Source: Chloroflexota bacterium | Lineage (GTDB): Bacteria > Chloroflexota > Anaerolineae > Anaerolineales > Villigracilaceae | Reading direction: 5' to 3' | Assembly: GCA_037440925.1 (NCBI GenBank) | Contig: JBBITF010000006.1 | Span: 1 to 64,000, forward strand | Length of the DNA: 64,000 bases | Shown: piece by piece, positions 1 through 64,000 of the stretch | How positions within the stretch are numbered: position 1 is the stretch's first letter | Layout of the letters: each line of letters opens with the position of its first letter | Made by a program: the position numbers and the translations under genes | Notes under the pieces: generated by a model | Seen by the model: the letters and a program-made list of their open reading frames with translations, nothing else | Told to the model about the DNA's origin: nothing | Databases searched by the model: none

Positions 1-194
1 GATTTGTCGTATTTCGGTTCGTTTTTAAGGTTCAACGCCTTTGGCGAAACTACAGGATGTAAGTTTGGGTAAATGCTTTCGAGCGCTCCGCCAGCAAGGG
101 GCTTGGATTTGGCAATCCAAGCCAGCGGTTTCCAAGCCGCCATTTTTTTGCTCGTGCGGGTTGCCAAATCCGCACATGCCTCCCTTGTGGGCAA

Positions 195-1346
195 TCACCA
201 ATTTAGCAGGATGACGCCCTGCGCCTGCAAAGATTCGATTTCTTGCTGGCTGAGGCCTATTTCCATCAGCAGCGCGCGCGTGTCGGCGCCCAGGGCCGGC
301 GCTGGGGCGCGCTGCGGGCGGGAGAAGACGAAGGGCGAGTTCATGCCGGCCGCACGTCCTTCCACGCACGAGACATGGCCGCGCGCTTGTACCTGCGGGT
401 GCGAAAGCGCCTGTTCGACGGTGTTGAGCGGCTCGATACACACGTCATGCTCTTTGAACGCTGCCAGCCATTCCGCTTGCGTTTTCTGGCGGAAGATGTC
501 TGCCAGCGTCTCGCCCAAATTGGCCTCGAACTGGCGTCCAATCAAGTCGGGGCGCCCTATCGTTTTACAGAAATCTCCCCAAAAGTTCGGTTCCAGGGCT
601 GCCAGGCTGAGGTATTTGTGGTCGGCTGTTTCGTAGATGTTGAAGCAGGCTTGCCCGCCCAGTAAAGGGTGGCTGCCGGCCGTTACTTCCAGCCCGCTGA
701 AATAGGCGCTAAAAGCCAGCGGCGTCATCCAGGAGAGGACGCCATCCAGCAAGGCGATATCGAGGTACAGGCCTCCCCGCCCGCGTTCGCGGCCGAGCAG
801 CGCGCTCAGGATGGCGATGGCCGCCAGCATTGCGCCGCTCAAGTCGGCCACCGGCAGGCCATAGGGAAGGGGCTTTTCGGCGGGGTGGGCGTTCAAAGCA
901 AGCGCCCCGCCAATCGCCATGTAGTTCAAGTCATGTCCGGCGCGCTGACGGTAGGGGCCTTCTTGTCCGTAGCCGGAGAGCGAGCAATAGACAATGTCTT
1001 CTTTAACCTTTCGCACCGCCTGGTAGCCAATTCCATATTTATCGGCCACGCCGGGGCGGAATCCCTCTAGCACCACATCGGCTGTGGCCGCCAATTGCAA
1101 GAACAGGCGGCGTCCGTGCGGATTACGGTAGTTCAGCGCCAGGCTTTTCTTGCCGCGGTTGAGCGTCTCGTACAGGTTGCCCAGTCCCAGTTCGGGAGGC
1201 GCCAGGCGGGCGTAATCGCCGGCCAGCGGCGTTTCGACTTTGATGACCTCTGCGCCCAAATCGGACAACAATTGCGTGAGATACGGTCCCGGCAGCAAGC
1301 GCGACAGGTCGAGGATGCGAAAGCCGGTCAGGGGAAAGGCGGGCAT
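195..1346 (-). CDS. Family III CoA-transferase (CaiB/BaiF-type)
   Basis: ORF 195..1421. The N-terminal FRILDLSRLLPGPYLTQLLSDLGAEVIKVE is the family III CoA-transferase signature. Start moved to the internal ATG at 1346 (MPAFPLTGF...), 8 nt after the stop of the upstream GNAT gene. Confidence 0.85.
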   Translation of the reverse strand: MPAFPLTGFRILDLSRLLPGPYLTQLLSDLGAEVIKVETPLAGDYARLAPPELGLGNLYETLNRGKKSLALNYRNPHGRRLFLQLAATADVVLEGFRPGVADKYGIGYQAVRKVKEDIVYCSLSGYGQEGPYRQRAGHDLNYMAIGGALALNAHPAEKPLPYGLPVADLSGAMLAAIAILSALLGRERGRGGLYLDIALLDGVLSWMTPLAFSAYFSGLEVTAGSHPLLGGQACFNIYETADHKYLSLAALEPNFWGDFCKTIGRPDLIGRQFEANLGETLADIFRQKTQAEWLAAFKEHDVCIEPLNTVEQALSHPQVQARGHVSCVEGRAAGMNSPFVFSRPQRAPAPALGADTRALLMEIGLSQQEIESLQAQGVILLNW

Positions 1347-1354
1347 GTTTGGGC

Positions 1355-1783
1355 TTACATCTCCAGCGGCTGCGACATGGTAATCAATTCTACGCGTTGC
1401 TGCCAACCGAGGCTTTTCCAAAACGCCAGGCCGGGTTGATTATCGCCCAGGACGAACAAATGACAGCGGTGAATGCCCTGACGCATGAGCGCAAACATGC
1501 AGCGACCTACCAGCGATTTGCCAATGCCTTGCCGGCGGTGAGATTTGCGCACTGCCAGGTTGTGGATGTAACCGTGCCGTCCATCGCTGCCGCATAAGGC
1601 CGCGCCGACGATTTCTCCCTTATCCAATGCTACGAAACTCAGGTCGGGGTTATGCTCCAAAAAGCGTTTGACGCTCTCGCGCGAGTCGTCTTCGCTGTTC
1701 AACTTCAGGCCTTCGCTTTCCTTCCAGAGCGCGTAGACAACATCGTAGTCGTGAATGCTCATTTCACGCAATTCGACTTTCAT
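1355..1783 (-). CDS. GNAT family N-acetyltransferase
   Basis: ORF 1355..1840. The motif RRQGIGKSLV matches the acetyl-CoA-binding Q/RxxGxG/A motif. The internal ATG at 1783 (MKVELREMSI) is preceded by AAGGAGGG. Confidence 0.8.
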   Translation of the reverse strand: MKVELREMSIHDYDVVYALWKESEGLKLNSEDDSRESVKRFLEHNPDLSFVALDKGEIVGAALCGSDGRHGYIHNLAVRKSHRRQGIGKSLVGRCMFALMRQGIHRCHLFVLGDNQPGLAFWKSLGWQQRVELITMSQPLEM

Positions 1784-1937
1784 GCTGCCCTCCTTTAACT
1801 TGAGACGAAAGGTACCTCTCTGCACGCTTGCCCAAAGCACAGCAACAAGTAAGAAGTTTGGCTAACCAAACAGACACAGGGTCCATCCCAAAGGTTGAGA
1901 GCAAAAGCGGCCTTGATTTCCCAGAACCTTCGGGACG

Positions 1938-2786
1938 TTACTGATAGACGTAGAAACCTCTTCCCGATTTCCTGCCCAGATAGCCTGCATCTACCATCTT
2001 TTTCAACAAGTAGGCGGGGCGGTATTTGTCATCGCCCAGGTCGCGCTGCAAGATTTCCATCACGTTCAACACTACGTCTAGCCCAATCAGGTCGGCCAGG
2101 GTGAGGGGACCCATGGGGTGATTCATGCCTAGCTTCATTACCTGGTCAATGGCTTCGGGCGTGCCAATGCCTTCTTGCAAGGCGAAAATGGCTTCATTGA
2201 TCATCGGGCAAAGGATACGGTTAGAGATGAAACCGGGGGCGTCGTTGGCTTCGACGGGCGTCTTCCCCAGGCGTTGACAGACCTGGAAGACGGTATCGCG
2301 CGTTTCATCGCTGGTGGCCAGGCCGCGGATGACCTCTACCAGTTTCATCAGCGGCACCGGGTTCATAAAGTGCATCCCAATCACTTTATCGGGGCGGGCG
2401 GTGGCGGCAGCCAGTTTGGTGATGCTGATGGAGGAGGTATTGCTCGCCAGGATGACCCCTGCGCGCGCCTTTTCGTCCAATTCTCTGAAGAGGCGGAATT
2501 TCAATTCTGGGTTCTCGCTGGCGGCTTCAATGACCAGGTCGGCCTCGCCGACTGTCGCCAGGTCTGAAACGAAGGCGATTTGTTCTGTCGCCGCCTTTTG
2601 CTCTGGGGTCAGGCTGCCTTTTTCGAGCAGTTTAGCGGTGGACTTGGCAATGGCGGCTTTGGCTTTTTCGAGAGCCGCCGGCAAGATGTCCATGCATGTG
2701 ACGCGGTAGCCGCAGGTGGCTGCGGTTTGAGCAATGCCGTTTCCCATCGTACCGGCGCCCACCACGAAGATGTGTTCGATTGTCAT
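1938..2786 (-). CDS. hbd: 3-hydroxybutyryl-CoA dehydrogenase
   Basis: Rossmann motif [13 protein letters not shown] at the N-terminus and full-length similarity in style to the Hbd/HADH family. ATG at 2786 ([12 protein letters not shown]) lies behind GGGAGA. Confidence 0.9.
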
Positions 2787-2850
2787 GTCTTCTCCCGTTG
2801 GGTAGTTCAATCGTCCTATGGCCGGAAGAGTCGGATAGCCGCAAGCCTGC

Positions 2851-4050
2851 CTATTCGACTTCTATCGCCATGGCTACGGCCTCTGCCCCGCCCAGGCAGA
2901 GCGAGGCAATGCCGCGCTTCAGGCCGCGGTCTTTGAGCGCATAGATGAGGGTGGTCAGCACGCGCGCGCCGCTGGCCCCGATGGGGTGCCCCAGGGCGAT
3001 TGCGCCGCCATGCACGTTGACCTTGTTCCAGTCCCAGCCCAGGTCTTTCAAGGCGTAACCGTCTGCCAAAACCTGGGCGGCAAAGGCCTCGTTCAGCTCG
3101 ATGAGGTCTACTTCCTTCAGCGTCCAGTTGACCTTTTTCAGCAATTTGGGAATTGCCAGGGCCGGCGCGCGGAACAGATATTTCGGCTCGTCTGCGGCTT
3201 GATCGTAGCCAACGATGCGCGCCAGCGGCTTTAGGTCCTTCTCTTCGGCGTATGCGCGGCTGGCAACGACGAGCGCCGCTGCGCCGTCATTGAGGCCGGG
3301 CGCGTTGCCGGCCGTGACTTTGCCGTCCTTTTGGAAGGCGGGTTTCAGAGCGGCGAGAGTCTCCGGCGTGGTATCGCGGCGAGGCGTCTCATCGGTGTCG
3401 AAGAGGGTCGTCCCTTTCTTGCTGACCAGTTCCACCGGAACGATCTCGGCCTTGAACTTACCACTATCTATGGCGGCAATGGATTTTTGGTGGCTTTGAT
3501 AGGCAAACTGATCCATCGCTTCGCGGGAGACGCTATACTCTTGGGCGATGAATTCCGCCGAGTCACCCATGCTCCAATCTTCGAAGGGGTCCCACAAGCC
3601 ATCGTATTGCAGCGCGTCCACCAGGGTTACGTTGCCAAAACGCAACTCGCCGCTGCGGCCGCGAAGCAGGAAGGGAGCGCGGCTCATGCTTTCCATCCCG
3701 CCTGCCACAAAGAGACGGCCATCCCCCGCGCGGATGGCTTGGGCGGCCAGCATCACCGCTTTCAGCCCCGAGCCGCATACCTTGTTCAAGGTGGTAGCGC
3801 CCACAGAGACCGGCAGGCCGGCAAAAATGGCTGCCTGACGAGCCGGGTTTTGTCCCAAGCCGGCCGAAACCACGTTGCCCATCAGCACTTCATCTATCTC
3901 AGCCGCATTGGGAATGTTTGCTCGTTCGACCGCAGCCTTGACCACAATGGCCCCCAACTTTGGCGCAGTGAGTCCAGACAAACTGCCCTGAAAGCGCCCG
4001 CTGGGCGTGCGCACAGCAGAAAGAATGACGGCTTCCTTCTCTTTACTCAT
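2851..4050 (-). CDS. Acetyl-CoA acetyltransferase (thiolase II)
   Basis: ORF 2851..4251. Thiolase motifs are [11 protein letters not shown] (active-site Cys), [19 protein letters not shown] and CLGGAEAVA. The real start is taken at ATG 4050 ([16 protein letters not shown]); the 67 codons upstream look non-coding. Confidence 0.9.
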
Positions 4051-4351
4051 GTGTCTCTCCTTGGGAAAATGCTGGATTACATCATTTATTATAGCGTGAA
4101 TTGTGAAAAAAACGTAATTGCTGTGGCTCTCTTCCTTGTAATCTCTCATCACACAAGCCAAAACCCTTGGGTTGCGTCTGTCAGAATCAAAAAGGCTCCA
4201 ACCCCAGAGATGCAAAATCTTTTTAACACAAAGGAACGGCGGAAGAGCCAAAAATTTGCGACTCTGCGTCTCTGGGTGAGCCTAATTTCTTCTTACTTGC
4301 CTGCGCTGTATGCAGGCGCATGTGTGCAAGAAGGTATCTCTGCCTGCCTGA

Positions 4352-4909
4352 TTACTCCTCGCTTCCTTTCGGCACGAAATACACATCCGTTGGCTTCAAC
4401 TTGGAATTACGCAGGAAGCGCGGGCGTACCTCCATGCCGATCCAATCCAGCGAGGGGGCGGCAGGATCCACGCCCATCAAGCGTGTCAGCAGCAGCGTGT
4501 TCACGCCCTCGAATTCGATGAGGGCCAGCACAAACGGCGTCTCGGGCAGGAACTCCTCCGAACCGAAGTAGCAGACGGTGAAGGCGTGAATCTTGGCAGG
4601 CACATTCGTGATGTCAACCCATTTGGTCTCTACACCCGAATACATGTCGTGGCCGCGCGGGTTGGCGTAGGTATAGCCGCTTTGGGGGTCGCGCGAAGCC
4701 AGCAGTCGCTTGTTGGTCAGCGCCGCGAACCAGGGGCTGTCTTGTCCGTAAGAGTGCAAATAGGTAATTTTATATTCCTGCTCGATTTGAATGGGCGCCA
4801 TCTTCTTCAGAAATTCCAGCGCCTCCTCGTCCGTGCTAAGCGGGAACGGTACACCGTGAACGATGTAGCCGCCCAGAGCCTCTTGGCGTTGTGTTGGTAG
4901 TTTAGCCAT
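4352..4909 (-). CDS. DUF35/OB-fold acyl-CoA-associated protein (partner of SCP-x-type thiolase)
   Basis: The C-terminal part (KIHAFTVCYFG...PFVLALIEFEGV...IGMEVRPRF) fits the DUF35 OB-fold. AGGAG RBS. It lies immediately downstream of the thiolase-like gene. No CxxC zinc-ribbon cysteines are visible. Confidence 0.7.
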   Translation of the reverse strand: MAKLPTQRQEALGGYIVHGVPFPLSTDEEALEFLKKMAPIQIEQEYKITYLHSYGQDSPWFAALTNKRLLASRDPQSGYTYANPRGHDMYSGVETKWVDITNVPAKIHAFTVCYFGSEEFLPETPFVLALIEFEGVNTLLLTRLMGVDPAAPSLDWIGMEVRPRFLRNSKLKPTDVYFVPKGSEE

Positions 4910-4976
4910 GTGAGTTTTCTCCTTACGCTTTACCCATTACGTTTTACTGCCATAAAGCGTGAAATGTGAAACGAAA

Positions 4977-6341
4977 CTAACCTTCTCTTTCCAGCACCGA
5001 AACGGTGACATACGTCCCCGTCCCCGCGTGGCTGTGGATCGCGCCCCGCTTCGCGTCCTTGACTTGAAGCGCGTCGTCGTTGAAATGTTTTTTGATTGCC
5101 CCCTGGAGTTGCCAGATGGCGAACACGGCCTGCATCAGTCCCGTCGCGCCGACGGGGTGTCCGCAGGCGATCAACCCACCGGACGGATTCACCGCACACC
5201 GACTCTTCTCTTTCAACTTCAAGCCATAGTCAATGTTCGGGAGGAAGGCTTTACCCGACGCGGCGAACGGTCCGCCCTCACCGTAGCGGCAGAGACCGAG
5301 GTCTTCGTAGGTCTGGATTTCGGACGATGTGTAGGCGTCGTGCAATTCCACGAAGTCGAGTTCGTTCAGCGGGTCTTTGATGCCCGCGTGTTTCCAGGCC
5401 ATGTTGCCCGCCGTGCGCCCCGCGCGGAACGAGTGAACGCCGGGGTAGCGCGTGCCGTGATCCCAAAGTTTTTTGTAGTAGGCGCGCGTTTCGTCCGAGG
5501 ATTTCTCCTGCTCGGTGGCGTAGTCGCGCATGAAGGTGTCGTAGTCCACGTGCGGACGGTCGGCCATGCGCATGGCGTCGGTGCCGCGGCCGATGCCCGT
5601 CACGCGCACGAGCGGACGCGGAATCTTCGCGCCGGCGGCCTCCAGTTTTTTGAGTCCCTCCTCCGAGACGAGAATGGTCGCGGCCGCGCCGTCGGACATC
5701 ACGCAAATGTCGAGGCGGGTGAGCGGCCAGGCCACCATCGGCGCATTGCGGACATCCGCGATAGTGTAGCGATTACGCTTCTGCGCGTATGGGTTATGGA
5801 AGGCGTTGATGTGATTCTTCACGCTGACGTGCGCCATCTGCTCCACAGTGGTGCCAAACTCCTTCATGTGGCGCGTCACCATCATGGCGTAGTAGCCAGA
5901 ATAAAAACCTCCGACGGGATAGTCAAAAGACACGTCGGAGGCAAGCGCGATGAATTCATTTCCTTTCCACGTTTCCACGTGAGACATGGTCTCGAAGCCG
6001 TAGGCCACACACACGTCCATGTGGCCGCTGGCGACCGACTTCCACGCTTCCTGGAAGCACAGACCGCCTGTCGCGCCGCCGCCCTCCACGCGATGACTGG
6101 GTTTCGGGCAAAGACCGAGGTAGTCCTGCGCCATGATGCCAGCCATCAACTGGCGGGCGAAATGATCCGAGAAGTACGAGGCAACCGAACCATCCACGAT
6201 GCGCGTGAAGGTCGGGAAGTCCAGGCCAATGTCGGCGATGGCATAGTCGTATGCCTCCTTGATGATGGCCTGGAAGGTCTTGTCGGGGCGGGCTTTGGCA
6301 AACTTGGATACCCCCCCTGAGATTGCGTATACGGGTCTCAT
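4977..6341 (-). CDS. Thiolase-like protein (SCP-x / nonspecific lipid-transfer-type thiolase)
   Basis: ORF 4977..6431. C-terminal motif NPSGGLIACGHPVGATGL. Start at ATG 6341 (MRPVYAISGGVSKF) is preceded by AAAGGAGG. Confidence 0.8.
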   Translation of the reverse strand: MRPVYAISGGVSKFAKARPDKTFQAIIKEAYDYAIADIGLDFPTFTRIVDGSVASYFSDHFARQLMAGIMAQDYLGLCPKPSHRVEGGGATGGLCFQEAWKSVASGHMDVCVAYGFETMSHVETWKGNEFIALASDVSFDYPVGGFYSGYYAMMVTRHMKEFGTTVEQMAHVSVKNHINAFHNPYAQKRNRYTIADVRNAPMVAWPLTRLDICVMSDGAAATILVSEEGLKKLEAAGAKIPRPLVRVTGIGRGTDAMRMADRPHVDYDTFMRDYATEQEKSSDETRAYYKKLWDHGTRYPGVHSFRAGRTAGNMAWKHAGIKDPLNELDFVELHDAYTSSEIQTYEDLGLCRYGEGGPFAASGKAFLPNIDYGLKLKEKSRCAVNPSGGLIACGHPVGATGLMQAVFAIWQLQGAIKKHFNDDALQVKDAKRGAIHSHAGTGTYVTVSVLEREG

Positions 6342-6630
6342 CAGCAAACCTCCTTTGGAATGGGAATGGGGGTATTGTAATAGAAAATAGGGGAGATGCA
6401 ACATAAAAATTGTCGAAGATGATATTATCAAGGATGCAAAAAAACACGAAAGAAGAAAAAATAGGCGCAGGTGTGTTCATGAAATATGCCGAGCGGATTT
6501 TGACGGTTCCTTCTGAGATCACGAACGATCCGATTTCGAAAATGGAAGTCTATCGCCTTGCTCTTTTTGTGGGCGACATTGGCTGGCATGATGTTCTCGT
6601 GGCCTCCAAAGAAATATTTATTCACGATGA

Positions 6631-6736
6631 GTCGGCAGGGGATAAATCCCTGCCTCAGTACATGGAAGTCGGCTCAAGCCGACTCGCCCATCAGTCCGAA
6701 GGACTTCCATGAACTGAGCAGGGGCTTCAGCCCCGC
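6631..6736. repeat. Array of nested GC-rich hairpins (REP/MITE-like structured element)
   Basis: Four local hairpins are visible: GGCAGGG-N7-CCCTGCC (6634-6654), GTCGGC-tcaa-GCCGAC (6668-6683), GTCC-gaa-GGAC, and GGGGC-ttca-GCCCC (6721-6734). A roughly 21-bp imperfect long-range inverted repeat joins 6649-6670 to 6702-6722. Confidence 0.5.
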
Positions 6737-6887
6737 GAATATCATCACCAACGCAAAAACGCCATCCGCGAAGAACAAGCCGAATATATCACCTCACTAC
6801 CATCAACCTTCGACATCGATTCAGAAGTGCCAATGCCTTAAAACCTTCTTTCGTCTTTCATCTTTCTTCTCATCAACGGAGACTCCC

Positions 6888-8582
6888 ATGCTCTTCAACC
6901 CCAACAGCCCCTCCCGCTTCTACCCCGACGAAACCTCCCGCCAGATCATGCTCAAAACCATCGCCTTCTTTGAGTCAAAGGGCAAGCAAAAAATCAAAGA
7001 AGACGACCGCAAGCGCGTCTGGTACGCGGACTTCCTCAACTTCCAGAAAAAAGAAAAACTCTTCGCCACGCTCCTCACGCCCACGCCCTACGGCGGCGCG
7101 GACGCGCGCTGGGACACCTGGCGCAACTGCGAGTTCAACGAAATCCTCGGCTTCTATGGCTTGGCGTATTGGTACACGTGGCAGGTGTCCATCCTCGGGC
7201 TGGGACCCATCTGGATGTCCAGCAACGAGGCGCTCAAGCGCAAGGCCGCGCAACTGCTCAGCGACGGGGAAGTCTTTGCCTTCGGTCTCTCGGAGCGCGA
7301 ACACGGGGCGGACATCTACGCCACCGAGATGACCCTCACCCCTCAGCCCGACGGCACGTACCTGGCCAACGGCGAAAAATATTACATTGGCAACGGCAAC
7401 GTCGCGCCGATGGTCTCCACCTTCGGCAAGTTCGCCAACACGGGCGAGTACGTTTTCTTCGCGGCCGATTACCGTCACCGCAACTACAACCTGATCAAGA
7501 ACGTCACCGACAGCCAATCCTACGTCGCCAACTTCGCGCTGACCGACTACCCCATCACCGAAGCGGACATCCTCCACCGCGGACAGGACGCCTGGGACGC
7601 GGCGCTGAACACGGTCAACATCGGGAAGTACAACCTGGGCTGGGCCTCGATCGGAATCTGCACCCACGCCTTTTACGAGGCCATCCACCACGCTTCGCAC
7701 CGACGCCTGTACGGGTTCGCCGTCACCGACTTTCCCCACGTCCGCGGCATGTTCACCGACGCCTGGGCGCGTCTCGTGGCGATGAAACTTTTTACCCTGC
7801 GCGCCGCCGACTACATGCGCGCCGCCTCGCCCGATGACCGCCGCTACCTGCTCTACAATCCGACCGTCAAGATGAAGGTGACCACCCAGGGCGAGGAAGT
7901 CATCAACCTGCTGTGGGACGTGATCGCCGCCAAGGGCTTTGAGAAGGACATGTACTTCGAGATGGCCGCGCGTGACATCCGTGCCCTGCCCAAACTCGAA
8001 GGGACGGTACATGTCAACATCGCGCTCATCGTCAAATTCATGGCCAATTACTTTTTCTCCCCTCGCGAGTATCCGCCCGTGCTGACGCGCAGCGAGGCCG
8101 CCAACGACAACTTCCTCTTCCATCAGGGCCCCGCCAAGGGACTCGGCAAGATCCAATTCCACGATTACAACCTGGCCTACGGACTCTACGACCTGCCCAA
8201 CATCCGTCTCTTCCGCGAGCAGATCGAGACGCTGAAACTCTTCCTCGCCACTGCCACGCCCAGCGACGCCCAGCAAAAGGACACGGATTTCCTCCTCGCT
8301 TTGGGCGAACTTTTCACGCTGGTCGTCTACGGTCAACTCATCCTCGAGAACGCGCGTCTCTATCAAATTGACGACGACATCGTTGACCAGATCTTCGACT
8401 TCATGGTGCGCGACTTCTCCAAGTACGCCCTGGGACTCTACAGCAAACCCAGCGCCACGCCTCAACAGATGGACTTGTGCCTCAAGATGATCCACAAGCC
8501 CGTGGTCGCCATGTCCCGCTTCGAACGCGTTTGGCAGAACTCCGTGTTCTCATTGTGCGACGCGTACGAGATGAAATCGTAA
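6888..8582 (+). CDS. Acyl-CoA dehydrogenase family protein (long, about 564 aa)
   Basis: ORF 6558..8582. ACAD-like segments include GLSEREHGADI, GEKYYIGNG and FEMAARDIRALPKLEGTVHVN. The first plausible start is ATG 6888 (MLFNPNSP); upstream ORF codons run through the hairpin element. Confidence 0.8.
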   Translation: MLFNPNSPSRFYPDETSRQIMLKTIAFFESKGKQKIKEDDRKRVWYADFLNFQKKEKLFATLLTPTPYGGADARWDTWRNCEFNEILGFYGLAYWYTWQVSILGLGPIWMSSNEALKRKAAQLLSDGEVFAFGLSEREHGADIYATEMTLTPQPDGTYLANGEKYYIGNGNVAPMVSTFGKFANTGEYVFFAADYRHRNYNLIKNVTDSQSYVANFALTDYPITEADILHRGQDAWDAALNTVNIGKYNLGWASIGICTHAFYEAIHHASHRRLYGFAVTDFPHVRGMFTDAWARLVAMKLFTLRAADYMRAASPDDRRYLLYNPTVKMKVTTQGEEVINLLWDVIAAKGFEKDMYFEMAARDIRALPKLEGTVHVNIALIVKFMANYFFSPREYPPVLTRSEAANDNFLFHQGPAKGLGKIQFHDYNLAYGLYDLPNIRLFREQIETLKLFLATATPSDAQQKDTDFLLALGELFTLVVYGQLILENARLYQIDDDIVDQIFDFMVRDFSKYALGLYSKPSATPQQMDLCLKMIHKPVVAMSRFERVWQNSVFSLCDAYEMKS

Positions 8583-8592
8583 AGGAAACCCT

Positions 8593-9495
8593 ATGCCTAC
8601 CTATCCCCTCTACCAGGTGGATGCCTTCACCACTCGCCCCCTCGGCGGGAACCCCTGCGCGGTAGTCTTCGACTGCGCAGACCTGGACGACGCTACCATG
8701 CTGGCAATCGCCAGGGAGATGAACCTGTCGGAGACGGCTTTCGTCTGGCGCAAAGCGGACGGTCGCTTTCGGGCGCGCTACTTCACCCCGGCCGAGGAGA
8801 TTCCCCTGGCCGGGCATCCCACCATTGCCACCCTCTACGCGCTGGTGGATTCGGGACGCCTGGCGCTGGGCGGCGACTATCTCAAGATGCCGCTCGACTT
8901 GCGGGATGGCCCGATTGACGTGGAAATCTTTGCAAAAGGCGGCAAAGTGGAACGCATCGTCATGTCGCAGCGCAAGCCGCAGTTCCTGTCCACGCATCCT
9001 CCTGCCGATGTTTTGCCTGCTTTTGGCCTTGACGAATCTGACTTGCTGCCCGGCGCCGTCATCCAGACCGTCAGCACCGGCACGCCCCAGATCATGATCC
9101 CGCTCAAAGGACACGCCTCCCTGCGCAAAGCCGTGCTGGATGTCGAGAAGTACACCGCCCTGCGCGCCAGCAGCGACTTCTTCAGCCCCCACCTGTTCTG
9201 CCTGGCAGGTGTGGAGCAGGGCGCAACCTTCGCCCGTCACTTCGGCGTGCCGCCCGACACCCCCGAAGACCCCTTCACCGGCTCGGCCACCGGCGGCATG
9301 GCGGCCTACCTGTGGCGTTACGGCTTGATCGCTTCCCCGACCTTCCTGGCCGAGCAGGGACATTGGATGGGACGCCCCGGCCGGGCGTATGTCGAAGTGA
9401 TTGGTCCGCGCAATGCGATCGAAACGGTCAAGGTTGGCGGCAGCGCCGTCACCGTGTTGCGAGGCGAACTCACGCTTCCCACAGCCAATGCCTGA
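8593..9495 (+). CDS. PhzF family isomerase
   Basis: The N-terminal LYQVDAFTTRPLGGNPCAVVFD and the internal ETAF motif are typical of the PhzF/YddE family. Confidence 0.85.
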   Translation: MPTYPLYQVDAFTTRPLGGNPCAVVFDCADLDDATMLAIAREMNLSETAFVWRKADGRFRARYFTPAEEIPLAGHPTIATLYALVDSGRLALGGDYLKMPLDLRDGPIDVEIFAKGGKVERIVMSQRKPQFLSTHPPADVLPAFGLDESDLLPGAVIQTVSTGTPQIMIPLKGHASLRKAVLDVEKYTALRASSDFFSPHLFCLAGVEQGATFARHFGVPPDTPEDPFTGSATGGMAAYLWRYGLIASPTFLAEQGHWMGRPGRAYVEVIGPRNAIETVKVGGSAVTVLRGELTLPTANA

Positions 9496-9563
9496 CGGCC
9501 TCGCGAGGAAAATGGAATGGGTGCTTACACCTGCGCAGATGTATAATTCTGGTAGAGGTGACG

Positions 9564-11207
9564 ATGTCCCAAAGACATAAATACCGCGCCCAGATCCTGC
9601 TCAAGCCGCAGCAACACAAACAACTGGCAAAGATCGCTGCCCGCGAGAAGCGTAGCATCTCCGCCGTGGTGCGCGAGGCGGTGGCGGAATATGTGACGGC
9701 GCAAATGAAGGATGGACTCGCCTCTGATCTGGCCTTTTTGTTGCTTGTACTCATGGGCATGATGCTGCGCCTGTGGCAGTACGCCGCCAACCGCTCGCTG
9801 TGGGCCGACGAGGCCAGCCTGGCCTATAACCTAGTAAACCGCTCCTTCACGGAACTGACCCAATTGTTGGATTATCACCAGGCCGCGCCCATCGGCTTCC
9901 TGTTCATCGAAAAGTTCTTCGTGGTGATATTAGGCAATCACGATTACGTCATGCGCATCTTCCCGTTGTTGGCTGGTTTGCTAGCCACCGTCCTGGTCTA
10001 CCGAATCGCGCGGGAACATTTCGGATGGGCGGGGCTGTTCGCTTTGGCGATGTTCTCAGTGGGGTACTGGCTAGTGTACTACGCTTCGGAGCTCAAGCAA
10101 TATTCTAGCGACGTGATGGCGGCGGTGTTGTTGGTCTACTTGGCAAGCCGGTGTTTGCGGAAAGAAGCGCAAGGGCGGGACTTCTTTTGGCTGGGCATGG
10201 CGGGGACGATTCTTATCTGGATCTCGCATCCGTCCGTGTTCATTCTGGCGGGCGTTGGGCTGGCGCTACTGCTTGAAGTGCTGACCGGCCAGGGACGCGC
10301 GCCTCTGTCCTGGCTGGCAGGCATGGGACTGGCCTGGCTGGCCTCCTTCGGGCTAGAATATCTTGTCTCCCTGCAGCACATAATTGCGGACGAATACCTG
10401 ATTGACTATTGGCGCCGGACGTATATGCCCATGCCGCCCTGGAGCAATCTGGGTTGGTTTCTGAAGACTTACCATTCCTTTTTGTTTATCTGCCTGCATC
10501 GCACCGATTGGGTGATGTCTGGCATTTTTCTCACCCTGGCGGGGATTGGTATAGCCTGCTTGCTTTTGAGGAACCGCAACATGGCGCTGTTGGTCATCTC
10601 ACCGTTTGTGATGGCCCTGGTCGCCTCAGCCTTGCAGCGCTATCCGCTCCAGTATCGTTTCATGCTGTTCTTGATCCCTTTCGCGTTCTTCCTGATGGCG
10701 GCTGGGTTGCAGGGCCTGTACTGGTTGGTTGTAAAACTGAACCGCATGCTGGCGCTGGCTGTGTGCAGCATACTTGCACTGGCAGCCTTCTGGATGATTG
10801 CGCCTCACACGTTCAGCATGGTTGCCAACCCAGAAAAGGACGACATCAAGCCTGCCCTGGAATATATTGCAACCCACAGAATGGAGGGCGATACCCTCTA
10901 CGTTTTCCATGCCGCCGACCCTGTGTTCCGTTACTACGCTCCCTTTTACGGCCTGGAGGTGGGAGAGGTTATCATTGGCTTCGACACCCCCCGGAAAAAA
11001 CGGGCGCTTCAAGGATTCCAAGATGATGTTAAAGCGCTGTGGGGAAAGGACAGGGTCTGGTTCCTGTTTGCCGAAATCGTAGACTGCCCCGGCTGCGAGA
11101 GCGACCAGCAGGCTTTTTACCTGGAATATCTCAATCAGTTTGGCGTAATGTTGGACAGTTTTGATGGGACTGGTGGGAATGCCTACCTGTACGACTTGAA
11201 CCCTTAA
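9564..11207 (+). CDS. Ribbon-helix-helix domain fused to a GT-C (ArnT/PMT-like) polytopic membrane glycosyltransferase-like protein
   Basis: ORF 9312..11207, start taken at ATG 9564. The first ~45 aa (KYRAQILLKPQQHKQLAKIAAREKRSISAVVREAVAEYV) have a CopG/RHH pattern. They are followed in frame by about 10 predicted TM helices with LWADEASLAYN, and a C-terminal soluble domain. Confidence 0.7.
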   Translation: MSQRHKYRAQILLKPQQHKQLAKIAAREKRSISAVVREAVAEYVTAQMKDGLASDLAFLLLVLMGMMLRLWQYAANRSLWADEASLAYNLVNRSFTELTQLLDYHQAAPIGFLFIEKFFVVILGNHDYVMRIFPLLAGLLATVLVYRIAREHFGWAGLFALAMFSVGYWLVYYASELKQYSSDVMAAVLLVYLASRCLRKEAQGRDFFWLGMAGTILIWISHPSVFILAGVGLALLLEVLTGQGRAPLSWLAGMGLAWLASFGLEYLVSLQHIIADEYLIDYWRRTYMPMPPWSNLGWFLKTYHSFLFICLHRTDWVMSGIFLTLAGIGIACLLLRNRNMALLVISPFVMALVASALQRYPLQYRFMLFLIPFAFFLMAAGLQGLYWLVVKLNRMLALAVCSILALAAFWMIAPHTFSMVANPEKDDIKPALEYIATHRMEGDTLYVFHAADPVFRYYAPFYGLEVGEVIIGFDTPRKKRALQGFQDDVKALWGKDRVWFLFAEIVDCPGCESDQQAFYLEYLNQFGVMLDSFDGTGGNAYLYDLNP

Positions 11208-11347
11208 GCGGCGGCGCCTTTCCCCGCCTTGAAATCGGAGTAAAAGGTCATATTTCCTCTGTGACCTCCATCACTTGCTTTGTCGCAAATCTCACAATAA
11301 AATCACTATAACTGATAAAAATTACCTGCATTGTAAGAGAGGTTGCT

Positions 11348-11761
11348 ATGCAAATCACCCGCCAAGCCGATTATGCTGTCCGCGCTGTGTTATATCTTGC
11401 GCGCATGAAAGGAAATCAGCGCGCCGCTACCAGCGCGATTGCCAAAGAGCAAGACATCCCCCCTTCCTTCTTGGCAAAGATCATTTCGCAACTTTCGATT
11501 GCAGGTCTATTGCATACCTCACGCGGTGCGCGCGGCGGCGTCACTTTGGCGCGTGAGCCGAAAGATATTACGCTTTTGGAAGTCATTGAAGCCATTGATG
11601 GCCCCATTATGCTGAATGAATGTGTGGGCGATAGCGCTACCTGCACGTTCAATGAGAATTGCCCGCTCAAGCCGGTGTGGTGTGATGCGCAGAATGAACT
11701 GGTGACGCGGCTGAAAGGCACCAACTTTGCTCAATTGCTGAACCATAAAGCCGCTGCATGA
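11348..11761 (+). CDS. Rrf2 family transcriptional regulator (three-Cys, probably Fe-S binding)
   Basis: MQITRQADYAVRAVLYLA...SRGARGGVTLAR is the Rrf2 wHTH signature. The C-terminal cysteines are CVGDSATCTFNENCP. Confidence 0.9.
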   Translation: MQITRQADYAVRAVLYLARMKGNQRAATSAIAKEQDIPPSFLAKIISQLSIAGLLHTSRGARGGVTLAREPKDITLLEVIEAIDGPIMLNECVGDSATCTFNENCPLKPVWCDAQNELVTRLKGTNFAQLLNHKAAA

Positions 11762-12013
11762 CGATAGAAAGTCGTCCCCATTTTCTTGCCGGCTCTCTGA
11801 GAATGGCAGTGACGCTTGGCTGGATTGACGAATCCAGCCGCCAGAAGGCAGCGCAAGCCAGCGTTCTGCCTGTATTTTCGGGATTGGCAATACCCGTTAC
11901 GGCGGTGAGGGGGAAACAAGGATTTCACTTGTAAGGCACGAATTCTCTTCATCGCGTATAATAGCGGGGAGATGGATGTACAGCCGTTTGAGCGGCTGGA
12001 ATTTCGAGGCGCT

Positions 12014-12745
12014 ATGCACAAGCGAGTCATCTTTCCCTGTCTGGCCTTGACGCTGGCGGCCCTGGCTTGCAGTCTGTCTGATTACCTGCCTGCGCCGGCG
12101 CCGGTCATCGAGCCATCTCCTTTGCCTACCTTTGCGATCCCTAGCGAGACGCCCATCCCAACCGAGACGCCCCTGCCGACGATCACGCCGACGCCGCAAA
12201 AGCCGGTCGCCTGGCCGAAGGACCAAGGCGTCCACTGCCGCTACGGGCCGGGGAAGGAATGGGAAGCGGTTAGCGCCGTGCCGGCCGGCACAACGGTCGA
12301 AATCTTGGGGCGGGTGTCGGAAACGACCTGGTGGTATGTGACAGACCCGCTGCACGAAGGGGACGCTTGCTGGGTAGCCTTCGATGTGATGGATACCGCC
12401 GGGGATTTGAGAATCATCCCCATCGTCGAGCCGCCAACCGCGCGAGTCACGCAGGTTAAGGTGGAAGCAACTGTTTCCTTCGTAACTTGCGGGGGACCCA
12501 ACCCGGTCACGTTCAGCGGGAAGATCACCGCCAACGGGCCGACGACGGCCACCTATCATTGGGAGATAGGCGGCGAAAAGCAGAGCGTCACCGGCGACCA
12601 AACGCTGACGTTTGCCGAAGCCGGCACGCAAAAATTGACCTTCGACGCCTACGACGCCGATTGCGGGAACTATTTCGTCGTCCTGTCGGTCACCAGCCCG
12701 AACGAGATGACGGCGCAGCAGGACTTCTCGATCAAAGCGCCGTAA
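12014..12745 (+). CDS. Secreted lipoprotein with SH3b-like domain
   Basis: Signal peptide with lipobox LAALAC-S, a Pro/Thr-rich linker, and an SH3b-like segment (CRYGPGKEWEAVSAVPAGTTVEILG). An alternative start at 11972 lies 10 nt after a TATAAT (11957-11962). Confidence 0.65.
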   Translation: MHKRVIFPCLALTLAALACSLSDYLPAPAPVIEPSPLPTFAIPSETPIPTETPLPTITPTPQKPVAWPKDQGVHCRYGPGKEWEAVSAVPAGTTVEILGRVSETTWWYVTDPLHEGDACWVAFDVMDTAGDLRIIPIVEPPTARVTQVKVEATVSFVTCGGPNPVTFSGKITANGPTTATYHWEIGGEKQSVTGDQTLTFAEAGTQKLTFDAYDADCGNYFVVLSVTSPNEMTAQQDFSIKAP

Positions 12746-12772
12746 AGCGGCATATCGGGTACAATTCGCCGC

Positions 12773-13393
12773 ATGTCCAAACGCCTTTCCTACTCATTGC
12801 TCTTCCTGGGTGCGTTGGCGGCCATTGCCATTTTGGCCTTCTTCGGGCCGGAGGAACAATCGCTCGGCTCCAACGTGCGCATCGTGTACCTGCACGGCGC
12901 CTGGGTGCTGGCGGCAGAAGCCGCCTTCGCCGCCGCCGCCCTGACCGGGCTGCTGGGCCTGGCCCTGCGCCGCGAAAGATTGCATCACTGGTCTGCGGCG
13001 CTGGGGCGGGCTGGCATCCTCTTCTGGCTGACCTACCTGCCGCTCTCGCTGTGGGCCATGCAGGCCAATTGGAACGGCTTGTTCCTGGCTGAGCCGCGTT
13101 TCCGCCTGGCGTTGACCTTTGCCATCGTGGGCGCGCTGCTGCAAATCGGGCTGTGGCTGACCGGCAAAGCATGGCTGACCTCGCTGGCGAACCTGGCCTT
13201 TTTCATCGTCCTGCGCGTGGCCTTTTCCACCGCCTCCAACGTCATGCACCCGCCGCCTTCTCCCATCTTTTCTTCCGGCTTGTGGGACGTCATCTTGTTC
13301 TTCATCGCCTTGAATGTATTGGCCTGGGCAGCCGCCTACTTTTTGGCAAGAGTTTTTTTGCAGCCCCAGTCGTTCAAGGAAAAAAGCGGCTAA
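12773..13393 (+). CDS. Polytopic membrane protein, function unknown (weak CcmC/haem-exporter-like motifs)
   Basis: About six hydrophobic helices. VRIVYLHGAWV and WAMQANWNGLFLAEPRF faintly recall CcmC-type motifs, but this is not sufficient for a call. Confidence 0.55.
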   Translation: MSKRLSYSLLFLGALAAIAILAFFGPEEQSLGSNVRIVYLHGAWVLAAEAAFAAAALTGLLGLALRRERLHHWSAALGRAGILFWLTYLPLSLWAMQANWNGLFLAEPRFRLALTFAIVGALLQIGLWLTGKAWLTSLANLAFFIVLRVAFSTASNVMHPPPSPIFSSGLWDVILFFIALNVLAWAAAYFLARVFLQPQSFKEKSG

Positions 13394-13493
13394 GGCCGCC
13401 ACAAGAGCGGCTAAAGCCGCCACTACCGATTATCCGACTACCGACTATCTGACTCGCCAATCCTTGCCTATCTCCATCCAACTCCTCATCGTC

Positions 13494-14627
13494 ATGGCGC
13501 TGCGCACCGTTCTCAACACGGCGCACCGCATGGTCTACCCCTTCCTGGCGGTCTTTGCGCGCGGGCTGGGCGTGGACATTACCGCCCTGTCGCTGGCGCT
13601 CACGGGACGCTCGGTGGCCGGGGCGTTTGTTCCCTTCGTCTCTTCGGTGGCCGATCAGCGCGGGCGGCGCTTTGGGATGCTGGCGGGGGTTGCCTTGTTC
13701 ACCTTCGGGGTGGCACTGGTCGCGCTTGCGCCCTCGCTGTGGACGATGACGGCGGCCCTCATCCTGGCTATGCTGGGCAAGTACCTGTTCGACCCGGCCA
13801 TGCAGGCTTACTTCGGCGACCGCATCCCCTACCGGCGGCGCGGACTGGCGCTGGCCGTGACCGAGATGAGTTGGTCGCTGGCCTTCATCGTCGGCGTGCC
13901 GCTCATGGGTTTCTTGATTGCGCGCTACGGCTGGTCGGCGCCTTTCCCGCTGCTGGCGCTGCTGGGCGTGGGCATGTTCGCCGTCCTGTGGTGGATGACG
14001 CCGCGCCGCGACCCGAACCACGCGCCCGCAAGCAGTCCCTGGGCGAACTTTGGGATCGTATTGCGCAACGTCCCGGCGCTGGCGGGCATCTCGGTGGCGT
14101 TGTGGGCCAGCGCCGCCAATGAACTGGTTAATCTCATCTTCGGCGTGTGGCTGGAGGATTCGTTTGGCCTGCAAATCGCCGCGCTGGCGGGCGCTTCGGC
14201 GGTCATCGGCCTTTCAGAATTGAGCGGCGAGGGGCTGGTGGCGCTGCTGACCGACCGCCTGGGCAAGCCGCGTGCGCTGGCCTTCGGCTTGACCGGCAAC
14301 GCGCTGGCCTGCCTGCTTCTTCCTTTCATTGGGCGGACACAGGCCGGCGCCCTGCTGGGATTGACGCTGTTCTACATCACCTTCGAGTTCATCATGGTCA
14401 GCCACATCCCGTTGATGACGGAGATCATGCCGGGCGCGCGCGCCACGATGCTCTCCTTCAACCTGACCGGCCATTCGCTGGGACGTGCGCTGGGCGCCTT
14501 CCTGGCGGCTTTCGTTTACCGGCAGTTCGGTTTCTTCGCCGTGACCCTGCTGGCGCTGGTTTTCAATCTCTTTGGACTGTTGGCGCTGCGCAGGCTGGGA
14601 CAGGATGCCCGCTTGCGGGAGGCGTGA
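13494..14627 (+). CDS. MFS transporter
   Basis: About 12 TM helices and the MFS loop motif ADQRGRRFGM. The first ATG is 13494; a TTG at 13464 would add a more complete TM1. Confidence 0.8.
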   Translation: MALRTVLNTAHRMVYPFLAVFARGLGVDITALSLALTGRSVAGAFVPFVSSVADQRGRRFGMLAGVALFTFGVALVALAPSLWTMTAALILAMLGKYLFDPAMQAYFGDRIPYRRRGLALAVTEMSWSLAFIVGVPLMGFLIARYGWSAPFPLLALLGVGMFAVLWWMTPRRDPNHAPASSPWANFGIVLRNVPALAGISVALWASAANELVNLIFGVWLEDSFGLQIAALAGASAVIGLSELSGEGLVALLTDRLGKPRALAFGLTGNALACLLLPFIGRTQAGALLGLTLFYITFEFIMVSHIPLMTEIMPGARATMLSFNLTGHSLGRALGAFLAAFVYRQFGFFAVTLLALVFNLFGLLALRRLGQDARLREA

Positions 14628-14630
14628 GAC

Positions 14631-15179
14631 GTGCAATGGGGAGGCGTGCAATGGGGAGACGTGCAAGACATCTCCCTGCTGGTGTTGGCGGCCCTCTTCC
14701 TGCTGGGCAGCGGACTGTGGCTGCTCGTGCCGGCATGGTATGGCGTCCCCTGGGTGCCGGCGCGCAGGGAGCGCATCCGCAGGGCGCTGCAACTGGCGAA
14801 TTTGCGGCCTGGCGAAACGCTCTACGATCTGGGCGCGGGCGATGGGCGCGCGCTGTTGATAGCCGCTGAGGAGTTCGGCGCCCAGGCGGTGGGCATCGAG
14901 ATCGGCCCGATGCAATGCCTGTGGGGGCGGCTGAAATGTCTGTTTAGCGGGAGCAGGCACAGGGTCCGGCTGCGATGCGGGAATTTCTACCGCGCTGACC
15001 TGTCGGCGGCGGATGTCGTTTTCGTGTATCTGCTCTCGGCCCAGACCGCCCGTCTCGCAGGGAAGTTGAAACGCGAACTGCATCCCGGCGCGCGCGTGGT
15101 CAGCCTGGCGGCAGATTTCCCTGCCTGGCAGCCAGCGGCGGTGGATCGGGAGAATCTCATCTTTTTGTATGTGATGTAA
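14631..15179 (+). CDS. Class I SAM-dependent methyltransferase with N-terminal TM helix
   Basis: SAM motif I is LYDLGAGDGRALLIAA. The start is GTG 14631, with in-frame alternatives GTG 14646 and 14661 inside a 15-bp tandem repeat. Confidence 0.75.
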   Translation: MQWGGVQWGDVQDISLLVLAALFLLGSGLWLLVPAWYGVPWVPARRERIRRALQLANLRPGETLYDLGAGDGRALLIAAEEFGAQAVGIEIGPMQCLWGRLKCLFSGSRHRVRLRCGNFYRADLSAADVVFVYLLSAQTARLAGKLKRELHPGARVVSLAADFPAWQPAAVDRENLIFLYVM

Positions 15180-15187
15180 GGAGGATT

Positions 15188-16351
15188 ATGTCGAACACAG
15201 CAGATGTCATCATCATCGGCGCGGGCGTGCATGGCGCAAGTCTGGCCTTCCACCTGGCCGAGCGCGGCGTGAAGGCGCTGGTGCTGGAAAAGAGTTTCGT
15301 GGCGGCCGGCGCGACCGGGCGCTCCAGCGGCCTGGTGCGGATGCACTACGACGTGCGCCAGGACTCGCAACTGGCCTGGATTTCGTTCGGTTATTTCCGA
15401 AACTGGGCCGAAAGGGTGGGCGGGGAATGCGGCTTCACCCGCACGGGCTTCATCCAGATTGTAGCGCGCGAAAGCGAGGCAGCGCTGCGGGCCAATACCG
15501 CCATGCATCAGGAAATCGGTATTCCTGCCTTCCTGGTCTCTGCGGCGGATGTGGGACGGCTGGCGCCCTCCTTCACGACGGGCGACTTCGACCTCGCTTC
15601 TTACGAACCCGAATCCGGCTACGCGGACCCAAGCGCTACTGCCGCCTCGTTCTTTTCCGCCGCCCGCGACAGGGGCGCGCGCCTCATCCAGGATTGCGCC
15701 GTGACGGGCGTGATCGTGCAGGGCGGCCAGGTCAAAGGCGTGCAGACCAGGCAGGGCGATTTTTACGCGCCGGCCGTGGTCAACGCCGCCGGGCCGTGGG
15801 CCGATCAAATCAATGCGATGGTCGGGCTGGACCTGCCCTTCACCACCTGGCGGCACGATACGATGTTCGTAGGGCGTCCCAGGGAAATGGGACCCAGCCA
15901 TCCGGTGGTGATTGATTTCCCCAACGAGATGTACTTCCGCCCGGAGACCGGCGGGTTGACGCTGGTGGGCCTGGAAGACGGCAACCCGCTGGGCGATTCG
16001 CCCGACGGCGACGCCGATCACCCGCTCAAAGGCTTCGTGGAACGCGCCGTGGAACGCATCTGCCGCCGCATCCCGGCCATGGAAAACAGTTACCTGCACA
16101 CCGCGCACGGCGGCTACGACGGCTTGACCCCCGACCAACATCCCCTGCTAGGGCAGGCCGGGCCAGACGGCTTCTACCTGCAATGCGGCATGAGCGGCAC
16201 CGGCTTCAAGATCGCCCCGGCGGTGGGATTGTGCATGTCTGAGTTGATCCTGGACGGCGCAGCCAAGAGCGTGGACATCTCCATTTACCGCCCGCAGCGC
16301 TTTGCCGAAGGGAAGGAAATCAAGGGAAATTACCAGAGCATCTGGCGTTGA
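15188..16351 (+). CDS. FAD-dependent oxidoreductase (DAO/sarcosine-oxidase-beta-like)
   Basis: Dinucleotide-binding motif DVIIIGAGVHGASLAFHLA and an AAGGAGG RBS. Confidence 0.85.
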   Translation: MSNTADVIIIGAGVHGASLAFHLAERGVKALVLEKSFVAAGATGRSSGLVRMHYDVRQDSQLAWISFGYFRNWAERVGGECGFTRTGFIQIVARESEAALRANTAMHQEIGIPAFLVSAADVGRLAPSFTTGDFDLASYEPESGYADPSATAASFFSAARDRGARLIQDCAVTGVIVQGGQVKGVQTRQGDFYAPAVVNAAGPWADQINAMVGLDLPFTTWRHDTMFVGRPREMGPSHPVVIDFPNEMYFRPETGGLTLVGLEDGNPLGDSPDGDADHPLKGFVERAVERICRRIPAMENSYLHTAHGGYDGLTPDQHPLLGQAGPDGFYLQCGMSGTGFKIAPAVGLCMSELILDGAAKSVDISIYRPQRFAEGKEIKGNYQSIWR

Positions 16352-16381
16352 TGGATTTGTGATAAAATTGCGCCTGCAATT

Positions 16382-16453
16382 GCCCCCGTAGCTCAGTGGA
16401 TAGAGCGTCGGCCTCCGGAGCCGAAGAGGACAGTTCGAGTCTGTCCGGGGGTA
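16382..16453 (+). tRNA. tRNA-Arg (anticodon CCG)
   Basis: Manual cloverleaf: acceptor GCCCCCG/CGGGGGT, D-arm GCTC-AGTGGATA-GAGC, anticodon arm TCGGC-CTCCGGA-GCCGA (anticodon CCG), T-arm GACAG-TTCGAGT-CTGTC, discriminator A. CCA is not encoded. Ends are +/-1 nt. Confidence 0.85.
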
Positions 16454-16617
16454 TTCCCATCACGGGGTTGTCCGCCAGCAGTGATCCTGCTGGCGTAATC
16501 ATTAGACCTTGTCGGAAATAACATGCAAGCATCGTTCCGAAGGCTGATTCATCTGACGGCAACCTTCGAGAGGTTTTTCCCCAGGCTGGCGCTTGAAAGA
16601 GAGAAAACCCGGCGCTG

Positions 16618-16626
16618 TGCTATAAT
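16618..16626 (+). promoter_or_regulatory. Extended -10 promoter element (TGcTATAAT) upstream of secA
   Basis: TGCTATAAT lies 18 nt before the secA ATG. No good -35 is present at 17 nt spacing. Confidence 0.4.
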
Positions 16627-16644
16627 CTCGTCAGAAAGGTAAGT

Positions 16645-19600
16645 ATGCTGCAAAAATTCGTCAAATGGTTTGGGGGCGACCCCAACAAACGCCAAATTGA
16701 GAATTTGAGCGAACTGGTTGAAGTCATCAATGCTTTCGAACCAACGTTGGAAGCGTTGAGCGATGAAGCCTTGCGCGCCAAAACGGAGTCGTTCCGCGCC
16801 AGATTACGTCAGGCTACGGATGGCATCGAAGAGGATGACAAACGCTTCCAGGTGGAACAGGAAGTTTTAGAAGAAATCCTGCCCGAAGCCTACGCTGTAG
16901 TGCGCGAAGCCTCCAAACGCACCATTGGCTTGCGGCACTATGACGTGCAGATGATCGGCGGCATCGTTCTGCATCACAATTCCATCGCCGAGATGCGTAC
17001 CGGCGAGGGCAAAACGTTGGTCGCCACGCTGCCGCTCTATCTGAATGCGCTGGCCGGCCATGGCTGCCACCTGGTCACGGTCAACGATTACCTGGCGCGC
17101 CGCGATGCGCGCTGGATGGCGCCTATTTTCAATTTCCTGGGGCTGTCGGTGGGCGTCTTGCAAATGGCGGTGGTAACCGAAAACGGCAAGAAGGCCTTCC
17201 TGGTGGACCTGGAAAAAGACTCCCCGCATGAAGATCAACACCAGTTGCGTATGGTGGAGCGCGCTGAGGCCTATCGCGCCGACATCACTTATGGTACCAA
17301 CTCTGAATTCGGCTTCGATTACTTGCGCGACAATATGGCCATGCGTCTGGAAGACCGCGTTCAACGCGGTCACCATTACGCCATCGTAGACGAAGTGGAC
17401 AATGTGCTGATTGACGAGGCGCGCACGCCGCTCATCATCTCTGGCCCGGCTTCGGGCGACCTGGAATGGTATGGCAAGATGGCGCAACTCGTCAAGCAGT
17501 TGCAGCCAGAAGACTACGAAGTCAGCGAGAAAGACCGCACCGTTTCTTTGACCGAGATTGGCATTGCGCATGTCGAGCAATTGCTCGGTCAGCCGCTGCA
17601 AGACCCTGACCGCCCCGAAGATGTGACCCCCGAGCAGGCGCGTTTACTTGGCTACCTGGAACAGGCTTTGCGCGCTCAGCACCTTTTTAAGCGCAACAAA
17701 GACTACCTCGTTCAAGGCGGAAAGGTCGTCATCGTAGACGAGTTCACCGGGCGCTTGATGCCCGGCCGCCGCTGGAGCGACGGCTTGCATCAGGCGGTAG
17801 AAGCCAAAGAAGGCGTGCGGGTCGAACCAGAAAGCGTCACGTATGCCACGATTACCCTGCAAAACTACTTCCGCATGTACAGGAAACTGGCCGGCATGAC
17901 CGGCACCGCCCTGACCGAAGCGGAAGAATTCAACAAAATCTACAAACTGGAAGTGACGCCCATCCCTACCAACCTGGAATATCAGGCCTTTGGCAAGGAT
18001 GCGCCGCTGGTCGAGCGGAAGGCAAAAGATGAGGACGGTTACGAATACACCTATTACGTGCGGCGCGATGCGCTCTCTCCCACAGGGCAAGGGCAGGGCG
18101 AAATTGTGCTATGGAAGCGCAAGGATTATCCCGATGTCATCTACCGCACGGTAGAAGCCAAGTTGCGCGCTATCGTCAAGGAGATTGTGCGTTTGCACGT
18201 CATGGGCAGGCCTCAATTGGTAGGCACCACCTCGGTCGAGTCATCCGAGAGGCTATCGGAGCGGCTGAAAGCGGACATGGTACGCCGCTTGATGCAAATC
18301 CTGCTGGTACGCCATCTCTGGCTGAAAGCCAACGACCGTGTGGAGGACGGCCGCCTCATCGAAGAATTTGTCCCCTTCAATGCGCCGTTGGAAAAGATTG
18401 ACATCAGTCAACTGCGCAAGTTTGCCCAGCCTTTAGGAATCTCCAGCCTCAATCCCGATGACGCTTCTAACCTGCCCGTCCTGCTGGAGGTTCTCAACCT
18501 GCCGGACGAATACGCTGACCGCCTGAAGGCGGTGTTACAGGCGGGCGTGCCGCACCAGGTTTTGAACGCTCGCAAGCATACCGAAGAAAGTCAGATTATT
18601 GCCGGGGCGGGGGCGTTTGGCGCTGTGACGATTGCCACCAACATGGCCGGGCGCGGCGTAGACATCAAACTGGGCGGCGAACTGGCCGAGGAAGTCATCG
18701 CTGTCGTCAACCGCGTCTTGCGCCGCCTGGGCATTCCTGACCCTTACGACCTGCCGCTGGAAGAAAAACGCCAGGCGCTGCTCAAAGCCGATCCATCTGC
18801 CTTTGGCATCTACGAGGGCGAGGTCAAATTCTTCCTGACGTACTTTGAAGACAGGGAGCGCGTCAAGGCGCTGGGCGGCCTGCACGTCATCGGTTCTGAG
18901 CGCCACGAGGCCCGCCGTATAGATAATCAGTTGCGTGGACGCGCCGCCCGCCAGGGCGACCCCGGCTCCTCGCGCTTTTACCTCTCGCTCGAAGACGATT
19001 TGATGCGCCTGTTCGCCGGTCAACAGGTAGGCGCGCTGATGGAGCGCCTCAAAGTGGACGATTCGCTCCCGCTCGAAAGCCGCCTGGTGAGCAGCCTGGT
19101 CGAGCAGTCTCAGCACCGCGTCGAAGGCGCTAACTTTGACGTGCGCAAGCACCTGCTCGAATACGACGATGTCCTCAACAGCCAGCGCGAGCGCATCTAT
19201 GGCCAACGCGATCGCGTCTTCACCAAAGAAGACCTGCGCGACGACATCCAGGCCATGCTGCGCACCGAAGTGGAAGCGCGCGTGCCGGCCGGGCTGGAGG
19301 ACGAAGAAGGCCCTTGGAAGTTGATGGCCTGGTTGGAACAGGTCCAGCCGCCTTTTTCCTACGCCGACGAGCGCATCTTTCCCAGTTTTGGCCTACGCCT
19401 GCTCCTCGAGCGTCTCGGCGACCCGCCGGATATCCGCTCTGCTGCCCTGGAGTTGGTGCGCGAGGCGGTCGAAGCCGAACACGCCCACACCCTGCGCGCC
19501 ATCCAGCGCCTGCTCGAACGCAGCGCCGAAAGTCTCGACCAGCAGATCGAAGAACGTTACGATGCGCTGGACGCATTCCTCGAGGGTCTGAGCGACAGCG

Positions 19601-20619
19601 AAGAACAGCGCCGCCCGCAGCAAATCCTGGAAGAATTGCAGGGCGTCGTTCGCTTGTCGCTGAAACTGTCCAACGAGCAGATGCGCAGCCTGGCAAGCGA
19701 CCCGTCCGACCTGGAAGACGACCTCAAACAGGCCATTGCTACGCAATTGACCGCCCTGAGCGCCATGCGCGTTTCTGCCGCCATCGAGAACCGCCTGGGC
19801 GAATCGCTGAACCTGGACAGGGGCGTCTTTCAAACCGACGATTGGGACGGGCTGGCTGCGCTCATCCTGGAGACCACCGAAGTCTTGTTGCAGAAACAGC
19901 GCGAGCGCCTGGTTGGGTCAAACGGTCAAATCCAGCGTGACATCGAGGCCAGCCTCGAGCGCGAGCCTGCGCACGACGAGAGCGCCAAACTGCGTTTGCT
20001 CTTGGCCCTCTCGCAAGGCGTCCGCACTGCCTTCGATGCCAGGACCCACCGACAGGTGAAGCAGGTTTTTAGCCGCTTTAGTTATGTCTTTCTGACGGCG
20101 CGTTACCTGCAAGACCGCCCGGCGGAAGAGGTGGTCGAAGAAGTGTTGGATCACCTGGCGCAAGCCGAAGAGGCCCTCGCGCTGGCCTGGGGGCAGGGAG
20201 AACTTGCGAAACGGGCATCGTCCCCGCAGGAGGGGCGGGCTGAGGTCCAGGACGAAGCGTATGTCCGTCAAATCGGGCGGCAGGTTCTTAATCAAATCTA
20301 TCGCCAGTTGTTGCTGCAAGCCATCACCGAGCAATGGGTGGAATACCTGACGCGCGTCGAAGCCCTGCGCGTGTCCATTGGCCTGGAGGCTTACGCCCAA
20401 CGCGACCCGCTGGTACAATACAAAAGCCAGGCGTCCGAAATGTTCCAGGGATTAATGGCCGACATCCGCGCGCTGGTCGTCAGCCGCATCTTTGCCTATC
20501 GCCCGCGCCAGATCCGCCTCACGATTACCGACATGAGCGAGGCGCGTCCGGTTGCTGGCAGAGAGACAGGCCCGGCGGCGCCCTCCGAAAAAAAGAAAAA
20601 GAAACGCAAGCGGCATTGA
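16645..20619 (+). CDS. secA: Preprotein translocase ATPase SecA (1324 aa, unusually long)
   Basis: Motifs: [14 protein letters not shown] (Walker A), [63 protein letters not shown]. Confidence 0.95.
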
Positions 20620-21665
20620 AATTGGCATCCAACTTAACCATTCCCCTGAACCCGTACAAGGCCTTGCCCAAGGTGGAATTGCACCGCCACCTGGAAGGGT
20701 CGTTGCGCCTGCAAACCATGCTGGATATTGCCCGCGCGCATGGCGTGACCGTGCCGGCCAGCGTTTTACGCTTGAGCGGTATGGTGCAAGTGCAAGACGA
20801 AGACCCGCTAACGTTTCAGAACTTTCTGGCCAAGTTCAATACCCTGCGGCTGTTCTATCGCTCGCCGGAGGTCATTCATCGTGTGACGCGCGAGGCGGTA
20901 GAAGATGCGGCGCACGACAACATCAAGTACCTGGAATTGCGTTTCACCCCAGTTGCCCTCAGCCGCGCTGAGCGTTTTCCCTTACATGATGTGATGGATT
21001 GGGTTTGTTCCAGTGCGGCTCAAGCGGCGCAGGAGTTTGGGATTACGGTGCGACTGATTGCCTCGGTCAACCGCCATGAGAGCGCCGAACTGGCTGAGCA
21101 GGTGGCCTGGCTGGCGGCCTCCCACATCGAGCGCGGCATCGTAGGGATGGATCTGGCCGGGAACGAGGCCGAATTTTCGGCCAAGCCGTTTGCGCCCATC
21201 CTGGCAGAAGCCAGCCAGGCCGGCTTGAAACTCACCATCCATGCCGGCGAATGGGGCGGCGCGGAGAATGTGCGCGAAGCCATCGAAGTCCTCGGCGCCG
21301 ACCGGATCGGTCATGGCGTGCGCGTGATGGAAGACGAGAACGTGGTGGCGCTGGCGCGCGAGCGCGGCACGATTTTTGAGGTCTGCCCTACCAGCAATTA
21401 TCAAAGCGGCGTTGTCCCTGCGCTAGGCGTCCACCCCTTGCCGCGTATGTTGCAGGCCGGCTTGAATGTGACGGTCAACACCGACGACCCCAGCGTCTCG
21501 CGCATTGACTTGAGTCATGAGTACAAACTCGTTTGCGAAGACCTCGGCTTACCGCTCGACATTCTGCACCGCCTCGTTTTGGCGGCAGCCCAGGCAGCGT
21601 TCTTACCGCCGGCTCAGAAGGAGGCGCTGGTTGCCAGGCTGCAAAAAGAACTATCAAGGCGGTAA
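20616..21665 (+). CDS. add: Adenosine deaminase
   Basis: Metal and catalytic motifs are [22 protein letters not shown] and VNTDDP. The first ATG would delete the HxH motif, so the start is probably TTG 20616 (a 4-nt TTGA overlap with the secA stop) or TTG 20622. Confidence 0.85.
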
Positions 21666-21691
21666 ACATATTCGACCCGAAGGAGACCAGT

Positions 21692-24430
21692 ATGCAAGAT
21701 TTTTTTGGTGCGCGTGATACCTTGAAAACCAGACATGGGACATACGTTTTCTATCGGCTGGATGCGCTCGAAAAGGCCGCTCTGACCACCCTGAAGCGGC
21801 TTCCGTTTTCGATTCGTATCCTGCTCGAAGCGGCTCTGCGCCAATGCAACGAGCGCGAGATCACGCAAGAAGATGTGAAAAATATTGCTGCATGGATGCC
21901 TGCCCCTCCCTCTCCCGCCGGGAAAGGGGAAGGGGTGAGAGTAGGCATTCCCTTCCTGCCCTCGCGGGTGGTGATGCAAGACTTTACCGGCGTGCCGGCG
22001 GTTGTGGATTTGGCTGCCATGCGCGCGGCAGTGGCCCGCCTGGGCGGCGATCCCAAGAAAATCAATCCGCTCGTGCCGGTAGACCTGGTCATTGACCACT
22101 CGGTGCAGGTGGATTTCTTTGCCACCCCCGATGCCCTCCAGCGCAACGCCGAAGTCGAATTTCAGCGCAATCGCGAGCGTTACGAATTTCTTAAGTGGGG
22201 ACAAAAGGCCTTCTCCAACTTCCGGGTTGTCCCGCCGATGACCGGCATCGTTCATCAGGTCAATCTGGAATATCTTGCCAGCGTAGTGGCTGTCCGAGAG
22301 GTGGAAACGCCGCAATCTGGCTCGGAACGGATAGCCTTTCCCGATACGCTGGTCGGTACCGATTCGCATACCACCATGATCAACGGCCTGGGCGTTCTTG
22401 GCTGGGGCGTGGGCGGCATCGAGGCCGAGGCCGTGATGCTCGGCCAGCCCATGGATATGTTGCTGCCAGAGGTGGTGGGCTTCAAACTGTATGGGAAACT
22501 GTCGGAGGGCGTCACTGCGACCGATTTGGTGCTGACCGTTACCCAAATGCTGCGCCAGAAAGGCGTGGTAGGCAAATTCGTCGAATTCTACGGCCCCGGC
22601 CTGGATGGAATGCCGCTGCCCGACCGCGCTACCATTGCCAACATGGCGCCCGAATATGGCGCTACCATAGGCTTTTTCCCCGTAGACAACGAAACTCTGC
22701 GCTATTTGCGTTTGACCGGCCGCCCGGCCGAACAAGTGGAACTGGTGGAAGCCTATTGCCGCGCCCAGGGCTTGTTCCGCGACGCAGATACCCCCGACCC
22801 GCAATTCACCGACACGCTCGAACTAGACCTGGGGGCTGTTGTCCCCTCCCTGGCGGGGCCCAAGCGCCCTCAGGACCGCGTGCCGCTTGCGGCTATGAAA
22901 GAAACCTTCCGGGCGGCGCTCAAAGCCCCGGTCAAAGAACGCGGTTTCGAGTTGAGTCCTGAAGCGTTGCAGCGTCGAGGCAAGATTGGCGTCAACGGCG
23001 GGTCATACTTCATCGGGCATGGGGCCGTCGTGCTTGCCGCCATCACATCTTGTACCAACACCAGCAACCCATCGGTCTTGATTGCAGCCGGGCTGGTGGC
23101 GAAGAAAGCGGTCGAAAAGGGCCTGAGGGTCAAGCCTCACGTCAAGACTTCGCTGGCGCCCGGCTCGCGCGTGGTGACCGAATATCTGAGTCAGGCCGGC
23201 CTGCTGGAGCCGCTGGGGCAATTGGGATTTAATGTAGTGGCGTATGGTTGCACGACCTGTATCGGCAACTCGGGTCCCCTGCCCGGAGAAGTGGCCAAGG
23301 CCGTTTCCAGCGAGGACCTGGTAGCGGCTGCCGTTATTTCGGGCAATCGCAACTTCGAGGGGCGGGTACATCCATTGGTGAAAGCCAACTACCTGGCCTC
23401 GCCGCCGCTGGTGGTGGCCTACGCTTTGGCTGGGACGGTGGATATTGACTTGCTCCATGAGCCGCTTGGAACAGGCGCAGACGGTCAGCCTGTGTACCTG
23501 AAAGACATCTGGCCGACCACGCAAGAAGTGAGCGAGTCGGTGGCTGCCAACGTCAAAGCAGAAATGTTCCGCCAAAAATATGCCGATGTATTCTCTGGCT
23601 CTGAGATGTGGCAAAACGTGGAAGTGAGCGGCGGCGACCTGTACGAGTGGGATGCAGCCTCGACTTACATTCAGCATCCTCCTTTCTTCCAAGATTTGAC
23701 CCTTGAAACGCCCAAAATCAGCGACATTCGGGGCGCGCGCGTCTTGTGCCTGTTTGGAGATTCGATTACCACCGATCACATCTCGCCGGCCGGCTCAATT
23801 GCTCCCGACAGTCCGGCCGGCAAATTCTTGCTGGCTTATGGCGTGCAACAGCGTGACTTCAACTCGTATGGCTCACGACGCGGCAATGACCGTGTGATGG
23901 CGCGCGGCACGTTCGCCAACATCCGCCTGAAGAATCAACTGGTTGCGCCCAAAGAAGGCAATTGGACCAAACACATGCCGTCGGGCGAGGAAATGGCCAT
24001 CTATGATGCGGCTATGAGGTATAAAGAAGAGGGCGTTCCTTGTATCGTCATTGCCGGTAAGGAGTATGGCACCGGCTCCAGCCGCGATTGGGCCGCCAAG
24101 GGCCCTCTACTGCAAGGGGTGAAAGCCGTCATTGCCGAATCGTTCGAGCGCATTCACCGCTCTAACCTGGTCGGCATGGGAATCCTGCCTTTGCAGTTCG
24201 TGGACGGGCAAAACGCCGAATCGCTTGGCTTGCGAGGCGATGAAGTGTACGATATCGAGTGTCTGCACGACGATATGCCGCCGCGTGCGCGGGTCAATGT
24301 GCGTGTACATCGAGCGAACGGTCGCAAAGATATGTTCGAGGCCGAGGCTTTGCTCAATACTGAAGTGGAGGTCAATTATTACCGCAATGGCGGCATTTTA
24401 CATACGGTTTTGAGGCATTTGGTGAAATGA
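21692..24430 (+). CDS. acnA: Aconitate hydratase A
   Basis: ORF 21533..24430. ATG 21692 lies behind AAGGAG. Motifs: [45 protein letters not shown]. Confidence 0.95.
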
Positions 24431-24470
24431 ACAGAGACCGGCGGTGAGCCGGTCTCTGTTCATTTATTTC
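24429..24470. terminator. Hairpin terminator between convergent acnA and the SPFH gene
   Basis: A 14-bp perfect stem GAACAGAGACCGGC-ggtga-GCCGGTCTCTGTTC is followed by ATTTATTTCTT on the + strand. Confidence 0.6.
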
Positions 24471-26455
24471 TTCGGTTCGGGTTTCTTTTCCATATCTTTG
24501 CGGATTTGCTGGCGCAGCGTCTCGGCTTGCTCCGAGCGAGGCCTCTGGGCGGCCTCGTTTGCCAGCGCGCCGAAGCGGTCGGAAAGCAGCATGGTGAGCA
24601 GAGCTTCCATGATGCTGCTGTTGGCCGTTCCGCCTTCGCCTTCGCCTTTGCCGCCATTGACGACCACGCGCGGCACCACGTCTACGCCGGATTGCTGGAT
24701 GGCCTCTGCAAAGCGGTTAAGCACCTGCTGCGTCACCTGGAATTGCGGTCCGCCATACGCGCGCACCTGCTCTTCCGTTGCCAGCGCCTGGGCGATACCC
24801 ACGCGGGCAATCTTTTCCGCTTCGGCCTCCGCCAGGGCGCGGATCTGGGCTGCTTGCTGGATGGAACGCTGGTACTCGGCTTTGCCCTGGTCGGCCTGGA
24901 TATTGATGTTCAACTCTGCTTCGGTCATTCTCGTTTGCATCTCGGCGCGCGCTTGAGCCTCGCGCAGTTCACGCTCTTTAATTGCCGCTTGTTGTTGCCG
25001 CGCGTAGGTTTCCACCTGTTCGGTGGCAATTTGGCGAGAGCGCAACTGAGTCAAGATGGTTTCGATTTGGCTGTCATCCTCTGGCGAGGAAGGCGTGCCA
25101 ATCAGCACCTCTTCCAATTCCAAATTGTAGTGCGCAAATTTCTCCTTCATCTCGCTACTGGCCTGTTGTTGGATAGCGCTGCGTTCCTGTAAAAGTTGAA
25201 TTAAGGTGCGCGTCTGTCCAATGTTTTTGAAGTAAGCCGATACCATTGGGTCGAGGGTCTGTTCAACCAGGCGTTTGATATCTCCAAAACGCTGGATCAC
25301 AAGCGGGGCTTTCTGATAGTCAATATGAACAACCACTGAGAGCGGCAGTGACGGCTCAAAGGCGTCTTTGGTGATGAGCGAGACCTCGGTCAGGTTTTCA
25401 TCGAAGCGGTGCGCGCCAACCTCAGTCCGAATCCATTTCAAGATGATGTTGGTAGTGGGGACAGGAATCACTTTGCCAGCATAAGTATTGAAAGCATATT
25501 TACCGGGCAGAAGCGGCTCATTCCAAACACCGCGTTGGCCTTTTGAGACCAGTTCGCCGTGCCGGTATTCTGCCCCTGAAAGATCGGCGCCGGTTTCACC
25601 GGTGTATGATACAACCACGCCTACATTGCCGACTTCGATGACGGTCTTGGGTATCATTTCGACTGTGGCAAACAAGCGGTTGATATAGTAAGTGCCTTCT
25701 ACAAGAACCTGCAACTGACGGCCGCGATAGCCGCCTGCTGCCAAAAAGCGGTCAGCATCTTGGAAGTTGTTATGATAGGTGTCGGGCTTTTCAGGGTCAT
25801 CGCCCACGATGGGGGCAATGATCTCGCCCTGCACCAGGGACGGGCCATCATGCACGGTAACGATCCCCACTGTGTCGTCGGTATCCTTGATCACCACCGG
25901 GCGGAAGCCTCCGCGCTGGGCGATCACCTCGGCCATGTTGCGGATGGTCTCGGCTTCTTCCTTGCTGAGCGAGATGGTGTAGATCCGCTCTTCAGTGATG
26001 ACGATGAACTGCACCAGGTTGATGGCGTACGTACCTTCGCGCAGGATGCGGCGCTGCGGGCCGCGCTGTCCGCCGTTTTTCAGGAAGCCTTCTACATCCT
26101 GGAAATCCTGGACCACCGCATTGGACGCCAGCACCTGGGCCGGTTCCAACTGCTTGCCGTCGCGGGCAAAGACGTAGCCGATCTTGCCCTGGGAGATGGT
26201 CACCAGGGGCATGGTGTGGACGACATATTGGATCGGCATCAAGTAATGCAGGCCGCCGCGCAAAATCCGGGGTTGGTAACCGGCCTCGCCGTTCAGGGCG
26301 ATCAGGCCCGATTTCACCGAGCCCCTGCCGCTGAAGCGTTTCTCGACGATGCCGATACGGTTGTTGGGGATAAAGCGTATCCCGGATAGGATGATGAGGA
26401 ACAGGATTCCCAGCAGCATCACCCAAAACAGTGAGGATAACGTTATTGCAAACAT
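24464..26455 (-). CDS. SPFH/band-7 domain protein, flotillin (YqiK)-like
   Basis: N-terminal TM helix, an SPFH-like core, and a long Ala/Glu/Gln-rich coiled-coil (flotillin-type) segment. GGAGAAAAA RBS. Confidence 0.8.
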   Translation of the reverse strand: MFAITLSSLFWVMLLGILFLIILSGIRFIPNNRIGIVEKRFSGRGSVKSGLIALNGEAGYQPRILRGGLHYLMPIQYVVHTMPLVTISQGKIGYVFARDGKQLEPAQVLASNAVVQDFQDVEGFLKNGGQRGPQRRILREGTYAINLVQFIVITEERIYTISLSKEEAETIRNMAEVIAQRGGFRPVVIKDTDDTVGIVTVHDGPSLVQGEIIAPIVGDDPEKPDTYHNNFQDADRFLAAGGYRGRQLQVLVEGTYYINRLFATVEMIPKTVIEVGNVGVVVSYTGETGADLSGAEYRHGELVSKGQRGVWNEPLLPGKYAFNTYAGKVIPVPTTNIILKWIRTEVGAHRFDENLTEVSLITKDAFEPSLPLSVVVHIDYQKAPLVIQRFGDIKRLVEQTLDPMVSAYFKNIGQTRTLIQLLQERSAIQQQASSEMKEKFAHYNLELEEVLIGTPSSPEDDSQIETILTQLRSRQIATEQVETYARQQQAAIKERELREAQARAEMQTRMTEAELNINIQADQGKAEYQRSIQQAAQIRALAEAEAEKIARVGIAQALATEEQVRAYGGPQFQVTQQVLNRFAEAIQQSGVDVVPRVVVNGGKGEGEGGTANSSIMEALLTMLLSDRFGALANEAAQRPRSEQAETLRQQIRKDMEKKPEPKK

Positions 26456-26638
26456 TTTTTCTCCTTTGTTCGTTACATGGGCAATACAACTTTATATACG
26501 TAGATTTCAATCCTGTGTTGCGCAATAGGCCCTGGTGTTCGATTGTATCAGCAGGAGGCGAAAAGGGTATAGGGTTGGCTGGCAATTTGTTACCGAGTTG
26601 GTGGGTTCCTGTTAGCCAAAGTCTTTTCCATCCCGCTG

Positions 26639-26854
26639 TTGGGCGCGTACATGCGCAAAATGCGCCAGATCGAGGTGATTCCCGGAAAAGGGGAGCAGGT
26701 CCTCGGTCAGGCAAAAGAGGCGCTGGAGGCGGGCCGCTCGGTGACCATCTTCCCAGAGGGCGCGATCAGCCCGGCAGATGGCTTTGCTCCCGTCCGATCT
26801 GGCGTGGCGCGTTTGGCGCTGGAAAGCAAGACCAGGATGCAAGTATGTGCTTGA
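26639..26854 (+). pseudogene. Remnant of a PlsC-type 1-acylglycerol-3-phosphate acyltransferase (C-terminal half only)
   Basis: The 71-codon ORF contains the acyltransferase block III FPEG (VTIFPEGAIS) and a downstream G-A-RLA block. It lacks the N-terminal HxxxxD catalytic block, and its only start is TTG. Confidence 0.5.
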
Positions 26855-26866
26855 GTTGAGACAGGG

Positions 26867-27454
26867 TTACGTCCCTTGTGAGTTGGCAGGCTCGGCAGCG
26901 GTTAACTGCTCCAGGCATTGTAAGGCAGTTTCCTTTTCGCCCGGCGACAGGATGGCATTCCCATCGAGCAGGGATTGAATGTGCGGTATGGCTGGGAGCA
27001 TTGCCTGCCGGGCGGTCTGCGCAACCCGGCCAATAGCCCACAGCGTCCCGGCGCGGAAGCGCGGCGCGTCCTCTTCCTCGAGGTCCAACAGGGAGATCAG
27101 CATGGGGAAGAATTGGTCGAATTGCGGGCAATGGTATAGAATTTCCCCAATCAGTTCGGGCGCTCGCCAGCCAATACCGCCCGATTCGTCGTTGACCAGC
27201 CAGAACAAACGCAGCAGGGTATTGCGAATGAATTCTGAGTCGCGCTCGGCAATGATTTTGGCGGCCAGGCCTGCGACCTCAATGGCGCGTTGGCTGACGG
27301 TGGCATCTTCATCATAGGTCAGCGCGGTCAATTGGCTTAGAATGTGCTTTTTGTGTTTGGCAAGGCTCAGGATGGCCTGGTATTGGCCTTCTAGCAGCCA
27401 TTGGCGGATGGTAGGCAGGTTCGCGGCGTGAGGTTCCATAGGAGGATGTGGCAC
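26867..27454 (-). CDS. HEAT/armadillo-like helical repeat protein, function unknown
   Basis: All-helical repeat pattern. Start is GTG 27454 or ATG 27439. A TATAAT on the - strand (27465-27460) lies only 6 nt upstream of the GTG, so the mRNA may be leaderless. Confidence 0.6.
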   Translation of the reverse strand: MPHPPMEPHAANLPTIRQWLLEGQYQAILSLAKHKKHILSQLTALTYDEDATVSQRAIEVAGLAAKIIAERDSEFIRNTLLRLFWLVNDESGGIGWRAPELIGEILYHCPQFDQFFPMLISLLDLEEEDAPRFRAGTLWAIGRVAQTARQAMLPAIPHIQSLLDGNAILSPGEKETALQCLEQLTAAEPANSQGT

Positions 27455-27558
27455 TTTCGATTATACTTTGTTTGTAATGCGCGGAGCAATTCCTGGCGTT
27501 AGGCGCTTGAGGGATACTGCACCTGCGCTGTACGATTTCTTGATACGCGGAGTACAAC

Positions 27559-27969
27559 ATGACGAAGAAGATTGCTCAAAAAAGTAAGAAAACAACCTCT
27601 ATGGAGCGCCGTTCCCCGGCTCAGAATGTATTGCTTGCCCTTACTTTGGTGCCGTTGGTGATTGGTATCATCTTGGTTGGCGCCTGGGTGTTAGATTTAG
27701 AAGTGTTGGAGGATTCTCAGTCTCAGGTCATTGTCGGCGTCTTCTTTTTTCTTCTGGCTTTCACGGCATCCAATCTCATTCAAAAGCGTTGGCGGCTAGC
27801 GGCCGGGTGGGGGTTGCTGGCAGTGGCTGACCTTGTTACGCTGGGTTGGCTGAATCTGGCTGCTCAAATCGTGGCGCTGATGGCCGGCTTGTGTGGCGTT
27901 GTTTTGCTGGCTTTGGAGTTCTATCGGCAATATAAGTTGAACCAGGCTGGGCAGAAAAAGAGTAGATAA
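27559..27969 (+). CDS. Small membrane protein (about 4 TM), function unknown
   Basis: Lys-rich N-terminus followed by hydrophobic helices. GGAG lies 6 nt before the ATG. Confidence 0.55.
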   Translation: MTKKIAQKSKKTTSMERRSPAQNVLLALTLVPLVIGIILVGAWVLDLEVLEDSQSQVIVGVFFFLLAFTASNLIQKRWRLAAGWGLLAVADLVTLGWLNLAAQIVALMAGLCGVVLLALEFYRQYKLNQAGQKKSR

Positions 27970-27974
27970 GGACT

Positions 27975-28014
27975 CCGAAGTCTCAAGACTTCGGGCGAAA
28001 TCGGGAGATTTCGC
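27975..28014. repeat. Tandem GC-rich hairpins (same style as 6631-6736 and 62389-62457)
   Basis: CCGAAGTC-tcaa-GACTTCGG (27975-27994) and GCGAAATC-ggga-GATTTCGC (27995-28014), directly after the stop codon. No T-tract follows. Confidence 0.5.
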
Positions 28015-28088
28015 ACTCCAGAAACGTTATCTAAACAGTATTGGGGCTAAGAGGAAATCCAGCCTTTCTACTTTGTGCTATTTTGCAC

Positions 28089-28123
28089 TAAGACTTTTCT
28101 TAAGGGGATTAAGACTTGTCTTA
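28089..28123. promoter_or_regulatory. Two operator-like palindromes TAAGAC-N2-(G/T)TCTTA spaced 21 bp centre to centre
   Basis: TAAGACTTTTCTTA (28089-28102) and TAAGACTTGTCTTA (28110-28123) sit in an AT-rich region upstream of the transporter-dsr array. A TATAAT lies at 28147-28152, and a further inverted repeat AATTGACT-N8-AGTCAATT at 28161-28184. Confidence 0.35.
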
Positions 28124-28380
28124 GATTCCTTTCTTTGCAATTTTCTTATAATGAATTTGGAATTGACTGTTTATATAGTCAATTTATTTGCTCTTACTGT
28201 TTACTGTTTTTTACGGTTGAGAGAAAATTTCTTGTAAAGGAGGTGAAAATCGTCAAGGCTCTGCAAAGCCAAAAAAGGGGAAGGGGTGTTGGCAGGCAGG
28301 CTGTAAGAGAATGCGTTCATCTTGAGTTTGTTTGCTCGTTCATAATACCCTATTCGATTGTGAATGCAAGGAGAGAAACA

Positions 28381-28485
28381 ATGAATGTCAAAATTAATGA
28401 GGATTGGCTTGCAACTATCCTGGCCTTCGTGTTGCTGATTCTGGCCTTAGTCAATGTCATCCAGCCCGGCTGGGTTAAATTCTAG
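28381..28485 (+). CDS. 34-aa single-TM peptide upstream of the YeiH-like transporter
   Basis: MNVKINEDWLATILAFVLLILALVNVIQPGWVKF. AAGGAGAG lies 7 nt before the ATG, and the stop is 11 nt before the transporter start. Confidence 0.45.
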   Translation: MNVKINEDWLATILAFVLLILALVNVIQPGWVKF

Positions 28486-28496
28486 GAGGAATCGAG

Positions 28497-29612
28497 ATGA
28501 CTACTACTGCTGCAAAACAAGAAAAGGCTGCCGGTTCGGGAGTATTGAACTTCCTGGTCGGTCTCGTGATCGTTGTGGTGCTGTCCTTCCTGGCACGCTG
28601 GTTCAAAGATCAGGTCTATGGAATCAAAGACCTTTTCGGCTGGGGCATTCCGGGTAAAGTGTTGGAATTCCCGCTCTGGGCTGCGCTGTTGGGTTTGATT
28701 TTCAATCCCATTCTGAAAGCGCTCAAGATCTATGAGTATGCCAAATCTGGCTTTCGCACCGAATTGTTCCTGAAGATTGGTCTGGTATTGCTCGGCGCAG
28801 GCATCAGTTTTAAGGTGATTGTCACCGCTGCGGCGGGCGCCATCATTCAGGGCATCATCATGGTCACTGCGGTGTACTTCTTCTCGTGGTGGCTAGGCGG
28901 TAAGTTTGGTCTGTCCGATTCCCTGCGCGCAGTTATGTCCACGGCTATTTCGATCTGCGGCGTCTCGGCTGCGATCGCTGCTGCTGGCTCAGTGTTGGCT
29001 AAGAAGGAAGAGATCACTTACGTGACCGCTCTCGTCATCATCACCGCGCTGCCTCTAATGGTGATTGCTCCGTTACTGGCAGGCGCAATGCACATGCCCG
29101 AGCCGGTAGCAGGCGCCTGGTTTGGCGGCAACGTAGATACGACGGCTGCAGTCGTGGGCGCAGGTACGATCTATGGCGAGACGGCTCAAAAGATCGCCAG
29201 TATCGTCAAGCAGACCCAGAATGCCTTGATTGGTGTGGTGGCCTTCCTGCTGGCGCTGTACTTCTCGACCGTGGTTGAAGGCAAGAAGGAAAAGCCCAGC
29301 GCCGCCATTATTTGGCAGCGCTTCCCCAAATTTGTGTTGGGTTTCATCATCACTTCGTTGCTTTTCACCTTTGCCGTGATCCCCGGACCCGGCAAAGACA
29401 CTCCTACGGCTGGCAACACAATTTCTAGCATGAAGGATTGGGCCTTCTGCCTGGCCTTTGTGTGCATGGGCCTGGAACTGTCGGTGAGCGGCCTCAAGAA
29501 GATGGGCTGGCCGCCGGTCATTGTATATCTCATCGTGACCGTGTTCAACACCCTGTTGGCCCTGGTGGTGTCTTGGCTGATCTTCGGCTGGTTATTCCCT
29601 GCAAGCCTGTAA
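28497..29612 (+). CDS. YeiH/UPF0324 (putative sulfate-exporter, PSE) family membrane transporter
   Basis: About 10-11 TM helices with the overall YeiH-like architecture. AGGAGG RBS. The family assignment comes from sequence style only. Confidence 0.7.
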   Translation: MTTTAAKQEKAAGSGVLNFLVGLVIVVVLSFLARWFKDQVYGIKDLFGWGIPGKVLEFPLWAALLGLIFNPILKALKIYEYAKSGFRTELFLKIGLVLLGAGISFKVIVTAAAGAIIQGIIMVTAVYFFSWWLGGKFGLSDSLRAVMSTAISICGVSAAIAAAGSVLAKKEEITYVTALVIITALPLMVIAPLLAGAMHMPEPVAGAWFGGNVDTTAAVVGAGTIYGETAQKIASIVKQTQNALIGVVAFLLALYFSTVVEGKKEKPSAAIIWQRFPKFVLGFIITSLLFTFAVIPGPGKDTPTAGNTISSMKDWAFCLAFVCMGLELSVSGLKKMGWPPVIVYLIVTVFNTLLALVVSWLIFGWLFPASL

Positions 29613-29668
29613 GAGAATCTGCTCTGAGACGTAAAGAACATTTTCTGTGACCGTCTGAAAAGATAGAG

Positions 29669-29699
29669 GAGGGGAAAGCAAAGAGCATGCTTTCCCCTC
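29669..29699 (+). other. Stem-loop in the transporter-dsrA spacer
   Basis: An 11-bp stem GAGGGGAAAGC/GCTTTCCCCTC with a 9-nt loop. No T-tract follows, so this is not a canonical terminator. It may be an mRNA processing or stability element. Confidence 0.35.
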
Positions 29700-29740
29700 T
29701 GCATAAAAACGGACTTCAGCGGTCGCATGGAGGTAAAAAT

Positions 29741-30928
29741 ATGGCTAAGGACTCCAAAACCCCTATGCTGGATCAACTTGAAACAGGGCCCTGGCCGAGT
29801 TTTGTAAAAGAGATTAAGCGCGCTGCTGCCAAAAAAGACACAGCCAAGGATTTGCTGGGGCAGTTGGAGCGTTCTTATCGTGACAAAATCGGTCACTGGA
29901 AACATGGCGGTATCGTTGGCGTGAAGGGCTACGGCGGCGGCGTGATCGGGCGTTATTCCGACCTGCCAGAGGAATTCCCGTCTGTGGCTGAGTTTCACAC
30001 CTTGCGCGTCAATATGCCGGCCGGGTGGTTCTATACTACCGAGAAATTACGCCAATTATGTGATGTGTGGGACAAACATGGCAGCGGCCTGACCAACATG
30101 CACGGCGCCACCGGCGACATCATCCTGCTCGGCGCGCCCTCGGATGCGTTGCAGCCCTGCTTCGACGACTTGAGCGAAATTGACTTCGATTTGGGCGGTT
30201 CCGGCAGCGATATGCGCACGCCTTCCGCTTGTGTGGGACCTGCCCGCTGCGAGTATGCCTGCATCGATACCCTGGATATCCTTCGTGAGGTTACCCTGGA
30301 ATTCCAGGATGAGTTGCACCGCCCGATGTTCCCCTATAAATCCAAGATCAAGATTTCGGGCTGCCCGAACGATTGCGTGGCTTCGGTAGCGCGCTCGGAT
30401 TTCTCGGTCATTGGTACCTGGCGGGACAAAATCCTGATTGACCCTGCCGAGGTTGTCAATTATGCCAACAGCGGTCTGGATATCCAGGACGAAGTGGTCA
30501 ACCTTTGCCCGACGAACTGCATGAAATGGGATGCAGCCGCGAAGAAACTGAGCATCGATGACGCAGAATGCAACCGCTGTATGCACTGCATCAACCTGAT
30601 GCCTAAGGCGCTGCGCCCCGGCAAAGACAAGGGCGCGACCATCCTGGTCGGCGGCAAGGCCCCCATTGTGCATGGCGCGTTGATGTCTTGGGTGGTTGTT
30701 CCTTTCATGAAAATGGAGCCGCCATACGATGAACTGAAAGAATTCATCCGCAAGGCTTGGGAATGGTGGGACGAGAATGGCAAGATGCGCGAGCGCTTGG
30801 GTGAACTGATTCACCGCATGGGCATGCGTTCGTTCTTGAAAGCCATGGGCCTGCCGCCCGTGCCGCAGATGATTCGCACACCGCGTGCAAACCCCTATTA
30901 CTTCTGGGATCCTGAGGAGGTGAAATAA
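29741..30928 (+). CDS. dsrA: Dissimilatory sulfite reductase alpha subunit
   Basis: ORF 29687..30928. ATG 29741 lies behind GGAGG. DsrA-type N-terminus [18 protein letters not shown], sirohaem/FeS cysteines [11 protein letters not shown] and GCPNDCVAS, and a ferredoxin insert CPTNC...CNRCMHC. Confidence 0.95.
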
Positions 30929-31986
30929 TGGCCCGCACTGACTTTGGCCCTCCGAACTATAAAGACATGCTTCCGCCTGTCATTGCAAAGAACTATGGAC
31001 AGTGGAAGTATCACGAGCGTGTCAAACCAGGCGTTTTGAAGCATGTTGCCGAATCTGGCGATGAGTTGTATACCGTCCGCGTCGGTTCTTGCCGCCTGGT
31101 CAGCACCGACTGGATCCGCGATGTGTGCCAGATTGCCGACAAATATTGCGGCGGCCACCTGCGGTTTACCAGCCGCCACAACCTAGAGTTTCTGGTTTCT
31201 GACAAGAATCAGGTTGAACCTCTGCTGGCTCATCTCAAGCAAGAAGGCTACGCCGTAGGCGGCACCGGCCATGCCATCAGCAACCCGGTGCATACTCAGG
31301 GGTGGATTCACTGCCATACGCCCGCCACCGACGCCTCCGGCATTGTCAAGGCCGTGATGGACGATTTGTTCGAGTATTTCACAGATTGGAAGTTGCCGGC
31401 CTATTGCCGCATTTCTCTGGCTTGTTGTTTGAACATGTGCGGCGCGGTGCATTGCTCCGACATCGCCATCCTGGGTATCCATCGCAAGCCGCCGCACATC
31501 AATCACGATACGGTGCGCGCTAAATGCGAAATCCCCAACGTGATTGCGGCTTGTCCTACTGGCGCCATTCGTCCTGACCCCAAGGAAAAATCGCTGACGG
31601 TCAATGAAGAGAAGTGTATGTACTGTGGCAACTGCTATACCATGTGCCCGGGCATGCCGTTGGCCGATCCAGAGGGCGATGGCGTATCCATTTGGGTGGG
31701 CGGCAAGATTTCGAGCGCGCGCACAGCCCCCAAATTCTCTCGTCTGGTCATCCCTTACTTGCCCAACAATCCGCCGCGCTGGCCCGAAGTGACCGCGGCC
31801 GTGCGCAACATTGTTGAGACTTGGGCAAGCCATGCCCGCAAGCACGAGCGCATGGGCGAGTGGATTGACCGTATTGGTTGGGAACGATTCTTCGATCTGA
31901 CAGGCATTCCGTTCACTGTCCAACTCATTGACGACTTCACTCTGGCTACTGAAACCTTCCGGTCAACGCCTGCCTTCAAGTGGTAA
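30928..31986 (+). CDS. dsrB: Dissimilatory sulfite reductase beta subunit
   Basis: N-terminus TDFGPPNYKDMLPPVIAKNYGQWKYHE. Cysteine motifs are HCHTPATD, CCLNMCGAVHC, CPTGAI and CMYCGNCYTMCP. The start shares one base with the dsrA TAA. Confidence 0.95.
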   Translation: MARTDFGPPNYKDMLPPVIAKNYGQWKYHERVKPGVLKHVAESGDELYTVRVGSCRLVSTDWIRDVCQIADKYCGGHLRFTSRHNLEFLVSDKNQVEPLLAHLKQEGYAVGGTGHAISNPVHTQGWIHCHTPATDASGIVKAVMDDLFEYFTDWKLPAYCRISLACCLNMCGAVHCSDIAILGIHRKPPHINHDTVRAKCEIPNVIAACPTGAIRPDPKEKSLTVNEEKCMYCGNCYTMCPGMPLADPEGDGVSIWVGGKISSARTAPKFSRLVIPYLPNNPPRWPEVTAAVRNIVETWASHARKHERMGEWIDRIGWERFFDLTGIPFTVQLIDDFTLATETFRSTPAFKW

Positions 31987-31997
31987 AGAGGTGAAGC

Positions 31998-32207
31998 ATG
32001 AGCGACGAAGTGACGGAGGAACTGAAGAATCAAATCGTTGAATTCTTCAAACAAAAAGGGAAGATGATGACCCATCGTGATGTTGCCAAAGGCCTTGACC
32101 TGGATCAAAAACTGGTCAAGAAGGCGCTGACAGAATTAGTCAATGCCGGCACATTGGAATTTACTTCCTTTGGCGGCGCCACGTTCATCAAACTCCCCGG
32201 CACATGA
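31998..32207 (+). CDS. dsrD: DsrD (small winged-helix protein of reductive dsr operons)
   Basis: 69 aa, located directly after dsrB. KKALTELVNAGTLEFTSFGGATF matches the DsrD KKxLxxLVxxxxLE(Y/F) pattern. Confidence 0.85.
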   Translation: MSDEVTEELKNQIVEFFKQKGKMMTHRDVAKGLDLDQKLVKKALTELVNAGTLEFTSFGGATFIKLPGT

Positions 32208-32251
32208 CAGACCGAAGCGCTTTGTAAGATATTCTTTTTGAGGAGGTAGAT

Positions 32252-32569
32252 ATGCCTGTAGTCGAACTGAATGGGATACAGGTAAGTGTGGACGAGGATG
32301 GTTTCATTGAAGACCCTTCCGTATGGAATGAGGAATTGGCGGCTGCCATTGCCAAAACCGAGGAAGTCAATGAATTGACCGAGGATCATTGGAAGGTAGT
32401 CAAGTATCTGCGGGAATATTACCTGCAATTTGGCATTGCGCCCATGATCCGTAAACTCTGCAAAGAGACCGGTTACGACCTCAAAACCATTTACGAGTTA
32501 TTTCCAAGCGGTCCAGCCAAAGGCGCCTGCAAGATTGCTGGCTTGCCCAAGCCCACTGGCTGCGTCTAG
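32252..32569 (+). CDS. dsrC: DsrC (TusE/DsrC/DsvC family) with both C-terminal arm cysteines
   Basis: The C-terminus GACKIAGLPKPTGCV has the two conserved Cys residues 10 residues apart. GAGGAGG RBS. Confidence 0.95.
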   Translation: MPVVELNGIQVSVDEDGFIEDPSVWNEELAAAIAKTEEVNELTEDHWKVVKYLREYYLQFGIAPMIRKLCKETGYDLKTIYELFPSGPAKGACKIAGLPKPTGCV

Positions 32570-32602
32570 TCCGTTTAGCGCGAGGTTACATTCTCCACAC
32601 TG

Positions 32603-32668
32603 GGGATAGGGGGGAGCAGATGTGCAAATCAGCCGTCTTCCTGCCCCCTATCCCTTGTTGTTTCTTTG
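32603..32668 (+). terminator. Possible attenuator or partial intrinsic terminator between dsrC and dsrM
   Basis: An 11-bp stem GGGATAGGGGG/CCCCCTATCCC plus CAG/CTG is followed by TTGTTGTTTCTTT. It sits in the only gap over 100 nt inside the array. Confidence 0.45.
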
Positions 32669-32675
32669 AGGCACT

Positions 32676-33422
32676 ATGAGCACAAGCGATATTTTGTGGA
32701 CCCTGCTTTCCCTCTTTTTCATTGGTCTGGCTTATTTTGCAGCCTTTTCTTTCGTGGCAGGTTTGCTGTGGAAATTCTACGGTTACTTGCGCACTCCCAT
32801 GCCTTTACCTCATGCTGTGACACCTGCTCCTAAGACAGAAGGGGGAGCCGTCTTACGCGTGTTAGGAGATGTCACCCTCTTCTCCAACCTGTTCAAAGCC
32901 GATAAATGGTTGTGGGGAGGTGCGTGGCTCTTCCATGTTGCCTTGGCTGCGGTTTTATTCCGTCACTTGCGTTATTTTACTTACCCCGTGCCTGGACTGG
33001 TCCTATACATGGAATCGGTGGCGCTATTCTTTGGCAGTTTGCTGGGGGCGGCTGCCTTGTTCCTGTTTTGGCGGCGGCTGGCTTTGCCGCGCACACTCTA
33101 TATTTCTAATATCCCCGATTATTTTGCCCTGGCTTTGTTGGGCGTGATTGCCGGCAGTGGCCTGATGGTGAATTACTGGTTGCGCGTCAATATCGTAGAT
33201 GTCAAAGGCTTTATTTTGGGATTGATGACTTTCCATCCTGTCGAAGTACCTCATCATCCCTTGTTCCTCTTGCATTTACTGGCCGTCCTGATTTTGATGA
33301 TTTACTTCCCTTTCAGCAAGTTGCTCCATGCAGGCGGTCTGATTTTCAGCCCCTCGCGTCATCAGCCTTTTCAGGTGCAGGTGCGCGGCAAGCGTTATAT
33401 CAATCCAGTTGACCGTTATTGA
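32676..33422 (+). CDS. dsrM: DsrM (NarI/HdrE-like dihaem b membrane subunit)
   Basis: Five to six TM helices with conserved His residues (LFHVA, FRHLRY, PHHPLFLLH, LLHAGG). It lies immediately upstream of dsrK. Confidence 0.85.
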   Translation: MSTSDILWTLLSLFFIGLAYFAAFSFVAGLLWKFYGYLRTPMPLPHAVTPAPKTEGGAVLRVLGDVTLFSNLFKADKWLWGGAWLFHVALAAVLFRHLRYFTYPVPGLVLYMESVALFFGSLLGAAALFLFWRRLALPRTLYISNIPDYFALALLGVIAGSGLMVNYWLRVNIVDVKGFILGLMTFHPVEVPHHPLFLLHLLAVLILMIYFPFSKLLHAGGLIFSPSRHQPFQVQVRGKRYINPVDRY

Positions 33423-33433
33423 GAGAATAACCT

Positions 33434-34879
33434 ATGTCGAAATTCGATGAGACTCCGATTGTCAAAGACCCGGCAGTAAATGGCGTCTTGCGCCCGCCCA
33501 AACTCCGCGAACACGCTTCGGCAGAGGTGCAGTGTTATCCGAGCAAGCCCAAAGATACTTCGGCCATTGATTTGCCGACCGAATTGGTGCCGGATTGGAA
33601 AGAGCGTGCCATTGCCAGATTGGGCGAGTTGTTGGAAAAGAACCAGGCCTTGCGCGTCTACATGGACATCTGTGTGCGCTGCGGCGCCTGCACCGACAAA
33701 TGCCAGTTCTTCCTGGGGACGGGCGACCCGCAGAACTTCCCGGTGGCGCGCGCGGAACTGCTGCGAAAAGTCTATCGCCGCTACTTTACGCCGGCCGGTC
33801 TCTTCCCAGACCTGGGAGAGGCCGCCGATTTAGACGAAGAGATGCTCCAGAAGTGGTACACCTACTTCTACCAATGCTCCGAATGCCGCCGCTGTTCGGT
33901 CTTTTGCCCGTATGGCATAGATACTGCCGAAATTACCATTGCCGCGCGCGAGATCATGGCCTCGATTGGTGTCTCGACCAAATACATCACGGAAGTTGTG
34001 GCAAAGGTCTATGCTACTGGCAACAATCTGGGCATTCCGCCGGCTGCCTGGAAGGACAACTGCGAATTTCTCGAAGAGGATGTGCAGGCGGATACCGGCC
34101 TGCCTATCCGCTTCCCAGTCGATGAGAAAGGCGCCGAAGTTCTGCTGGTGCCGCCCTCGGCCGATAACTTTGCCAATACTGACACCATGATTGGCTATGG
34201 CAAACTCTTCCATTTCTTGGGCGTCAGTTGGACAACCAGCACCTACTGTAATGAAGGCGGTAACTTTGGCCTGTTCTTGAATTTTGCCAACTTGAAAAAA
34301 GTCAACCGCCGCATTCTGGATGCCGCCCGCGAATTGGGCGTCAAGACCATTATCTGGGGTGAGTGTGGACATGCCTGGCGGGCAGGCATTATGACGCCTT
34401 CGCTCAATGGCCCGATGGATGATTTCGATCCGCCTTATCCGTACCATATTAGCCAGTATATCGTTGACATGCTGCACAAAGGCGCTTTCGAGGGCCACAT
34501 AGACAAGTCGGCCAATGACCAGTATCTTGTCACCTATCATGACCCGTGCAATTCTGCGCGCGCGGGCTACCTCATCGAAGAACCGCGTGAGATCATCCGC
34601 GCCGTTTGTAACCGCTTTGTCGAAATGCCAGAAGGCACCATCCGCGAAAAGACTTTTTGCTGCGGCGCAGGCAACGGCCTGTTGACGGATGAGATTATGC
34701 CCATCCGCATGGCGGGCGGCAAACCGCGCGCCATGGCCGTCAAGCACACCGGCGCCAATTACCTGGCCACTGTATGTGCAATTTGCAAGGCGCAATTGCC
34801 CGAATCCATGCACTATTGGCAGGTGCCGGTCAAGGTGGGTGGCGTGATTGACTTGCTGGCGAACGCTCTCAAATTCTAG
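33434..34879 (+). CDS. dsrK: DsrK (HdrD-like Fe-S / CCG-domain catalytic subunit)
   Basis: Motifs: CVRCGACTDKC, CSECRRCSVFCPYGID, CGHAWR, HDPCNSAR, FCCGAGNG, CAICKAQL. Confidence 0.9.
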   Translation: MSKFDETPIVKDPAVNGVLRPPKLREHASAEVQCYPSKPKDTSAIDLPTELVPDWKERAIARLGELLEKNQALRVYMDICVRCGACTDKCQFFLGTGDPQNFPVARAELLRKVYRRYFTPAGLFPDLGEAADLDEEMLQKWYTYFYQCSECRRCSVFCPYGIDTAEITIAAREIMASIGVSTKYITEVVAKVYATGNNLGIPPAAWKDNCEFLEEDVQADTGLPIRFPVDEKGAEVLLVPPSADNFANTDTMIGYGKLFHFLGVSWTTSTYCNEGGNFGLFLNFANLKKVNRRILDAARELGVKTIIWGECGHAWRAGIMTPSLNGPMDDFDPPYPYHISQYIVDMLHKGAFEGHIDKSANDQYLVTYHDPCNSARAGYLIEEPREIIRAVCNRFVEMPEGTIREKTFCCGAGNGLLTDEIMPIRMAGGKPRAMAVKHTGANYLATVCAICKAQLPESMHYWQVPVKVGGVIDLLANALKF

Positions 34880-34894
34880 CCCTTGGAGACAGCC

Positions 34895-35197
34895 ATGCGC
34901 AAAGTAGCCTTGTCTCTCGTTGTATTCGGAATTCTGCTCTTGACGGTCCTCTTTTATCCGCGCTATGTGGAGAAACCCGTCAAGGACGGTGAAGGGCCGT
35001 TGGCGATTTACCTTGACCCCAGCCTGCCGGCGCCTGAATATCACAGCCCCTTAGACTGGTGGAAACGGAATCACAAGACGATCGTCAATCGCGGCGACCT
35101 GGACAGGCGCGATTGCCTGCAATGCCATGACCCGGCCACCTCTTGCAACAATTGTCACGCTTATGTGGGCGCGGCTGAGATTGTCGTTGCCCCCTAA
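34895..35197 (+). CDS. Membrane-anchored dihaem cytochrome c (occupies the dsrJ position but is not a trihaem DsrJ)
   Basis: N-terminal TM helix VALSLVVFGILLLTVLF and two CxxCH motifs (CLQCH, CNNCH). ATG 34895 lies behind GGAG; the track ORF begins at TTG 34883. Confidence 0.75.
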   Translation: MRKVALSLVVFGILLLTVLFYPRYVEKPVKDGEGPLAIYLDPSLPAPEYHSPLDWWKRNHKTIVNRGDLDRRDCLQCHDPATSCNNCHAYVGAAEIVVAP

Positions 35198-35659
35198 ATG
35201 GTGAGCGCTATGACGGATACTTCTGTTTCCTCTCCTAAACCTTCCATTTTCTCCCGCCGCCGCCAGTTTATTCAACTGGGCTTCTTGACGGTGGCAGCCG
35301 CCTGGCTGGGAACATGGCTGCAAGCGCGTCTCTTCCCGGCCGCCAGCGCCAGCCAGGAAGCTGCGCCGGTCTCTTTTCCATTGAGCGACTTGCCGGTTGG
35401 CGGAGCCAAAGCCATTACGTATGGCGGCATTCCTGTATTGGTATTGCGCACCCCGCAGAGTCTCCGCGCCTTCTCGTTGATTTGCACGCACCTGGGCTGT
35501 ATTGTGGAATGGCAAGATAACAAGAAGGAATTTTATTGCCCTTGTCACGATGGCCGCTATGATGAATTTGGCGATGTGTTGGCCGGCCCCCCGCCCATTC
35601 CGTTGGAGCAATTTGCCGTGCGCATCGAGGGCGAACAAGTCATCGTCGGCGAGGCTTGA
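35198..35659 (+). CDS. Tat-exported Rieske [2Fe-2S] protein
   Basis: Twin-arginine motif SRRRQFIQLG plus a hydrophobic anchor. Rieske boxes are CTHLGC and CPCHDGRY. Its ATG abuts the stop of the upstream gene. Confidence 0.9.
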   Translation: MVSAMTDTSVSSPKPSIFSRRRQFIQLGFLTVAAAWLGTWLQARLFPAASASQEAAPVSFPLSDLPVGGAKAITYGGIPVLVLRTPQSLRAFSLICTHLGCIVEWQDNKKEFYCPCHDGRYDEFGDVLAGPPPIPLEQFAVRIEGEQVIVGEA

Positions 35660-35674
35660 GGCAGGAGAATGAAC

Positions 35675-36049
35675 ATGAAACGTTTTCTAATTTTCTTCGG
35701 TTCACTGCTTGTGACTGTGGCGTTGCTGTTGGCCCTCTTGCCCGCTGCTACGGCCCAAGCCCTTCCCGAATATTCAGCGCAGACCGGGGAACCCTGCGCC
35801 TCTTGTCACATCAGCCCCTCGGGCGGCGGCCCCCGCGGCCCGCGCGGGCAGGCCTGGGTAGCCTCCGGCAAACCCGGCGCCGTGCCGGATACGCTCCAGG
35901 CGCTCGAATTGCTGGGCGTCGAATTGAGCGTGGATCCGGCCTATTTTACGGCAACAGGTTTCGAGGTCCAGGAACCGGAAGCGCTGCAGGTCGCTCCGGC
36001 CCAGAGCGTGCGCTTGTACCGTTGGTTGAGTCAATATGATGGCAATTAG
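35675..36049 (+). CDS. Secreted monohaem cytochrome c
   Basis: Sec signal peptide (LLALLPAATAQA) and a single CASCH. AGGAG lies 8 nt before ATG 35675; the alternative start is ATG 35669. Confidence 0.75.
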   Translation: MKRFLIFFGSLLVTVALLLALLPAATAQALPEYSAQTGEPCASCHISPSGGGPRGPRGQAWVASGKPGAVPDTLQALELLGVELSVDPAYFTATGFEVQEPEALQVAPAQSVRLYRWLSQYDGN

Positions 36050-36080
36050 TCGTCGTGCGTTGATCGGTAAAGGATAGCCT

Positions 36081-38450
36081 ATGGAAAACTTCCCCTCTCA
36101 GACTCCTCCCTCAGAACTTTCCCGTCGTGATTTCATCAAATTTGGCGCCGCTGCCGCCATCGCCGGCGTTGGACTGAACGCTTTGCAGCCAGCGCAGCAG
36201 GCTACCTCGGTGCAAGCGGCGGTGGGTGAAGAGACGATTGTTAAAACGACATGCGCCTTGTGCCCCTCAGGCTGCGGCCTGGATGTGCGCGTGGTGAACG
36301 GCAAGGCGGTGAAAGTGGAAGGCAACCCGCTGCACCCGCTCAACCAGGGCGTATGCTGCCTGCGGGGACAGACCTCGTTGGAGGTGCTGTATAGCCCAGA
36401 GCGCATCCAACGCCCGCGCGTCCAGATGGGCGAGCGCGGTTCGGGCGATTGGAAAGAAATCTCGTGGGACGAGGCGCTTGAACTGGCGGCTGGCAAACTC
36501 GGTGAACTGCGCGCCGCTGGAAAGCCTCATAGCGTTGCGCTCATGCATGGCGAACTGCGCGGGCAAATGCGCCAGACGGTGCAGCGTTTCATGCGCGCCT
36601 ATGGCTCGCCGAATGTCATTTCGCGCGAGAGTTTGGGCGAAGGCGCGGCCCGTATGGCTTTATGGCTTTCACAAGGCGTAAACGCGCTGCCGGTCTACGA
36701 CATCAACAACGCCAATTATGTGTTGACCTTTGGGGGCAACCTGCTCGAATCCAGCCGCAACTTGATTGGCTATCTGGGCGCGACGGCTTTCATGCGGCGC
36801 GGACGCCCACAGCGCGGCAAACTGGTGGCCGTCCACCCGCGCCTTTCTCTGACCGGCATCAAGGCCGACGAGTGGGTGCCAATCCGCCCTGGCACGTATG
36901 GCGCGCTGGCTTTGGGCATGGCCAATGTCATCATCAACAGCAAACTATATGACGAAGCCTTCGTGCGCGACTTTACCTTTGGCTTCGAGGATTTCGAGGA
37001 CGCCGAGGGGACGTTGCACAAAGGCTTCAAGTCGCTGGTGTTGGAAACCTATACCCTCGAGCGCGTCTCGGCTATTACGGGCGTCTCTACCGATAAGATT
37101 GCCCGCATTGCGGGCGAATTTGCCACCAACCGCCCGGCGGTCGCCATGCTGCCCACCGAGGCGGGCGAACTCTCTAGCGGCAATGCGCTGTACACGGCGC
37201 TGGCCGTCCATGCCTTGAATGCCCTGGTTGGCTCGATAGACGTCAAGGGCGGCGTCCTCTTGCAGCGCTTCCCTAAATTGGCCGACTGGCCTGACTACAC
37301 CCTCGATGCGACAGCCCGCCTGGGAGAAAGCCGCGAGCGCATAGACGGGGCCGGCTCCCAATTCCCCTTGGCGCTATCGGCCTATCAGAATGTGCCAGAG
37401 CGCATCCTGGAGGGCAAGCCTTACCCCATCGAGGCCCTCTTCTTGCTGAACGCCAACCCGCTCTACGACCTGCCCAATGGCGGGCGTACCCTGGAAGCCT
37501 TGCAAAAAGTACCTTTTGTGGTCAGTTTTGCCTCCACCCTCGACGAAAGCGCGGCCTATGCCGACCTGATTTTGCCGGCCAGCACCTTCCTAGAAGTGTG
37601 GGGCGACGATTACCTGGAAGGCACGGGCTATGCGGGCATCTCCCTGCGCCAGCCGGCTGTTGCGCCGCTCCACGATACGCGCAATCCCGGCGACGTGCTG
37701 CTCGACCTGGCGCACCGCATCGGAGGTAATCTGGCAAAAGCCTTCCCCTGGGAAACCTACCAAGACCTGATCATGCAGCGCCTGTCTACCCTGGATTGGG
37801 AGAAATTGCAGGCCAACGGCAACTGGTCCGAACTGGTCTATTTCAACGCCCAACCCGGCAGCCCCGCCTGGAGCGAGGTGGTCGGACGTGACCGCTTGAA
37901 CGCTCCCAAAGATGGACGCTTCGACTTCTTCTCGCGCGAACTCTTCGCCCTGCTCGCTTCGGACTCGGACTTGGCCTGCTTGCCCCACTTCGAGATTCCC
38001 CCCGCCCTGGCCGACACTGCCGAGGGCGCCCTCGACTATCCTTTCCTGCTGGTCGTACAGCCGCTCATCACCCAGTCGCAGCAATGGCAAGGCATCGTCC
38101 CCACCTTGCAGGAGAGTTACGGCTTGCAAGGGCATGTCAAGTGGGACAGTTGGGTAGAAATCAGCCAGAAGGCAGCCGAAGCCCTCCACCTCGAGGATGG
38201 GCAGCGCGTGTGGGTAGAATCGCCGCTCGACCGCGTGCAGGCCACCGTTAGGGTATATGCTGGCATCTGGCCGAATGCCGTCTTCCTGCCGCCTGGACAG
38301 GGCCATCACACCTTTGTGCGCTGGGGCCGCAAATCTGAGCAGAACATGGTCGTCGGCGCCAACCCGAATGTTCTGAGTTTGTTTACGAGCGAGCCGTTGA
38401 GCGGACTGGCCGTAGCCGGCCCCACCCGCGTCCGTATTTATCCGGTTTGA
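36081..38450 (+). CDS. Tat-exported molybdopterin (Mo-bisPGD) oxidoreductase-family large subunit (PsrA/PhsA/QrcB/ActB1-like)
   Basis: Tat signal SRRDFIKFGAAAAIAG. The FS0 motif is CALCPSGC-x26-C(C)LRG. Length is 789 aa. FeS and NrfD subunits follow. Confidence 0.9.
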   Translation: MENFPSQTPPSELSRRDFIKFGAAAAIAGVGLNALQPAQQATSVQAAVGEETIVKTTCALCPSGCGLDVRVVNGKAVKVEGNPLHPLNQGVCCLRGQTSLEVLYSPERIQRPRVQMGERGSGDWKEISWDEALELAAGKLGELRAAGKPHSVALMHGELRGQMRQTVQRFMRAYGSPNVISRESLGEGAARMALWLSQGVNALPVYDINNANYVLTFGGNLLESSRNLIGYLGATAFMRRGRPQRGKLVAVHPRLSLTGIKADEWVPIRPGTYGALALGMANVIINSKLYDEAFVRDFTFGFEDFEDAEGTLHKGFKSLVLETYTLERVSAITGVSTDKIARIAGEFATNRPAVAMLPTEAGELSSGNALYTALAVHALNALVGSIDVKGGVLLQRFPKLADWPDYTLDATARLGESRERIDGAGSQFPLALSAYQNVPERILEGKPYPIEALFLLNANPLYDLPNGGRTLEALQKVPFVVSFASTLDESAAYADLILPASTFLEVWGDDYLEGTGYAGISLRQPAVAPLHDTRNPGDVLLDLAHRIGGNLAKAFPWETYQDLIMQRLSTLDWEKLQANGNWSELVYFNAQPGSPAWSEVVGRDRLNAPKDGRFDFFSRELFALLASDSDLACLPHFEIPPALADTAEGALDYPFLLVVQPLITQSQQWQGIVPTLQESYGLQGHVKWDSWVEISQKAAEALHLEDGQRVWVESPLDRVQATVRVYAGIWPNAVFLPPGQGHHTFVRWGRKSEQNMVVGANPNVLSLFTSEPLSGLAVAGPTRVRIYPV

Positions 38451-38477
38451 TTGGAATTTTATATTTGGAGGTAGAAC

Positions 38478-39164
38478 ATGCCCCGCTGGGGAATGGTCAT
38501 TGACCTGGACAAATGCTTTGCCTGCCAGAGCTGCACCGCAGCCTGCCGCATGGAAAACAACACGCCTGTGGCCGGAAAGAACCAGGCCGATATGGGGCGC
38601 GCCATCCTGTGGAACGAGGTCTTGCCGTTCATAGAAGGCGAGTATCCCAATATCCACACCACCATGTTGCCGCGCCCGTGTATGCACTGCGACAACCCAC
38701 CCTGCGTTAAAGTCTGCCCGGTGCAGGCGACTTACAAAAACGAAGAAGGCATCGTGCTGGTGAACTACGATCGCTGTATTGGCTGCCGCATGTGCACTGT
38801 GGCTTGCCCTTATGCCGTGCGTTACTTCAACTGGTACCCCCCCGAATGGCCCGAGGAACTGAAAGCGCACTTGAATCCAGAACCGGAAGTGCAGCCTCGT
38901 CCTAAAGGCGTGGTCGAAAAATGTACCTTCTGCTTCCAGCGTTTGCGCAAAGCGCGTGAAGAAGCCGATGCAGAAGGTCGTCCTTTCAACGCCACTGACT
39001 ACACCCCTGCCTGCGTGCAAACCTGCACCGGCCACGCCCGCTACTTTGGCGACCTGGATGACCCGAACAGCCTGGTCTCTAAACTGGCGCATAGCCCGCG
39101 CGCCTTCCGTATGTTCGAAGAACTTGGCACACAGCCCAAAGTCTATTACTTGAAGCAAGGGTGA
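38478..39164 (+). CDS. 4x[4Fe-4S] ferredoxin-type electron-transfer subunit (PsrB/DsrO/QrcC/ActB2-like)
   Basis: Four Cys clusters: CFACQSCTAAC, CMHCDNPPCVKVCP, CIGCRMCTVACP, CTFC...CVQTC. It has no signal peptide of its own, so it would need to be co-exported with the Tat subunit. GGAGG RBS. Confidence 0.9.
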   Translation: MPRWGMVIDLDKCFACQSCTAACRMENNTPVAGKNQADMGRAILWNEVLPFIEGEYPNIHTTMLPRPCMHCDNPPCVKVCPVQATYKNEEGIVLVNYDRCIGCRMCTVACPYAVRYFNWYPPEWPEELKAHLNPEPEVQPRPKGVVEKCTFCFQRLRKAREEADAEGRPFNATDYTPACVQTCTGHARYFGDLDDPNSLVSKLAHSPRAFRMFEELGTQPKVYYLKQG

Positions 39165-39168
39165 TGAT

Positions 39169-40497
39169 ATGGAACCCAAGAATCAAAACGTACAGCAAAT
39201 CCTTGCTCCCGTGCGCCGCGTTTCGGCTGGCGATTACCTGCTGTGGGGCGTCTTGCTTGCCTTGTTGTTGACCGGCCTGGGCGCCTGGACGTGGCAATTC
39301 ATCGAGGGCTTGGGCATCACCGGCATGAACCGCCCGGTCTATTGGGGCGTATACATTACCAACTTCGTTTTCTTCATCGGCCTGGCGCATTCCGGCACCT
39401 TCATCTCGGCCATCTTGCGCATCGCCGGGCAGAGTTGGCGCGCCCCGCTCACCCGCGCTGCCGAAGCCATCACGCTTTTCAGCCTGCCCTTCGGTGCTGG
39501 CTCCATCATTATTGATATGGGGCACCCCGAGCGCATCCTCAATGTCATTTTCTATGGACGTTACCAGTCGCCCATCCTGTGGGATGTGACAGCCGTCAGC
39601 CTGTATATGCTCTCCAGCATCATCTTCTTCTACTTCTCGCTCATCCCCGACATTGCGATTTGCCGCGACCGCCTCACCGACGCTCCGCGCTGGCAGCGCC
39701 GCATGTACCAAATCCTGGCTCTGGGTTGGAAGCACCATCCTGAGCAATATCGCCGTCTGGAAAAAGTGCTGGATGGTATGGCCGTTTTCATGACCATGTT
39801 GGTCGTCACCGTTCACACTGTGGTTTCCTGGCTGTTTGGCATGACCGTCCAACCTGGCTGGCATACCGCCTTGATCGGGCCGTTCTTCCTGTTGGGCGCC
39901 ATCCTATCGGGAACGGCGGCGGTGGTGATCACCTTGGCCATCCTGCGCAAGGTCTATCATCTGGAAAATGTCTTGCATGTCGGCCTGTTCAACTCTTTGC
40001 GCAAACTGTTGATTACCTTTGTCCTGGGCTGGCTGTACATGATGATCGCCGAGCATCTCACCATTGGTTATAGCAGCATGACCGAAGAGATGGTCGTCCT
40101 CAACGACAAATTCAGCGGCACCTTCTCGTTGATTTTCTGGAGCATGGCTACCTTCGTGTTTGGTCTTCCTTTGCTCATCTTCCTCTTCAAAGGCAAGAAC
40201 AATATCGGTTGGATGGTGTTTGCCTGTGTCCTCATCAATATTGGCATGTGGCTGGAGCGTTACATTGTCATCATCCCTACCGAGGTTAGCCCGCGCATGT
40301 TGCATGTCATGGGACAGGGACACTACCTCCCCCAACTGCCTGAAATCCTCATCACGATTGCCTGTTTCGCTGGCCTCATCCTGCTCTACGCGGTCTTTAC
40401 TCGTTTCTTCCCCATTGTTCCCATCTGGGAGACGGCTCAGGAACTGCCCGGCCACGCGCATTCTCAGCCGGCTCCGGCAGCCGCAGCCAGCGATTAG
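39169..40497 (+). CDS. NrfD-family quinone-interacting membrane subunit (ActC/QrcD/DsrP-like, 442 aa)
   Basis: About 10 TM helices. WGVYITNFVFFIGLAHSGTFISAILR, SPILWDV, GWHTALIGPFFLLGAILSG and GMWLERYIVIIP resemble the ACIII ActC/ActF and Qrc style of NrfD proteins. Confidence 0.9.
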   Translation: MEPKNQNVQQILAPVRRVSAGDYLLWGVLLALLLTGLGAWTWQFIEGLGITGMNRPVYWGVYITNFVFFIGLAHSGTFISAILRIAGQSWRAPLTRAAEAITLFSLPFGAGSIIIDMGHPERILNVIFYGRYQSPILWDVTAVSLYMLSSIIFFYFSLIPDIAICRDRLTDAPRWQRRMYQILALGWKHHPEQYRRLEKVLDGMAVFMTMLVVTVHTVVSWLFGMTVQPGWHTALIGPFFLLGAILSGTAAVVITLAILRKVYHLENVLHVGLFNSLRKLLITFVLGWLYMMIAEHLTIGYSSMTEEMVVLNDKFSGTFSLIFWSMATFVFGLPLLIFLFKGKNNIGWMVFACVLINIGMWLERYIVIIPTEVSPRMLHVMGQGHYLPQLPEILITIACFAGLILLYAVFTRFFPIVPIWETAQELPGHAHSQPAPAAAASD

Positions 40498-40515
40498 CCC
40501 CTTCAGGAGGTTGAC

Positions 40516-40704
40516 ATGAACATTGGCGGTTTGGTTCACGCATATTTCGACAATGCCGGCCCGGGCGGAGTCTTTGTCTTGCTGGTTGTCGGCGTTGCCT
40601 GCACTACCTACTACCTCCTGGCCCGCTGGTTCGTAGCCGGCGGTAGAACAGAGAGCCAGGCAGTTCCTTCTACCGATGAACAACCTGTGAGCATGGACGA
40701 ATGA
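40516..40704 (+). CDS. 62-aa single-TM protein (ActD-like position)
   Basis: AGGAGG RBS, one TM helix (VFVLLVVGVACTTYYLL), and a 4-nt ATGA overlap with the next gene. Confidence 0.55.
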   Translation: MNIGGLVHAYFDNAGPGGVFVLLVVGVACTTYYLLARWFVAGGRTESQAVPSTDEQPVSMDE

Positions 40705-42791
40705 AACGACGAATTCTGCTTCCCTCCCTGGTCTTCCTGGCGGTCCTGACGCTGGCCGTCGGCTCCGTCTCCGCTTCCTCCCTCGACTTCAGCCTGCCTG
40801 CCTCGGCCGAAGGAGAGACTCTCGTCTCCGGCAATTACTGCGCCTCCTGTCATCTGACCGATGACCCGCGCCTGGCGTCTGCCACGGCTTGGAAAGGCGG
40901 CATCCAAAGCAAAGTCAACTCGCCCTGCCCGGCAGCCATCAAAATACACGAAGAACTATATTACACCGAACGGTTGCTGCTCATGATCGAACGCGCCGAA
41001 AACGCAGTTGGCCCCTTGCCCGAAAAGAGCCAGGCTCGTTTGGAGGACTATACCCAGCGTTACAGCCGTATGCTCGATACGCCTGTCGGCAGCCTGGACG
41101 CTTTCGTCAGTGAAGCCCAGTCAACTCGTTATCAGTTGAACAAGGCCTATGCTGCGCTCAATCAAATGGCGCAAGACGCCAAACAGCGCACAATCTTGAC
41201 GTATGCGGCGGCGATTACCTTGATTGTGCTTGGCTCATTGGCCTGGGGCGTGTACAACTCCCGCGCGCTGGCCTCTGGAAAGGTGAGCCGATCTTGGGGG
41301 CTATTCTGGCGTGTGCTGTTTATCGTGGCTGTTGTGGCGTTCTTTACCTTGCCTTTCTTCCGTGTGCCGGCCGAAGAGGTGGTGATGACCACTGCCGAAC
41401 AGCAGGAAGCCCAGGCAACCCTCGATGCCGCTCAACGCGCAGCCGACGCTGCCGACCGTTCGCAGGCGCGCGCCTGGATGTTAGCCCGCGTTGCGGCTGC
41501 CTATGCCGAAATGGACGCCGCCCAAGCCCAGGCTATCCTGGATGAAGCGCTGACCTCGCTCGACGTAGCCCGCAAGAACGAAGAAGCCCTGTGGGGGCAA
41601 AGCCTGGTCGTGCAAGAAGTGACGGTTGGCACCAAAATCGAAATGGAATCGGCCGGCCTCATCACCGCCGACCTGAACGCTGCCCGCGCCCGCGCCTGGG
41701 CCTTGCCGCTGGTTGCCCGGCAGTGGAACGCCCTCGATCCAATCAAAGCCGCCGCCCTCTTACAGGCCGAACAGGACGCCCTGATTGGCCAAGAAGGCCT
41801 CTACCGTGATTTACAATTGCGCGCCCTATCGCTGGCCTGGGTCGAAGTGAATCCTTCCAAGGCCGCCCCTGCTGCCGCCCAAATACAGGACGCTTCCCTG
41901 CGCGCCTGGACCTTCCGTGAACTGGCGGACCTGACCCACAACCCCTCACTCTATGACAAAGCCCTCCAGGCTGCGCGTGAAATCACGGACCCTGTCCAGA
42001 AAGCGCGCGCCCTGCGAGAGATTGCCCACTCTTCTGGCAAGAGCGCCCTTTTCGAGGAAGCCCTGACCGCGCTAGATGGCGTGACCGACCCCGCTTTGGC
42101 CTATGCCCTCAGCGACCTGGCCGCTGCCTGGGGCAACGCTTCTCTGGTCGAAAGAATCGCCTACCCCGATGCCCGCGCCAGCGCCTTGCTGCGCATGGGA
42201 GAATACCCCTCCGCTTGGGAGGCGGCGGCAGGCATCGCTGATCCTTACGAACAGGCGCGCGCCCAAGCCGCCATTGCTTCTGCCTGGGGCAATGCCGATG
42301 CCGCCATGCAGATTGCTGTCCCCTTATACCGCGATTTGGCATTGCGCGATGTCATCCGAAAAACGGGAAATACGTCACTGGCAGAGGCAATTACCTCCAA
42401 GTACTATAAAGTCCAGGCTCTAACTGCTCTAGGCGAGACCGAATCTGCCCTCCAAGTAGCCGCCGACCTGGGCGAAACCTACCCCTTGGTTGATTTGGCT
42501 GTCCATTTGTCCGCCTCCAATCCGCAGGCGGCGTTGGCCTTGGTCGAGCAGATGAAGCGCGAAAGCGACAAAGCCATTGCCTTGCAGGCTATTGCTGTTG
42601 CCTCGCAGGACCCGTCGCTCATCGAACAGGCGCAGGGCATGGCACTGGCCGCCCGCGTGCGCGGCGACTCGCTGGCCCCGGCCCAGGCTTTGCTCGATCT
42701 TGCAAATGCCCTTCTGGAAGTAGATGTCAAATACGCAGAAGCAGCCTTTCGTCAGGCGTATGAAGCGGCGCAGCGCATTGCAACCAAATGA
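40701..42791 (+). CDS. Monohaem cytochrome c domain + two TM helices + ~450-aa Ala-rich helical-repeat (HEAT/TPR-like) domain protein
   Basis: Signal peptide, a single CASCH, two TM helices (ILTYAAAITLIVLGSLAWGVY and LFWRVLFIVAVVAFFTLPFF), then repeated ~30-aa units of the form D-x-x-x-(R/K)A-x-AL-x-x-IA-x-x-W. Confidence 0.75.
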   Translation: MKRRILLPSLVFLAVLTLAVGSVSASSLDFSLPASAEGETLVSGNYCASCHLTDDPRLASATAWKGGIQSKVNSPCPAAIKIHEELYYTERLLLMIERAENAVGPLPEKSQARLEDYTQRYSRMLDTPVGSLDAFVSEAQSTRYQLNKAYAALNQMAQDAKQRTILTYAAAITLIVLGSLAWGVYNSRALASGKVSRSWGLFWRVLFIVAVVAFFTLPFFRVPAEEVVMTTAEQQEAQATLDAAQRAADAADRSQARAWMLARVAAAYAEMDAAQAQAILDEALTSLDVARKNEEALWGQSLVVQEVTVGTKIEMESAGLITADLNAARARAWALPLVARQWNALDPIKAAALLQAEQDALIGQEGLYRDLQLRALSLAWVEVNPSKAAPAAAQIQDASLRAWTFRELADLTHNPSLYDKALQAAREITDPVQKARALREIAHSSGKSALFEEALTALDGVTDPALAYALSDLAAAWGNASLVERIAYPDARASALLRMGEYPSAWEAAAGIADPYEQARAQAAIASAWGNADAAMQIAVPLYRDLALRDVIRKTGNTSLAEAITSKYYKVQALTALGETESALQVAADLGETYPLVDLAVHLSASNPQAALALVEQMKRESDKAIALQAIAVASQDPSLIEQAQGMALAARVRGDSLAPAQALLDLANALLEVDVKYAEAAFRQAYEAAQRIATK

Positions 42792-42812
42792 ACGATTCTG
42801 CGAGGTCATGCG

Positions 42813-43196
42813 ATGTTGAATGAATATACCGGTAAGCGCGTTCTTGTGATTGCCACCTTTGGTTCTGCTAACCCAGAGCGCGGCCCCGGTCCATTTGTCT
42901 TTGCCGGCGAAGCCGCCAGGGGCGGCGCTGAAGTCATGCTCATCTTTGTCTTGCAAGCGCCGCTGCTCCTCAAGCGGGGCGTTGCGGAGAAATTGTATGC
43001 CAAACAAGGCGGGCGTACCATCCGCGAATTCATTGATGATGCCCTGCGGCTTGGGGTAAAATGCTATGTGTGTGATACGGCGTTGCAACTTTGCGACATG
43101 ACGCCCGAAGACTTGATTGAAGAAGTGGACGAACTGGTCGGCCCCAGTTTCTTGATCAAACAAGGATTACAGGCTGATCTGGTTCTCTCTTTCTAA
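42813..43196 (+). CDS. DsrE/DsrF-like family protein
   Basis: 127 aa with a DsrE-fold pattern: KRVLVIATFGS..., central cysteines VKCYVCDTALQLC, and C-terminal FLIKQGLQADLVLSF. Confidence 0.65.
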   Translation: MLNEYTGKRVLVIATFGSANPERGPGPFVFAGEAARGGAEVMLIFVLQAPLLLKRGVAEKLYAKQGGRTIREFIDDALRLGVKCYVCDTALQLCDMTPEDLIEEVDELVGPSFLIKQGLQADLVLSF

Positions 43197-43215
43197 AAAA
43201 CCATTTGGAGGTAGT

Positions 43216-43416
43216 ATGTTCATCGTAACCATTGATATCCAAAAATGTAAAGCCTGCGGTGATTGCGTGGAAAATTGCCCTCAACAGGCCATTGCCATCA
43301 CCGAAGAAGGCGGCAAAAAGTATGCCATGTTTACCGGTAGTCCCGATGATTGTATTGGCTGCTTATCCTGCGAATCTTCTTGTGAAGAAGGCGCCATTAC
43401 CGTTACCGAGTACTAA
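43216..43416 (+). CDS. 2x[4Fe-4S] ferredoxin
   Basis: CKACGDCVENCP and CIGCLSCESSC. GGAGG RBS. Confidence 0.85.
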   Translation: MFIVTIDIQKCKACGDCVENCPQQAIAITEEGGKKYAMFTGSPDDCIGCLSCESSCEEGAITVTEY

Positions 43417-43463
43417 TCGCGCTGTTTTCTCCTCTTACGCTAACGGCTGGATGTATTCCCCTG

Positions 43464-44888
43464 ATGACTGCTCGAACCCGTCATGCGCCTCGTCTGGTCA
43501 TTGCGGCGCCCCAGGGTCGAAGTGGAAAAACCACCCTGACCTTGGGATTGTGCGCCGCATTCAAAGCGCGCGCGCTGACCATCCAGCCCTACAAAAAAGG
43601 ACCCGATTACATTGATCCCTCCTGGCTGAGTGAAGCCGCTGGAACCCTCTGCCGTTCCCTAGACCCTTTCTTTTACGAAAAGCCCGAAGAACTCTTACGG
43701 GCTTTTCTGCGCTCTGCTCCTCAAGATGGGGTGAGCCTGATCGAAGGCAATCACGGCTTGTTTGACTCCTTCGATGAAAGCGGACGAGGTAGCACGGCTG
43801 CGGTTGCGCGCACGTTGCAGGCTCCCCTCCTGTTGGTGATCAATGCCGCCCGCATGGGGCGCAGCGCCGCGGCCATCGTGCATGGCTGTCAAACCTTCGA
43901 GCCAGAAACGAACATCGCCGGCGTGGTTCTGAACAACGTAGCGCAAGGTCGCCACGAGGCCCGTATGCGCCAGGCCATTGAAAGTCGCTGCGGTGTGCCT
44001 GTATTGGGCGCCATTCCACGCGACGAAACCCTGACCATCCCCGACCGTCACCTGGGATTGGTGCCTCGCGCCGAACAAGACGCGCTTCTTCCCGCCATCA
44101 CAGCCTGCCGGCAGACTATCGAGCGCTACCTCGACCTCGATGCTGTCCTGGCTATAGCCCGGGCTGCGCCTGCTTTACCCGCTCCCTCTCCGGCCTCCTC
44201 CGCGGCCCAGCCGGTCTCGCATCGGCCGCTCATCGGCGTCCTGCGCGACCGTGCCTTTACCTTCTACTACCCTGAAAATTTAGAAGCCCTGGAAGAAGCC
44301 GGTGCCGACCTGCTCTTCCTGGACGCTTTGCGTGACGCCGAATTGCCCCCTGTAGACGCCCTCTACATCGGCGGCGGCTTCCCCGAAATATTCATGGACG
44401 AGTTGTCTGCCAACGTTTCTCTGCGCCGCGCCATCCGCGAAGCCATCGAAAACGACTTGCCGGTCTACGCCGAATGCGGCGGCCTGATGTACCTCTCCCA
44501 GCGCATTGTGTGGGGCGAAAAATCGGCCGAGATGGTGGGCGCCTTGCCCTGCGAAATCGAAATGACCTCCAAACCCCAGGGACATGGCTACGTAACTGCC
44601 CAGGTGGAGGCCGAGAATCCTTTTTTCTCGCCGGGCCTGCTCTTGCGTGGACATGAGTTCCACAACTCGCGGCTTGTAATGCTCCCTGGCAACCGCCTTG
44701 CAACGGCTTATCGCCTCTTGCGCGGCAATGGAGTAGGCGATGGCCGCGATGGGCTTCTTTACCGTAACACATTGGCTTCTTACACTCATTTGCATTCTGG
44801 CGGAGCGCCTGACTGGGCCGTTGGCCTGGTTCATCGGGCGCAGGTTTATCGAGAAAACCGCCTACAAGCAGAAATGGATAACAGATGA
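43464..44888 (+). CDS. dsrN: Cobyrinic acid a,c-diamide synthase family protein, DsrN (sirohaem amidase) by context
   Basis: P-loop APQGRSGKTTLTLGL with KKGPDYIDPSW, and a C-terminal glutamine-amidotransferase part (YAECGGLMYL, GHEFHNS). Located in the dsr operon. Confidence 0.85.
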   Translation: MTARTRHAPRLVIAAPQGRSGKTTLTLGLCAAFKARALTIQPYKKGPDYIDPSWLSEAAGTLCRSLDPFFYEKPEELLRAFLRSAPQDGVSLIEGNHGLFDSFDESGRGSTAAVARTLQAPLLLVINAARMGRSAAAIVHGCQTFEPETNIAGVVLNNVAQGRHEARMRQAIESRCGVPVLGAIPRDETLTIPDRHLGLVPRAEQDALLPAITACRQTIERYLDLDAVLAIARAAPALPAPSPASSAAQPVSHRPLIGVLRDRAFTFYYPENLEALEEAGADLLFLDALRDAELPPVDALYIGGGFPEIFMDELSANVSLRRAIREAIENDLPVYAECGGLMYLSQRIVWGEKSAEMVGALPCEIEMTSKPQGHGYVTAQVEAENPFFSPGLLLRGHEFHNSRLVMLPGNRLATAYRLLRGNGVGDGRDGLLYRNTLASYTHLHSGGAPDWAVGLVHRAQVYRENRLQAEMDNR

Positions 44889-46015
44889 GGCTGCCTCTCC
44901 TTTCCAATATTGGTAATTTTTTCCCAAAATTGCGCTCGAAACCGGATGTCCAGGCCTCCAAAAAACGGCCGTTTAACGTCGTGCAAATCGAAATCACCAG
45001 TCGCTGCAGCACCGGCTGTGTCTTCTGCCCGCATGATGCTTTGTCTGACAAATGGATAGACGGGGACCTGTCGCCGCTCATGTATGAAGAATATATCGTC
45101 CCGCATCTGGATTTGTTCGATTTGGTGTACCTGCAAGGCTGGGGCGAACCTATGCTGCACCCCAACCTGTGGGATATGCTGGCCTCGGCTCAAGACAAGG
45201 GTTGCCGCACCGGCTTCACCACCAACGGCGCCTGGCTGCAAAGCGAACAAAATCAGCGTCTGGTAGAGATGGGTGTGGATATGATTTCCGTCTCTTTTGC
45301 CGGGACGGCTGCTCCCATTCACGAATCGCTGCGTACCAATTCTCAGTTTGCCGAACTGTGTAGCAATTTCGAGAGCCTGGCCAACCTCAAGAAACAACGC
45401 GGCGTGACCAAACCCTGGCTCGAATTGCATTTCCTGATGACCCGCGCCAATTTGAAAGAATTCCCTGGCCTGGTCGAACTGGCTGCCTCCCTAGGCGCGG
45501 ATGAAGTAGTCGCCACCAACCTCACCTATTCCCCGAGCCTGGCGCTAGACCGGATGCACATCTTTGGCGAACAGCCTCTGCCTGAAGATGTCGAACTGAT
45601 TCAGCGCGCCCAAGCCAACGCTGAACGGCTGAACATTCCGCTGCGCGTTTACCCGCTCCAAACCGAACCCAATACCCTGGTCTGTGACGCTGACCCGCTC
45701 AATACCGTGTACGTCAACCATCGCGGCGAGGTCTCCCCTTGTGTCTATCTGGGGCTAACAGTGCAGGGAAGGGTTCCGCGCTTCTATCAGGGCGAAGCTC
45801 ACCCATTTGACGCCCTTTCCTTTGGAAATATTCAGACAGGTTTCTTGAAGGCGCTTCATGGAAAAGAGCGCGAGACCTTCCTGTCTGCTTTCAAACAACG
45901 CAATATGACCAGCGGCCCTCTGGCGATGCTTACCTACATGTCCGAACCAGGCCAGGCTGAATTGCCGCCTCCGCCTGTCCCTTGTCAGCATTGCTACAAA
46001 ATGTTGGGCGTGTGA
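44885..46015 (+). CDS. Radical SAM enzyme with C-terminal SPASM/twitch-like Cys region (NirJ/Ahb/MoaA-like style)
   Basis: CSTGCVFC (Cx3Cx2C) follows VVQIEITSRC. The GWGEPML motif is present. C-terminal cysteines are CDADP...SPCVYL...PCQHC. There is a 4-nt ATGA overlap with dsrN. Confidence 0.85.
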   Translation: MRLPLLSNIGNFFPKLRSKPDVQASKKRPFNVVQIEITSRCSTGCVFCPHDALSDKWIDGDLSPLMYEEYIVPHLDLFDLVYLQGWGEPMLHPNLWDMLASAQDKGCRTGFTTNGAWLQSEQNQRLVEMGVDMISVSFAGTAAPIHESLRTNSQFAELCSNFESLANLKKQRGVTKPWLELHFLMTRANLKEFPGLVELAASLGADEVVATNLTYSPSLALDRMHIFGEQPLPEDVELIQRAQANAERLNIPLRVYPLQTEPNTLVCDADPLNTVYVNHRGEVSPCVYLGLTVQGRVPRFYQGEAHPFDALSFGNIQTGFLKALHGKERETFLSAFKQRNMTSGPLAMLTYMSEPGQAELPPPPVPCQHCYKMLGV

Positions 46016-46085
46016 ACGATCATGATCGCTCAACTCCCTACTTTTCTTTTGAGAGGACCTAAAATTTTTGTTGAAGAGGTTTCCA

Positions 46086-48944
46086 ATGCCAAACGATGCA
46101 CAAAATAAGACAGCCAAGAACCAAGAGCAAGCCTGGCACGCGCTGCCTGTCGAGGAAGTGCTTCGCCACCTCGAAGTGCAGGAAAATGGATTGAGCGCCG
46201 AACAGGCTGCCCAACGTTTGAAACAATATGGACCGAACCAATTGCAGGAAGCGCCGCGCCCCACCTTTTGGCACATGCTGTGGGAGCAGTTGAACAACTT
46301 TGTGGTCATCCTGCTCATCGTGGCATCCATTATTTCTGCCCTCTTGGGCGATTACGTGGAAGCCGCTGCCATCATGGCCATCGTCGCGCTGAATGCCGTT
46401 CTCGGCATCATTCAGGAACAGCGCGCCGAAGAAGCCCTGGCGGCATTGAAAAAATTGGCCGCGCCCGATGCCCAGGTGCTGCGCGATGGCCGCCGGCAGA
46501 CCATCCCGGCGCGCGACCTGGTGCCCGGCGACATCGTCTTCCTGGAAGCAGGCAATTTCGTCCCGGCGGATGTGCGCCTGCTCGAGGCGGTCAACCTGCG
46601 CATCGAAGAGGCCTCCCTCACCGGCGAGTCCCTGCCGGTGCAGAAGAGCGCCGTTTCCATCATTGACAAGGATGTGCCGATTGGCGACCGCAAGAACACC
46701 GCCTTCATGGGGACGACCGTTTCCTACGGGCGCGGACGCGGCGTGGTGGTCAGCACCGGGATGCGCACCCAGTTGGGCCTGATCGCCACCATGCTCCAGA
46801 CCGTGGAAACAGAGGAAACCCCGCTCCAGCGTCGCCTCGATCAGTTGGGCAAGACCTTGAGCATCGCCTCGCTCATCCTGGTTGCCATCGTCTTCGTGGT
46901 GGCTTTGCTCGATTACACCAATATCAATTTGCTTTTCAGCGGGCCGCTGGATTACTTCAAATCCTATAGCCGCGAGATTACGGATGTGTTCATCATCGCG
47001 GTCAGTCTGGCGATTGCAGCCGTGCCAGAGGGCCTGCCGGCCGTTGTGACTATCAGCCTGGCGCTGGGTATGCGCGAGATGATCCGCCGTCACGCCCTCA
47101 TCCGCAAACTGGCCTCTGTGGAGACGCTTGGCTCGGCCACCGTCATCTGTTCCGATAAGACCGGCACCCTGACTCAGAACGAGATGACCGTTACGCGCCT
47201 GTGGGCCGACGGCCAGTTCTTGCATGTCACCGGCACGGGCTACGTTCCGCAAGGAGAGTTTCAGGTGGATGGGAAGACAGTGGACATCAAGAACTATCCC
47301 GCCATCCTGACCTCCCTGTGGCTGGGCGTGCTGAACAACGACGCCGACATCGAGATTACCGGCGAGACTGAGGACGAAAAGACCTACCGCATCGTGGGCG
47401 ATCCCACCGAGGGCGCGTTACTTGTGGCGGCGGCCAAAGCAGGCGCCTTCCACGTCGAGGTGAAGCAGGCCTACCCGCGTGAGAACGAAGTGCCGTTCGA
47501 CTCGGAACGCAAGCGTATGATCACCATCCACGATGTAAGCCAACCGCGCCCGGAGGATATTTCCCCCTTTTATGACAACAAGATGAAGGATTGGGAGGTG
47601 ATTGCCGTCAAAGGCGCGCCCGACATCGTGCTGGGATTGTGTTCCCATTACCAGACGATGGATGACAAATCGAAACCGCTGACCGAAGAACAGCGCCAGC
47701 GCATCTTAGCCGCCAACGACGAGATGACGAAAGATGCTCTGCGCGTGCTGGGCGTGGCTTACCGCATCGTAAAAGAAGTGCCACAGACGGCTGACGGCTT
47801 GAAACCCGAAGAACTGGAAAAAGACCTGGTCTTCGTCGGCCTCTTGGGCATGATTGACCCGGCGCGTTTAGAAGTCAAACCTGCGCTCGAACAGGCGCGC
47901 CAGGCCGGCATCCGCACCGTCATGATCACCGGCGACTATCCTAACACCGCGCGCGCCATCGCCGAATCCATCGGCCTGATGAAGCGCCGCACGCGCGTGC
48001 TGACCGGCGCCGAAGTAGACAAAATGTCTGACGATGGGTTGCGCGACGTCATCGAGGAGACGGCCGTCTTTGCGCGCGTCTCGCCGGAACACAAGATGCG
48101 CATCGTGGACGCGCTGCAAGCCAATGGCGAAGTGGTCGCCATGACCGGCGACGGCGTCAACGATGCCCCGGCCATCAAGCGCGCCGACATCGGCGTAGCC
48201 ATGGGCATCACCGGCACCGACGTGGCCAAGGAAACCGCCGACATGGTGTTGACCGACGACAATTACGCCAGCATCGTCTCGGCGGTCGAGCAGGGACGCA
48301 TCATTTACAGCAACATCCGTAAATTTGTATATTATCTGCTTTCCTGCAATGTGGCAGAAATCCTGGTCATCTTCCTGGGTACGCTCATCTCGAAGAGCTC
48401 TCCTCTCACGGCTATCCAATTGCTCTGGCTCAACTTGGTGACCGACGGCGCCCCTGCTTTGGCCCTGGCCACGGAAAAGGGAGATCCAGACATTATGTCT
48501 CGTTTACCCCGTCCAAAGAATGAACCCATTATCAATCGTTTCATGCAATTGGGCATTCTTGTCCAAACGCTTGCCATTACCAGCGTGACGCTGGGGGCCT
48601 ACTTCTTGGGGTTGAAACTTCACCCCGAACAGCCCGAGTTTGCAGAAGCCATGGCGTTCGTTACCTTGTCACTCTCTGAACTGGCGCGCGCTTTTACGGC
48701 TCGCTCGGAATACTACCCCTTGTTCAAAATCGGGGTGTTCACGAACCGCAATATGAACCTGGCGATTCTACTTTCGGCCGCTTTGATCTTTGCGGTCATC
48801 TACATCCCATTCTTCAACCCCATTTTCAATACCGTTCCGCTAGGCTGGCAACAATGGGAAGTGTTGCTGCCTTTGCTCCTGGTGCCATCCCTGGCTGCTG
48901 AGATACTCAAGTATATCCATCAAAAAACTCGGAAACAGGATTGA
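46086..48944 (+). CDS. P-type cation-transporting ATPase (P2, Ca2+/Mg2+-type)
   Basis: Motifs: TGES, CSDKTGTLTQN, MITGD, GDGVNDAPALKRADIGVAMG-type (GDGVNDAPAIKRADIGVAMG). About 10 TM helices. Confidence 0.95.
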   Translation: MPNDAQNKTAKNQEQAWHALPVEEVLRHLEVQENGLSAEQAAQRLKQYGPNQLQEAPRPTFWHMLWEQLNNFVVILLIVASIISALLGDYVEAAAIMAIVALNAVLGIIQEQRAEEALAALKKLAAPDAQVLRDGRRQTIPARDLVPGDIVFLEAGNFVPADVRLLEAVNLRIEEASLTGESLPVQKSAVSIIDKDVPIGDRKNTAFMGTTVSYGRGRGVVVSTGMRTQLGLIATMLQTVETEETPLQRRLDQLGKTLSIASLILVAIVFVVALLDYTNINLLFSGPLDYFKSYSREITDVFIIAVSLAIAAVPEGLPAVVTISLALGMREMIRRHALIRKLASVETLGSATVICSDKTGTLTQNEMTVTRLWADGQFLHVTGTGYVPQGEFQVDGKTVDIKNYPAILTSLWLGVLNNDADIEITGETEDEKTYRIVGDPTEGALLVAAAKAGAFHVEVKQAYPRENEVPFDSERKRMITIHDVSQPRPEDISPFYDNKMKDWEVIAVKGAPDIVLGLCSHYQTMDDKSKPLTEEQRQRILAANDEMTKDALRVLGVAYRIVKEVPQTADGLKPEELEKDLVFVGLLGMIDPARLEVKPALEQARQAGIRTVMITGDYPNTARAIAESIGLMKRRTRVLTGAEVDKMSDDGLRDVIEETAVFARVSPEHKMRIVDALQANGEVVAMTGDGVNDAPAIKRADIGVAMGITGTDVAKETADMVLTDDNYASIVSAVEQGRIIYSNIRKFVYYLLSCNVAEILVIFLGTLISKSSPLTAIQLLWLNLVTDGAPALALATEKGDPDIMSRLPRPKNEPIINRFMQLGILVQTLAITSVTLGAYFLGLKLHPEQPEFAEAMAFVTLSLSELARAFTARSEYYPLFKIGVFTNRNMNLAILLSAALIFAVIYIPFFNPIFNTVPLGWQQWEVLLPLLLVPSLAAEILKYIHQKTRKQD

Positions 48945-48951
48945 CTTAACG

Positions 48952-48995
48952 AACGTCCCGAAGGTTCCAAAACCTTCGGGACGTTTTATTTTGTT
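48952..48995 (+). terminator. Rho-independent terminator after the ATPase gene (shared spacer with the convergent operon)
   Basis: A 15-bp perfect stem AACGTCCCGAAGGTT-ccaa-AACCTTCGGGACGTT is followed by TTATTTTGTT. Confidence 0.8.
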
Positions 48996-49014
48996 CGGGA
49001 AATCCCCGGCTATT

Positions 49015-50820
49015 CTACTCGCCCGTCAAACCGGCCAGCGTCCCATTCAGGTCTTCCTGGTAGGTGGTGTGACAGGTGCTGCAAAGCGCCAGTTGGGGCT
49101 TGTTTTGTTCGACGGCTTGCTGTTGGTGGCAGGTCAGGCAGCGGCCGTGCATGGCGTCTTTGTAACCGGGCGCCATGGCTTCAAATACAGTTTGGCCTTC
49201 GGCAGGCGTCATGGTCTCATGGCAATCCTGGCAGATCGCTGACGTTAACCGAATGTGTTCCTGTGCATGGCATTCCTGGCAACTTGCGTTCCCGCCCAGT
49301 TCCTGCTGGTGCAGGCTGTGATCGAAGATCGAAGCCGGGCGATAATAATCGGTGTGACAGGCCGAACATGCCGTCGCTTCATCGTTTGGGCGGTCCAGGT
49401 GATGGCAAACCTGGCAGTTGCTCTCGCCGGTGGCCTTATTCATCAAACGTTCCTGGTGCTCCAGATGGGGAAAATTGACTACATAGCCGCTGCGGTTGCC
49501 GTCTATTTGCAGCGGTTCCCAGCCTCTAGCCTCCATGACCGGCGTGGCAGGCGGCTGCGCTTTGACAATCAACACCGGCACCGCCAGCGCCATGACGAAG
49601 ACGGCCAGACGGCTGCGATGCGCGACGATGGCCCTCAGCCACGAGCCTTGACCGGCCAACCAGGTCGCCCTGGCGGGCGCCGCCGCTTCTTCCTCCGCTT
49701 CGGCCTGCTTGCCGAACAATTGCAGATTCTCGGCGAAGAACAGGTACAGCAAGAACGCCGCCGACGGGATGGCGAAGGCGATGGCCGTTTCGCCCAGCGA
49801 AGGGGTATAGGCTGTACCCGCCGCCCGGTACATGGTGAACATGCTCAGCGACATGCGCTGGCTCATGATGCCCAGAATGCCCAGCACGGCGCCGGTCAGC
49901 AGGCCCTCGCGCCTCTCTCGTGTCTTTTTGATGCTGAACAGGACAATGGGAAGCACCCCGCACAACAGGATTTCGGCCAGGAATAAAATGCTTTGCCAGG
50001 AACCATCCAGCGCGCCGGGCAGCACCCCGCGCAGAACCTGGTCGCCCAGGCGCAGCAGCAAGTACAGTCCCAGCGGCAGGGGCGTCCACTTTCCCAAAGT
50101 GGTCAGGATGTCGAAGTGCATCCCGCGTTTGAACCAGCGCTCGACAAAGAAGCCTTCTACAATTAACGCCATCATGCCGGCTGCAATGGCGCTGGTGAAG
50201 AACAGGTAAGGCAGCCAGGGACTATACCACAGCGGGTGGACGCGATGCGGCATGATGAGGAACAGCGATCCCAGCGAGGACTGGTGCAAAGTAGATAGAA
50301 CGATGCCGGCAATCACCAGCGGCAGGGTGAACTTGTGAAGCCAGTGCAGCAGGGTCTTGAAGAGCGGGTGGCGGAACCAGGGATGTTCCAGGATGACCGG
50401 AGAAAACTCCAGCACCAGCACCGAGAAATACAGCATCACACACCAGGCAATCTCGAACATGACCGAGTGATGCTGCCAACTGATGATGGGCATGTAAATG
50501 TGCCAGGGCAGGCCCAGGTCGAAAATCAGGGAGACGATGAATGAGCCGTAGCCCAGCAGAGCCACCAAAATCGCCCGCCGCAAGATGGGGCGGAAGAATT
50601 CCAGGTGGAAAATGTACACCAGTGCCGCCAGGGTGAAGCCGCCGCCGGCGATGGCGACGAACACCAGTTTGAAAGCGATCCACAGCCCCCAGGGGGCAGA
50701 GTCATTGAGTCCGGTAGCGGCCCCAAGTCCGGCAGCGAAGCGAATGATAGAGGCCACCAGGCCCGCCAGGGCGATGGCCCACAATCCATCTTTGATCCAA
50801 GTGCGCGTAGTCGTGTTCAC
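49015..50820 (-). CDS. NrfD/HybB-like membrane subunit fused to a C-terminal hexahaem cytochrome c3-like domain
   Basis: N-terminal ~400 aa polytopic NrfD/HybB-like region (PWGLWIAFKLVFVAIAGGGF), an extra TM helix, then six CxxCH motifs: CQVCH, CSACH, CQECH, CQDCH, CLTCH, CSTCH. Confidence 0.85.
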   Translation of the reverse strand: MNTTTRTWIKDGLWAIALAGLVASIIRFAAGLGAATGLNDSAPWGLWIAFKLVFVAIAGGGFTLAALVYIFHLEFFRPILRRAILVALLGYGSFIVSLIFDLGLPWHIYMPIISWQHHSVMFEIAWCVMLYFSVLVLEFSPVILEHPWFRHPLFKTLLHWLHKFTLPLVIAGIVLSTLHQSSLGSLFLIMPHRVHPLWYSPWLPYLFFTSAIAAGMMALIVEGFFVERWFKRGMHFDILTTLGKWTPLPLGLYLLLRLGDQVLRGVLPGALDGSWQSILFLAEILLCGVLPIVLFSIKKTRERREGLLTGAVLGILGIMSQRMSLSMFTMYRAAGTAYTPSLGETAIAFAIPSAAFLLYLFFAENLQLFGKQAEAEEEAAAPARATWLAGQGSWLRAIVAHRSRLAVFVMALAVPVLIVKAQPPATPVMEARGWEPLQIDGNRSGYVVNFPHLEHQERLMNKATGESNCQVCHHLDRPNDEATACSACHTDYYRPASIFDHSLHQQELGGNASCQECHAQEHIRLTSAICQDCHETMTPAEGQTVFEAMAPGYKDAMHGRCLTCHQQQAVEQNKPQLALCSTCHTTYQEDLNGTLAGLTGE

Positions 50821-50821
50821 G

Positions 50822-51613
50822 TTATTGCTCCTCGGTGGGTTGACTCTGGCGCGCTTTTTGCGCCGCCTGTGCCTGCATACGCCGTTCGATAATCCAGAAC
50901 AGTCCGGTCATCAAACCCGCGGTGCCAATGGTAATGGCGGGTACCTTGCTTAGCCACTCCCAGGTCAGTTCTGGCATGGGCTTCTGGATAGGAGCGCCGT
51001 GATAGCCCAGGAAATCTAACGGAACGTGGGAAATGTACATTACGGCTGTGCCGCCGACTTCCTGCGCGCCATAGACGATGGGCAGATATTTGTGCGGGGC
51101 TTCCTGGATGCGCTGGTTGGCGATTTCGAGCAGTTCGCTCCTTTCGCCAAAGGTCAGCACCTTTTCAGGGCAGGTTTCTACACAGGCGGGCAGTTGTCCC
51201 TGTTGGATGCGGCCATAGCATAACGTACATTTCTGCACCAACGGCGCGGGGGAGTCCCATTCGTAGCGCGGAATGCCAAAGGGACAGGCCATCATGCAAT
51301 AGCGGCAGCCCATACACTTTTGGCTATCGTAGATCACTGCCCCTTCGGGCGTGCGGTACATGGCGCCGACCGGGCAGGCCGAGACGCAGGCCGGTTCCAG
51401 ACAGTGGCGACAGAATTTTCGCACGAAGCCGCCTTCGGGGCTTTCGACAATGGACGACCAGCGGCGCGCCGACAAGCCATCGGGAGATTGCTGCGGCAGG
51501 TATTCGAGCGCGCCCAGGTGGTTGACTTCGGCGCAGGCCTCCACGCATTGATTACAACCCGTACAGCGGGTGACATCCACTAAAATACCAACTTGTTTTA
51601 TCGTGCCGCTCAT
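50822..51613 (-). CDS. 4x[4Fe-4S] protein with C-terminal TM anchor (HmcB/DsrO/HybA-like)
   Basis: Motifs: CTGCNQCVEAC, CRHCLEPACVSACP, CMGCRYCMMACP, CTLC...CVETCP. C-terminal helix ITIGTAGLMTGLFWII. No N-terminal Tat or Sec signal is visible. Confidence 0.9.
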   Translation of the reverse strand: MSGTIKQVGILVDVTRCTGCNQCVEACAEVNHLGALEYLPQQSPDGLSARRWSSIVESPEGGFVRKFCRHCLEPACVSACPVGAMYRTPEGAVIYDSQKCMGCRYCMMACPFGIPRYEWDSPAPLVQKCTLCYGRIQQGQLPACVETCPEKVLTFGERSELLEIANQRIQEAPHKYLPIVYGAQEVGGTAVMYISHVPLDFLGYHGAPIQKPMPELTWEWLSKVPAITIGTAGLMTGLFWIIERRMQAQAAQKARQSQPTEEQ

Positions 51614-52314
51614 ATTTTCCTCCCTTCGGGGCCATGAAGCGCTTGCACGGCTTTGCTGCCGGCTTGTGGGACGAAGTGCCAGGCAATTTCTGTGCTGAGG
51701 CGGATGAGGGGGAAGAGGACACAGTGGGCGATTTTGGTGAATGGCGTGACGAGCAGAAGAGCCATTCCATTCAGCGTGTGGAACAGCATTAGGCCGTTGT
51801 AAGGGATGGGGTTCCAGGGCTGCCCGGCAATGTAGCCGGAGAGGAAGATGTTGAAAATGAGTAACAACAGCACATAGTCGGCTGTCTTGCTCAAACGCCG
51901 CGAGGCCGGAACATACAGCCTGAACAGCAGCAACAGGCTGACCCCGACGATGCTGATGAGGGTCAGCACGTCTAGCACCGGCTTCGAGATGGCAAACCAG
52001 GCAATCCCGATGTTGTCCTTCAGAATGTCCAGGTGATTACGCAGGAAGAGGGACACAACCAGGATGCCGACGTGTAAGCCAAAAGAGGCAAAACTATAAG
52101 CGGCGCGGTTACGGTGCAGGCGGTTGAAGGGGAACAGCCATGAGAATGTCTGCACGACGATCTGCCGCATAGGAAGGCGGCGATCGCCGGCGCGGCGGAT
52201 GGCTGTAACCATATCCCAAACGGTCAAGGCAACCAGCCGCAGCAATGCCAGCGCGACCAGCGTCGCTACAAAGAAAAAGGCAGGGCCTTTGGCAAGCATC
52301 AACCAGGTTGGCAT
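51610..52314 (-). CDS. NarI/HdrE/DsrM/HmcE-like membrane cytochrome b subunit
   Basis: Five TM helices with conserved His residues (RLHRN, GLHVG, LFHTLNG, KIAHC). There is a 4-nt overlap with the downstream FeS gene. Confidence 0.8.
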   Translation of the reverse strand: MPTWLMLAKGPAFFFVATLVALALLRLVALTVWDMVTAIRRAGDRRLPMRQIVVQTFSWLFPFNRLHRNRAAYSFASFGLHVGILVVSLFLRNHLDILKDNIGIAWFAISKPVLDVLTLISIVGVSLLLLFRLYVPASRRLSKTADYVLLLLIFNIFLSGYIAGQPWNPIPYNGLMLFHTLNGMALLLVTPFTKIAHCVLFPLIRLSTEIAWHFVPQAGSKAVQALHGPEGRKI

Positions 52315-52349
52315 ATCGAAAAGAGCCTCCTACTCATTAAAGTTGGATA

Positions 52350-53726
52350 TCAGGAAAGGTCAATGGCGCGCAACACCAGGTCATGCACGCCGACGATTTG
52401 AACGGGCAGTTTGTGATAATCTACCAATTCTCGCAGTTGTTTCTTGCAGTTGGCGCAGGGCGAGGCCACGATCTGCGCCCCGCTGGCGCGGATTTGTTCG
52501 GCTTTGGTTTTTCCTGAGACTTGCATACGGAAGTCGAAAGTTTCATCCAGTGAGACCAGGCCGCCGCCTCCGCCGCAGCAATAGTTTTCGCGGCCACGAG
52601 GCGTCATTTCGACAAAGTCGGAAACGAAACTGCGCAACAATTGGCGCGGCTGTTCGATGATCCAGCCCGAGCGGGCAATGTTGCAGGGGTCATGATAAGT
52701 GACGCGCTCGGTAATCACATCCTTTTTCAGCCGCAATTTTCCTTCTTGCGCCGCCTGCGCAGTCAATTCCAGAATGCTGACTACCGGCAACGCGCGTTCC
52801 CCGGCAAAGGCAGGGACGAATTGACGCGCCGAACGGGCGGCGTGACCGCACTCCCCGATCAAAATTTTTTGCGCTTTCAAGCGATGCGCTTCTTCGACCA
52901 GTTTTTCGATGATGCGTTCCAGCACCCAATCGTTGTAGAACAAGCCGTAGTTGATGCCATCGAAGTATTTCGAGCCAATCGTCCAGGAGACGCCGGCTGC
53001 ATAGAGTGCAGCGGCATTGCCCATGAGCGTGTCCGCTTCCATGAGGTAGTCGCTGACGGCCGGGAAGAAGATGTACTCGGCGCCTTCCTGGTCAACCGGG
53101 AATTTGATTTCTTTGCCGGTGGTGTCTTTCAATTCCTCTTCCAGGAACTCGATGTTGTCCATCAAGGCTGGTAGCGGAATGGCCGAGGTGTTGGCGGTTG
53201 CGCCTTCCAATTGTTCGCGTACTGAAACAACCAGGCCTTTGGGCGCGATGCCCGCTTCACTGAGAACATAGCGCCCCAGATGGGCAATCAGGCCGTGATC
53301 AATGCCCAGCGGGCAATCCAGCGTGCAGCGCCGGCAGGCGTTACAGCGATAGAAGAATTCGGCCATTTCGTCTATTTTTGCGTTGCTCAGACTATCTTTG
53401 GGAGTAGCCCAACCCAGCCAATTTCTATCGTCCGAAAAGTATTGCTTATATACGTCCAGCAGCAAATTGGTGCGATAGCAGGGTACATCATAAGGGTCAT
53501 TTGTAGTCTGGTAGACCTGGCAACTAGACGCACAGCGCCCGCATTTGGCGCTGGTTTTGGCATACAGTTCGATTAGAAAACGGTAGTTGCTGTTACGCAA
53601 AATGGCTTCAAAAGCCGCCAGAAAGCGTTCTGCCCGCTTGTCTAGTTCAGGCAGCGTGCTGGATTCGAGATGGTAAAAATAAGGTTGGGATAAAGCGTCG
53701 GTCTTCTTTTCGGCGGGAGTCGTCAT
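52350..53726 (-). CDS. HdrD/DsrK/HmcF-like Fe-S CCG-domain protein
   Basis: Motifs: CGRCASSC, CNACRRCTLDCPLGID, CGHAARS, HDPCNIAR, YCCGGGGG, CANCKKQL. GAGGTG RBS. Confidence 0.9.
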   Translation of the reverse strand: MTTPAEKKTDALSQPYFYHLESSTLPELDKRAERFLAAFEAILRNSNYRFLIELYAKTSAKCGRCASSCQVYQTTNDPYDVPCYRTNLLLDVYKQYFSDDRNWLGWATPKDSLSNAKIDEMAEFFYRCNACRRCTLDCPLGIDHGLIAHLGRYVLSEAGIAPKGLVVSVREQLEGATANTSAIPLPALMDNIEFLEEELKDTTGKEIKFPVDQEGAEYIFFPAVSDYLMEADTLMGNAAALYAAGVSWTIGSKYFDGINYGLFYNDWVLERIIEKLVEEAHRLKAQKILIGECGHAARSARQFVPAFAGERALPVVSILELTAQAAQEGKLRLKKDVITERVTYHDPCNIARSGWIIEQPRQLLRSFVSDFVEMTPRGRENYCCGGGGGLVSLDETFDFRMQVSGKTKAEQIRASGAQIVASPCANCKKQLRELVDYHKLPVQIVGVHDLVLRAIDLS

Positions 53727-53738
53727 ATCATCACCTCG

Positions 53739-54296
53739 TTAAAGATTTTGAGAATGGGATGGAGGAAGCATCAATACTGCGATGCCGGTCGAGTCGCCGG
53801 TGTTGCGCCAGCGGTGGTAAGCGTCGCTGTTGAAAGCCAGGCTGTCGCCGGGGTTCAGGGTATAGGTTTGTCCGTCCAGTTCCAGTTCAACCTGGCCACA
53901 CAGGCATAAAATCGAGTGCCGGCGAGACGCCAGCGTTTCAGAGGGCGCAGCCGCTTTGGGCGCCGCAATCATACAGCCTGTGGTTTGAGGGGCGGTGGCC
54001 AGCAGTTGGAATGTCTGCCCGGCAATGTCGGCTTTGGCGGTGGCCTCATCTGCCCGCTGTAAGACCACAGCCGGCTTGCAAATTTCCAAAAATAGGGAAC
54101 TGGGCGTTACGCCCAGGGCGTGCGCAATTTTGCACAGGGTTTCGATACTTGGGGACACCTCGCTTCGCTCTACCATGCTGATGGTATTTGCAGACAGGTC
54201 GCACCCCCGCGCCAGTTGTTTGAGCGTCAGGCCATTTGCCTTGCGCAAGTAGCGGATCTTGTTACCTACATTGAGCCAGGTTTCGTGCGTTTTCAT
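53739..54296 (-). CDS. XRE-family HTH + cupin domain transcriptional regulator
   Basis: ORF 53739..54404, start ATG 54296 (MKTHETW). The HTH is LTLKQLARGCDLSANTISMVERSE. The C-terminal cupin is LNPGDSLAFNSDAYHRWRN. The stop is 12 nt before the HdrD-like gene. Confidence 0.85.
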   Translation of the reverse strand: MKTHETWLNVGNKIRYLRKANGLTLKQLARGCDLSANTISMVERSEVSPSIETLCKIAHALGVTPSSLFLEICKPAVVLQRADEATAKADIAGQTFQLLATAPQTTGCMIAAPKAAAPSETLASRRHSILCLCGQVELELDGQTYTLNPGDSLAFNSDAYHRWRNTGDSTGIAVLMLPPSHSQNL

Positions 54297-54460
54297 CGTT
54301 AAGACCTGAAAGAACAAGAACAATTTTCTTCTGTATCTTCTCGAAAGAGGCAGAACAGCCCTCTCGCTATTGAGAGGATACTTCTTCGACCTTTTCGGGA
54401 GCAAATTCGACTAAAGGGAGGCCTCGAAAAGAGCGTATTGTGCAAAAAAACACTATCTTT

Positions 54461-54489
54461 AATCTACCAAATTGTTGACAGGTCGTCAA
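54461..54489 (-). promoter_or_regulatory. Sigma-70-type promoter (TTGACG-N17-TAGATT) with an overlapping palindrome
   Basis: The - strand reads cTTGACGacctgtcaacaatttggTAGATTaaag. The -35 sits inside the palindrome TTGAC-aggtc-GTCAA (54475-54489). This is about 160 nt upstream of the regulator ATG. Confidence 0.45.
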
Positions 54490-54652
54490 GTATTTTGTGT
54501 ATTTTGGTTGAAATTAAGTGACAAACAACAAAAAAATTGGTTATTTTTATCCCCCCTCCTCGGCAAACTCTACAGCCGCCAGATCAGGCGCTGTTTGCAA
54601 TGGTTTGTAACTATCTTGACAATGTCACATTAAACATTTGTTCTGGTAAATC

Positions 54653-54770
54653 GCCCTCACCCGGCCCTCTCCCGGCGGGAGAGGGGGCAAATCACTTGAA
54701 TTTTCGCGTTATTGCCTCTCCCTTTGGTGGTCGAGCTTGTCGAGACCTAGGAGAGGGTTAGGGTGAGGGC
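54653..54770. repeat. Nested palindromic GC-rich element (CCCTCACCC / CCTCTCCC family)
   Basis: Outer inverted repeat GCCCTCACCC (54653-62) / GGGTGAGGGC (54761-70). Inner hairpins are CCCTCTCCC-ggc-GGGAGAGGG (54665-85) and CCTCTCC...GGAGAGG (54715-56). The 13-mer CCTCTCCCTTTGG recurs at 62272-62284. Confidence 0.5.
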
Positions 54771-54861
54771 CAAACTACCTACCCGTTGATGAAGGATTGC
54801 TAAGCAAAACGCCAAATTTATCCACAGATGATGCAGATTTCGCCGATTTTTTTCTTCAATT

Positions 54862-55043
54862 GTAACTGCCTACCTCTAACATCGGTTTGGTTTTTGGGTG
54901 AGAAAACCATCCACGAATAAACCACGAATGCTCGAATGACGGCGTGATTCGTGTATTCGTGCAGTATTCGTGGACGGTTTGCGCTCGAATATAGGCAGGG
55001 TACGACATCTGCGGATGGTTTCCGAAGCCAGGTAGGCAGTTAC
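54862..55043. mobile_element. MITE-like non-coding element with 14-bp perfect terminal inverted repeats
   Basis: GTAACTGCCTACCT (54862-75) and AGGTAGGCAGTTAC (55030-43) flank ~150 bp. The interior holds inverted CCACGAAT x2 / ATTCGTG x3 modules. No transposase is present. Confidence 0.5.
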
Positions 55044-55206
55044 CCGCTTTTTGTGTTTCGGCGGTTGATTGCACAAAAGTCAGGCTAGCAGTCTGTCGGA
55101 GAATACTTGAAAATCGCCCCAGGGGAAGTGCAGGCGCCCGACAGTGTTACTATCGGACAACGAACCGCATGGGGGTTGCGGTGAGCAAGCAGGCGTTCTG
55201 GCGCCG

Positions 55207-55926
55207 TTAGTTTGCTAAATCGAATGTAAATTCCCAGGGGCCGCTCACCGTAAAGAATTCATCGCTGAACACGATTTGCTCGGCCTCTTCCTGACTCATT
55301 GTCTCTGGCTTAGATACGATTTGCATACTTTCAGCGCCATTCACTGTTTGACATTCCAGGGTAATGGCAATGCCGCGTTCGAGAAGCGCCTGTTGAATTT
55401 TGGGCATGTAAATCGAGCAATCTTCCTCTTCGCGTGGATAGGCGGCCAACGCCTGGATGCTGACGGCGACGACGTCGAGGTTGGCGTCTGGCGGGACGTA
55501 GAATTCCAGCATGTCACAGCGCAAACCGGGTTGCCCGTCTGCGCCTGGCTCTTGCAGGCTGATGAGTGTAGTGCCATATTCTTGCACCGTCTGATCGGCA
55601 TATTTCAGGCTGGCTTTCCAAATCGTCCAATCGGAGGCGTCGGGCAGGGTGAAACACACCTCGGCATAGACTTGTTTACCTTCCTGCCAGGCGCGCGTGA
55701 TGTTGACCTGAATGCCTCCTACCGCCTGCGGGGGCGAAATCTCGGCCGCCTCGGCAGTAGGATAGGAGGCTGCAATGAATGGGGTGGCCGAAGGTTGCAT
55801 GACGATGGCCGGTAGGAGGGTCGGGGAGGGTACAGGGGCAGCCGTTTGGGATGCAGCAGTCAACGGCCCGCAGGCCAATGCGGTCAGCAGAATGCCTGCC
55901 GCAGCCAGGAAGAGTTTTTTTTCCAT
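55207..55926 (-). CDS. Lipoprotein, function unknown
   Basis: Signal peptide with lipobox LTALAC-G. TAGGAG RBS. Confidence 0.7.
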   Translation of the reverse strand: MEKKLFLAAAGILLTALACGPLTAASQTAAPVPSPTLLPAIVMQPSATPFIAASYPTAEAAEISPPQAVGGIQVNITRAWQEGKQVYAEVCFTLPDASDWTIWKASLKYADQTVQEYGTTLISLQEPGADGQPGLRCDMLEFYVPPDANLDVVAVSIQALAAYPREEEDCSIYMPKIQQALLERGIAITLECQTVNGAESMQIVSKPETMSQEEAEQIVFSDEFFTVSGPWEFTFDLAN

Positions 55927-56004
55927 GTTCTACTCCTAAAAATATTTTCTCGAAAGGTGGGGGGAGAGGTAGATGAACGCGACGCGCCTCACCCTCGCCC
56001 CAAT

Positions 56005-56913
56005 TTATTGAGGTGCGACCTTGAAAATATCTTGCAAGGCTTCTGGAAGGGTTGGGAAGCGGAAAGTATAGCCTAGTTCGAGCAGGCGGCGGGGATGGGC
56101 AAAACGCCCCTCCAGCACCAGGTTGCTCATCTCTCCCAGGGCCAGCCGCATCAAGAAGGCCGGCGCAGGCAGCCAGTAAGGACGGTGTAGGGTTTGCGCC
56201 AGTGTGCGCATGAATTCGGCGTTGGAGGTGGGCTGGGGCGCAATGAGATTGTAGGCGCCGCTGGCCTGGGGGTTGTCCATTAGGAAGCGAATAGCGCCAA
56301 TCTGGTCTGCAATGTGAATCCAGGGCAGGGCTTGCTTTCCGCTGCCCAGCGGGCCGCCTGCAAACAGGCGTACCGGCAGGGCCATCAATCGCATCAGGCT
56401 GGCATCCTGGGCCAGCACTACCGCCGTGCGGCAGATGACGCGCCGTACCCCCCATTCTTCGACGCTGCGGGTGGAATCTTCCCAGGCAACGGTCAGTTGC
56501 GCCAGATAATCGTCCGCTGCGGGCGTCGTTTCGTCGGCCGGCTGGCCGCGCAGGCCGTAATGGTTGATACCGGAGATTTGCACGAACACGCCCGGGCGGC
56601 GGTCAGCGCTGGCGATAGCGGAAGCAAGCGCCCGTCCGGGAATGACGCGCGAGTCCAGGAAGCGTTGTTTGTTGGCCTTTGTCCAGGGCCAATGATTCAA
56701 ACTGAAGCCGGTCAAATTGATTACGGCGTCCATTTCTCCTAGCAGGCGGCTCCAATCGCCCGTCGAGCGTCCATCCCAAGGGACTATTTGGGGACCCGCA
56801 GGCGTTTGTTGCGGCCGGCGCGATAGGATCCAAATTTGGTGATGATCGGTCAGTAAGGATTGGGTAAGGTGGCGGCCCAAAAAGCCGTTGCCGCCAGCAA
56901 GCAGTACTTTCAT
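56005..56913 (-). CDS. TIGR01777/YfcH-type NAD-dependent epimerase family protein (with DUF1731-type C-terminus)
   Basis: ORF 56005..56973. ATG 56913 (MKVLLAGGNGFLGRHL, Rossmann GxxGxxG) lies behind CAGGAG. Confidence 0.85.
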   Translation of the reverse strand: MKVLLAGGNGFLGRHLTQSLLTDHHQIWILSRRPQQTPAGPQIVPWDGRSTGDWSRLLGEMDAVINLTGFSLNHWPWTKANKQRFLDSRVIPGRALASAIASADRRPGVFVQISGINHYGLRGQPADETTPAADDYLAQLTVAWEDSTRSVEEWGVRRVICRTAVVLAQDASLMRLMALPVRLFAGGPLGSGKQALPWIHIADQIGAIRFLMDNPQASGAYNLIAPQPTSNAEFMRTLAQTLHRPYWLPAPAFLMRLALGEMSNLVLEGRFAHPRRLLELGYTFRFPTLPEALQDIFKVAPQ

Positions 56914-56937
56914 CGCAGAGTCTCCTGAATTCGAGTG

Positions 56938-56946
56938 TGCTATAAT
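56938..56946 (+). promoter_or_regulatory. Extended -10 promoter element TGcTATAAT upstream of the HNH gene
   Basis: TGCTATAAT ends 21 nt before ATG 56968, which implies a very short leader. Confidence 0.4.
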
Positions 56947-56967
56947 GAGCGCTATTGTGGAGTCGCC

Positions 56968-57471
56968 ATGCAAGAGCCGGTGCTGGTCTTGAATGCCAAT
57001 TTCGAGCCAATCAACGTGTGTTCCACGCGGCGGGCCATTGGCCTGATCCTTTCGGGGAAGGCCGATATGGTCGTCAATGGCCGCGGCTCTATTCGCACGG
57101 TGCGACAGGTTTTACCGCGCCCTTCGGTCATACGGCTGGAGCAGATGGTGCATCGTCCGCGCCCGCGCGTCAAGTTGACGCGCCGCGAGGTCTTTCGGCG
57201 CGATAATTATACCTGCCAGTATTGCGGACGCCGCGACCTTCCCTTGACGGTTGATCATGTGCTGCCCAAGCATTTGGGCGGGGAACATACCTGGACGAAT
57301 GTCGTAACGGCTTGCCCGGCTTGCAATCACCGCAAAGGGGGGCGCAGGTTGGAAGAAGCGCACATGACACTATTGCGCGCGCCTGAAGAACCGCCCGCCA
57401 GCGCCGCTTATTTGTATGGGCGGCATTTGACCGAGAACCTCGAATGGGCGACTTATATTTCCGGCTGGTAA
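56968..57471 (+). CDS. HNH endonuclease family protein
   Basis: CQYCGRR...VDHVLPKHLGGEHTWTNVVTACPACNHRKG is the HNH/zinc-finger motif. Confidence 0.85.
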   Translation: MQEPVLVLNANFEPINVCSTRRAIGLILSGKADMVVNGRGSIRTVRQVLPRPSVIRLEQMVHRPRPRVKLTRREVFRRDNYTCQYCGRRDLPLTVDHVLPKHLGGEHTWTNVVTACPACNHRKGGRRLEEAHMTLLRAPEEPPASAAYLYGRHLTENLEWATYISGW

Positions 57472-57496
57472 TAGGCAGGCTAGATCACCGCCAGCC

Positions 57497-58351
57497 TCAA
57501 GCCTTTTTCAGCACGGCCGCCGCTGCATAGCCTACTACCGCGGCGTAATCGCCGGTGACGTCGCCAGAGGTAGCATGGCGTAGTATTTGCACTGTATCTG
57601 CGCCCAGTTCACGCGCCGCCCACAACACCGCCGCCATGGCGGCATGACCGCAAGCAAAGCCTTTGCCGCTGCGCTCGGCCTGGAAAATGCCTTCTGGAGA
57701 AAAGGCCTCCACCTCTGCCAACATGGTTCGATCGAGGTGCAGGGCTGCCTTCTGGTCGTAGAAGTGGGAAAGGTCAGTGCTGGCGACCAGCATGGCATTC
57801 TTGCCACGCAATATTGCGGCCAACGCCTTCCCCAATGCCTGCGAGACGTCCTGTTGTTGAGAACGCACCATCACCGGCAGTAAGCGGAAATTTCCGCTCA
57901 GCGCGCGCTGTAAGAACGGCAGTTCGATTTCCAGCGAATGCTCCGGGTCATTCGACACGGCGCTCAGGCCAAAGCCTACGCTGACTTGTAAGGTTTGATT
58001 CAATTGTTCCACCGCTTCTCTGTCCACCGGTACAAGGCCTAACGGCGTGGCGTAGGCGGCGTGAGCGGTGGTGAGCAACGGCTCTCGGTAGGGGTGGTGC
58101 ATGGGCGCAATCACGGCAACCACGTCGAAGGAGCGGCCGCGCAGGGCGGCAAAGGCATAGCCCGCTACGGGGCCAGAATAGCGGTGACCGGCATGAGGCG
58201 CAATGACAGCCACCACTTCGCCGGGTAAATCTGGCAGGTGGGCTTCGTCCATGTAAGTATCCACGCTGTGCGCCAGGGACTGAGGGTCGCCCTCATACCA
58301 GGTCCCGGCAATGGGCGAGGGGCGCGCACTAGAAATAACTTGCATAGACAT
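57497..58351 (-). CDS. MEMO1/AmmeMemoRadiSam system protein B family
   Basis: AGTWYEGDP, IAPHAGHRYSGPVAGYAF and STDLSHF are Memo-family motifs. ATG 58351 is preferred because GGAGG lies 10 nt upstream; the ORF begins at 58366. Confidence 0.85.
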   Translation of the reverse strand: MSMQVISSARPSPIAGTWYEGDPQSLAHSVDTYMDEAHLPDLPGEVVAVIAPHAGHRYSGPVAGYAFAALRGRSFDVVAVIAPMHHPYREPLLTTAHAAYATPLGLVPVDREAVEQLNQTLQVSVGFGLSAVSNDPEHSLEIELPFLQRALSGNFRLLPVMVRSQQQDVSQALGKALAAILRGKNAMLVASTDLSHFYDQKAALHLDRTMLAEVEAFSPEGIFQAERSGKGFACGHAAMAAVLWAARELGADTVQILRHATSGDVTGDYAAVVGYAAAAVLKKA

Positions 58352-58405
58352 TTCTAAAGCCTCCATCTCTATTATACGACTGCGGGGCTTATTTTAGATT
58401 GGCAA

Positions 58406-58434
58406 TTGACGAGGTTTTCGAGCCATGCTATCAT
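58406..58434 (+). promoter_or_regulatory. Sigma-70-type promoter TTGACG-N17-TATCAT with a TGc extended -10
   Basis: aTTGACGaggttttcgagccaTGcTATCATg. This predicts a ~140-nt leader before the PIN/TRAM-cysS genes. Confidence 0.5.
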
Positions 58435-58583
58435 GCAGGCATTATTCTCTCTCATTATATTCGGTTCTTTACCAAAGCGATCTTCTCAAAGAGAATGGGC
58501 GAAGCAGAATTTTTGGGTGTGCCAGGCGCGCCGAAAACATCTGCACCCCAATTGATTGAGAGGATCCCCAAAGGAGTTATTCT

Positions 58584-59657
58584 ATGAGTATTGAATTTGT
58601 TTTACGTATTATCGGAATGATTGTCTTTGCAATCATGGGCGGCTACGGAGGAGACATCCTAGGGCGCGTTGATCCTCGCCAGAGATTATTCTACATTGTA
58701 CTACTTGGGTTAGTAGGGGCGCTGGCCGGTCTCATCTTAACTCCCTATCTTACCACGCGCCCGGCGCGCGCCATGCGCGCTCGGCTGGGACGCCTGGCCG
58801 CAGAGACCTTGTTTGCCGGCTTGATTGGGTTGGTGGTCGGTTTGTTGATCGCGGCGCTGCTGGCCTTTCCGCTTTCGCTCCTGCCTGACCCTTTTGGCAG
58901 TATCCTGCCTTTTGTGGGGGTGGTTGTCTTTGGCTACCTGTCGGTGTCCCTGTTTATCATGCGCCAAGGCGACATCATGAGCCTGATCAGCGCCCTGGGG
59001 GGGCGCAACGAAGGCGGCGGCTCTTCTGCCTGGACAAACTTGAACCGCACCATCCTGCTCGATACCAGCGTTATCATTGATGGGCGCGTAGCCGATATTG
59101 TCAAATCGGGTTTCCTGCCTGGCACCTTGTTGATTCCCCGCTTTGTGCTGAACGAATTGCAATATATCGCCGACTCGCCCGACGGCCTGCGTCGTCAGCG
59201 TGGACGGCGCGGCATGGAAGTGTTGGCCGAATTGCAAAAACAGCCCAACATCCTGACGCGCGTCAGCGACATAGACGTGGAAGGGATGCGCGAGGTGGAC
59301 GACAAACTGGTCGTTTTGGCGCGCCAGTTGAAATGTCCCATCCTGACCAATGACTACAACCTGAACCGTATTGCCGAATTGCAGGGCGTCACCATTTTGA
59401 ACATCAACGAACTGGCCAATGCCGTCAAATCGGTGGTGCTGCCTGGCGAGATTTTGCGCATCAACGTCATCCAGGAAGGCAAAGAACGCGACCAGGGCGT
59501 TGGCTACATGGACGACGGCACAATGGTGGTGGTCGAGAATGGCCGCGATTGTATCGGCGAATACTGCGAAGTCAGCGTCACCAAGGTCTTGCAGACCGCC
59601 GCCGGCCGCATGATCTTTGCCAGGGTGGAGGAAGAAAAGAACAACAAGAAGAAATAA
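58584..59657 (+). CDS. PIN + TRAM domain membrane-associated protein (YacL-like)
   Basis: N-terminal TM helices, a PIN core ([12 protein letters not shown]...TNDYNLN) and a C-terminal TRAM region ([14 protein letters not shown]). AAAGGAG RBS. Confidence 0.85.
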
Positions 59658-59661
59658 TCCT

Positions 59662-61059
59662 ATGATCCGTGTCTACAACACCCTCACCCGTCAAAAAGAA
59701 GACTTTGTGACTATTGAACCGGGCAAGGTCCGCATGTACGTATGCGGACCCACCGTCTACAGCGACGCGCACGTCGGCCATGCTATGTCGGCGTTGGTGT
59801 TCGACATCATTCGCCGCTACCTCGAATATCGCGGCTACCAGGTCAAGCACGTCATGAACTATACCGACGTGGACGATAAAATCATCAAACGCGCCAACGA
59901 AATGGGCGTTGACCCTTTCCAACTCTCCCAAAAATACATCCAAGATTTCGACCGCAGCCTCGAAGACCTCAACATCCTGCCTCCCAGCGCCAAGCCGCAG
60001 GTCAGCAAGACCATGCCGCAAATCATCGCCTTTGTGCAGGGCCTCATCGAAAAAGGCTATGCCTATGCGGCTCCCAATGGCGATGTGTACTTCCATGTCA
60101 CGCGCGACGAAGACTATGGCAAATTGTCGGGCCGCAAATTAGACCAAATGCAGGCCGGCGCGCGTATCGAAATCGGCGAACAAAAAGAACACCCGATGGA
60201 CTTTGCCCTGTGGAAAGCCGCCAAACCCGGCGAACCGGCCTGGGATTCACCCTGGGGTAAAGGCCGCCCCGGCTGGCACATCGAATGCTCCGCCATGAAC
60301 CTGGCCGAACTGGGCGAACAAATTGACATTCACGGCGGCGGCAACGACCTCATCTTCCCACACCACGAAAACGAAATCGCCCAGACCGAATGCTACACCG
60401 GCAAACCCTTTGCCCGCTATTGGATACACAACGGCATGTTACAACTGGGCGGCGAGAAAATGTCCAAATCACTTGGCAACATCATCAGCATCCAAGAATT
60501 CCTCCGCCAGCGAGACGCAGATGTGATGCGGATGCTGGTGTTGAATGGCGCCTACCGCGCCCCGCTTCTGTTCACGGACGAGACGCTGGACGCTGCCGAA
60601 AACGGCCTCGCCCGCCTCAAAACCGGACTTCGACCCGCTCTGCCCAACTCAAAGGGAATCTCCGCCGCAAGCGCCGCTGAACTTGCCTCCCAGGCCGAAT
60701 CTGCAAAAGCAGCCTTCATCGCCGCTATGGACGACGACTTCAACACTGCCGGCGCCCTGGCCCCGCTGTATGAACTGGTCAAAGCCATCAACACCGCCCG
60801 CGATGCCGGCGCCGCGCCTGAACAACTTGCCCCCGCCCAAACCATCTTGCGCGAACTCACTGCTGTACTCGGCCTGCGCCTCACCCAAAAGACCGCTGCC
60901 GGCGAGGCCGACAAATTCATCGAACTGTTGCTCGAAGTGCGCAGCGAAGCGCGCAAACAAAAACTATGGGCTTTGTCAGATATGATTCGCGATAGGCTCA
61001 AAGACCTGGGCGTGATCGTCGAGGACGGCAAAGAAGGAACGATATGGAGATGGGGATAA
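59662..61059 (+). CDS. cysS: Cysteine--tRNA ligase
   Basis: HIGH-type motif HVGHA, KMSKS present, WHIECSAM zinc-site motif. Confidence 0.95.
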
Positions 61060-61070
61060 CTGACTCCACC

Positions 61071-61814
61071 ATGAAAAAACAACGAGAATTTCTCAAAGCC
61101 TATCGCTGGGACAGGTTTGCAAGCGAGCAAACCCCTCAGCGCCAGAACGTGCCTCCGCCTCCACTCCAAAAGCCCTACCCTAAGGATGCAGAACGCATTG
61201 ATCTGGTGACACCGGACGATTTTCAGGTAGGAAAAGCGCCCCTGCTGGAGGTCATCCGCTCCCGCAAGAGCCACAGGGCCTACACAGACGATCCCCTCTC
61301 ACTGGAAGAATTGTCGTTCTTGCTGTGGGCCACCCAAGGCATACGGGAGGTATCACAAGACGGCAAATATACCAGGCGGACGGTGCCATCGGGCGGAGCG
61401 CGCCATTCGTTCGAAACGTACCTGCTGGTGAGTCGCGTAGAACGCCTGGCGCCCGGCTTGTATCGCTACCTGCCTATCGAGCATAAGTTACTTTTTCTCC
61501 ATCCTGTGAACAACCTGGCTGAACAAGTTAGCGCAGGCTGCCGCGACCAGAAGTTTGTTGGCAATGCAGCGGTGGTATTCGTGTGGACAACCCTCCCTTA
61601 CCGGGCAGAGTGGCGCTATGGTCTGGTTGCGCACAAGATGATTGCCATGGATGCCGGCCATGTATGCCAAAACCTGTACCTGGCTTGCGGCGCAATTGGG
61701 GCTGGCGCCTGCGCCGTGGATGCCTATAACCAGGACAAAATGGACGCCCTGGTAGATGTGGATGGAGAAGATGAATTTGTAGTCTACGTTGCGCCGGTAG
61801 GGAAGGTCAGGTGA
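61071..61814 (+). CDS. SagB/ThcOx-type nitroreductase-family dehydrogenase
   Basis: RSRKSHRAY, LSFLLWATQG and PSGGARHSFETYL are typical of SagB-type nitroreductase-fold proteins. ATG 61071 was chosen because ATG 61044 would overlap cysS. Confidence 0.8.
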   Translation: MKKQREFLKAYRWDRFASEQTPQRQNVPPPPLQKPYPKDAERIDLVTPDDFQVGKAPLLEVIRSRKSHRAYTDDPLSLEELSFLLWATQGIREVSQDGKYTRRTVPSGGARHSFETYLLVSRVERLAPGLYRYLPIEHKLLFLHPVNNLAEQVSAGCRDQKFVGNAAVVFVWTTLPYRAEWRYGLVAHKMIAMDAGHVCQNLYLACGAIGAGACAVDAYNQDKMDALVDVDGEDEFVVYVAPVGKVR

Positions 61815-61820
61815 ACGGCG

Positions 61821-62309
61821 ATGAACGCTACGCACGGCACATACATCCTCTTGCTGCACAACCAGGCGCAAATCAAAGTTCAAGTGGGCCGTTTGCGAGA
61901 GATTGTGTTCGAACCAGGCTACTACCTTTATGTGGGCAGCGCATTCGGGCCGGGGGGCGTGCGTGCGCGGGTGCTGCGTCATTGCCGCCGTCATAAGCCC
62001 CTTCACTGGCACATAGATTACCTGAGCGCAGTGACTACTCCTTTGGGCGCATGGTACTGTCATGCAGCGACGCCGCTCGAACATGACTGGGCTGGCGCCT
62101 TACAGAAAATGGACGGTTTTTTGCCCATTTTGGGGTTTGGATGCAGCGATTGCAAGTGCGCTTCACATCTCTTTCATACACTTACCCCACCAGACCTGGC
62201 GCAATTTCCAGGCGTTGCAGGGCAAGAAGACCCTAAAGGTTTGCCTTACTATCGCAACCTCTATCTGCCCGCCTCTCCCTTTGGGAGAGTGTTGGTACCT
62301 TACAACTGA
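61821..62309 (+). CDS. DUF123 / GIY-YIG-like (Uri superfamily) protein
   Basis: GTYILLL...GYYLYVGSA...HWHIDYL is the DUF123 pattern. The last ~15 codons run into the CCTCTCCCTTTGGGAGAG hairpin, so the native C-terminus is uncertain. Confidence 0.7.
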   Translation: MNATHGTYILLLHNQAQIKVQVGRLREIVFEPGYYLYVGSAFGPGGVRARVLRHCRRHKPLHWHIDYLSAVTTPLGAWYCHAATPLEHDWAGALQKMDGFLPILGFGCSDCKCASHLFHTLTPPDLAQFPGVAGQEDPKGLPYYRNLYLPASPFGRVLVPYN

Positions 62310-62326
62310 AATTCTTGTTTTTTGGT

Positions 62327-62480
62327 CACTGCCTACCCTCGCGCCTATTTTGATGTTGAGAAGAGGCAACGGTTGTAGGACGGTTGTAGGACAGACCTTT
62401 GGTCTGTCCAGGACAGGTCGGAGACCTGTCCTACGGTTGGTTGCGGCTGGAAGCCGCGCTATGGTGAGGCTAGGCAGTTA
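62327..62480. mobile_element. MITE-like element sharing its terminal inverted repeat with 54862-55043
   Basis: ACTGCCTACCCTC (62328-40) pairs with GAGGCTAGGCAGT (62466-78), 12 of 13 matching. The interior has an 11-bp direct repeat CGGTTGTAGGA x2. Three hairpins follow: GGACAGACC-ttt-GGTCTGTCC, GGACAGGT-cggag-ACCTGTCC and GCGGC-tggaa-GCCGC. Confidence 0.5.
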
Positions 62481-62559
62481 TCATTAACCTGAATTTGCTA
62501 TGCATAGGAGGGTGGGGCATCAGAGTATAATTTACATATCCTATTGCCTGGAGGATGAG

Positions 62560-63729
62560 ATGAGCGATCTTGCCTTGTTTCCTTTGACCGATGAACACAA
62601 GATGATTCGCGACACAGCGCGCGATTTTGCCCAAAAAGAAATTGCTCCCATTGCAGCAGAATTCGATGAGAGCGGAGAGTTTCCCAATAAGACCATCCAA
62701 AAGATGGGCGCCATGGGCTTCATGGGCATCGAAGTCCCTGAAGCCTACGGCGGCGCGGGCATGGACACCTTGTCTTATGTGCTGGCGCTGGAGGAAATCT
62801 CCAAAGTGGATGCAGCGCATGGCGTCATCATGTCTGTCAATAATTCTCTCTACTGTCACGGCATTCTCAAATTTGGGACAGAAGAACAGAAGAAGAAATA
62901 TCTACCGCCTGTCGCCTCTGGCCGCAGTATCGGCGCGTATTCGCTCACCGAGCCGATGTCGGGTTCGGATGCCGGCTCGATGCGTACCCGCGCTGTGCGG
63001 GATGGCGATTTTTACATCTTGAATGGACGCAAGTCCTGGGTCACGAGCGGACCGGTGGCCGACTATGTAGTTGTCTTTATGATGACCGATCCGGCCAAGA
63101 AACAAAAGGGCATTAGCGCCTTCATCGTCGAAGCCAATACGCCCGGCTTTGTGCGCGGCAAGAAAGAGCCTAAACTCGGCATCCGCGCCTCGGCTACCAG
63201 CGAATTGGTCTTCGAGGATTGCCGCGTGCCAGTCGAAAACCGCTTGGGCGAGGAAGGCGAAGGCTTCAAAATTGCGATGACGGTGTTGGATGTGGGGCGC
63301 ATTGGCATTGCGGCGCAAGCGTTGGGCATTGCCGAGGCCGCGTATGAGGCTGCCCTGGCTTACGCCCGCGAGCGCGAGGCTTTTGGTCAGAAGATCGGCG
63401 AATTTCAGGGTATTTCTTTCAAATTAGCCGATATGAAGACGCGCATCGAGGCCTCCCGCCTGCTGATTTACAATGCCGCCATGGCTAAAGAGAGGTCCAA
63501 GACAAGCGGTGAACGCTTCACACTTCAATCCTCGACGGCAAAATTGTTTGCCTCCGAGACGGCCATGTTCTGCGCCCATGCCGCCGTCCAGATTCACGGC
63601 GGCATCGGCTACAGCAAGGAATACCCCGTCGAACGCTACTTCCGCGACGCTAAGATTACCGAAATCTACGAAGGCACCAGCGAGATTCAACGCCTGGTCA
63701 TCAGCCGCAGCGAATTGGGATTGAAATAG
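62560..63729 (+). CDS. Acyl-CoA dehydrogenase (short-chain/butyryl-CoA dehydrogenase-like)
   Basis: ORF 62500..63729. ATG 62560 lies behind GGAGG. Motifs: YSLTEPMSGSDAGS, IHGGIGYSKEYPVERYFRDAKITEIYEGTSEIQ. Confidence 0.9.
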   Translation: MSDLALFPLTDEHKMIRDTARDFAQKEIAPIAAEFDESGEFPNKTIQKMGAMGFMGIEVPEAYGGAGMDTLSYVLALEEISKVDAAHGVIMSVNNSLYCHGILKFGTEEQKKKYLPPVASGRSIGAYSLTEPMSGSDAGSMRTRAVRDGDFYILNGRKSWVTSGPVADYVVVFMMTDPAKKQKGISAFIVEANTPGFVRGKKEPKLGIRASATSELVFEDCRVPVENRLGEEGEGFKIAMTVLDVGRIGIAAQALGIAEAAYEAALAYAREREAFGQKIGEFQGISFKLADMKTRIEASRLLIYNAAMAKERSKTSGERFTLQSSTAKLFASETAMFCAHAAVQIHGGIGYSKEYPVERYFRDAKITEIYEGTSEIQRLVISRSELGLK

Positions 63730-63754
63730 AGAAAAGCCGCCACACTGAAACTGT

Positions 63755-64000
63755 ATGACCAAACCGATGCGCACACAGCAGATGACCTGGCTCAAACACC
63801 GCTGGTTGGCCGGGGTGATTGGCCTGGTTTTGATGGTCAGCGGGCAGGCTTGGGTGAGTCTCGATACGCTGCCGCCTCGTCCCCCGCTCAAGTTGGGCAT
63901 CTGGCTGACCGAAGAAATCCATCTTGCCATTCCCAGTATAGACAATGTCTTGTATGGCCTGCCGTTGTTGCTGATGGGGGGCGCGCTGTTGGCGTGGACG
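63755..64000 (+). CDS. 5' part of a membrane protein gene (runs off the window)
   Basis: An open frame runs from ATG 63755 to the window end (MTKPMRTQQMTWLKHRWLAGVIGLVLMVSG...) with hydrophobic segments. It is not in the ORF track because it is open-ended. Confidence 0.4.
   Translation, partial: MTKPMRTQQMTWLKHRWLAGVIGLVLMVSGQAWVSLDTLPPRPPLKLGIWLTEEIHLAIPSIDNVLYGLPLLLMGGALLAWT

Follow-up and report, generated by a model that had tools for sequence, protein, structure and literature searches.

The dsr operon core

Profile searches of the open reading frames (ORFs) of the window (i.e., the whole 64-kb stretch of DNA that was analyzed) identified six contiguous dsr genes on the + strand at 29741-34879, just as the original prediction had placed them:

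29741-30928, + strand: dsrA, dissimilatory sulfite reductase alpha subunit of the reductive bacterial type (TIGR02064, 579 bits; cut-off 393)
30928-31986, + strand: dsrB, beta subunit (TIGR02066, 526 bits; cut-off 341)
31998-32207, + strand: dsrD (PF08679, 32.7 bits; cut-off 24.2)
32252-32569, + strand: dsrC, with both C-terminal arm cysteines (PF04358, 135 bits)
32676-33422, + strand: dsrM, dihaem cytochrome b-type membrane subunit of 248 aa (NF038037, 142 bits, under the equivalog cut-off of 300; PF02665, Nitrate_red_gam)
33434-34879, + strand: dsrK, catalytic FeS/CCG subunit (NF045796, 526 bits; cut-off 400)

Chance matches were excluded for this core by E-values of 1e-158 to 1e-174, and the top PDB match of DsrA was A. 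fulgidus DsrA (3mm5_A, 582 bits), with DsrB matching 3mm5_B (533 bits). The dsrA stop and dsrB start overlap by 1 nt, and both proteins keep the Cys motifs expected of the sirohaem/[4Fe-4S] site and the ferredoxin domain (in DsrA, C164-x5-C170 and C208-x3-C212). The two arm cysteines foreseen for DsrC proved to be Cys93 and Cys104, within ...GACKIAGLPKPTGCV. A protein 100% identical to DsrA is already in NCBI, and identities across the Chloroflexota-clade loci amount to 84-100% for DsrB and 66-100% for DsrD.

Reductive type and host lineage

In a neighbour-joining tree of DsrA (83 taxa, 100 bootstraps, archaeal types as outgroup), the protein fell within a 100%-bootstrap clade of Anaerolineales/Chloroflexota MAGs inside the reductive bacterial group. 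The oxidative reference (defined by its dsrABEFHCMKLJOPN gene context; 49% identity to DsrA) was located outside that group with 64% support. The clade unites twelve species-level Chloroflexota sequences in one group. Ca. Desulfolinea nitratireducens has the same locus, with a DsrA of 82% identity. Moreover, a Pfam/NCBIfam scan of the non-overlapping large ORFs (at least 80 aa) of the whole 64-kb window revealed neither a DsrEFH trio nor a DsrL-type protein, and the relatives are likewise without dsrEFH and dsrL (van Vliet 2020 Table S2; Diao 2023 Table S1). The presence of DsrD together with the absence of dsrEFH/dsrL points to sulfite reduction under the published rule (Anantharaman 2018, Table 2). 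Both the tree and this gene content bear out the reductive type that had been proposed.

The proposed Chloroflexota background was confirmed as well, since all named close matches of DsrA, of the Mo-like subunit described below and of the housekeeping protein CysS are Anaerolineales or Chloroflexota. As a marker for the contig, CysS (whose identity to Anaerolineales-named proteins is 76-80%) gives the same taxonomy as DsrA, and the 100% NCBI matches of both proteins appear to share one contig. Judged from its sequence, the locus is a genuine operon for dissimilatory sulfite reductase and belongs to an uncultured bacterium of the Anaerolineales (Chloroflexota). Many lateral transfers of dsrAB have been described, some of them into Chloroflexota (Anantharaman 2018, Diao 2023), and transposase genes flank the block in loci L003 and L004, which could fit a dsr locus foreign to its Chloroflexota genome, either mis-binned or acquired very recently from a classical sulfate-reducing lineage. 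Nevertheless, this explanation is already contradicted and we give it scarcely any credence: the same contig holds SecA, aconitase and the Anaerolineales-like CysS beside dsr, the upstream synteny from SecA to dsrA is preserved in locus L001, the GC3 of the dsr genes lies inside the range of the remaining window, and DsrA belongs to a single clade of Chloroflexota species.

Sulfate activation genes

The same Pfam/NCBIfam scan found no ATP sulfurylase (sat), AprA/AprB or Qmo (qmoABC) among the large ORFs of the 64-kb window, in line with the earlier claim that sat, aprAB and qmoABC are missing there. The inspected sequence is 64 kb of a genome, and in many sulfate reducers sat, aprAB and qmoABC are unlinked to dsr, which counts in favour of an ordinary sulfate reducer that carries these genes elsewhere; a lone sat gene, on the other hand, is common in assimilatory metabolism, which counts against it. 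While a sat match occurs in 3/4 Anaerolineae genomes (Diao 2023 Table S1), aprA, aprB, qmoA and qmoB were all scored 0 in 4/4 Anaerolineae dsrAB genomes of that study, and both aprA and aprB were 0 in the 93%-complete MAG of Ca. Desulfolinea nitratireducens, which has the same locus as the window. An ordinary sulfate reducer thus seems improbable. Together, the published zero scores for aprAB and qmoAB in Ca. Desulfolinea nitratireducens and in four additional dsrAB-carrying genomes of Anaerolineae (van Vliet 2020 Table S2; Diao 2023 Table S1) support the original prediction of possible sulfite rather than sulfate respiration. Ca. Desulfolinea is itself a predicted sulfite reducer (van Vliet 2020), and the sulfite-reducer inference for this lineage is sound but already published.

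An alternative complex III-like module downstream of dsrK

The operon does not end at dsrK, and extends well past the 29741-34879 interval originally considered. On the same strand, dsrK is followed by eight genes for cytochromes, a Rieske protein, subunits resembling those of alternative complex III (ACIII) and membrane proteins, and then by a DsrE-like gene, with intergenic gaps of at most 106 nt up to that gene:

34895..35197, + strand: membrane-anchored dihaem cytochrome c (CLQCH-x6-CNNCH)
35198..35659, + strand: Tat-exported Rieske [2Fe-2S] protein of the bc/b6f type (PF00355, 49 bits; TIGR01416 and PetC-type models)
35669..36049, + strand: secreted monohaem cytochrome c (CASCH), from reading of the sequence
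36081..38450, + strand: Tat-exported Mo/W-bisPGD-family subunit of 789 aa (PhsA, 336 bits, cut-off 694; QrcB, 293 bits, cut-off 440)
38478..39164, + strand: four-cluster FeS subunit, QrcC / DsrO / ActB-C-half-like (QrcC, 267 bits, cut-off 400; DsrO, 192 bits, cut-off 200)
39169..40497, + strand: NrfD-family integral membrane subunit, ActC-like (PF03916, 104 bits)
40516..40704, + strand: 63-aa single-pass membrane protein (reading frame)
40701..42791, + strand: protein of 696 aa that combines a signal peptide, a single CASCH haem motif and membrane helices with a long Ala-rich helical-repeat domain
42813..43196, + strand: stand-alone DsrE-family protein, with no DsrEFH trio (PF02635, 25.5 bits; PF13686, 28.3 bits)
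43464..44888, + strand: dsrN-type a,c-diamide synthase (TIGR00379, 445 bits; CbiA and GATase_3 domains)
44885..46015, + strand: radical SAM/SPASM protein (PF04055 and PF13186; TIGR04317-like, 125 bits, under cut-off)

The Rieske protein carries the motifs CTHLGC ... CPCHDG and the Tat motif SRRRQF, and its top PDB match was a b6f Rieske protein (8hn2_A, 80 bits; AioB, 36 bits). The top PDB match of the FeS subunit was residues 797-1023 of ACIII ActB (6f0k_B, 190 bits), and those of the NrfD subunit, which has about 9-10 hydrophobic segments and a presumed quinol site, were ACIII ActC proteins (6f0k_C, 217 bits; 6lod_C, 202; 6btm_C, 200). The 696-aa protein had no Pfam, NCBIfam or PDB match.

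The module is situated between dsrK and dsrN, in place of dsrJOP, in every related locus with enough flank, and its gene order is common to L001, L003-L005, L007-L011, L013, L014, L087, L089-L094 and other loci. Wherever MoB orthologues of at least 65% identity had enough flank, dsrK was located upstream. Across the clade, the dihaem cytochrome c (55-98% identity, in all loci) and the monohaem cytochrome c (48-93%) are conserved, the 63-aa protein is called and conserved in L001, L003 and L087 (tblastn matches of 42-97%), and the gene for the 696-aa protein is kept after the NrfD gene in L001, L003, L087, L088 and L089. The closest non-dsr homologues (35-46%) belong to clusters that combine a QrcA/ActA-like pentahaem protein with B, C and D subunits; because cytochrome c oxidase genes adjoin these clusters in both of the two loci inspected (L116 and L125; NCBIfam-confirmed in L116), they look like quinol:cytochrome c oxidoreductases. 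The module itself was probably derived from ACIII, judging by these similarities. Calisto & Pereira (2021) reported that DsrP groups with ActC/ActF, and published tables score dsrJOP as 0 for the relatives (van Vliet 2020 Table S2; Diao 2023 Table S1), yet no description of a Rieske/cytochrome c/ACIII-like module at the dsrJOP position was found in the literature.

The Mo-family subunit

Since PhsA was the top NCBIfam match of the 789-aa Mo-family protein (336 bits), with ArrA (240 bits) and PsrA (207 bits) among its PDB matches, this protein could together with the FeS and NrfD subunits constitute a working Phs/Psr/Ttr enzyme for thiosulfate, polysulfide or tetrathionate, coupling thiosulfate or polysulfide reduction to Dsr. 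Its Tat signal and complete set of FS0 [4Fe-4S] cysteines (invariant in 118 homologues) agree with this, as does a phsA score of 1 for one related genome (Diao 2023 Table S1). However, the PhsA score is far under the cut-off, and alignments revealed Gly where ArrA (6cz7) and PsrA (2vpw) have the Mo-ligand Cys. In the 118 homologues this ligand column varies freely (G96/A12/D6/N2/E1/H1) and is never Cys, Sec or Ser. Moreover, the FeS and NrfD partners are ACIII-like rather than PsrBC-like, and cofactor-less members of this Mo/W-bisPGD family are known, i.e., QrcB and ActB (Duarte 2018). A working Phs/Psr/Ttr enzyme is thus very improbable, and because the Mo-ligand Cys is missing, the PhsA-like gene lends no support to thiosulfate respiration. 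The subunit is similar to QrcB and to the N-terminal half of ActB, and probably not a Psr/Phs-type catalytic subunit.

DsrM, DsrK and the direction of electron flow

With its 248 aa, DsrM resembles the 245-aa DsrM of an oxidative-type locus, unlike the ~330-aa DsrM of DsrMKJOP sulfate reducers, and in the alignment it lacks the three insertions that long DsrM has, as well as both Arg of the long form's 'FRSLFRN'. The features marking DsrJOP-dependent DsrM (Yin et al. 2026 preprint) are missing, so that DsrM could oxidise quinol by itself. Its identity is 43% to the DsrM of oxidative-type locus L006 vs. 30-35% to those of most reductive loci; for DsrK the corresponding values are 50% and 42-48%. 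In the DsrK tree, the protein forms a separate 100% clade with that of the Phycisphaerae locus L024, outside typical reductive DsrK. By these comparisons, DsrM and DsrK depart from the usual reductive type, and the Chloroflexi Dsr system has indeed been called chimeric (Neukirchen 2023).

Our preferred reading, held with somewhat better than even confidence, is that of an Anaerolineales sulfite-reducing dsr operon in which an ACIII-like module replaces DsrJOP. The organism would most likely be without Sat-independent sulfate activation via AprAB/Qmo, like all sequenced relatives, and its electron acceptor would be sulfite, either imported or set free from other sulfur compounds. Together with DsrD, DsrAB would reduce sulfite onto DsrC, and the resulting DsrC trisulfide would be reduced by DsrK, which would receive its electrons through DsrM. 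The Yin et al. 2026 preprint places quinol oxidation in DsrMKJOP at DsrP, from where electrons pass via DsrO, DsrJ and DsrM to DsrK. In the module replacing DsrJOP, menaquinol may instead be oxidised at the ActC-like subunit with release of protons outside, after which electrons would pass from the FeS subunit via the cytochromes c and the Rieske protein to DsrM or, if the pathway runs oxidatively, to an outside acceptor.

Several observations run against this reading. Rieske centres of the bc type usually have a fairly high potential, and this agrees better with electrons leaving the quinol pool than with their delivery to DsrM. In loci L024 and L083, from two other phyla, homologues of the dihaem cytochrome (39-48%) and Rieske genes also follow dsrM/K, and are in turn followed by cytochrome b; this Rieske/cytochrome b complex suggests an oxidative or bidirectional link. 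Finally, DsrM is without the marks of dependence on DsrJOP, and both DsrM and DsrK are more like the oxidative-type proteins than like the usual reductive ones. Reductive-type Dsr with DsrD can also work in disproportionation or oxidation, as in Desulfurivibrio alkaliphilus and cable bacteria, where reductive-type DsrAB and DsrD operate in the oxidative or disproportionating direction. The Dsr pathway might thus be mainly oxidative or disproportionating, with electrons from sulfide or sulfur entering menaquinone via DsrMK and leaving via the Rieske/ACIII-like module to cytochrome c and on to O2, nitrate, nitrite or another acceptor of high potential. Besides the position of DsrK outside the typical reductive clade and the chimeric nature of the system, the quinol-oxidising character of bc-type Rieske proteins and ACIII-derived modules, the cytochrome c oxidase genes beside the non-dsr clusters and the lone DsrE-like gene would all fit this alternative. 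Ca. Desulfolinea is moreover an abundant organism of suboxic water that 'may oxidize sulfide' (van Vliet 2020), and genome features alone cannot tell disproportionators from sulfite reducers (Anantharaman 2018). We nevertheless regard a mainly oxidative or disproportionating role as a serious but rather unlikely alternative: DsrAB is clearly reductive in type and accompanied by DsrD, dsrEFH and dsrL (which typify Dsr-based sulfur oxidisers) occur neither in the window nor in the relatives, and the 64-kb window encodes neither a terminal oxidase nor a nitrate reductase.

Flanking genes

Upstream of dsrA, the following features were identified:

26867..27454, - strand: DVU0298-family (HEAT-like) protein (NF045662, 118 bits; cut-off 75)
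27559..27969, + strand: small membrane protein, conserved upstream of the dsr block
28497..29612, + strand: YeiH/PF03601 family transporter ('putative sulfate exporter' family; PF03601, 147 bits)
29669..29699: hairpin (12-bp stem) in the gap that separates dsrA from the transporter gene (terminator-like scan)

The hairpin is possibly a terminator or regulatory element; overall, terminator-like sites are no more numerous in the region than in shuffled sequences. All loci of the Chloroflexota clade that have flank carry the YeiH-like transporter gene directly 5' of dsrA (57-93% identity), and its product is a candidate sulfur-oxyanion carrier. The small membrane protein, without family match in the Pfam/NCBIfam scans, is 92% identical in L001 and 51-58% in L003, L008 and L009.

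At the other end, the DsrE-family ORF matches the genuine DsrE of L006 with only E = 0.007, and its gene is present in L089, L092, L094 and L099 but absent from L087. The dsrN-type protein, a candidate sirohaem amidase, is 41-51% identical to the product of a gene adjoining dsrAB in many other phyla, and its gene follows the module in L087, L088 and L089. The start of the radical SAM gene overlaps the dsrN stop, and the encoded protein, possibly a maturase, is 84% identical in L089 and has a homologue beside a DVU0298-like gene in L005. The DVU0298-family protein recurs beside the relatives' dsr loci (82% identity in L001, 67% in L003 and 49% in L005), and weakly similar homologues precede dsrA in L043 and L050.

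A reductive-type dsr core without sulfate activation genes in the window

The original prediction held that the window carries six contiguous dsr genes on one strand, and both the ORF list of the 27–40 kb region and the family models recovered these genes at exactly the predicted coordinates:

29741–30928, + strand: dsrA (TIGR02064, 579 bits; cut-off 393)
30928–31986, + strand: dsrB (TIGR02066, 526 bits; cut-off 341)
31998–32207, + strand: dsrD (PF08679, 32.7 bits; cut-off 24.2)
32252–32569, + strand: dsrC (PF04358, 135 bits)
32676–33422, + strand: dsrM (NF038037, 142 bits; cut-off 300; NarI-type by Pfam)
33434–34879, + strand: dsrK (NF045796, 526 bits; cut-off 400)

DsrA and DsrB both pass their equivalog cut-offs and carry the cysteine motifs of the sirohaem-[4Fe-4S] site and the ferredoxin domain, i.e., C164-x5-C170, C208-x3-C212, C256-x3-C260 and C277-x2-C280-x2-C283 (DsrA) and C160-x5-C166, C167-x3-C171 and C230-x2-C233-x2-C236 (DsrB). 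The nearest solved structures are the reductive enzymes of Archaeoglobus fulgidus (582 bits for DsrA and 533 bits for DsrB), followed by those of Desulfovibrio and Desulfomicrobium. DsrC indeed has both arm cysteines (i.e., Cys93 and Cys104, in the C-terminal arm of a 105-aa protein ending in PTGCV), which makes it a functional-type DsrC by the two-cysteine criterion, as opposed to TusE or RspA.

DsrK scores above its equivalog cut-off, and DsrM is a short form that falls below its own. The question of DsrM-1 versus DsrM-2 was approached by sequence alignment together with the text of the Yin 2026 preprint. The window DsrM measures 248 aa, compared to 245 aa for the oxidative-type DsrM and ca. 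330 aa for the DsrM of DsrMKJOP organisms, and in the alignment it lacks the three insertions of long DsrM as well as two arginines of the 'FRSLFRN' motif; as a PDB query, it returned no match. In the DsrK tree, the Chloroflexota sequences and that of a Phycisphaerae MAG (L024) form a separate clade with 100% support outside the typical reductive DsrK, with the oxidative reference branching between the two. This DsrM/DsrK picture agrees with the Chloroflexi Dsr system having been termed chimeric (Neukirchen 2023).

The predicted reductive type of DsrAB was examined in a neighbour-joining (i.e., distance-based) tree of DsrA with 83 taxa, 383 columns, 100 bootstraps and one oxidative reference. 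Since nearly all DsrA sequences collapse into a few clusters, the 50%-identity representative library was too coarse for this tree, and it supplied the archaeal outgroups and the oxidative reference P0141, a 50%-cluster representative chosen by its gene context (dsrA-B-E-F-H-C-M-K-L-J-O-P-N, locus L006). Scanning a single genome for each GTDB species provided the best 80 labelled loci, and the tree contains a single oxidative reference since all of these were of the reductive type; no phage-borne oxidative rdsrA was found in the viral contigs scanned for additional references. Among the best 80 loci, the closest came from Anaerolineales, Chloroflexota, Anaerolineaceae and Caldilineaceae MAGs (79–87% identity), followed by Smithella, Syntrophaceae, Desulfomonilia, Desulfotomaculum, Acidobacteriota, Zixibacteria and others (57–70%).

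The window DsrA fell in a clade of 12 Chloroflexota sequences (100% support) nested in the reductive bacterial group, and not with the oxidative rDsr sequence, which was placed outside the reductive group at 64% bootstrap in this tree with its single oxidative reference; four archaeal-type sequences formed the outgroup with 100% support. Its identity amounts to 49–51% with the oxidative reference and 62–70% with reductive sequences, and the placement matches the published one of Chloroflexota DsrAB (Diao 2023). As also predicted, dsrD is present, while neither the dsrEFH trio nor a DsrL-type protein occurs in the window (which has a lone DsrE-like ORF), and dsrEFH and dsrL are likewise scored 0 in the genome tables of relatives. 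The underlying rule, i.e., DsrD present with dsrEFH and dsrL absent, stems from Anantharaman 2018, who also warn that disproportionators are indistinguishable from sulfite reducers.

The predicted absence of sat, aprAB and qmoABC from the 64 kb was confirmed by comparing a non-overlapping choice of ORFs of at least 80 aa across the window with Pfam and/or NCBIfam, which revealed no ATP sulfurylase, AprA/AprB, Qmo, DsrEFH trio or DsrL-type protein among the large ORFs. The canonical Sat-AprAB-QmoABC plus Dsr set is therefore not found within the 64 kb, and aprAB and qmoAB are also absent in relatives. In fact, the proposed use of sulfite rather than sulfate is supported, and already in print for close relatives, because their published gene tables show the same pattern.

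In this regard, the DsrA of Candidatus Desulfolinea nitratireducens NIOZ-UU36 (P0044; GTDB Anaerolineales, family envOPS12, 93% complete according to van Vliet 2020) is 82% identical to the window DsrA. The gene table in the van Vliet 2020 supplements scores dsrA, dsrB, dsrC, dsrD, dsrK and dsrM as 1, and aprA, aprB, dsrE/F/H, dsrJ, dsrL, dsrO and dsrP as 0; the same supplements predict Ca. Desulfolinea to reduce sulfite, tetrathionate and nitrate, and state that it 'may oxidize sulfide'. Similarly, four Anaerolineae dsrAB genomes have aprAB, qmoAB, dsrEFH, dsrL and dsrJOP all at 0 (Diao 2023 Table S1), and the main text of that paper describes Chloroflexota as encoding DsrD and lacking DsrL. 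The window thus has the same dsr complement as Ca. Desulfolinea and the Diao 2023 Anaerolineae (dsrABCD, dsrK and dsrM present; aprAB, dsrEFH, dsrL and dsrJOP absent). The contigs with the exact P0044 protein (L003 and L004) also carry the same locus in the same gene order (YeiH-like gene, dsrABDC-MK, then cytochrome, Rieske, Mo-like, FeS and NrfD genes), but they belong to a different species and their upstream neighbourhood differs. More specifically, their dsr block is preceded by HTH_Tnp_4 and DDE_Tnp_1 transposase-related genes, an AbiEii gene and an FGE-sulfatase gene (L003 3780–6416 and L004 2058–6155), and this difference from the window suggests that the dsr block is mobile or rearranged among relatives.

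The finding in the window is therefore real, correctly read and already known in kind: it represents another species of the Anaerolineales dsr lineage, with a public sequence. Published accounts of this lineage (Chloroflexota/Anaerolineales that have reductive DsrAB together with DsrD and DsrMK but no Apr/Qmo) go back to 2016–2023, and the known distribution of sulfite reduction is unchanged by the window.

Host assignment of the contig

The Chloroflexota background that had been proposed is supported by genes other than dsr, because the cysteinyl-tRNA synthetase, the upstream synteny and the GC3 values concur. The cysteinyl-tRNA synthetase (59617–61059) has a 100% match in NCBI, on a contig as long (81,817 bp) as the one with the identical DsrA, and all of its named relatives (76–80% identity) are Anaerolineales or Chloroflexota. 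A related contig (L001) retains the upstream order SecA, aconitase, Band 7 gene and dsrA, and the GC3 of the dsr genes (0.57–0.69) lies within the range of the remaining window, with no compositional island at the dsr locus by GC or GC3. For DsrA itself, a 100% identical sequence exists in NCBI and a 95% relative in assembly GCA_034431895.1. Mis-binning is not a concern.

An eight-gene module follows dsrK

The dsr operon proved to be much longer than the predicted 29741–34879. On its upstream side, dsrA is preceded by a – strand gene for a DVU0298-family protein, the gene of a small membrane protein and, as its direct neighbour, a YeiH/PF03601 transporter gene. A perfect hairpin with a 12-bp stem lies at 29669–29699 (GAGGGGAAAGCA...TGCTTTCCCCTC), within the 128 nt that separate dsrA from the YeiH-like gene. 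Downstream, dsrK is followed on the same strand, with gaps of at most 31 nt, by eight genes (hereafter the module):

34895–35197, + strand: membrane-anchored dihaem cytochrome c
35198–35659, + strand: Tat-exported Rieske protein (CTHLGC and CPCH boxes)
35669–36049, + strand: monohaem cytochrome c
36081–38450, + strand: Tat-exported 789-aa molybdopterin-family (Mo-like) protein, top NCBIfam match PhsA
38478–39164, + strand: four-cluster FeS protein resembling the C-terminal half of ActB
39169–40497, + strand: NrfD-family protein of 442 aa, ActC-like
after the NrfD gene, + strand: 63-aa membrane protein
after the 63-aa gene, + strand: 696-aa protein (signal peptide, a single CXXCH motif, membrane helices, Ala-rich repeats)

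Beyond the module lie a DsrE-family ORF, a dsrN-type amidase gene and a radical SAM/SPASM gene. The promoter/terminator scan marked no operon boundaries, and terminator-like sites are at least as common after shuffling. As a PDB query, the 696-aa protein returned no match. The DVU0298-family HEAT-like gene (26867–27454, – strand) and the radical SAM/SPASM gene (44885–46015, + strand) recur near dsr loci, being adjacent in a relative's locus (L005, 5715–7472), whereas in the window one lies at each end of the locus; their products may form a putative maturation pair.

The Mo-like subunit lacks a molybdenum ligand

The Mo-like subunit aligns best with ArrA and PsrA, but where these two have their Mo-ligand cysteine (ArrA, HSSVCAEA; PsrA, SLCTAP), the window protein has Gly186 (RESLGEGA). 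Across 118 Mo-like homologues this column reads G96/A12/D6/N2/E1/H1, and never Cys, Sec or Ser, while the four cysteines of the FS0 cluster are invariant. Cofactor-less Mo-like subunits have precedents in QrcB and ActB (Duarte 2018). Given the glycine at the ligand column and these precedents, a reading of the gene as a thiosulfate/polysulfide reductase (PhsA, 336 bits; cut-off 694) was dropped, and the protein lacks the Cys or Sec ligand of Psr/Phs/Ttr/Arr-type enzymes in general. Since it is without the ligand cysteine, such a PhsA-like gene beside dsr should not be counted as a thiosulfate/polysulfide reductase in gene-presence surveys.

An arsenite-oxidase-like complex, which would likewise combine a ligand-less Mo subunit with a Rieske protein, was not retained either: the Rieske protein is of the bc/b6f type (80 bits vs. 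36 bits for that of arsenite oxidase, AioB), the AioA model gives the large subunit only 27 bits, and the partner subunits are ACIII-like. No cytochrome b gene was found in the window.

The module differs from known membrane complexes

When compared to DsrMKJOP of Archaeoglobus fulgidus and Nitratidesulfovibrio vulgaris (Barbosa 2023 and Yin 2026 preprints), the window shares an equivalog-level DsrK, and a periplasm-side FeS protein, an NrfD protein of the 10-helix class and c-type cytochromes come right after dsrMK (cf. DsrO, DsrP and DsrJ). However, the trihaem DsrJ is missing, the FeS and NrfD proteins score 192 vs. 200 (DsrO) and 107 vs. 350 (DsrP), Mo-like, Rieske and monohaem cytochrome subunits are added, and DsrM is the short form without insertions. 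DsrJ, DsrO and DsrP are thus not present in the window, just as dsrJOP is scored 0 in its relatives.

A second point of comparison is alternative complex III (ACIII; 6f0k, 6btm, 6lod and 8k9e). The best solved relatives of the NrfD subunit are ActC proteins, at 217 (6f0k_C), 202, 200 and 182 bits, and the FeS subunit is nearest to the C-terminal half of ActB (190 bits); moreover, the Mo-like subunit is without Mo ligand, as is the N-terminal half of ActB, and a monohaem cytochrome c is present. Unlike in ACIII, ActB is split into two genes and its Mo-like part retains the FS0 cysteines, the pentahaem ActA and a second NrfD (ActF) are missing (the module has a single NrfD gene), a Rieske protein and a dihaem cytochrome occur in addition, and the whole is embedded in a dsr operon.

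In the menaquinone reductase QrcABCD of Desulfobacterota, which is linked with sulfur respiration, B (cofactor-less Mo-like), C (FeS) and D (NrfD) are likewise separate subunits, and QrcB and QrcC are among the best NCBIfam matches of the window subunits. Nevertheless, these matches remain below the equivalog cut-offs (293 vs. 440 for QrcB and 267 vs. 400 for QrcC), there is no QrcD match and no hexahaem QrcA, a Rieske protein is present, and neither a periplasmic hydrogenase nor a formate dehydrogenase context is apparent in the 64 kb. Desulfotomaculum-type Gram-positive reducers and the window organism are expected to have a monoderm cell plan in common. These DsrMK-only reducers of sulfate and sulfite also lack canonical dsrJOP and have a short NarI-like DsrM without the occluding features of the DsrM of DsrMKJOP (Yin 2026), but DsrMK of the window clade is always followed by the eight-gene module, and its DsrK belongs to a separate clade in common with Phycisphaerae.

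Conservation and possible origin of the module

In a tblastn matrix of 86 loci, dsrMK is followed by the cytochrome-Rieske-cytochrome-Mo-like-FeS-NrfD series in all loci of the Chloroflexota clade whose flank is long enough, and in none of the other phyla. In one such relative (L087, Mo-like subunit 68% identical), the module is likewise located between dsrK and dsrN. An independent metagenome scan, for which the Mo-like subunit served as query, agreed: wherever an orthologue was at least 65% identical and the sequence reached far enough upstream, it was preceded by the Rieske gene, both cytochrome genes and dsrK, and no orthologue without dsr was found. The window locus as a whole has a 92%-identical counterpart (L089, FWWM01002306.1) in the same metagenome assembly (FWWM01; GCA_900175145.1) as the classical oxidative dsrABEFHCMKLJOPN cluster of L006 (FWWM01009902.1), and both Dsr types therefore co-occur in that sample.

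The next Mo-like homologues (35–46% identity) also have Gly at the ligand column and lie in clusters of a pentahaem cytochrome with B, C and D subunits, which look like ACIII/Qrc-type quinol:cytochrome c oxidoreductases. In the two loci inspected (L116 and L125), these clusters directly follow cytochrome c oxidase genes, identified by NCBIfam in L116 as CoxA (676 bits), CoxB (185 bits) and haem o synthase. Both loci (L116 4693–14893 and L125 2542–12188) encode members of a large family of Mo-like proteins without ligand cysteine (motif LGNPARGSEGILK) and with the FS0 cysteines kept, which together with the pentahaem cytochrome, FeS and NrfD proteins correspond to a split-ActB form of ACIII/Qrc. 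Since the nearest homologues outside dsr loci form such clusters, the dsr-linked module looks as if derived from an ACIII/Qrc-type complex, in which the pentahaem cytochrome would have been replaced by the Rieske protein and small cytochromes.

Homologues of the dihaem cytochrome (39–48%) and the Rieske protein (33–40%) also follow dsrM/dsrK in L024 and in L083 of Ca. Tariuqbacter, where cytochrome b genes come next (L083, an N-terminal part that is b6-like; L024, a part with the PEWY motif). A Rieske/cytochrome b complex is hence encoded inside the dsr cluster in both loci (L024 14843–17754; Ca. Tariuqbacter arcticus L083 7162–11255). It seems that the dsrMK-dihaem-Rieske block was passed between phyla in one piece, accompanied by cytochrome b in Phycisphaerae and Ca. 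Tariuqbacter.

How the system may work

According to the Barbosa 2023 and Yin 2026 preprints, DsrAB and DsrC turn sulfite into a DsrC trisulfide that is reduced by DsrK, and in DsrMKJOP menaquinol is oxidised at DsrP, with electrons passing from DsrO via DsrJ and DsrM to DsrK and protons being released on the outside. Within the NrfD family, DsrP clusters with ActC/ActF (Calisto & Pereira 2021). In the window clade, the ActC-like, FeS and cytochrome subunits could take over the roles of DsrP, DsrO and DsrJ, respectively, and sulfite reduction is the most likely physiology and a reasonably probable one. The Rieske protein does not fit well with this replacement of JOP. A Rieske centre of the bc type is usually too positive in potential for electron delivery towards DsrM.

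Because of this misfit, and because the cytochrome b versions in other phyla point to quinol oxidation with a higher-potential acceptor, the main rival explanation is that the system runs oxidatively or both ways, as demonstrated for Desulfurivibrio alkaliphilus (cited in Anantharaman 2018). We regard a mainly oxidative or disproportionating use as rather unlikely, and retain sulfite reduction as the preferred reading.

With regard to the membrane complex, we tentatively propose, at somewhat less than even confidence, that DsrMK is wired to an undescribed module, i.e., a split-ActB ACIII with Rieske protein and dihaem and monohaem cytochromes in place of the pentahaem cytochrome, which sits between dsrK and dsrN and replaces dsrJOP. 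The searchable texts of the published descriptions, which give gene presence only, do not mention a Rieske/ACIII-like module, and no description was found among open-access papers, although one may exist elsewhere. If true, this would constitute a new type of Dsr membrane complex, and the module could link DsrC chemistry to a higher-potential respiratory branch and might make the pathway reversible. The role of DsrJOP, including what organisms gain from it over DsrMK alone, is under active study (Yin et al. 2026), and the presence of a conserved Rieske/ACIII-like module where other organisms have dsrJOP, i.e., a natural swap of JOP for another quinol-oxidising module, bears on what DsrJOP adds to DsrMK.

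Other features of the window

The sole RNA gene found in the window is a tRNA-Arg(CCG) at 16381–16454, after which an unusually long SecA of 1324 aa with all four SecA domains is encoded (16645–20619). The regions 195–8582 and 62500–63729 contain a fatty-acid beta-oxidation-type set consisting of a family III CoA-transferase, 3-hydroxyacyl-CoA dehydrogenase, acyl-CoA dehydrogenases and two thiolase-like genes with an OB-fold partner, which may represent an electron-donor pathway.

Finally, a second membrane redox complex is encoded by four genes on the – strand (49015–53726):

52350–53726, – strand: DsrK/HmcF-like CCG protein (DsrK model, 291 bits, below cut-off)
51610–52314, – strand: HmcE-like membrane protein
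50822–51613, – strand: HmcB-like FeS protein
49015–50820, – strand: HmcC-like NrfD protein, its fused C-terminal domain bearing six CXXCH motifs

This complex resembles a compact Hmc, or the 'DsrOhPhCyt' type of cable bacteria (Yin 2026).

Follow-up and report, generated by a model that had tools for sequence, protein, structure and literature searches.

The membrane complex of sulfite respiration, DsrMKJOP, usually contains a DsrJOP part. In a preprint (10.64898/2026.08.25.746951), quinol oxidation is assigned to DsrP, and electrons pass from DsrO through DsrJ and DsrM to DsrK. In a census by Diao et al. (2023; PMC10591310, supplement), three related Anaerolineales MAGs were scored 1 for dsrABCD and dsrMK and 0 for dsrJ, dsrO and dsrP; therefore, no canonical DsrMK partner was detected in those genomes, one of which (UBA5796) corresponds to locus L009 of our comparison. 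An earlier note on the DNA stretch studied here proposed that an eight-gene module had replaced dsrJOP, and its author was not aware of a description of this architecture. Our literature search likewise found no published description of an eight-gene Dsr/Rieske/ACIII-Qrc-like arrangement.

Eight genes downstream of dsrMK

In the window (the whole 64-kb stretch of DNA that was analysed), the translations and ORF coordinates place eight tightly packed ORFs 3′ of dsrK, all on the + strand and listed here after the six dsr genes that precede them:

29687-30928 (+): dsrA, from its translation; operon context upstream of the module
30928-31986 (+): dsrB, from its translation; operon context upstream of the module
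31998-32207 (+): dsrD, from its translation; operon context upstream of the module
32252-32569 (+): dsrC, from its translation; operon context upstream of the module
32676-33422 (+): dsrM, 248 aa; NarI-type dihaem cytochrome b; Pfam Nitrate_red_gam
33434-34879 (+): dsrK, 481 aa; HdrD-like catalytic subunit; Pfam Fer4_8 and CCG
34895-35197 (+): c2, TM-anchored dihaem cytochrome c, 100 aa from a conserved ATG
35198-35659 (+): Tat-exported, N-terminally anchored Rieske [2Fe-2S] protein, 153 aa; Pfam Rieske
35669-36049 (+): c1, secreted monohaem cytochrome c, 126 aa; CASCH
36081-38450 (+): Tat-exported Mo-bisPGD-fold subunit, 789 aa; Pfam Molybdop_Fe4S4, Molybdopterin, Molydop_binding and TAT_signal
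38478-39164 (+): four-cluster ferredoxin (FeS subunit), 228 aa; 16 Cys; Pfam Fer4_11
39169-40497 (+): NrfD-family membrane subunit, 442 aa; about 10 TM segments; Pfam NrfD
40516-40704 (+): single-TM peptide, 62 aa; conserved GPGG...YY.L.RW
40701-42791 (+): 696-aa protein; signal peptide, monohaem domain, two-TM hairpin, alpha-solenoid

From the end of dsrK at 34879, the successive gaps are 15, 0, 9, 31, 27, 4 and 18 nt, and the last two genes overlap by 4 nt, which agrees with the earlier description of eight same-strand genes directly after dsrMK. The motifs given there (CLQCH and CNNCH; RRRQF, CTHLGC and CPCH; CASCH; SRRDFIKFG; C58x2C61x3C65...C93) were all read in the sequence. A Shine-Dalgarno-like sequence precedes most of the eight genes, and a scan, in which the count equalled the shuffle expectation, found no terminator-like site between the + strand genes. 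Downstream, a radical SAM/SPASM maturase-like gene is encoded.

The surrounding genes were assigned by profile and by comparison with related loci. DsrK scored 526.5 bits on the NCBIfam DsrK model (cut-off 400), and the best NCBIfam match of DsrM was DsrM, at 142 bits and under the cut-off of 300. Pfam NIR_SIR, DsrD and DsrC matched the same dsr genes in loci L001-L004. The tblastn identities across related loci were 73–96% for dsrB and dsrC, and also for dsrA if L021 and L027, where the match was partial or lower, are set aside; they were lower for dsrD (53–96%).

The earlier note had suggested a neighbourhood survey, and in ours the order dsrABDC-MK-dihaem c-Rieske-monohaem c-Mo-like-FeS-NrfD-(62 aa)-696 aa was identical in 25/25 independent related loci spanning the dsrK/dihaem c-Rieske junction, all from Chloroflexota/Anaerolineae MAGs. 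Synteny was kept, with gaps of at most 31 nt, although protein identity drops to about 50%, and every cofactor ligand was invariant across the aligned dsr-linked sequences. Because the same order recurs in 25 independent loci with invariant cofactor ligands, the arrangement is neither chance nor misassembly.

FeS, NrfD and Mo-fold subunits

All 16 Cys of the FeS subunit are invariant. No signal peptide was found in this subunit, which is presumably co-exported with the Mo-like subunit. It scored 266.6 bits on NCBIfam QrcC (cut-off 400) and 192 bits on DsrO (cut-off 200), and its best PDB matches were the C-terminal domains of ActB (190 bits); by these profiles it is ActB2/QrcC/DsrO-like. The PDB search with NrfD retrieved ActC (6f0k_C at 217 bits, 6lod_C and 6btm_C) and gave no match to PsrC; the protein is of the 10-TM ActC type, as opposed to the 8-TM PsrC type. 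The residues of the ActC proton half-channels are identical at 19/21 positions, and Asp169 is kept. At the position of ActC His139, NrfD carries an Asp that corresponds to DsrP Asp107. The dsr-linked clade and its sister clade have this Asp without exception, and it is present in 29/32 sequences from more distant loci. Judged by these residues, NrfD is ActC-like with a DsrP-type Asp at the quinol site. The QrcC scores and the ActB and ActC matches thus bear out the ACIII/Qrc-type assignment of both subunits.

The label 'Mo-bisPGD-family subunit' held for the fold, the Tat signal and the FS0 [4Fe-4S] motif (C58x2C61x3C65...C93), but not for the active site. Aligned to ArrA (6cz7) and PsrA (2vpw), the Mo-ligand position is Gly186 and not Cys, and DPR and PGTD are changed to HPR and PGTY, so that two pterin-binding Asp residues are lost. 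The Mo-ligand position varies (G/A/D/N/E/H) within the family, the H and Y substitutions occur in 112/112 close homologues, and FS0 is kept in 117/120 sequences. In Cys-bearing relatives, Asp is kept at the DPR and PGTD positions in 9/12 and 11/12 sequences, respectively. The loss of the Mo-ligand and pterin-binding residues with retention of FS0 points to a QrcB/ActB-like scaffold rather than a Psr/Phs-type reductase, probably cofactor-less at the Mo site like QrcB and ActB1. With these residues absent, a Psr/Phs/Ttr-type catalytic role is unlikely.

In arsenite oxidase, the protein likewise contributes no ligand to Mo, and the partner is a Tat-anchored Rieske subunit. By this parallel, the Mo-fold subunit might be catalytic, as a Mo or W enzyme that reduces thiosulfate, polysulfide or tetrathionate, or as an Aio-like oxidase whose Mo centre is ligand-free, with the Rieske protein as its dedicated electron partner. 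The best NCBIfam/PDB matches (PhsA, ArrA and PsrA), the retained FS0 and the downstream maturase-like gene would fit such an enzyme. However, its scores on PhsA (336, cut-off 694), ArrA (274, cut-off 1600) and AioA (27, cut-off 359) were far below the family cut-offs, as was that of the Rieske protein on AioB (33 bits, cut-off 96). The variable ligand position, the uniform loss of both Asp residues and the ActC type of the partner NrfD also speak against activity, and we consider this reading highly improbable.

Rieske protein, DsrM and c-type cytochromes

The Rieske protein scored 49 bits on Pfam Rieske and about 67–70 bits on the NCBIfam bc1 and b6f Rieske models, all under cut-off, and its best PDB match was 8hn2_A (80 bits). 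Its ligand motifs, C96-T-H98-L-G-C101 and C114-P-C116-H117-D-G, are invariant in 26 sequences; by sequence, it is a bc/b6f-type Rieske protein with the disulfide cysteines. No bc-type cytochrome b was found anywhere in the 64-kb window; the earlier note had seen no cytochrome b gene between the Rieske and NrfD genes. However, DsrM, a dihaem cytochrome b, is encoded directly upstream and gives the Rieske protein a possible b-type partner. In other phyla, Rieske genes also occur near Mo-like/FeS/NrfD modules, but with ordinary cytochrome b6/subunit IV genes.

An alignment of DsrM with E. coli NarI gave H87/H97 and H201/H218 as candidate haem ligands. R96-H97-L-R99 aligns with NarI G65-H66-F-F-G69, so that on both sides of the distal haem His an Arg takes the place of the Gly of NarI. 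The preprint (10.64898/2026.08.25.746951) describes an occluded-quinol-site signature for DsrM proteins that depend on DsrJOP. The two-Arg pattern would match this signature, the assignment coming from our own alignment and not from the preprint's figures, and the quinol site of DsrM appears occluded.

The proximity of a bc-type Rieske protein to DsrM raises the idea that Rieske, DsrM and NrfD act together as a device that bifurcates electrons on quinol oxidation, sending one electron to a high-potential branch (Rieske and the c haems) and the low-potential electron via DsrM to DsrK. For DsrMKJOP, quinone-based bifurcation has been mentioned as a possibility (PMC10861901), and the window holds no canonical cytochrome b. 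However, DsrM is NarI-type and not bc-type, its quinol site appears closed, and the window ORFs examined yielded no high-potential terminal acceptor. In ACIII and DsrP, moreover, the NrfD quinone site passes electrons to an FeS cluster and not to a Rieske head. Such a device seems very unlikely.

The gene for c2 occupies the dsrJ slot, 15 nt 3′ of dsrK; a TTG at 34883 is also a possible start. The protein has one predicted TM segment, sharing the N-terminal anchor architecture of DsrJ, and two haem motifs (C74xxCH and C84xxCH). These ligands are invariant in 25 sequences, as are H50 and H60. Its sole recurrent family match is the C-terminal part of DsrJ (NF038038; E = 0.0017–0.9 in 5/5 members), a weak match of 10–19 bits over about 25 residues with two CXXCH motifs that may reflect composition. 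On position and profile, c2 is probably a reduced DsrJ relative. Its 86 homologues are all unnamed Chloroflexota proteins, and its AF2 model was of poor quality.

For c1, no Pfam, NCBIfam or PDB match was obtained. It carries the conserved motif ALPEYSAQTGEPCxxCHxSPSGGGxRxPRGQAW, and the protein has no conserved Met or His as a candidate distal haem ligand. The monohaem domain of the 696-aa protein (C47xxCH51, CASCH) contains invariant C76 and M95. After it come the two-TM hairpin and an alpha-solenoid of about 470 aa, for which a position on the periplasmic side is predicted. In Foldseek, the AF2 model (pLDDT 82) gave only generic TPR/HEAT-like repeat matches. Of the 233 homologues, the named ones are all from Anaerolineales/Chloroflexota except one labelled Bacteroidota.

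Distribution of the module and proposed electron flow

Mo-like proteins from dsr-linked loci group in a single clade, whose sister clade comprises Chloroflexota c1-Mo-like-FeS-NrfD modules without dsr, accompanied by multihaem cytochromes and two-component regulators. Relatives of c1 precede the Mo-like gene there too, and an equivalent small ORF lies 3′ of NrfD in dsr-free L005 and L018. In the related loci compared, c2 and Rieske are present only where dsrMK adjoins, the Rieske gene being confined to those loci of this clade that are linked to dsr. The only dsr-free copy nested among them, L018, keeps c1-Mo-FeS-NrfD-sTM-696aa and lacks c2 and Rieske, an absence limited by masking of the stretch just upstream of its c1 gene. 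By this distribution, the core five genes (monohaem c, Mo-like, FeS, NrfD and small TM) are an older Chloroflexota module that also occurs without dsr, and only the dihaem c and Rieske genes are specific to the dsr linkage. The block thus takes the place of dsrJOP, but not as a clean eight-gene swap, given a probable DsrJ relative in c2, an FeS subunit just below the DsrO cut-off and a pre-existing core.

We propose, with a probability of roughly 0.5, that the eight genes and dsrMK encode a lineage-specific Dsr membrane complex in which an ACIII/Qrc-type quinone module functionally replaces DsrJOP. In its favour are the strict synteny, the grouping of the Mo-like proteins, the restriction of c2 and Rieske to loci with dsrMK, the position and DsrJ match of c2, the two Arg of DsrM, the ActC and DsrP residues of NrfD, the DsrO and QrcC scores of the FeS subunit and the census scores for dsrJ, dsrO and dsrP. 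Gene content, ligand invariance, Mo-site loss, the ActC-like NrfD residues, synteny and co-occurrence are observations; that the module is physically attached to DsrMK, in which order its carriers work, which way electrons flow and what the Rieske cluster does are inferences. Menaquinol would be oxidised at a site of the ActC/DsrP-like NrfD that faces the periplasm, with release of protons outside, and proton pumping via the conserved half-channels is possible. Electrons would then run along the four clusters of the FeS subunit, held by the Mo-fold scaffold with its FS0 cluster, to one-electron carriers in the periplasm, namely Rieske, c1 and the 696-aa protein with its haem. They would next reach the DsrJ-like c2 and, via the haems b of DsrM, DsrK, which would reduce DsrC-trisulfide to sulfide. 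The 62-aa peptide and the solenoid protein are taken as structural or assembly subunits. The O-to-J-to-M-to-K scheme of the preprint is a direct functional template for this path.

Alternatively, the genes might encode a separate Qrc- or ACIII-like complex, co-regulated with dsr and unattached to DsrMK, that links Rieske, c1, c2 and the 696-aa haem with the menaquinone pool, either as an entry route (a cytochrome c:menaquinone reductase delivering menaquinol to DsrMK) or as a quinol:cytochrome c exit. The dsr-free core of the sister clade, the 696-aa protein of L018 and the scores on QrcB, QrcC, ActB and ActC are consistent with this, and Desulfovibrio Qrc and DsrMKJOP cooperate via the quinone pool (PMC6303296, PMC13059093). 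Against it, the presence of c2 and Rieske strictly follows that of dsrMK, and modules without dsr lack both; c2 sits in the dsrJ slot; a DsrM with the signature expected of a form unable to oxidise quinol would lack an electron donor; and no periplasmic hydrogenase or formate dehydrogenase gene was seen among the window ORFs examined. We regard a separate complex as possible but doubtful.

The cluster of a bc-type Rieske protein normally has a potential well above that of menaquinone. Its place in a chain ending at DsrK is thermodynamically awkward for the replacement of DsrJOP, and would suit the higher-potential branch of an oxidative or disproportionating system, in which DsrC-bound sulfur is oxidised at DsrK and electrons pass via DsrM and c2 to Rieske and c-type cytochromes (a comparatively high-potential periplasmic exit) and/or to menaquinone via NrfD. 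Neukirchen et al. (2023; PMC10504309) described a chimeric Chloroflexi Dsr system, in which DsrMK and DsrN are sisters of oxidative-type proteins. In the census (PMC10591310), sqr was present in UBA5796 and UBA7227 but not in UBA11579, and aprAB and qmoAB were absent in all three Anaerolineales MAGs. However, the locus has a conserved dsrD, which marks reductive operation, Diao et al. inferred reductive operation for Chloroflexota, and neither dsrEFH nor dsrL was scored in that census (PMC10591310). The window ORFs examined included no terminal oxidase or nitrate reductase, and oxidative operation appears unlikely.

Two further observations speak against replacement of DsrJOP. The core module works without dsr in relatives, and the linkage could reflect co-regulation rather than one complex. 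In addition, the opposite strand carries an Hmc-like K/M/O/P-cytochrome c3 cluster 6 kb further downstream, and this nearby complex, which has a DsrK-like subunit and occurs in both the window and L001, could be an alternative partner.

Gene order and conservation of the block downstream of dsrK

Translation of the open reading frames (ORFs) of the window placed dsrA, dsrB, dsrD, dsrC, dsrM and dsrK on the plus strand (29.7-46 kb), with eight further ORFs directly 3' of them.

Genes of the block 3' of dsrK in the window
34895-35197, plus strand, c2, membrane-anchored dihaem cytochrome c, 100 aa
35198-35659, plus strand, Rieske protein, 153 aa
35669-36049, plus strand, c1, secreted monohaem cytochrome c, 126 aa
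36081-38450, plus strand, Mo-fold protein, 789 aa
38478-39164, plus strand, FeS protein, 228 aa
39169-40497, plus strand, NrfD, 442 aa
40516-40704, plus strand, small transmembrane (TM) peptide, 62 aa
40701-42791, plus strand, haem/solenoid protein, 696 aa

The ORFs are spaced by 0-31 nt, and the genes for the 62-aa and 696-aa proteins overlap by 4 nt. All sequence motifs that the earlier note had quoted for these proteins were found in the eight translations. Pfam recognized Rieske, Mo-oxidoreductase (with Fe4S4 and a TAT signal), Fer4_11 and NrfD domains, and returned no match for c2, c1, the 62-aa peptide or the 696-aa protein. A hydropathy scan gave one TM segment each for c2 and the 62-aa peptide, a signal or anchor segment for c1, approximately ten TM segments for NrfD, and a signal peptide plus two TM segments for the 696-aa protein. 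Neither terminator-like nor promoter-like sites were found in the plus-strand intergenic gaps of the block; the total number of terminator-like sites in the scan was at chance level, and that of promoter-like sites was slightly above it (16 versus a shuffle mean of 8.9 ± 3.1).

The block is flanked by further genes of the dsr region. Directly upstream of dsrA (28497-29612, plus strand) is a gene for a YeiH/PF03601 membrane protein of the "putative sulfate exporter" family, the position of which is kept (57-92% identity) in most dsr loci with a covering flank and which is weaker or absent in a few (L010 and L052, from other genomes); its product may be a sulfite or sulfur-anion transporter. Three plus-strand genes follow the module (42813-46015). 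Their products are a 127-aa DsrE-like protein, a DsrN-type a,c-diamide synthase of 474 aa and a 376-aa radical SAM/SPASM protein, which was matched best by tungsten-cofactor-oxidoreductase maturase and AhbD-like models, all under cut-off.

A scan of one genome per GTDB species yielded 80 loci with relatives of the Mo-fold protein (identity 86-37%), which we compared with the window by running tblastn with 16 window proteins on every locus and by checking gene order. The order dsrA-B-D-C-M-K-c2-Rieske-c1-Mo-FeS-NrfD-(62aa)-696aa was the same in 25 out of 25 loci covering the dsrK/c2-Rieske junction, although the identity of the Mo-fold protein fell to ~50% and that of the 696-aa protein to ~30-45%, and in four contigs reached through homologue look-up. 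All haem, Rieske and FeS ligands were invariant across the related loci. Because the order is identical in all junction-covering loci and the cofactor ligands are invariant, chance and misassembly are excluded; an assembly chimera was likewise rejected, since the arrangement recurs across more than 25 independent MAGs.

Close relatives of the window are labelled Anaerolineales. We found 233 homologues of the 696-aa protein (those named by taxon all from Anaerolineales/Chloroflexota, except for one MAG labelled Bacteroidota), 86 homologues of c2 and more than 120 cluster representatives of the Mo-fold protein (67-91% identity). Against plasmids, tblastn with the Rieske protein retrieved only generic Rieske proteins, and dsrB gave no match. 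The earlier note was not aware of any description of this architecture, and our full-text literature searches, which left one paper on NrfD-family neighbourhoods outside their reach, returned none of a dsrMK plus Rieske/NrfD arrangement. We classify the arrangement, known here from MAG sequences alone, among the modular respiratory complexes of the Dsr and NrfD types.

Diao et al. 2023 (PMC10591310) list three Anaerolineales MAGs, UBA5796 (L009 among our loci), UBA7227 and UBA11579, in which dsrA, B, C, D, K and M and sat are scored 1, and dsrJ, O and P as well as aprAB and qmoAB are scored 0. As a result of these scores, the lineages are currently treated as DsrMK-only, apr-less putative sulfite reducers.

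The Mo-fold, FeS and NrfD subunits

The earlier note had assigned the 789-aa protein to the Mo-bisPGD family; the Tat signal, the fold and the [4Fe-4S] motif FS0 bear this out, but the Mo-ligand and pterin-binding residues are lost. The best family and structure matches were PhsA, QrcB, ArrA and PsrA, all far under the curated cut-offs. In HMMER alignments, the Mo-ligand Cys of ArrA (6cz7) and PsrA (2vpw) aligns with Gly186, and this position is occupied by G, A, D, N, E or H among 120 close homologues, 117 of which keep the FS0 motif. The pterin-binding Asp of DPR and of PGTD are changed to His and Tyr (HPR, PGTY) in 112/112 close homologues, whereas Cys-bearing relatives from the same search keep the Asp in 9/12 (DPR) and 11/12 (PGTD). 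The protein therefore has neither a Cys, Sec, Ser or Asp ligand for Mo nor the conserved MGD-binding residues of PsrABC, PhsABC, TtrABC and ArrAB. An exhaustive search of 50%-identity cluster representatives showed the query to belong to a very large group of Tat-exported relatives, most of which keep FS0 and lack the ligand Cys; the QrcB cut-off was reached by none of 55 relatives. One homologue is annotated by JGI as "menaquinone reductase, molybdopterin-binding-like subunit".

Because the ligand Cys and both pterin-binding Asp are lost, we conclude from the alignments that the protein is a putative cofactor-less scaffold like QrcB, which is described as lacking redox cofactors (PMC13059093), or ActB1, but with FS0 kept. 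That the subunit is instead a catalytic Mo enzyme is very unlikely, the least probable of the readings weighed here, and a catalytic Psr/Phs enzyme was rejected on account of the lost Mo-site residues. AioAB also differs: scores were 27.4 bits for arsenite_ox_L (cut-off 359) and 33.2 for arsenite_ox_S (cut-off 95.65), the four-Cys FS0 motif is of the [4Fe-4S] type as opposed to the [3Fe-4S] type of AioA, and the subunit is Psr/Arr/Qrc-like. A resemblance to AioAB is that the Rieske gene adjoins that of a Mo-fold subunit without a protein ligand for Mo.

These features bear on genome surveys. Marker-gene censuses score the genomes concerned as "DsrMK only", and the putatively inactive Mo-fold subunit is seemingly called phsA in at least one case: UBA7227 (GCA_003598975) is scored phsA = 1 with dsrJ/O/P = 0 in the supplementary table of Diao et al. 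2023, a call that may stem from the Mo-ligand-less subunit and so be an over-call of thiosulfate reductase. Such scoring may overstate the potential for thiosulfate reduction and understate how complex respiration is in environmental Anaerolineales.

Sixteen Cys are invariant in the FeS protein, which lacks a signal peptide. It scored higher against QrcC (266.6 bits, cut-off 400) than against the Tat-exported four-cluster protein DsrO (192 bits, cut-off 200), and its best structural relatives are ActB C-terminal domains (190 bits). The solved chains closest to NrfD are ActC of four ACIII structures (182-217 bits; 6f0k_C, 217), and PsrC was not matched in the PDB search. We mapped NrfD onto Rhodothermus marinus ActC via the residues named in Sousa et al. 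2018 (PMC5928083) and found 14/15 cytoplasmic and 5/6 periplasmic half-channel residues (19/21) to be identical, with the quinol-pocket Trp, Ile, Phe, Val and Asp169 of ActC also kept. NrfD thus has the character of ActC, a 10-TM quinol-binding subunit with proton half-channels, in line with the ActC/QrcD-like motifs listed in the earlier note. The position of ActC His139 is Asp in 41/41 dsr-linked and sister-clade loci and in 29/32 more distant ones (motif DMGRPxR); according to the DsrMKJOP structure preprint (10.64898/2026.08.25.746951), DsrP has a strictly conserved Asp107 where ActC has His. The DsrP model itself gave 108 bits against a cut-off of 350.

NrfD was phylogenetically discordant with the neighbouring Mo-fold and FeS proteins, being only 38-47% identical to that of the window in some dsr-linked loci and 66-74% identical in some dsr-free sister-clade loci (loci compared: L002, L010, L012, L018, L023, L024, L026, L028, L043, L052 and L058, and further L040, L042 and L046). 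This discordance suggests exchange of a membrane-subunit cassette.

With ACIII, the block shares the ActC-like NrfD, the ActB-like FeS protein, a Mo-fold part without a Mo site and c-type haems as a putative periplasmic wire. In contrast to ACIII, the Mo-fold and FeS proteins are encoded by unfused genes and FS0 is kept; there is one NrfD-like subunit (no ActF); ActD, pentahaem ActA and a recognizable ActE are absent, with no match to any of the three among the cytochromes and small proteins; there is a Rieske protein; and the linkage is to dsr, not to an oxidase. A standard ACIII operon, which the earlier note had allowed for as a finding that would overturn its reading, was rejected because ActA, ActD, the second NrfD-like subunit ActF and fused ActB are all missing. 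Similarity to QrcABCD lies in the Tat-exported, putatively Mo-less Mo-fold subunit, the four-cluster FeS protein, the single 10-TM NrfD and a presumed role in sulfur-compound respiration. However, the scores for QrcB (293.5 against 440) and QrcC stay under their cut-offs, NrfD has no QrcD match, FS0 is kept, Rieske and small cytochromes stand in place of hexahaem QrcA, and the genes lie inside the dsr operon.

DsrMK, the cytochromes and the Rieske protein

DsrK is an HdrD-like protein with a CCG domain (NCBIfam DsrK, 526.5 bits; cut-off 400). The best NCBIfam match of DsrM is DsrM (142 bits, cut-off 300), and its four candidate haem His align with NarI H56, H66, H187 and H205. The same preprint describes quinol oxidation at DsrP, electron transfer from DsrO through DsrJ and DsrM to DsrK, contact between DsrJ and DsrM, and a JOP-dependent DsrM whose own quinol site is blocked by two Arg where NarI has Gly. 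In the window, R96-H97-L-R99 of DsrM aligns with E. coli NarI G65-H66-F-F-G69, and the motif is conserved in relatives. By this alignment to E. coli NarI, on which the equivalence rests, the window DsrM is consistent with the quinol-site-blocked form.

The block resembles DsrMKJOP in that a probable DsrM and DsrK are encoded directly upstream, in an operon that also contains dsrABDC and dsrN; dsrK is followed by a gene for a TM-anchored multihaem cytochrome c and then by genes for a four-cluster FeS protein of the periplasm and for an NrfD-family subunit that has no cofactor and carries the DsrP-type Asp at the quinol-site position. The differences are that c2 has two haems, not three, and lacks the His/Cys haem of DsrJ; that the FeS protein, unlike DsrO, lacks its own Tat signal and has a large Mo-fold subunit as its partner; that NrfD is ActC-like; and that the set is enlarged by a Rieske protein, a monohaem cytochrome c, the 62-aa peptide and the 696-aa haem/solenoid protein.

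c2 has an N-terminal TM helix, two CXXCH motifs and invariant H50 and H60. Across five members, the one family match that recurs is to DsrJ, in its C-terminal part (E = 0.0017-0.9), and c2 scored 10-19 bits against the DsrJ model (cut-off 100). The position of its gene and its TM anchor are DsrJ-like. These matches are suggestive, though weak, of kinship between c2 and DsrJ. The AF2 model of c2 had a pLDDT of 63 (~55 in the haem domain) from a 34-sequence alignment, and PDB sequence searches with c2, c1, the 696-aa protein and DsrM gave nothing usable. c1 binds one haem and has no conserved Met or His for the sixth ligand; speculatively, this ligand may come from a partner protein, by analogy with His148 of DsrO, which ligates a DsrJ haem. 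The AF2 model of the 696-aa protein (pLDDT 82) shows a long alpha-solenoid in addition to a TM hairpin and a small haem domain, and a Foldseek search of the PDB with it gave no neighbours other than generic solenoids of designed, TPR or HEAT type (TM-score <= 0.3). In the haem domain of the protein, a lone Cys (C76) and a Met (M95) are invariant beside CXXCH; a haem with His/Cys ligation, as in the third DsrJ haem, which c2 lacks, is conceivable there.

The Rieske protein is of the bc1/b6f type, with both [2Fe-2S] cluster boxes (CxHxGC and CxCH), the disulfide cysteines and a Tat/TM anchor; AioB models scored far lower. Gly stands in place of the potential-raising Ser of bc1, and many members of the family have Phe instead of the Tyr that follows. 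Going by established mutagenesis work on Rieske proteins of bc1, these substitutions suggest that the potential lies towards the lower limit for the bc type.

The earlier note had pointed out that no cytochrome b gene lies between the Rieske and NrfD genes, and this extends to the entire 64 kb: tblastn with seven cytochrome b6 and subunit IV queries from related loci, five of them Pfam-confirmed as such (PF00033/PF00032), found neither in the window (best E = 0.16). A Rieske protein is unusual in such a setting, the host being a putatively anaerobic sulfite reducer. In distant loci from other phyla, a Rieske gene also occurs near Mo-fold/FeS/NrfD genes, but beside ordinary cytochrome b6 and subunit IV. 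Four such loci combine Mo-fold/FeS/NrfD with a complete Rieske/cytochrome b6/subunit IV set (L050, 2281-7249; L060, 8348-12818; L066, 15945-20908; L081, 17816-22363), and in a fifth (L082, 11189-14501) only the Rieske gene was seen, without b6 or subunit IV. Their hosts are Thermodesulfobacteriota, Aminicenantes, Syntrophaceae and another Anaerolineales MAG. All five contain multihaem cytochromes, and all except L050 a ~600-aa ORF, which in L060 has NAD(P)-linked flavoprotein domains with FeS clusters (Pyr_redox_2, Fer4).

The co-occurrence of a Rieske protein, the NarI-type cytochrome b DsrM and an ActC-like quinol site raises the possibility of a quinol-bifurcating, Q-cycle-like Dsr supercomplex, in which the Rieske protein would do more than conduct electrons: one menaquinol electron would enter the Rieske/c-haem branch and the other, at low potential, would pass through DsrM to DsrK. 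We regard this as highly improbable; if true, it would be a bc1-like energy coupling built from non-bc parts and wired into sulfite respiration.

Origin of the module and the proposed route of electrons

In a neighbour-joining tree of Mo-fold proteins, the dsr-linked loci form one clade. Its sister clade (46-50% identity) consists of Chloroflexota loci that combine a c1-like cytochrome with Mo-fold, FeS and NrfD genes, a small TM ORF and large multihaem cytochromes, and in which tblastn found no dsr, c2 or Rieske genes; the annotated sister-clade loci L005-L007 also contain two-component regulators. Nested within the dsr clade is L018 (CP070811.1, 2216190-2238556), from a 5.35-Mb chromosome-level MAG, which keeps c1-Mo-FeS-NrfD-62aa-696aa and has no dsr, c2 or Rieske gene within 10 kb, the stretch just upstream of its c1 gene being masked (N). 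This copy lies downstream of a LuxR-type regulator fragment, and parts of the locus are masked as runs of N.

Since the sister clade and L018 have the core (c1, Mo-fold, FeS, NrfD and the small TM peptide) without dsr, c2 and Rieske, the core is an autonomous, older module, and c2 and Rieske are the genes that track linkage to dsrMK. The description of an eight-gene module in place of dsrJOP accordingly holds in that the block is contiguous 3' of dsrMK, but requires amendment in that its core also exists without dsr. Such a distribution points to modular evolution, in which the dsr operon took up a quinone module that already existed in Chloroflexota, along with two adaptor genes.

Two readings of the linkage compete. 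The eight genes may encode a separate Qrc/ACIII-like complex that is only co-regulated with dsrMK, a reading favoured by the autonomy of the core in relatives; however, c2 and Rieske are strictly associated with dsrMK and DsrM has the blocked-site signature, and we consider this main rival doubtful. The best-supported reading, to which we assign a probability of roughly one in two, is that the eight genes and dsrMK encode a lineage-specific complex of DsrMK and the module. In this complex, menaquinol would be oxidized on the periplasmic side by the ActC/DsrP-like NrfD subunit, electrons would be carried by the FeS protein, held by the Mo-fold scaffold, and periplasmic carriers would hand them to DsrM through the DsrJ-like c2. 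Reverse, oxidative operation of the complex would fit the Dsr system of Chloroflexi, which has been described as "chimeric" (PMC10504309), but the presence of dsrD points to reduction, and we judge it improbable.

Cable bacteria, with DsrMKJ and DsrOhPh-tetrahaem, are another example in which the O/P-type quinone module that goes with DsrMK deviates from the canonical operon. There, the O/P homologues are encoded at a locus of their own and probably, by prediction, assemble into a complex of their own, whereas the present module is contiguous with dsrMK and of another family (ActC/QrcBC-like, with Rieske).

Electron supply to DsrMK and energy conservation in sulfite reduction have long been debated. 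Here, nature appears to have swapped J, O and P for a dihaem cytochrome c and an ACIII/Qrc-type FeS/NrfD pair while keeping DsrMK, with DsrM apparently in its occluded-site form. The swap would provide independent comparative support for the view that what JOP essentially does is oxidize quinol on the periplasmic side and so feed DsrM.

Further respiratory genes lie nearby. A four-gene Hmc/Tmc-like transmembrane complex is encoded on the minus strand (49015-53726); among the loci compared, the window and L001 (17996-22118) are the only two that have it close to the dsr cluster. It comprises a DsrK-like CCG protein (458 aa; best NCBIfam match DsrK, 291 bits), an HmcE-like protein (234 aa), an HmcB-like FeS protein (263 aa) and a 601-aa fusion of an HmcC-like NrfD with a cytochrome c3 domain at its C-terminus, with an HTH-cupin regulator upstream (53739-54404). 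Many relatives have a second pair of DsrM-like (213 aa) and DsrK-like (449-465 aa, CCG) proteins with a 66-aa ferredoxin, which the window lacks; these genes sit between the 696-aa gene and dsrN (L001, 12144-14792; L002, 12132-14819; L004, 15733-18042). Elsewhere in the window, SecA (16645-20619, plus strand) is unusually long at 1324 aa; its DEAD-like match spans residues 11-430 for a 290-position model, and a further gap precedes the P-loop domain (611-806), which suggests large insertions.

What the first reader, a model, noticed from the sequence alone, without database searches (positions are those of the whole stretch)
35198..35659. Tat-Rieske protein with no adjacent cytochrome b partner, encoded between two c-type cytochromes
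Seen: a complete Rieske fold signature (CTHLGC...CPCHDGRY) with a twin-arginine leader that probably serves as an uncleaved membrane anchor. Its ATG directly abuts the stop of the dihaem c gene, and a monohaem c gene follows. Established: bc1/b6f-type Rieske proteins are encoded with cytochrome b, and arsenite oxidase AioB is encoded with a signal-less AioA. Here the neighbouring Mo-family subunit carries its own Tat signal, and the only quinone-site candidate in the module is an NrfD protein. Inference: a Rieske centre wired to an NrfD-type quinol site would be a new way of building a high-potential branch.
Basis: partly seen in the sequence, partly recalled or inferred. Interest (0 to 1): 0.6.

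Follow-up and report, generated by a model that had tools for sequence, protein, structure and literature searches.

The report
Rieske protein in Dsr/NrfD respiratory module
A real bc-type Rieske iron-sulfur protein sits inside the sulfite-reduction (dsr) operon of Anaerolineales bacteria; there an NrfD-type quinol module related to alternative complex III (ACIII) and to Qrc occupies the place where related bacteria encode the Rieske's usual cytochrome b partner, a gene combination I found described in no paper.

Summary
Window 35198/35210-35659 encodes a conserved Tat-Rieske protein (CTHLGC...CPCHDGRY). It lies between a dihaem and a monohaem c gene, and no bc-type cytochrome b is in the window.

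- **Operon.** The gene lies in one dsr operon, dsrABDC-MK, then dihaem c, Rieske, monohaem c, Mo-like, FeS, NrfD, a small protein and a haem/repeat protein. About 30 Anaerolineae species genomes share this order.
- **Dihaem c.** It is a remote DsrJ homologue.
- **Mo-like subunit.** It lacks the Mo-ligand cysteine in all 30 orthologues but keeps the FS0 cysteine motif and a Tat signal.
- **NrfD.** It resembles ActC of alternative complex III.
- **Sister loci.** In other Chloroflexota the same DsrJ-like and Rieske pair is followed by cytochrome b6 and subunit IV, exactly where the NrfD cassette sits here. A third variant has a separate Rieske/cytochrome b complex.

Best reading: the Rieske is a retained bc-type subunit. 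It links an exchangeable menaquinol-oxidising module to DsrJ-like, then DsrM and DsrK, replacing canonical DsrJOP. Electrons probably reach it through the FeS chain, not directly from the NrfD site.

"High-potential" is not supported: Gly replaces the tuning Ser, and Phe replaces Tyr in most orthologues. I class it as a new variant of known kinds; no biochemistry has been done.

The parts
29687..31986 (+). dsrA (29687-30928) and dsrB (30928-31986), dissimilatory sulfite reductase; start of the operon
   Evidence: Translations. Orthologous genes in L001/L004 carry NIR_SIR and NIR_SIR_ferr domains. The same order is seen in about 35 loci.
31998..32569 (+). dsrD (31998-32207) and dsrC (32252-32569)
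   Evidence: Orthologues in L001/L004 carry PF08679 DsrD and PF04358 DsrC. tblastn map.
32676..33422 (+). dsrM, NarI-type membrane dihaem cytochrome b
   Evidence: PF02665 at E 1e-10. NCBIfam cytob_DsrM scores 141.9 bits, below the cutoff of 300.
33434..34879 (+). dsrK, catalytic CCG-domain FeS subunit
   Evidence: NCBIfam DsrK scores 526.5 bits, above the cutoff of 400.
34883..35197 (+). c2h: membrane-anchored dihaem cytochrome c (CLQCH, CNNCH) and a remote DsrJ homologue; the likely start is the ATG at 34895
   Evidence: Hydrophobic N-terminus and two CxxCH motifs. 29 of 30 family members hit NF038038 cytoc_DsrJ, best E 4.4e-6, all far below the cutoff of 100. It always follows dsrK in the 39 loci, wherever upstream sequence is held.
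35198..35659 (+). Rieske [2Fe-2S] protein (the finding); likely start 35210. Sub-features: Tat motif 35252-35269, predicted anchor helix about 35246-35332, box I 35483-35500, box II 35537-35560
35669..36049 (+). c1h: exported monohaem cytochrome c (CASCH) with invariant ALPEY..QTGEPCxxCH.SPSGGG; present only in NrfD-type loci
   Evidence: No Pfam or NCBIfam family matched.
36081..38450 (+). Mo-bisPGD-family subunit with a Tat signal and FS0 cysteine motif but no Mo-ligand Cys (QrcB/ActB1-like scaffold)
   Evidence: Pfam PF04879, PF00384, PF01568 and the TAT signal. PhsA 336 bits and QrcB 293 bits, both below their cutoffs. The ArrA/PsrA ligand Cys aligns to Gly. That position is never Cys and varies across 30 orthologues. 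The FS0 motif and SRRDF are invariant.
38478..39164 (+). Four-cluster FeS subunit (16 Cys) without a signal peptide
   Evidence: QrcC 266.6 bits (cutoff 400) and DsrO 192 bits (cutoff 200). Sequence. It is the most conserved subunit of the cassette, 76-98% identity.
39169..40497 (+). NrfD-family membrane subunit, ActC-like (type A)
   Evidence: PF03916. The best solved relatives are ACIII ActC: 6f0k_C at E 4.4e-63, then 6lod_C, 6btm_C and 8k9e_C. DsrP scores only 107.6 bits against a cutoff of 350.
40516..40704 (+). 62-aa single-helix membrane protein that co-occurs with type A NrfD
40701..42791 (+). cRep: signal/anchor, one CxxCH haem, two transmembrane helices and about 470 aa of Ala-rich repeats. 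Cytochrome b-type loci split it into a 200-aa haem protein and a protein of about 542-566 aa whose N-terminus resembles a lipoprotein signal (my reading, not tested)
   Evidence: No Pfam family matched.

Best explanation
The gene encodes a functional bc-type Rieske [2Fe-2S] protein, exported by Tat and held by an N-terminal helix. It is a subunit of a Chloroflexota-specific replacement for the DsrJOP part of the DsrMKJOP sulfite-respiration complex.

The constant core next to DsrMK is a two-haem DsrJ-like cytochrome, the Rieske protein and a haem/repeat protein. The quinol-oxidising module that feeds this core is exchangeable. It is cytochrome b6/subunit IV in Dehalococcoidia-type loci. One Anaerolineae lineage has a separate complete Rieske/cytochrome b complex. 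In the window's lineage it is a five-gene ACIII/Qrc-like cassette: monohaem c, a Mo-less scaffold that keeps FS0 and the Tat signal, a four-cluster FeS protein, an ActC-like NrfD and a small membrane protein.

Proposed electron path (inferred): menaquinol is oxidised at NrfD. Electrons pass to the FeS chain, then possibly through FS0 and/or the monohaem c, then to the Rieske cluster, the DsrJ-like haems, the DsrM haems, DsrK and finally DsrC-trisulfide. Quinol protons are released outside.

On this reading the Rieske is a mid-chain adaptor, kept because the DsrJ-like cytochrome was already adapted to accept electrons from it. It is not the primary quinol oxidant.

Shown here: gene content, conservation, the homologies and the module swap. 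Inferred: physical association, electron order and direction.
For: - **Rieske is real and of the bc type.**. The top solved relatives are the Chlorobaculum tepidum and Kuenenia Rieske proteins, then b6f and bc1.
- **Under selection.** CTHLGC and C.CH are intact in 120 of 120 relatives. The Rieske gene is present in every NrfD-type locus whose contig covers that position.
- **One tight operon from dsrA to cRep.** Gaps are 0-30 nt in the module and one gene pair overlaps.
- **Synteny.** The order is kept in about 30 species-level genomes at 57-95% Rieske identity.
- **Sister loci.** They have c2h, Rieske, cytochrome b6 (PF00033) and subunit IV (PF00032, PEWY motif) at the same position. The Rieske and cytochrome b genes overlap by 4 nt.
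- **The wider family pairs with cytochrome b.** P0128, 43% identical, sits next to cytochrome b6 and subunit IV.
- **c2h is a remote DsrJ homologue** (29 of 30 members) and occupies DsrJ's operon position after a bona fide DsrK.
- **Solved DsrMKJOP.** Quinol is oxidised at DsrP and electrons run through DsrO, DsrJ, DsrM and DsrK. Menadiol lies less than 8 A from a DsrO cluster (bioRxiv 10.64898/2026.08.25.746951).
- **Cassette components.** NrfD is ActC-like. FeS scores near QrcC and DsrO. The Mo ligand is absent.
- **Anchor helix.** It is as conserved as the cluster domain, with invariant W32, G34, Q38 and F42. It is unchanged when the NrfD type is swapped. The third variant, which has no adjacent Q module, shares its pattern.
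- **Literature.** Genome papers have already noted b6f genes in place of dsrJOP in another phylum (PMC10439189).
Against: - No experimental data exist for any of these proteins.
- A bc-type Rieske centre, even one lacking the Ser/Tyr hydrogen bonds, is expected from general knowledge to sit well above menaquinone. It could therefore act as a thermodynamic trap on the way to DsrM and DsrK.
- Known ACIII and Rieske/cytochrome b complexes deliver electrons to high-potential acceptors, not to a sulfur reductase.
- c2h resembles DsrJ only weakly: at most about 4e-6, all scores far below the family cutoff, and 0.8 for the window copy.
- Physical contact of the Rieske with any cassette subunit is untested. 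No multimer modelling was possible.
- The Mo-like subunit could still bind a pterin without a protein ligand, as arsenite oxidase does (own knowledge).
- The window also holds a separate Hmc-like complex (49015-53726) that could serve DsrMK.
- The direction of evolution, whether cytochrome b or NrfD came first, rests on a midpoint-rooted neighbour-joining tree only.
Confidence: 0.5

Rival explanations
1. Same parts, different sink. The Rieske, the c-type cytochromes and the ACIII-like cassette (or cytochrome b6/subunit IV in relatives) form an ordinary quinol:cytochrome c oxidoreductase. It passes electrons to oxygen, nitrate or nitrite reductases. It is co-encoded with dsr because these bacteria run the Dsr pathway oxidatively or by disproportionation: DsrMK reduces quinone and the Rieske module re-oxidises it.
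For: - Both known module types work downhill towards cytochrome c (own knowledge of ACIII and bc complexes).
- Chloroflexi Dsr systems are described as chimeric, with DsrMK and DsrN near oxidative-type clades (PMC10504309).
- A DsrE-like gene follows at 42813-43196.
- Ca. Desulfolinea nitratireducens (locus L011) is reported from suboxic water with nap/nar genes and terminal oxidases (PMC8359478).
- Cable bacteria are proposed to use a partial Rieske/cytochrome b complex during sulfide oxidation (PMC13047784).
Against: - DsrD, a marker taken to indicate reductive operation, is present in all loci (10.1101/2023.06.27.546762).
- The DsrJ-like cytochrome sits between dsrK and the Rieske gene, which suggests a direct DsrM link.
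- The third variant keeps the first Rieske although a complete Rieske/cytochrome b complex with its own Rieske is present. An ordinary quinol:cytochrome c oxidoreductase would not need that.
Confidence: 0.2
2. The Rieske cluster itself is the primary electron acceptor at the NrfD quinol site, giving a Qo-like Rieske/NrfD site in which NrfD replaces cytochrome b as the direct partner.
For: - The cassette occupies exactly the cytochrome b6/subunit IV slot next to the Rieske gene.
- The cluster-binding loops (CTHLGC, CPCH, GPPP) are kept as in the cytochrome b-linked orthologues.
Against: - A four-cluster FeS subunit is present and is the most conserved cassette protein. In solved DsrOP the quinol lies less than 8 A from an FeS cluster of the partner subunit.
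- NrfD types A and B, 47% identical, are exchanged between operons whose Rieske proteins are 97% identical.
- The anchor-helix pattern is shared with the third variant, which has no adjacent NrfD or cytochrome b.
Confidence: 0.1
3. The Mo-family, FeS and NrfD genes encode a catalytic periplasmic enzyme: a thiosulfate, polysulfide or tetrathionate reductase, or an oxidase without a protein ligand to Mo, like arsenite oxidase. The Rieske and cytochromes are its redox partners.
For: - The best curated match is PhsA at 336 bits, and ArrA and PsrA are the best solved relatives.
- The FS0 motif, the Tat signal and the C-terminal pterin-binding domain PF01568 are retained.
- A published overview lists psrA/phsA/sreA among the genes found across five putative sulfate-reducer MAGs, Ca. 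Desulfolinea among them (PMC8359478).
- Arsenite oxidase has no protein ligand to Mo and pairs with a Rieske subunit (own knowledge).
Against: - The Mo-ligand Cys of ArrA and PsrA aligns to Gly, and the position varies (G, D, A, N, Q, E) and is never Cys in 30 orthologues.
- All curated cutoffs are missed by a wide margin.
- NrfD is ActC-like, not PsrC-like.
- The Rieske scores 33 bits on the AioB model against 70 on the bc1 model.
- Cytochrome b6/subunit IV, which has no catalytic site for sulfur compounds, substitutes for the cassette in relatives.
Confidence: 0.1
4. The Rieske works with a conventional cytochrome b encoded elsewhere in the genome, and its position in the dsr operon is a leftover of the ancestral arrangement.
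For: The family is clearly of the Rieske/cytochrome b type. Only 64 kb of this genome, and about 20 kb per related locus, could be inspected.
Against: - Position and tight spacing are conserved across about 30 genomes at 57-95% identity.
- The anchor helix has diverged from cytochrome b-linked orthologues to a distinct, highly conserved pattern that is less hydrophobic (peak Kyte-Doolittle score 1.05-1.85 against 1.84-1.98).
- No cytochrome b lies within 10 kb in any NrfD-type locus.
Confidence: 0.07

Closest known systems
Rieske/cytochrome b6-type genes embedded in dsr operons in place of dsrJOP (reported for Electryoneota 'Tariuqbacter', PMC10439189; found here in Dehalococcoidia and other Chloroflexota, loci L005, L043-L046)
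   Same: Same operon logic, dsrABC-MK followed by a Rieske gene. The Chloroflexota cytochrome b-type loci also have an orthologous dihaem DsrJ-like gene before the Rieske gene and a haem/repeat protein after the module.
   Different: The window has no cytochrome b6 or subunit IV. A monohaem c, a Mo-like subunit, an FeS subunit, NrfD and a small protein take their place, and the Rieske anchor helix has a different conserved pattern.
Alternative complex III (ActABCDEF)
   Same: ActC-like NrfD subunit (E 4e-63 to 6f0k_C). A Mo-family scaffold without the Mo ligand. A four-cluster FeS module. c-type cytochrome and small membrane subunits. ACIII is known as a functional substitute for bc complexes (role from own knowledge).
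   Different: ACIII has no Rieske protein, has a pentahaem ActA and a second NrfD subunit (ActF), and has ActB as a B1-B2 fusion (own knowledge). Here B1 and B2 are separate genes, the FS0 motif is retained, only monohaem and dihaem cytochromes occur, there is a single NrfD, and the whole lies in a dsr operon.
QrcABCD menaquinone reductase of sulfate reducers
   Same: Identical gene order: cytochrome c, Mo-like, FeS, NrfD. QrcC is the best curated match for the FeS subunit (266.6 bits) and QrcB is a strong match for the Mo-like subunit (293.5 bits).
   Different: All scores are below the Qrc cutoffs. QrcB is described as having no redox cofactors (PMC13059093), whereas the FS0 cysteines here are invariant. 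QrcA is multihaem. Qrc reduces menaquinone, whereas substitution by cytochrome b6/subunit IV argues for quinol oxidation here. Qrc has no Rieske.
DsrMKJOP
   Same: DsrK passes the curated cutoff. DsrM is present. c2h is a remote DsrJ homologue in DsrJ's position. The FeS subunit scores 192 bits on DsrO (cutoff 200). An NrfD-family subunit is in DsrP's position.
   Different: Two haems instead of three in the DsrJ-like protein. Extra Rieske, monohaem c, Mo-like and haem/repeat subunits. The FeS subunit lacks its own Tat signal. NrfD is closer to ActC than to DsrP.
Arsenite oxidase AioAB
   Same: As far as I know, the only established case of a Rieske subunit working with a Mo-bisPGD-family subunit rather than cytochrome b.
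   Different: The Rieske scores 33.2 bits on AioB (cutoff 95.65) against 69.8 on the bc1 model. The large subunit is nearest ArrA, PsrA and QrcB, carries its own Tat signal and has a four-Cys FS0 motif. A separate four-cluster FeS subunit and an NrfD subunit are present.

Membership tests
Rieske iron-sulfur subunit of Rieske/cytochrome b (bc1/b6f-type) complexes | Box I CxHxGC and box II CxCH, including the two disulfide cysteines | tested here: met
   CTHLGC at 35483-35500 and CPCH at 35537-35548. Intact in 120 of 120 relatives.
Rieske iron-sulfur subunit of Rieske/cytochrome b (bc1/b6f-type) complexes | Fold and sequence closest to bc/b6f Rieske proteins rather than to ferredoxins or AioB | tested here: met
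   PDB sequence hits: 8hn2_A at 2.4e-21, then 9rk4, 2e74_D and bc1 chains. Foldseek top hits: 8hn2_A, 9rk4_A, then bc1 and b6f chains, with one oxygenase ferredoxin (3gce) at rank 5. NCBIfam scores: bc1 69.8, PetC 67.4, AioB 33.2, dioxygenase ferredoxin 16.9 bits.
Rieske iron-sulfur subunit of Rieske/cytochrome b (bc1/b6f-type) complexes | Reaches the curated family score (TIGR01416 97.4 bits; PetC NF045928 250 bits) | tested here: not met
   69.8 and 67.4 bits. It is a short, minimal Rieske of 149 aa.
Rieske iron-sulfur subunit of Rieske/cytochrome b (bc1/b6f-type) complexes | N-terminal twin-arginine signal retained as a membrane anchor | tested here: inconclusive
   RRRQF motif and AlphaFold2 helix 13-41. 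The helix is highly conserved but only moderately hydrophobic (peak Kyte-Doolittle score 1.45). It is followed by ASA, a possible signal-peptidase site that is not conserved. Cleavage cannot be decided from sequence.
Rieske iron-sulfur subunit of Rieske/cytochrome b (bc1/b6f-type) complexes | Encoded with, and working on, a cytochrome b (PF00033/PF00032) | tested here: not met
   None in the window or within 10 kb in about 30 orthologous loci. Met in sister-clade loci L005 and L043-L046. The rest of the genome was not searchable.
Rieske iron-sulfur subunit of Rieske/cytochrome b (bc1/b6f-type) complexes | Ser and Tyr hydrogen-bond donors after box II that raise the potential (high-potential subclass) | tested here: not met
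   CPCHDGRY aligns to CPCHGSQY of b6f, so Ser is replaced by Gly. Gly in 120 of 120 relatives; Tyr in 35 and Phe in 85 of 120.
Arsenite oxidase small subunit AioB | Curated model TIGR02694 (cutoff 95.65 bits) and an AioA partner lacking its own signal peptide | tested here: not met
   33.2 bits. The neighbouring large subunit has its own Tat signal and is nearest ArrA, PsrA and QrcB.
Rieske-type ferredoxins of oxygenase systems | Soluble, no signal peptide, no disulfide cysteines, encoded with oxygenase genes | tested here: not met
   Tat signal and both disulfide cysteines are present. 16.9 bits against a cutoff of 113. No oxygenase genes in the operon.
Alternative complex III | ActC-type NrfD quinol subunit | tested here: met
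   6f0k_C at 4.4e-63, 6lod_C at 2.3e-58, 6btm_C at 6.9e-58, aligned over nearly the full length.
Alternative complex III | Mo-family domain devoid of the Mo ligand, plus a four-cluster FeS domain | tested here: met
   The ligand Cys aligns to Gly and is never Cys in 30 orthologues. The FeS subunit has 16 Cys. Difference: the two are separate genes and the FS0 motif is kept.
Alternative complex III | Pentahaem ActA, monohaem ActE and a second NrfD subunit ActF (composition from own knowledge) | tested here: not met
   Only one NrfD gene and only monohaem or dihaem cytochromes in the module. ActF chains match weakly, at about 1e-4.
QrcABCD | Curated QrcB and QrcC scores (cutoffs 440 and 400 bits) | tested here: not met
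   293.5 and 266.6 bits. No QrcD hit for the NrfD subunit at E<=0.01.
DsrMKJOP | DsrK and DsrM | tested here: met
   DsrK 526.5 bits, above 400. DsrM is recognisable at 141.9 bits but below the cutoff of 300.
DsrMKJOP | Trihaem DsrJ, Tat-exported DsrO and DsrP at curated scores | tested here: not met
   c2h has two haems and only remote DsrJ similarity (best 4.4e-6, cutoff 100 bits). FeS scores 192 bits on DsrO against 200 and has no signal peptide. NrfD scores 107.6 bits on DsrP against 350.

The most novel reading that the evidence does not exclude
The Rieske cluster works directly at, or bifurcates electrons from, a non-cytochrome-b quinol site (the ActC-like NrfD, or even the NarI-type DsrM). 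That would create a Rieske-dependent quinol-oxidising complex without cytochrome b that drives DsrC-trisulfide reduction. It would be a third architecture for Rieske chemistry beside bc/b6f complexes and arsenite oxidase.
Probability: 0.1. Interest if true: 0.9.

Novelty: new variant of a known kind. Interest (0 to 1): 0.65.

Why it matters
- **Composition.** As far as I know, Rieske proteins work only with cytochrome b, with arsenite oxidase, or as soluble ferredoxins, and alternative complex III is the Rieske-free substitute for bc complexes. Here a bc-type Rieske is strictly conserved next to an ACIII/Qrc-like NrfD module. Close relatives carry cytochrome b6/subunit IV in the same slot, which amounts to a natural swap experiment.
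- **Ecology.** The module sits in the dsr operon of Anaerolineae found widely in sediments, groundwater and bioreactors. It apparently replaces DsrJOP, the part of the sulfite-respiration machinery now thought to perform quinol oxidation and proton release.
- **Energetics.** If the cytochrome b variant runs a Q cycle and the NrfD variant does not, the two would differ in energy yield per sulfite. That makes an open question about energy conservation in sulfite reduction testable.
- **Annotation.** The Mo-family gene in these MAGs lacks the canonical Mo ligand, so reading it as psrA/phsA (polysulfide or thiosulfate reductase) may be wrong.

Tried and rejected
- **Window scan for cytochrome b.** Pfam on about 40 ORFs and tblastn with cytochrome b6/subunit IV found none.
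- **Complete chromosome locus L027.** Uninformative, because a 100-N gap follows the dihaem c gene.
- **DsrM quinol site.** I tried to type DsrM as quinol-site open or blocked by comparison with solved structures, but there were no PDB sequence hits at E<=1.
- **P0001.** The look-up of the 100% identical protein found no record.
- **P0121 and P0127.** Their contigs were too short to be informative.
- **c1h, the haem domain of cRep and the 62-aa protein.** No Pfam or NCBIfam family matched meaningfully even at E<=10.
- **Literature.** Nine full-text searches found no paper describing a Rieske gene with an NrfD/Mo-like cassette in a dsr operon.
- **Rejected readings.** Oxygenase-type Rieske ferredoxin and AioB. 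A decaying relic gene. The minus-strand DsrK-like cluster as a canonical DsrMKJOP; it is Hmc-like.
- **Concatenated DsrABK tree.** Distorted by truncated genes, so not used for rooting.
Full report
**1. Observation**

The ORF at 35198-35659 (+) is real and is as described. It encodes SRRRQF, then a hydrophobic stretch, then CTHLGC (35483-35500) and CPCHDGRY (35537-35560). Pfam Rieske matches at E 4.6e-13. The protein has 627 relatives at E<=1e-3 in the clustered protein database, named as Anaerolineales or Chloroflexota MAG proteins where named. A search of 1.8 billion cluster representatives gives 10,736 hits at E<=1e-3 but only six at E<=1e-30, so this is a distinct subfamily of a very large family.

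An AlphaFold2 model built on 41 sequences has mean pLDDT 90, with a helix at residues 13-41 and a compact beta domain. The upstream stop (35195-35197) abuts ATG 35198. However, most of the 120 listed homologues are 149 aa and so begin at the equivalent of ATG 35210, which has a GGTGAG motif 4 nt upstream. I take 35210 as the likely start. The flanking genes are a membrane-anchored protein with two CxxCH motifs (34883-35197) and an exported protein with one CxxCH (35669-36049).

**2. Kind of Rieske**

Curated models rank it as follows: bc1 Rieske 69.8 bits, b6f PetC 67.4, AioB 33.2, sulredoxin 25.2, dioxygenase ferredoxin 16.9. All are below their cutoffs. The best solved relatives by sequence and by fold are the Chlorobaculum tepidum Rieske soluble domain (8hn2_A), Kuenenia kuste4569 (9rk4_A), and b6f and bc1 Rieske subunits. 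Both disulfide cysteines are present.

In the alignment to b6f PetC, CPCHDGRY matches CPCHGSQY, so the potential-raising Ser is Gly. Across the 120 nearest clusters this Gly is universal, and the Tyr is Phe in 85 and Tyr in 35. It is therefore a minimal bc-type Rieske that lacks most of the high-potential hydrogen-bond network.

**3. Context in the window**

The gene lies in one tightly packed operon:

| Coordinates | Gene |
|---|---|
| 28497-29612 | PF03601 membrane protein |
| 29687-31986 | dsrA, dsrB |
| 31998-32569 | dsrD, dsrC |
| 32676-33422 | dsrM |
| 33434-34879 | dsrK (526.5 bits, cutoff 400) |
| 34883-35197 | dihaem c (c2h) |
| 35198-35659 | Rieske |
| 35669-36049 | monohaem c (c1h) |
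| 36081-38450 | Mo-family subunit |
| 38478-39164 | four-cluster FeS subunit |
| 39169-40497 | NrfD |
| 40516-40704 | 62-aa membrane protein |
| 40701-42791 | 696-aa protein: one haem, two further membrane helices, Ala-rich repeats (cRep) |
| 42813-43196 | DsrE-like |
| 43464-44888 | DsrN/CbiA |
| 44885-46015 | radical SAM |

There is no canonical dsrJOP. No bc-type cytochrome b occurs among the window's larger ORFs or by tblastn.

**4. The neighbouring subunits**

- **Mo-family protein.** It has a Tat signal and the FS0 motif CxxCxxxC...C, both invariant in 30 orthologues. The Mo-ligand cysteine of ArrA (6cz7) and PsrA (2vpw) aligns to Gly. That position is variable and never Cys in 30 orthologues. 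Its best curated matches are PhsA (336 bits) and QrcB (293.5 bits), both below cutoff.
- **FeS protein.** It has 16 cysteines and no signal peptide, so it presumably rides out with the Tat-bearing large subunit (inference). It scores 266.6 bits on QrcC and 192 on DsrO, whose cutoff is 200.
- **NrfD protein.** It is ActC-like, matching 6f0k_C at 4.4e-63 over nearly the full length. It scores only 107.6 bits on DsrP.
- **Gene order.** Cytochrome c, Mo-like, FeS, NrfD is the qrcABCD order. QrcB, however, is described as lacking redox cofactors (PMC13059093), whereas the FS0 cysteines are kept here.
- **Dihaem c.** It is a remote DsrJ homologue. 29 of 30 family members hit the DsrJ model, with a best E of 4.4e-6, and the L005 copy aligns over profile positions 30-114 of 121. 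All scores are far below the cutoff.

**5. Comparative evidence**

Exact-protein look-ups and one scan of species-representative genomes with the dihaem c family gave 39 Chloroflexota loci. In every locus whose contig extends upstream, dsrK immediately precedes the dihaem c gene. Three architectures appear.

- **(i) NrfD type.** About 30 loci in Anaerolineales and Anaerolineae, including Ca. Desulfolinea nitratireducens. All show the order seen in the window, and every locus whose contig covers that position has the Rieske gene, at 57-95% identity.
- **(ii) Cytochrome b type.** Loci L005-L007 and the Dehalococcoidia loci L043-L046. The order is dihaem c, Rieske, cytochrome b6 (PF00033), subunit IV (PF00032, PEWY motif), a 200-aa haem protein and a repeat protein of about 542-566 aa; the last two together correspond to cRep. 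In L005 the Rieske and cytochrome b genes overlap by 4 nt.
- **(iii) Third type.** Loci L041 and L042. The order is dihaem c, Rieske, cRep, then a GltD-like flavo-FeS protein, cytochrome b, a second Rieske and a four-domain cytochrome c.

A midpoint-rooted neighbour-joining tree of the Rieske proteins gives a monophyletic NrfD-type clade. Type (iii) is its sister and the cytochrome b type lies outside both. A more distant relative (P0128, 43% identity) sits next to cytochrome b6 and subunit IV. The cassette c1h, Mo-like, FeS, NrfD and small protein therefore occupies exactly the slot that cytochrome b6/subunit IV holds in relatives.

**6. Where the Rieske probably sits in the chain**

Four observations argue against the Rieske cluster being the direct oxidant at the NrfD quinol site.

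- The FeS subunit is the best conserved cassette protein (76-98%). In the solved DsrMKJOP complex, menadiol in DsrP lies less than 8 A from a DsrO cluster, and electrons run DsrP, DsrO, DsrJ, DsrM, DsrK (10.64898/2026.08.25.746951).
- NrfD comes in two ActC-like types: A (with the 62-aa protein) and B (37-50% identical to A). L014 and L015 differ in NrfD (47% identity) while their other proteins are 88-98% identical and their Rieske proteins are 97% identical.
- The Rieske anchor helix carries invariant W32, G34, Q38 and F42. Its pattern (GAAWxGTxxQxxLFP) is shared with type (iii), which has no adjacent quinol module, and differs from the more hydrophobic cytochrome b-linked anchors.
- Type (iii) keeps this Rieske although a complete Rieske/cytochrome b complex with its own Rieske is present.

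I therefore favour the Rieske as a mid-chain adaptor between an exchangeable quinol-oxidising module and the DsrJ-like cytochrome that feeds DsrM and DsrK.

**7. Caveats and rivals**

- **No experiment exists.** Direction of electron flow is inferred.
- **Potential.** A Rieske centre is expected to be much more positive than menaquinone (own knowledge) and may be an awkward intermediate on the way to DsrK.
- **Oxidative rival.** The same parts would fit a quinol:cytochrome c oxidoreductase serving an oxidative or disproportionating Dsr pathway. Published analyses call Chloroflexi Dsr systems chimeric (PMC10504309). Ca. Desulfolinea is described from suboxic water with nitrate reductases and oxidases (PMC8359478). 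DsrD in all loci argues for reductive operation.
- **Catalytic rival.** The large subunit might still bind a pterin without a protein ligand, as arsenite oxidase does (own knowledge), so a catalytic role is not excluded.
- **Distal cytochrome b.** A cytochrome b elsewhere in the genome could not be checked.

**8. Comparison with what is known, and novelty**

Substitution of dsrJOP by petBCD-like genes has been noted for Electryoneota MAGs (PMC10439189). I found no paper describing a Rieske gene together with a Mo-like/FeS/NrfD cassette, in a dsr operon or elsewhere, in nine full-text searches. The library is limited to open-access papers and preprints.

The module is a new composite of known parts: DsrMK and a DsrJ-like cytochrome, a bc-type Rieske, and an ACIII/Qrc-like cassette. 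I class it as a new variant of a known kind. It is of real interest to bioenergetics because of the natural swap between cytochrome b and NrfD with the Rieske retained.

Noticed in passing
window 49015-53726 (- strand): A second membrane redox cluster: a DsrK/HmcF-like CCG protein (52350-53726), an HmcE/NarI-like protein (51610-52314), an HmcB-like FeS protein (50822-51613) and an HmcC-like NrfD fused to a C-terminal class III multihaem cytochrome c domain (49015-50820). All are below curated cutoffs. An HTH-cupin regulator lies at 53739-54404.
   Followed up: partly
L014:14297-15634 versus L015:14232-15569, and 13 other loci: The NrfD gene exists in two ActC-like types: A, always with the 62-aa protein, and B, without it. 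They are exchanged between otherwise near-identical operons: NrfD is 47% identical while all other proteins are 88-98% identical. This looks like cassette replacement by recombination.
   Followed up: partly
L042:5555-14727 and L041: A third dsr-locus architecture with two Rieske genes: dihaem c, Rieske and cRep, then a GltD-like NAD(P)-flavo-FeS protein, cytochrome b, a second Rieske, a four-domain class I cytochrome c and a second DsrMK-like pair. To my recollection it resembles anammox-type Rieske/cytochrome b gene clusters.
   Followed up: partly
window 40701-42791; L005:11568-13782: The 696-aa haem/repeat protein has no Pfam family. Cytochrome b-type loci split it into a 200-aa monohaem membrane protein and a repeat protein of about 542-566 aa whose N-terminus looks like a lipoprotein signal (LLSSC), which would place the Ala-rich repeats outside the membrane. 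Its function is unknown, and it is conserved in all three locus types.
   Followed up: partly
L001:18154-20169 and many other loci (for example L011, L012, L021, L024): A second DsrM-like/DsrK-like pair (TmcC/HmcE-like and DsrK/HmcF-like) directly follows the haem/repeat gene in many loci but not in the window. In those genomes two HdrED-type pairs therefore flank the periplasmic module.
   Followed up: no
window 28497-29612: A PF03601 (Cons_hypoth698, YeiH-like) membrane protein lies immediately upstream of dsrA in most loci. It is a candidate sulfite or sulfur-anion transporter (speculation).
   Followed up: no
window 36081-38450 and orthologues: A published overview lists psrA/phsA/sreA among genes found across five putative sulfate-reducer MAGs, Ca. 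Desulfolinea among them. If that call rests on this Mo-family gene, the missing Mo-ligand cysteine in all 30 orthologues suggests it may be wrong.
   Followed up: partly
window 16645-20619: SecA is unusually long (1324 aa), with its P-loop and wing domains matched in split stretches, which suggests large insertions.
   Followed up: no
window 195-8582 and 62500-63729: Beta-oxidation-type genes flank the region: a family III CoA-transferase, 3-hydroxyacyl-CoA dehydrogenase, two thiolases and acyl-CoA dehydrogenases.
   Followed up: no
L027:10329-10429: The record labelled as a complete chromosome (CP070811.1) has a 100-N gap right after the dihaem c gene, followed by unrelated genes. The Rieske module is therefore missing or misassembled there.
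   Followed up: partly
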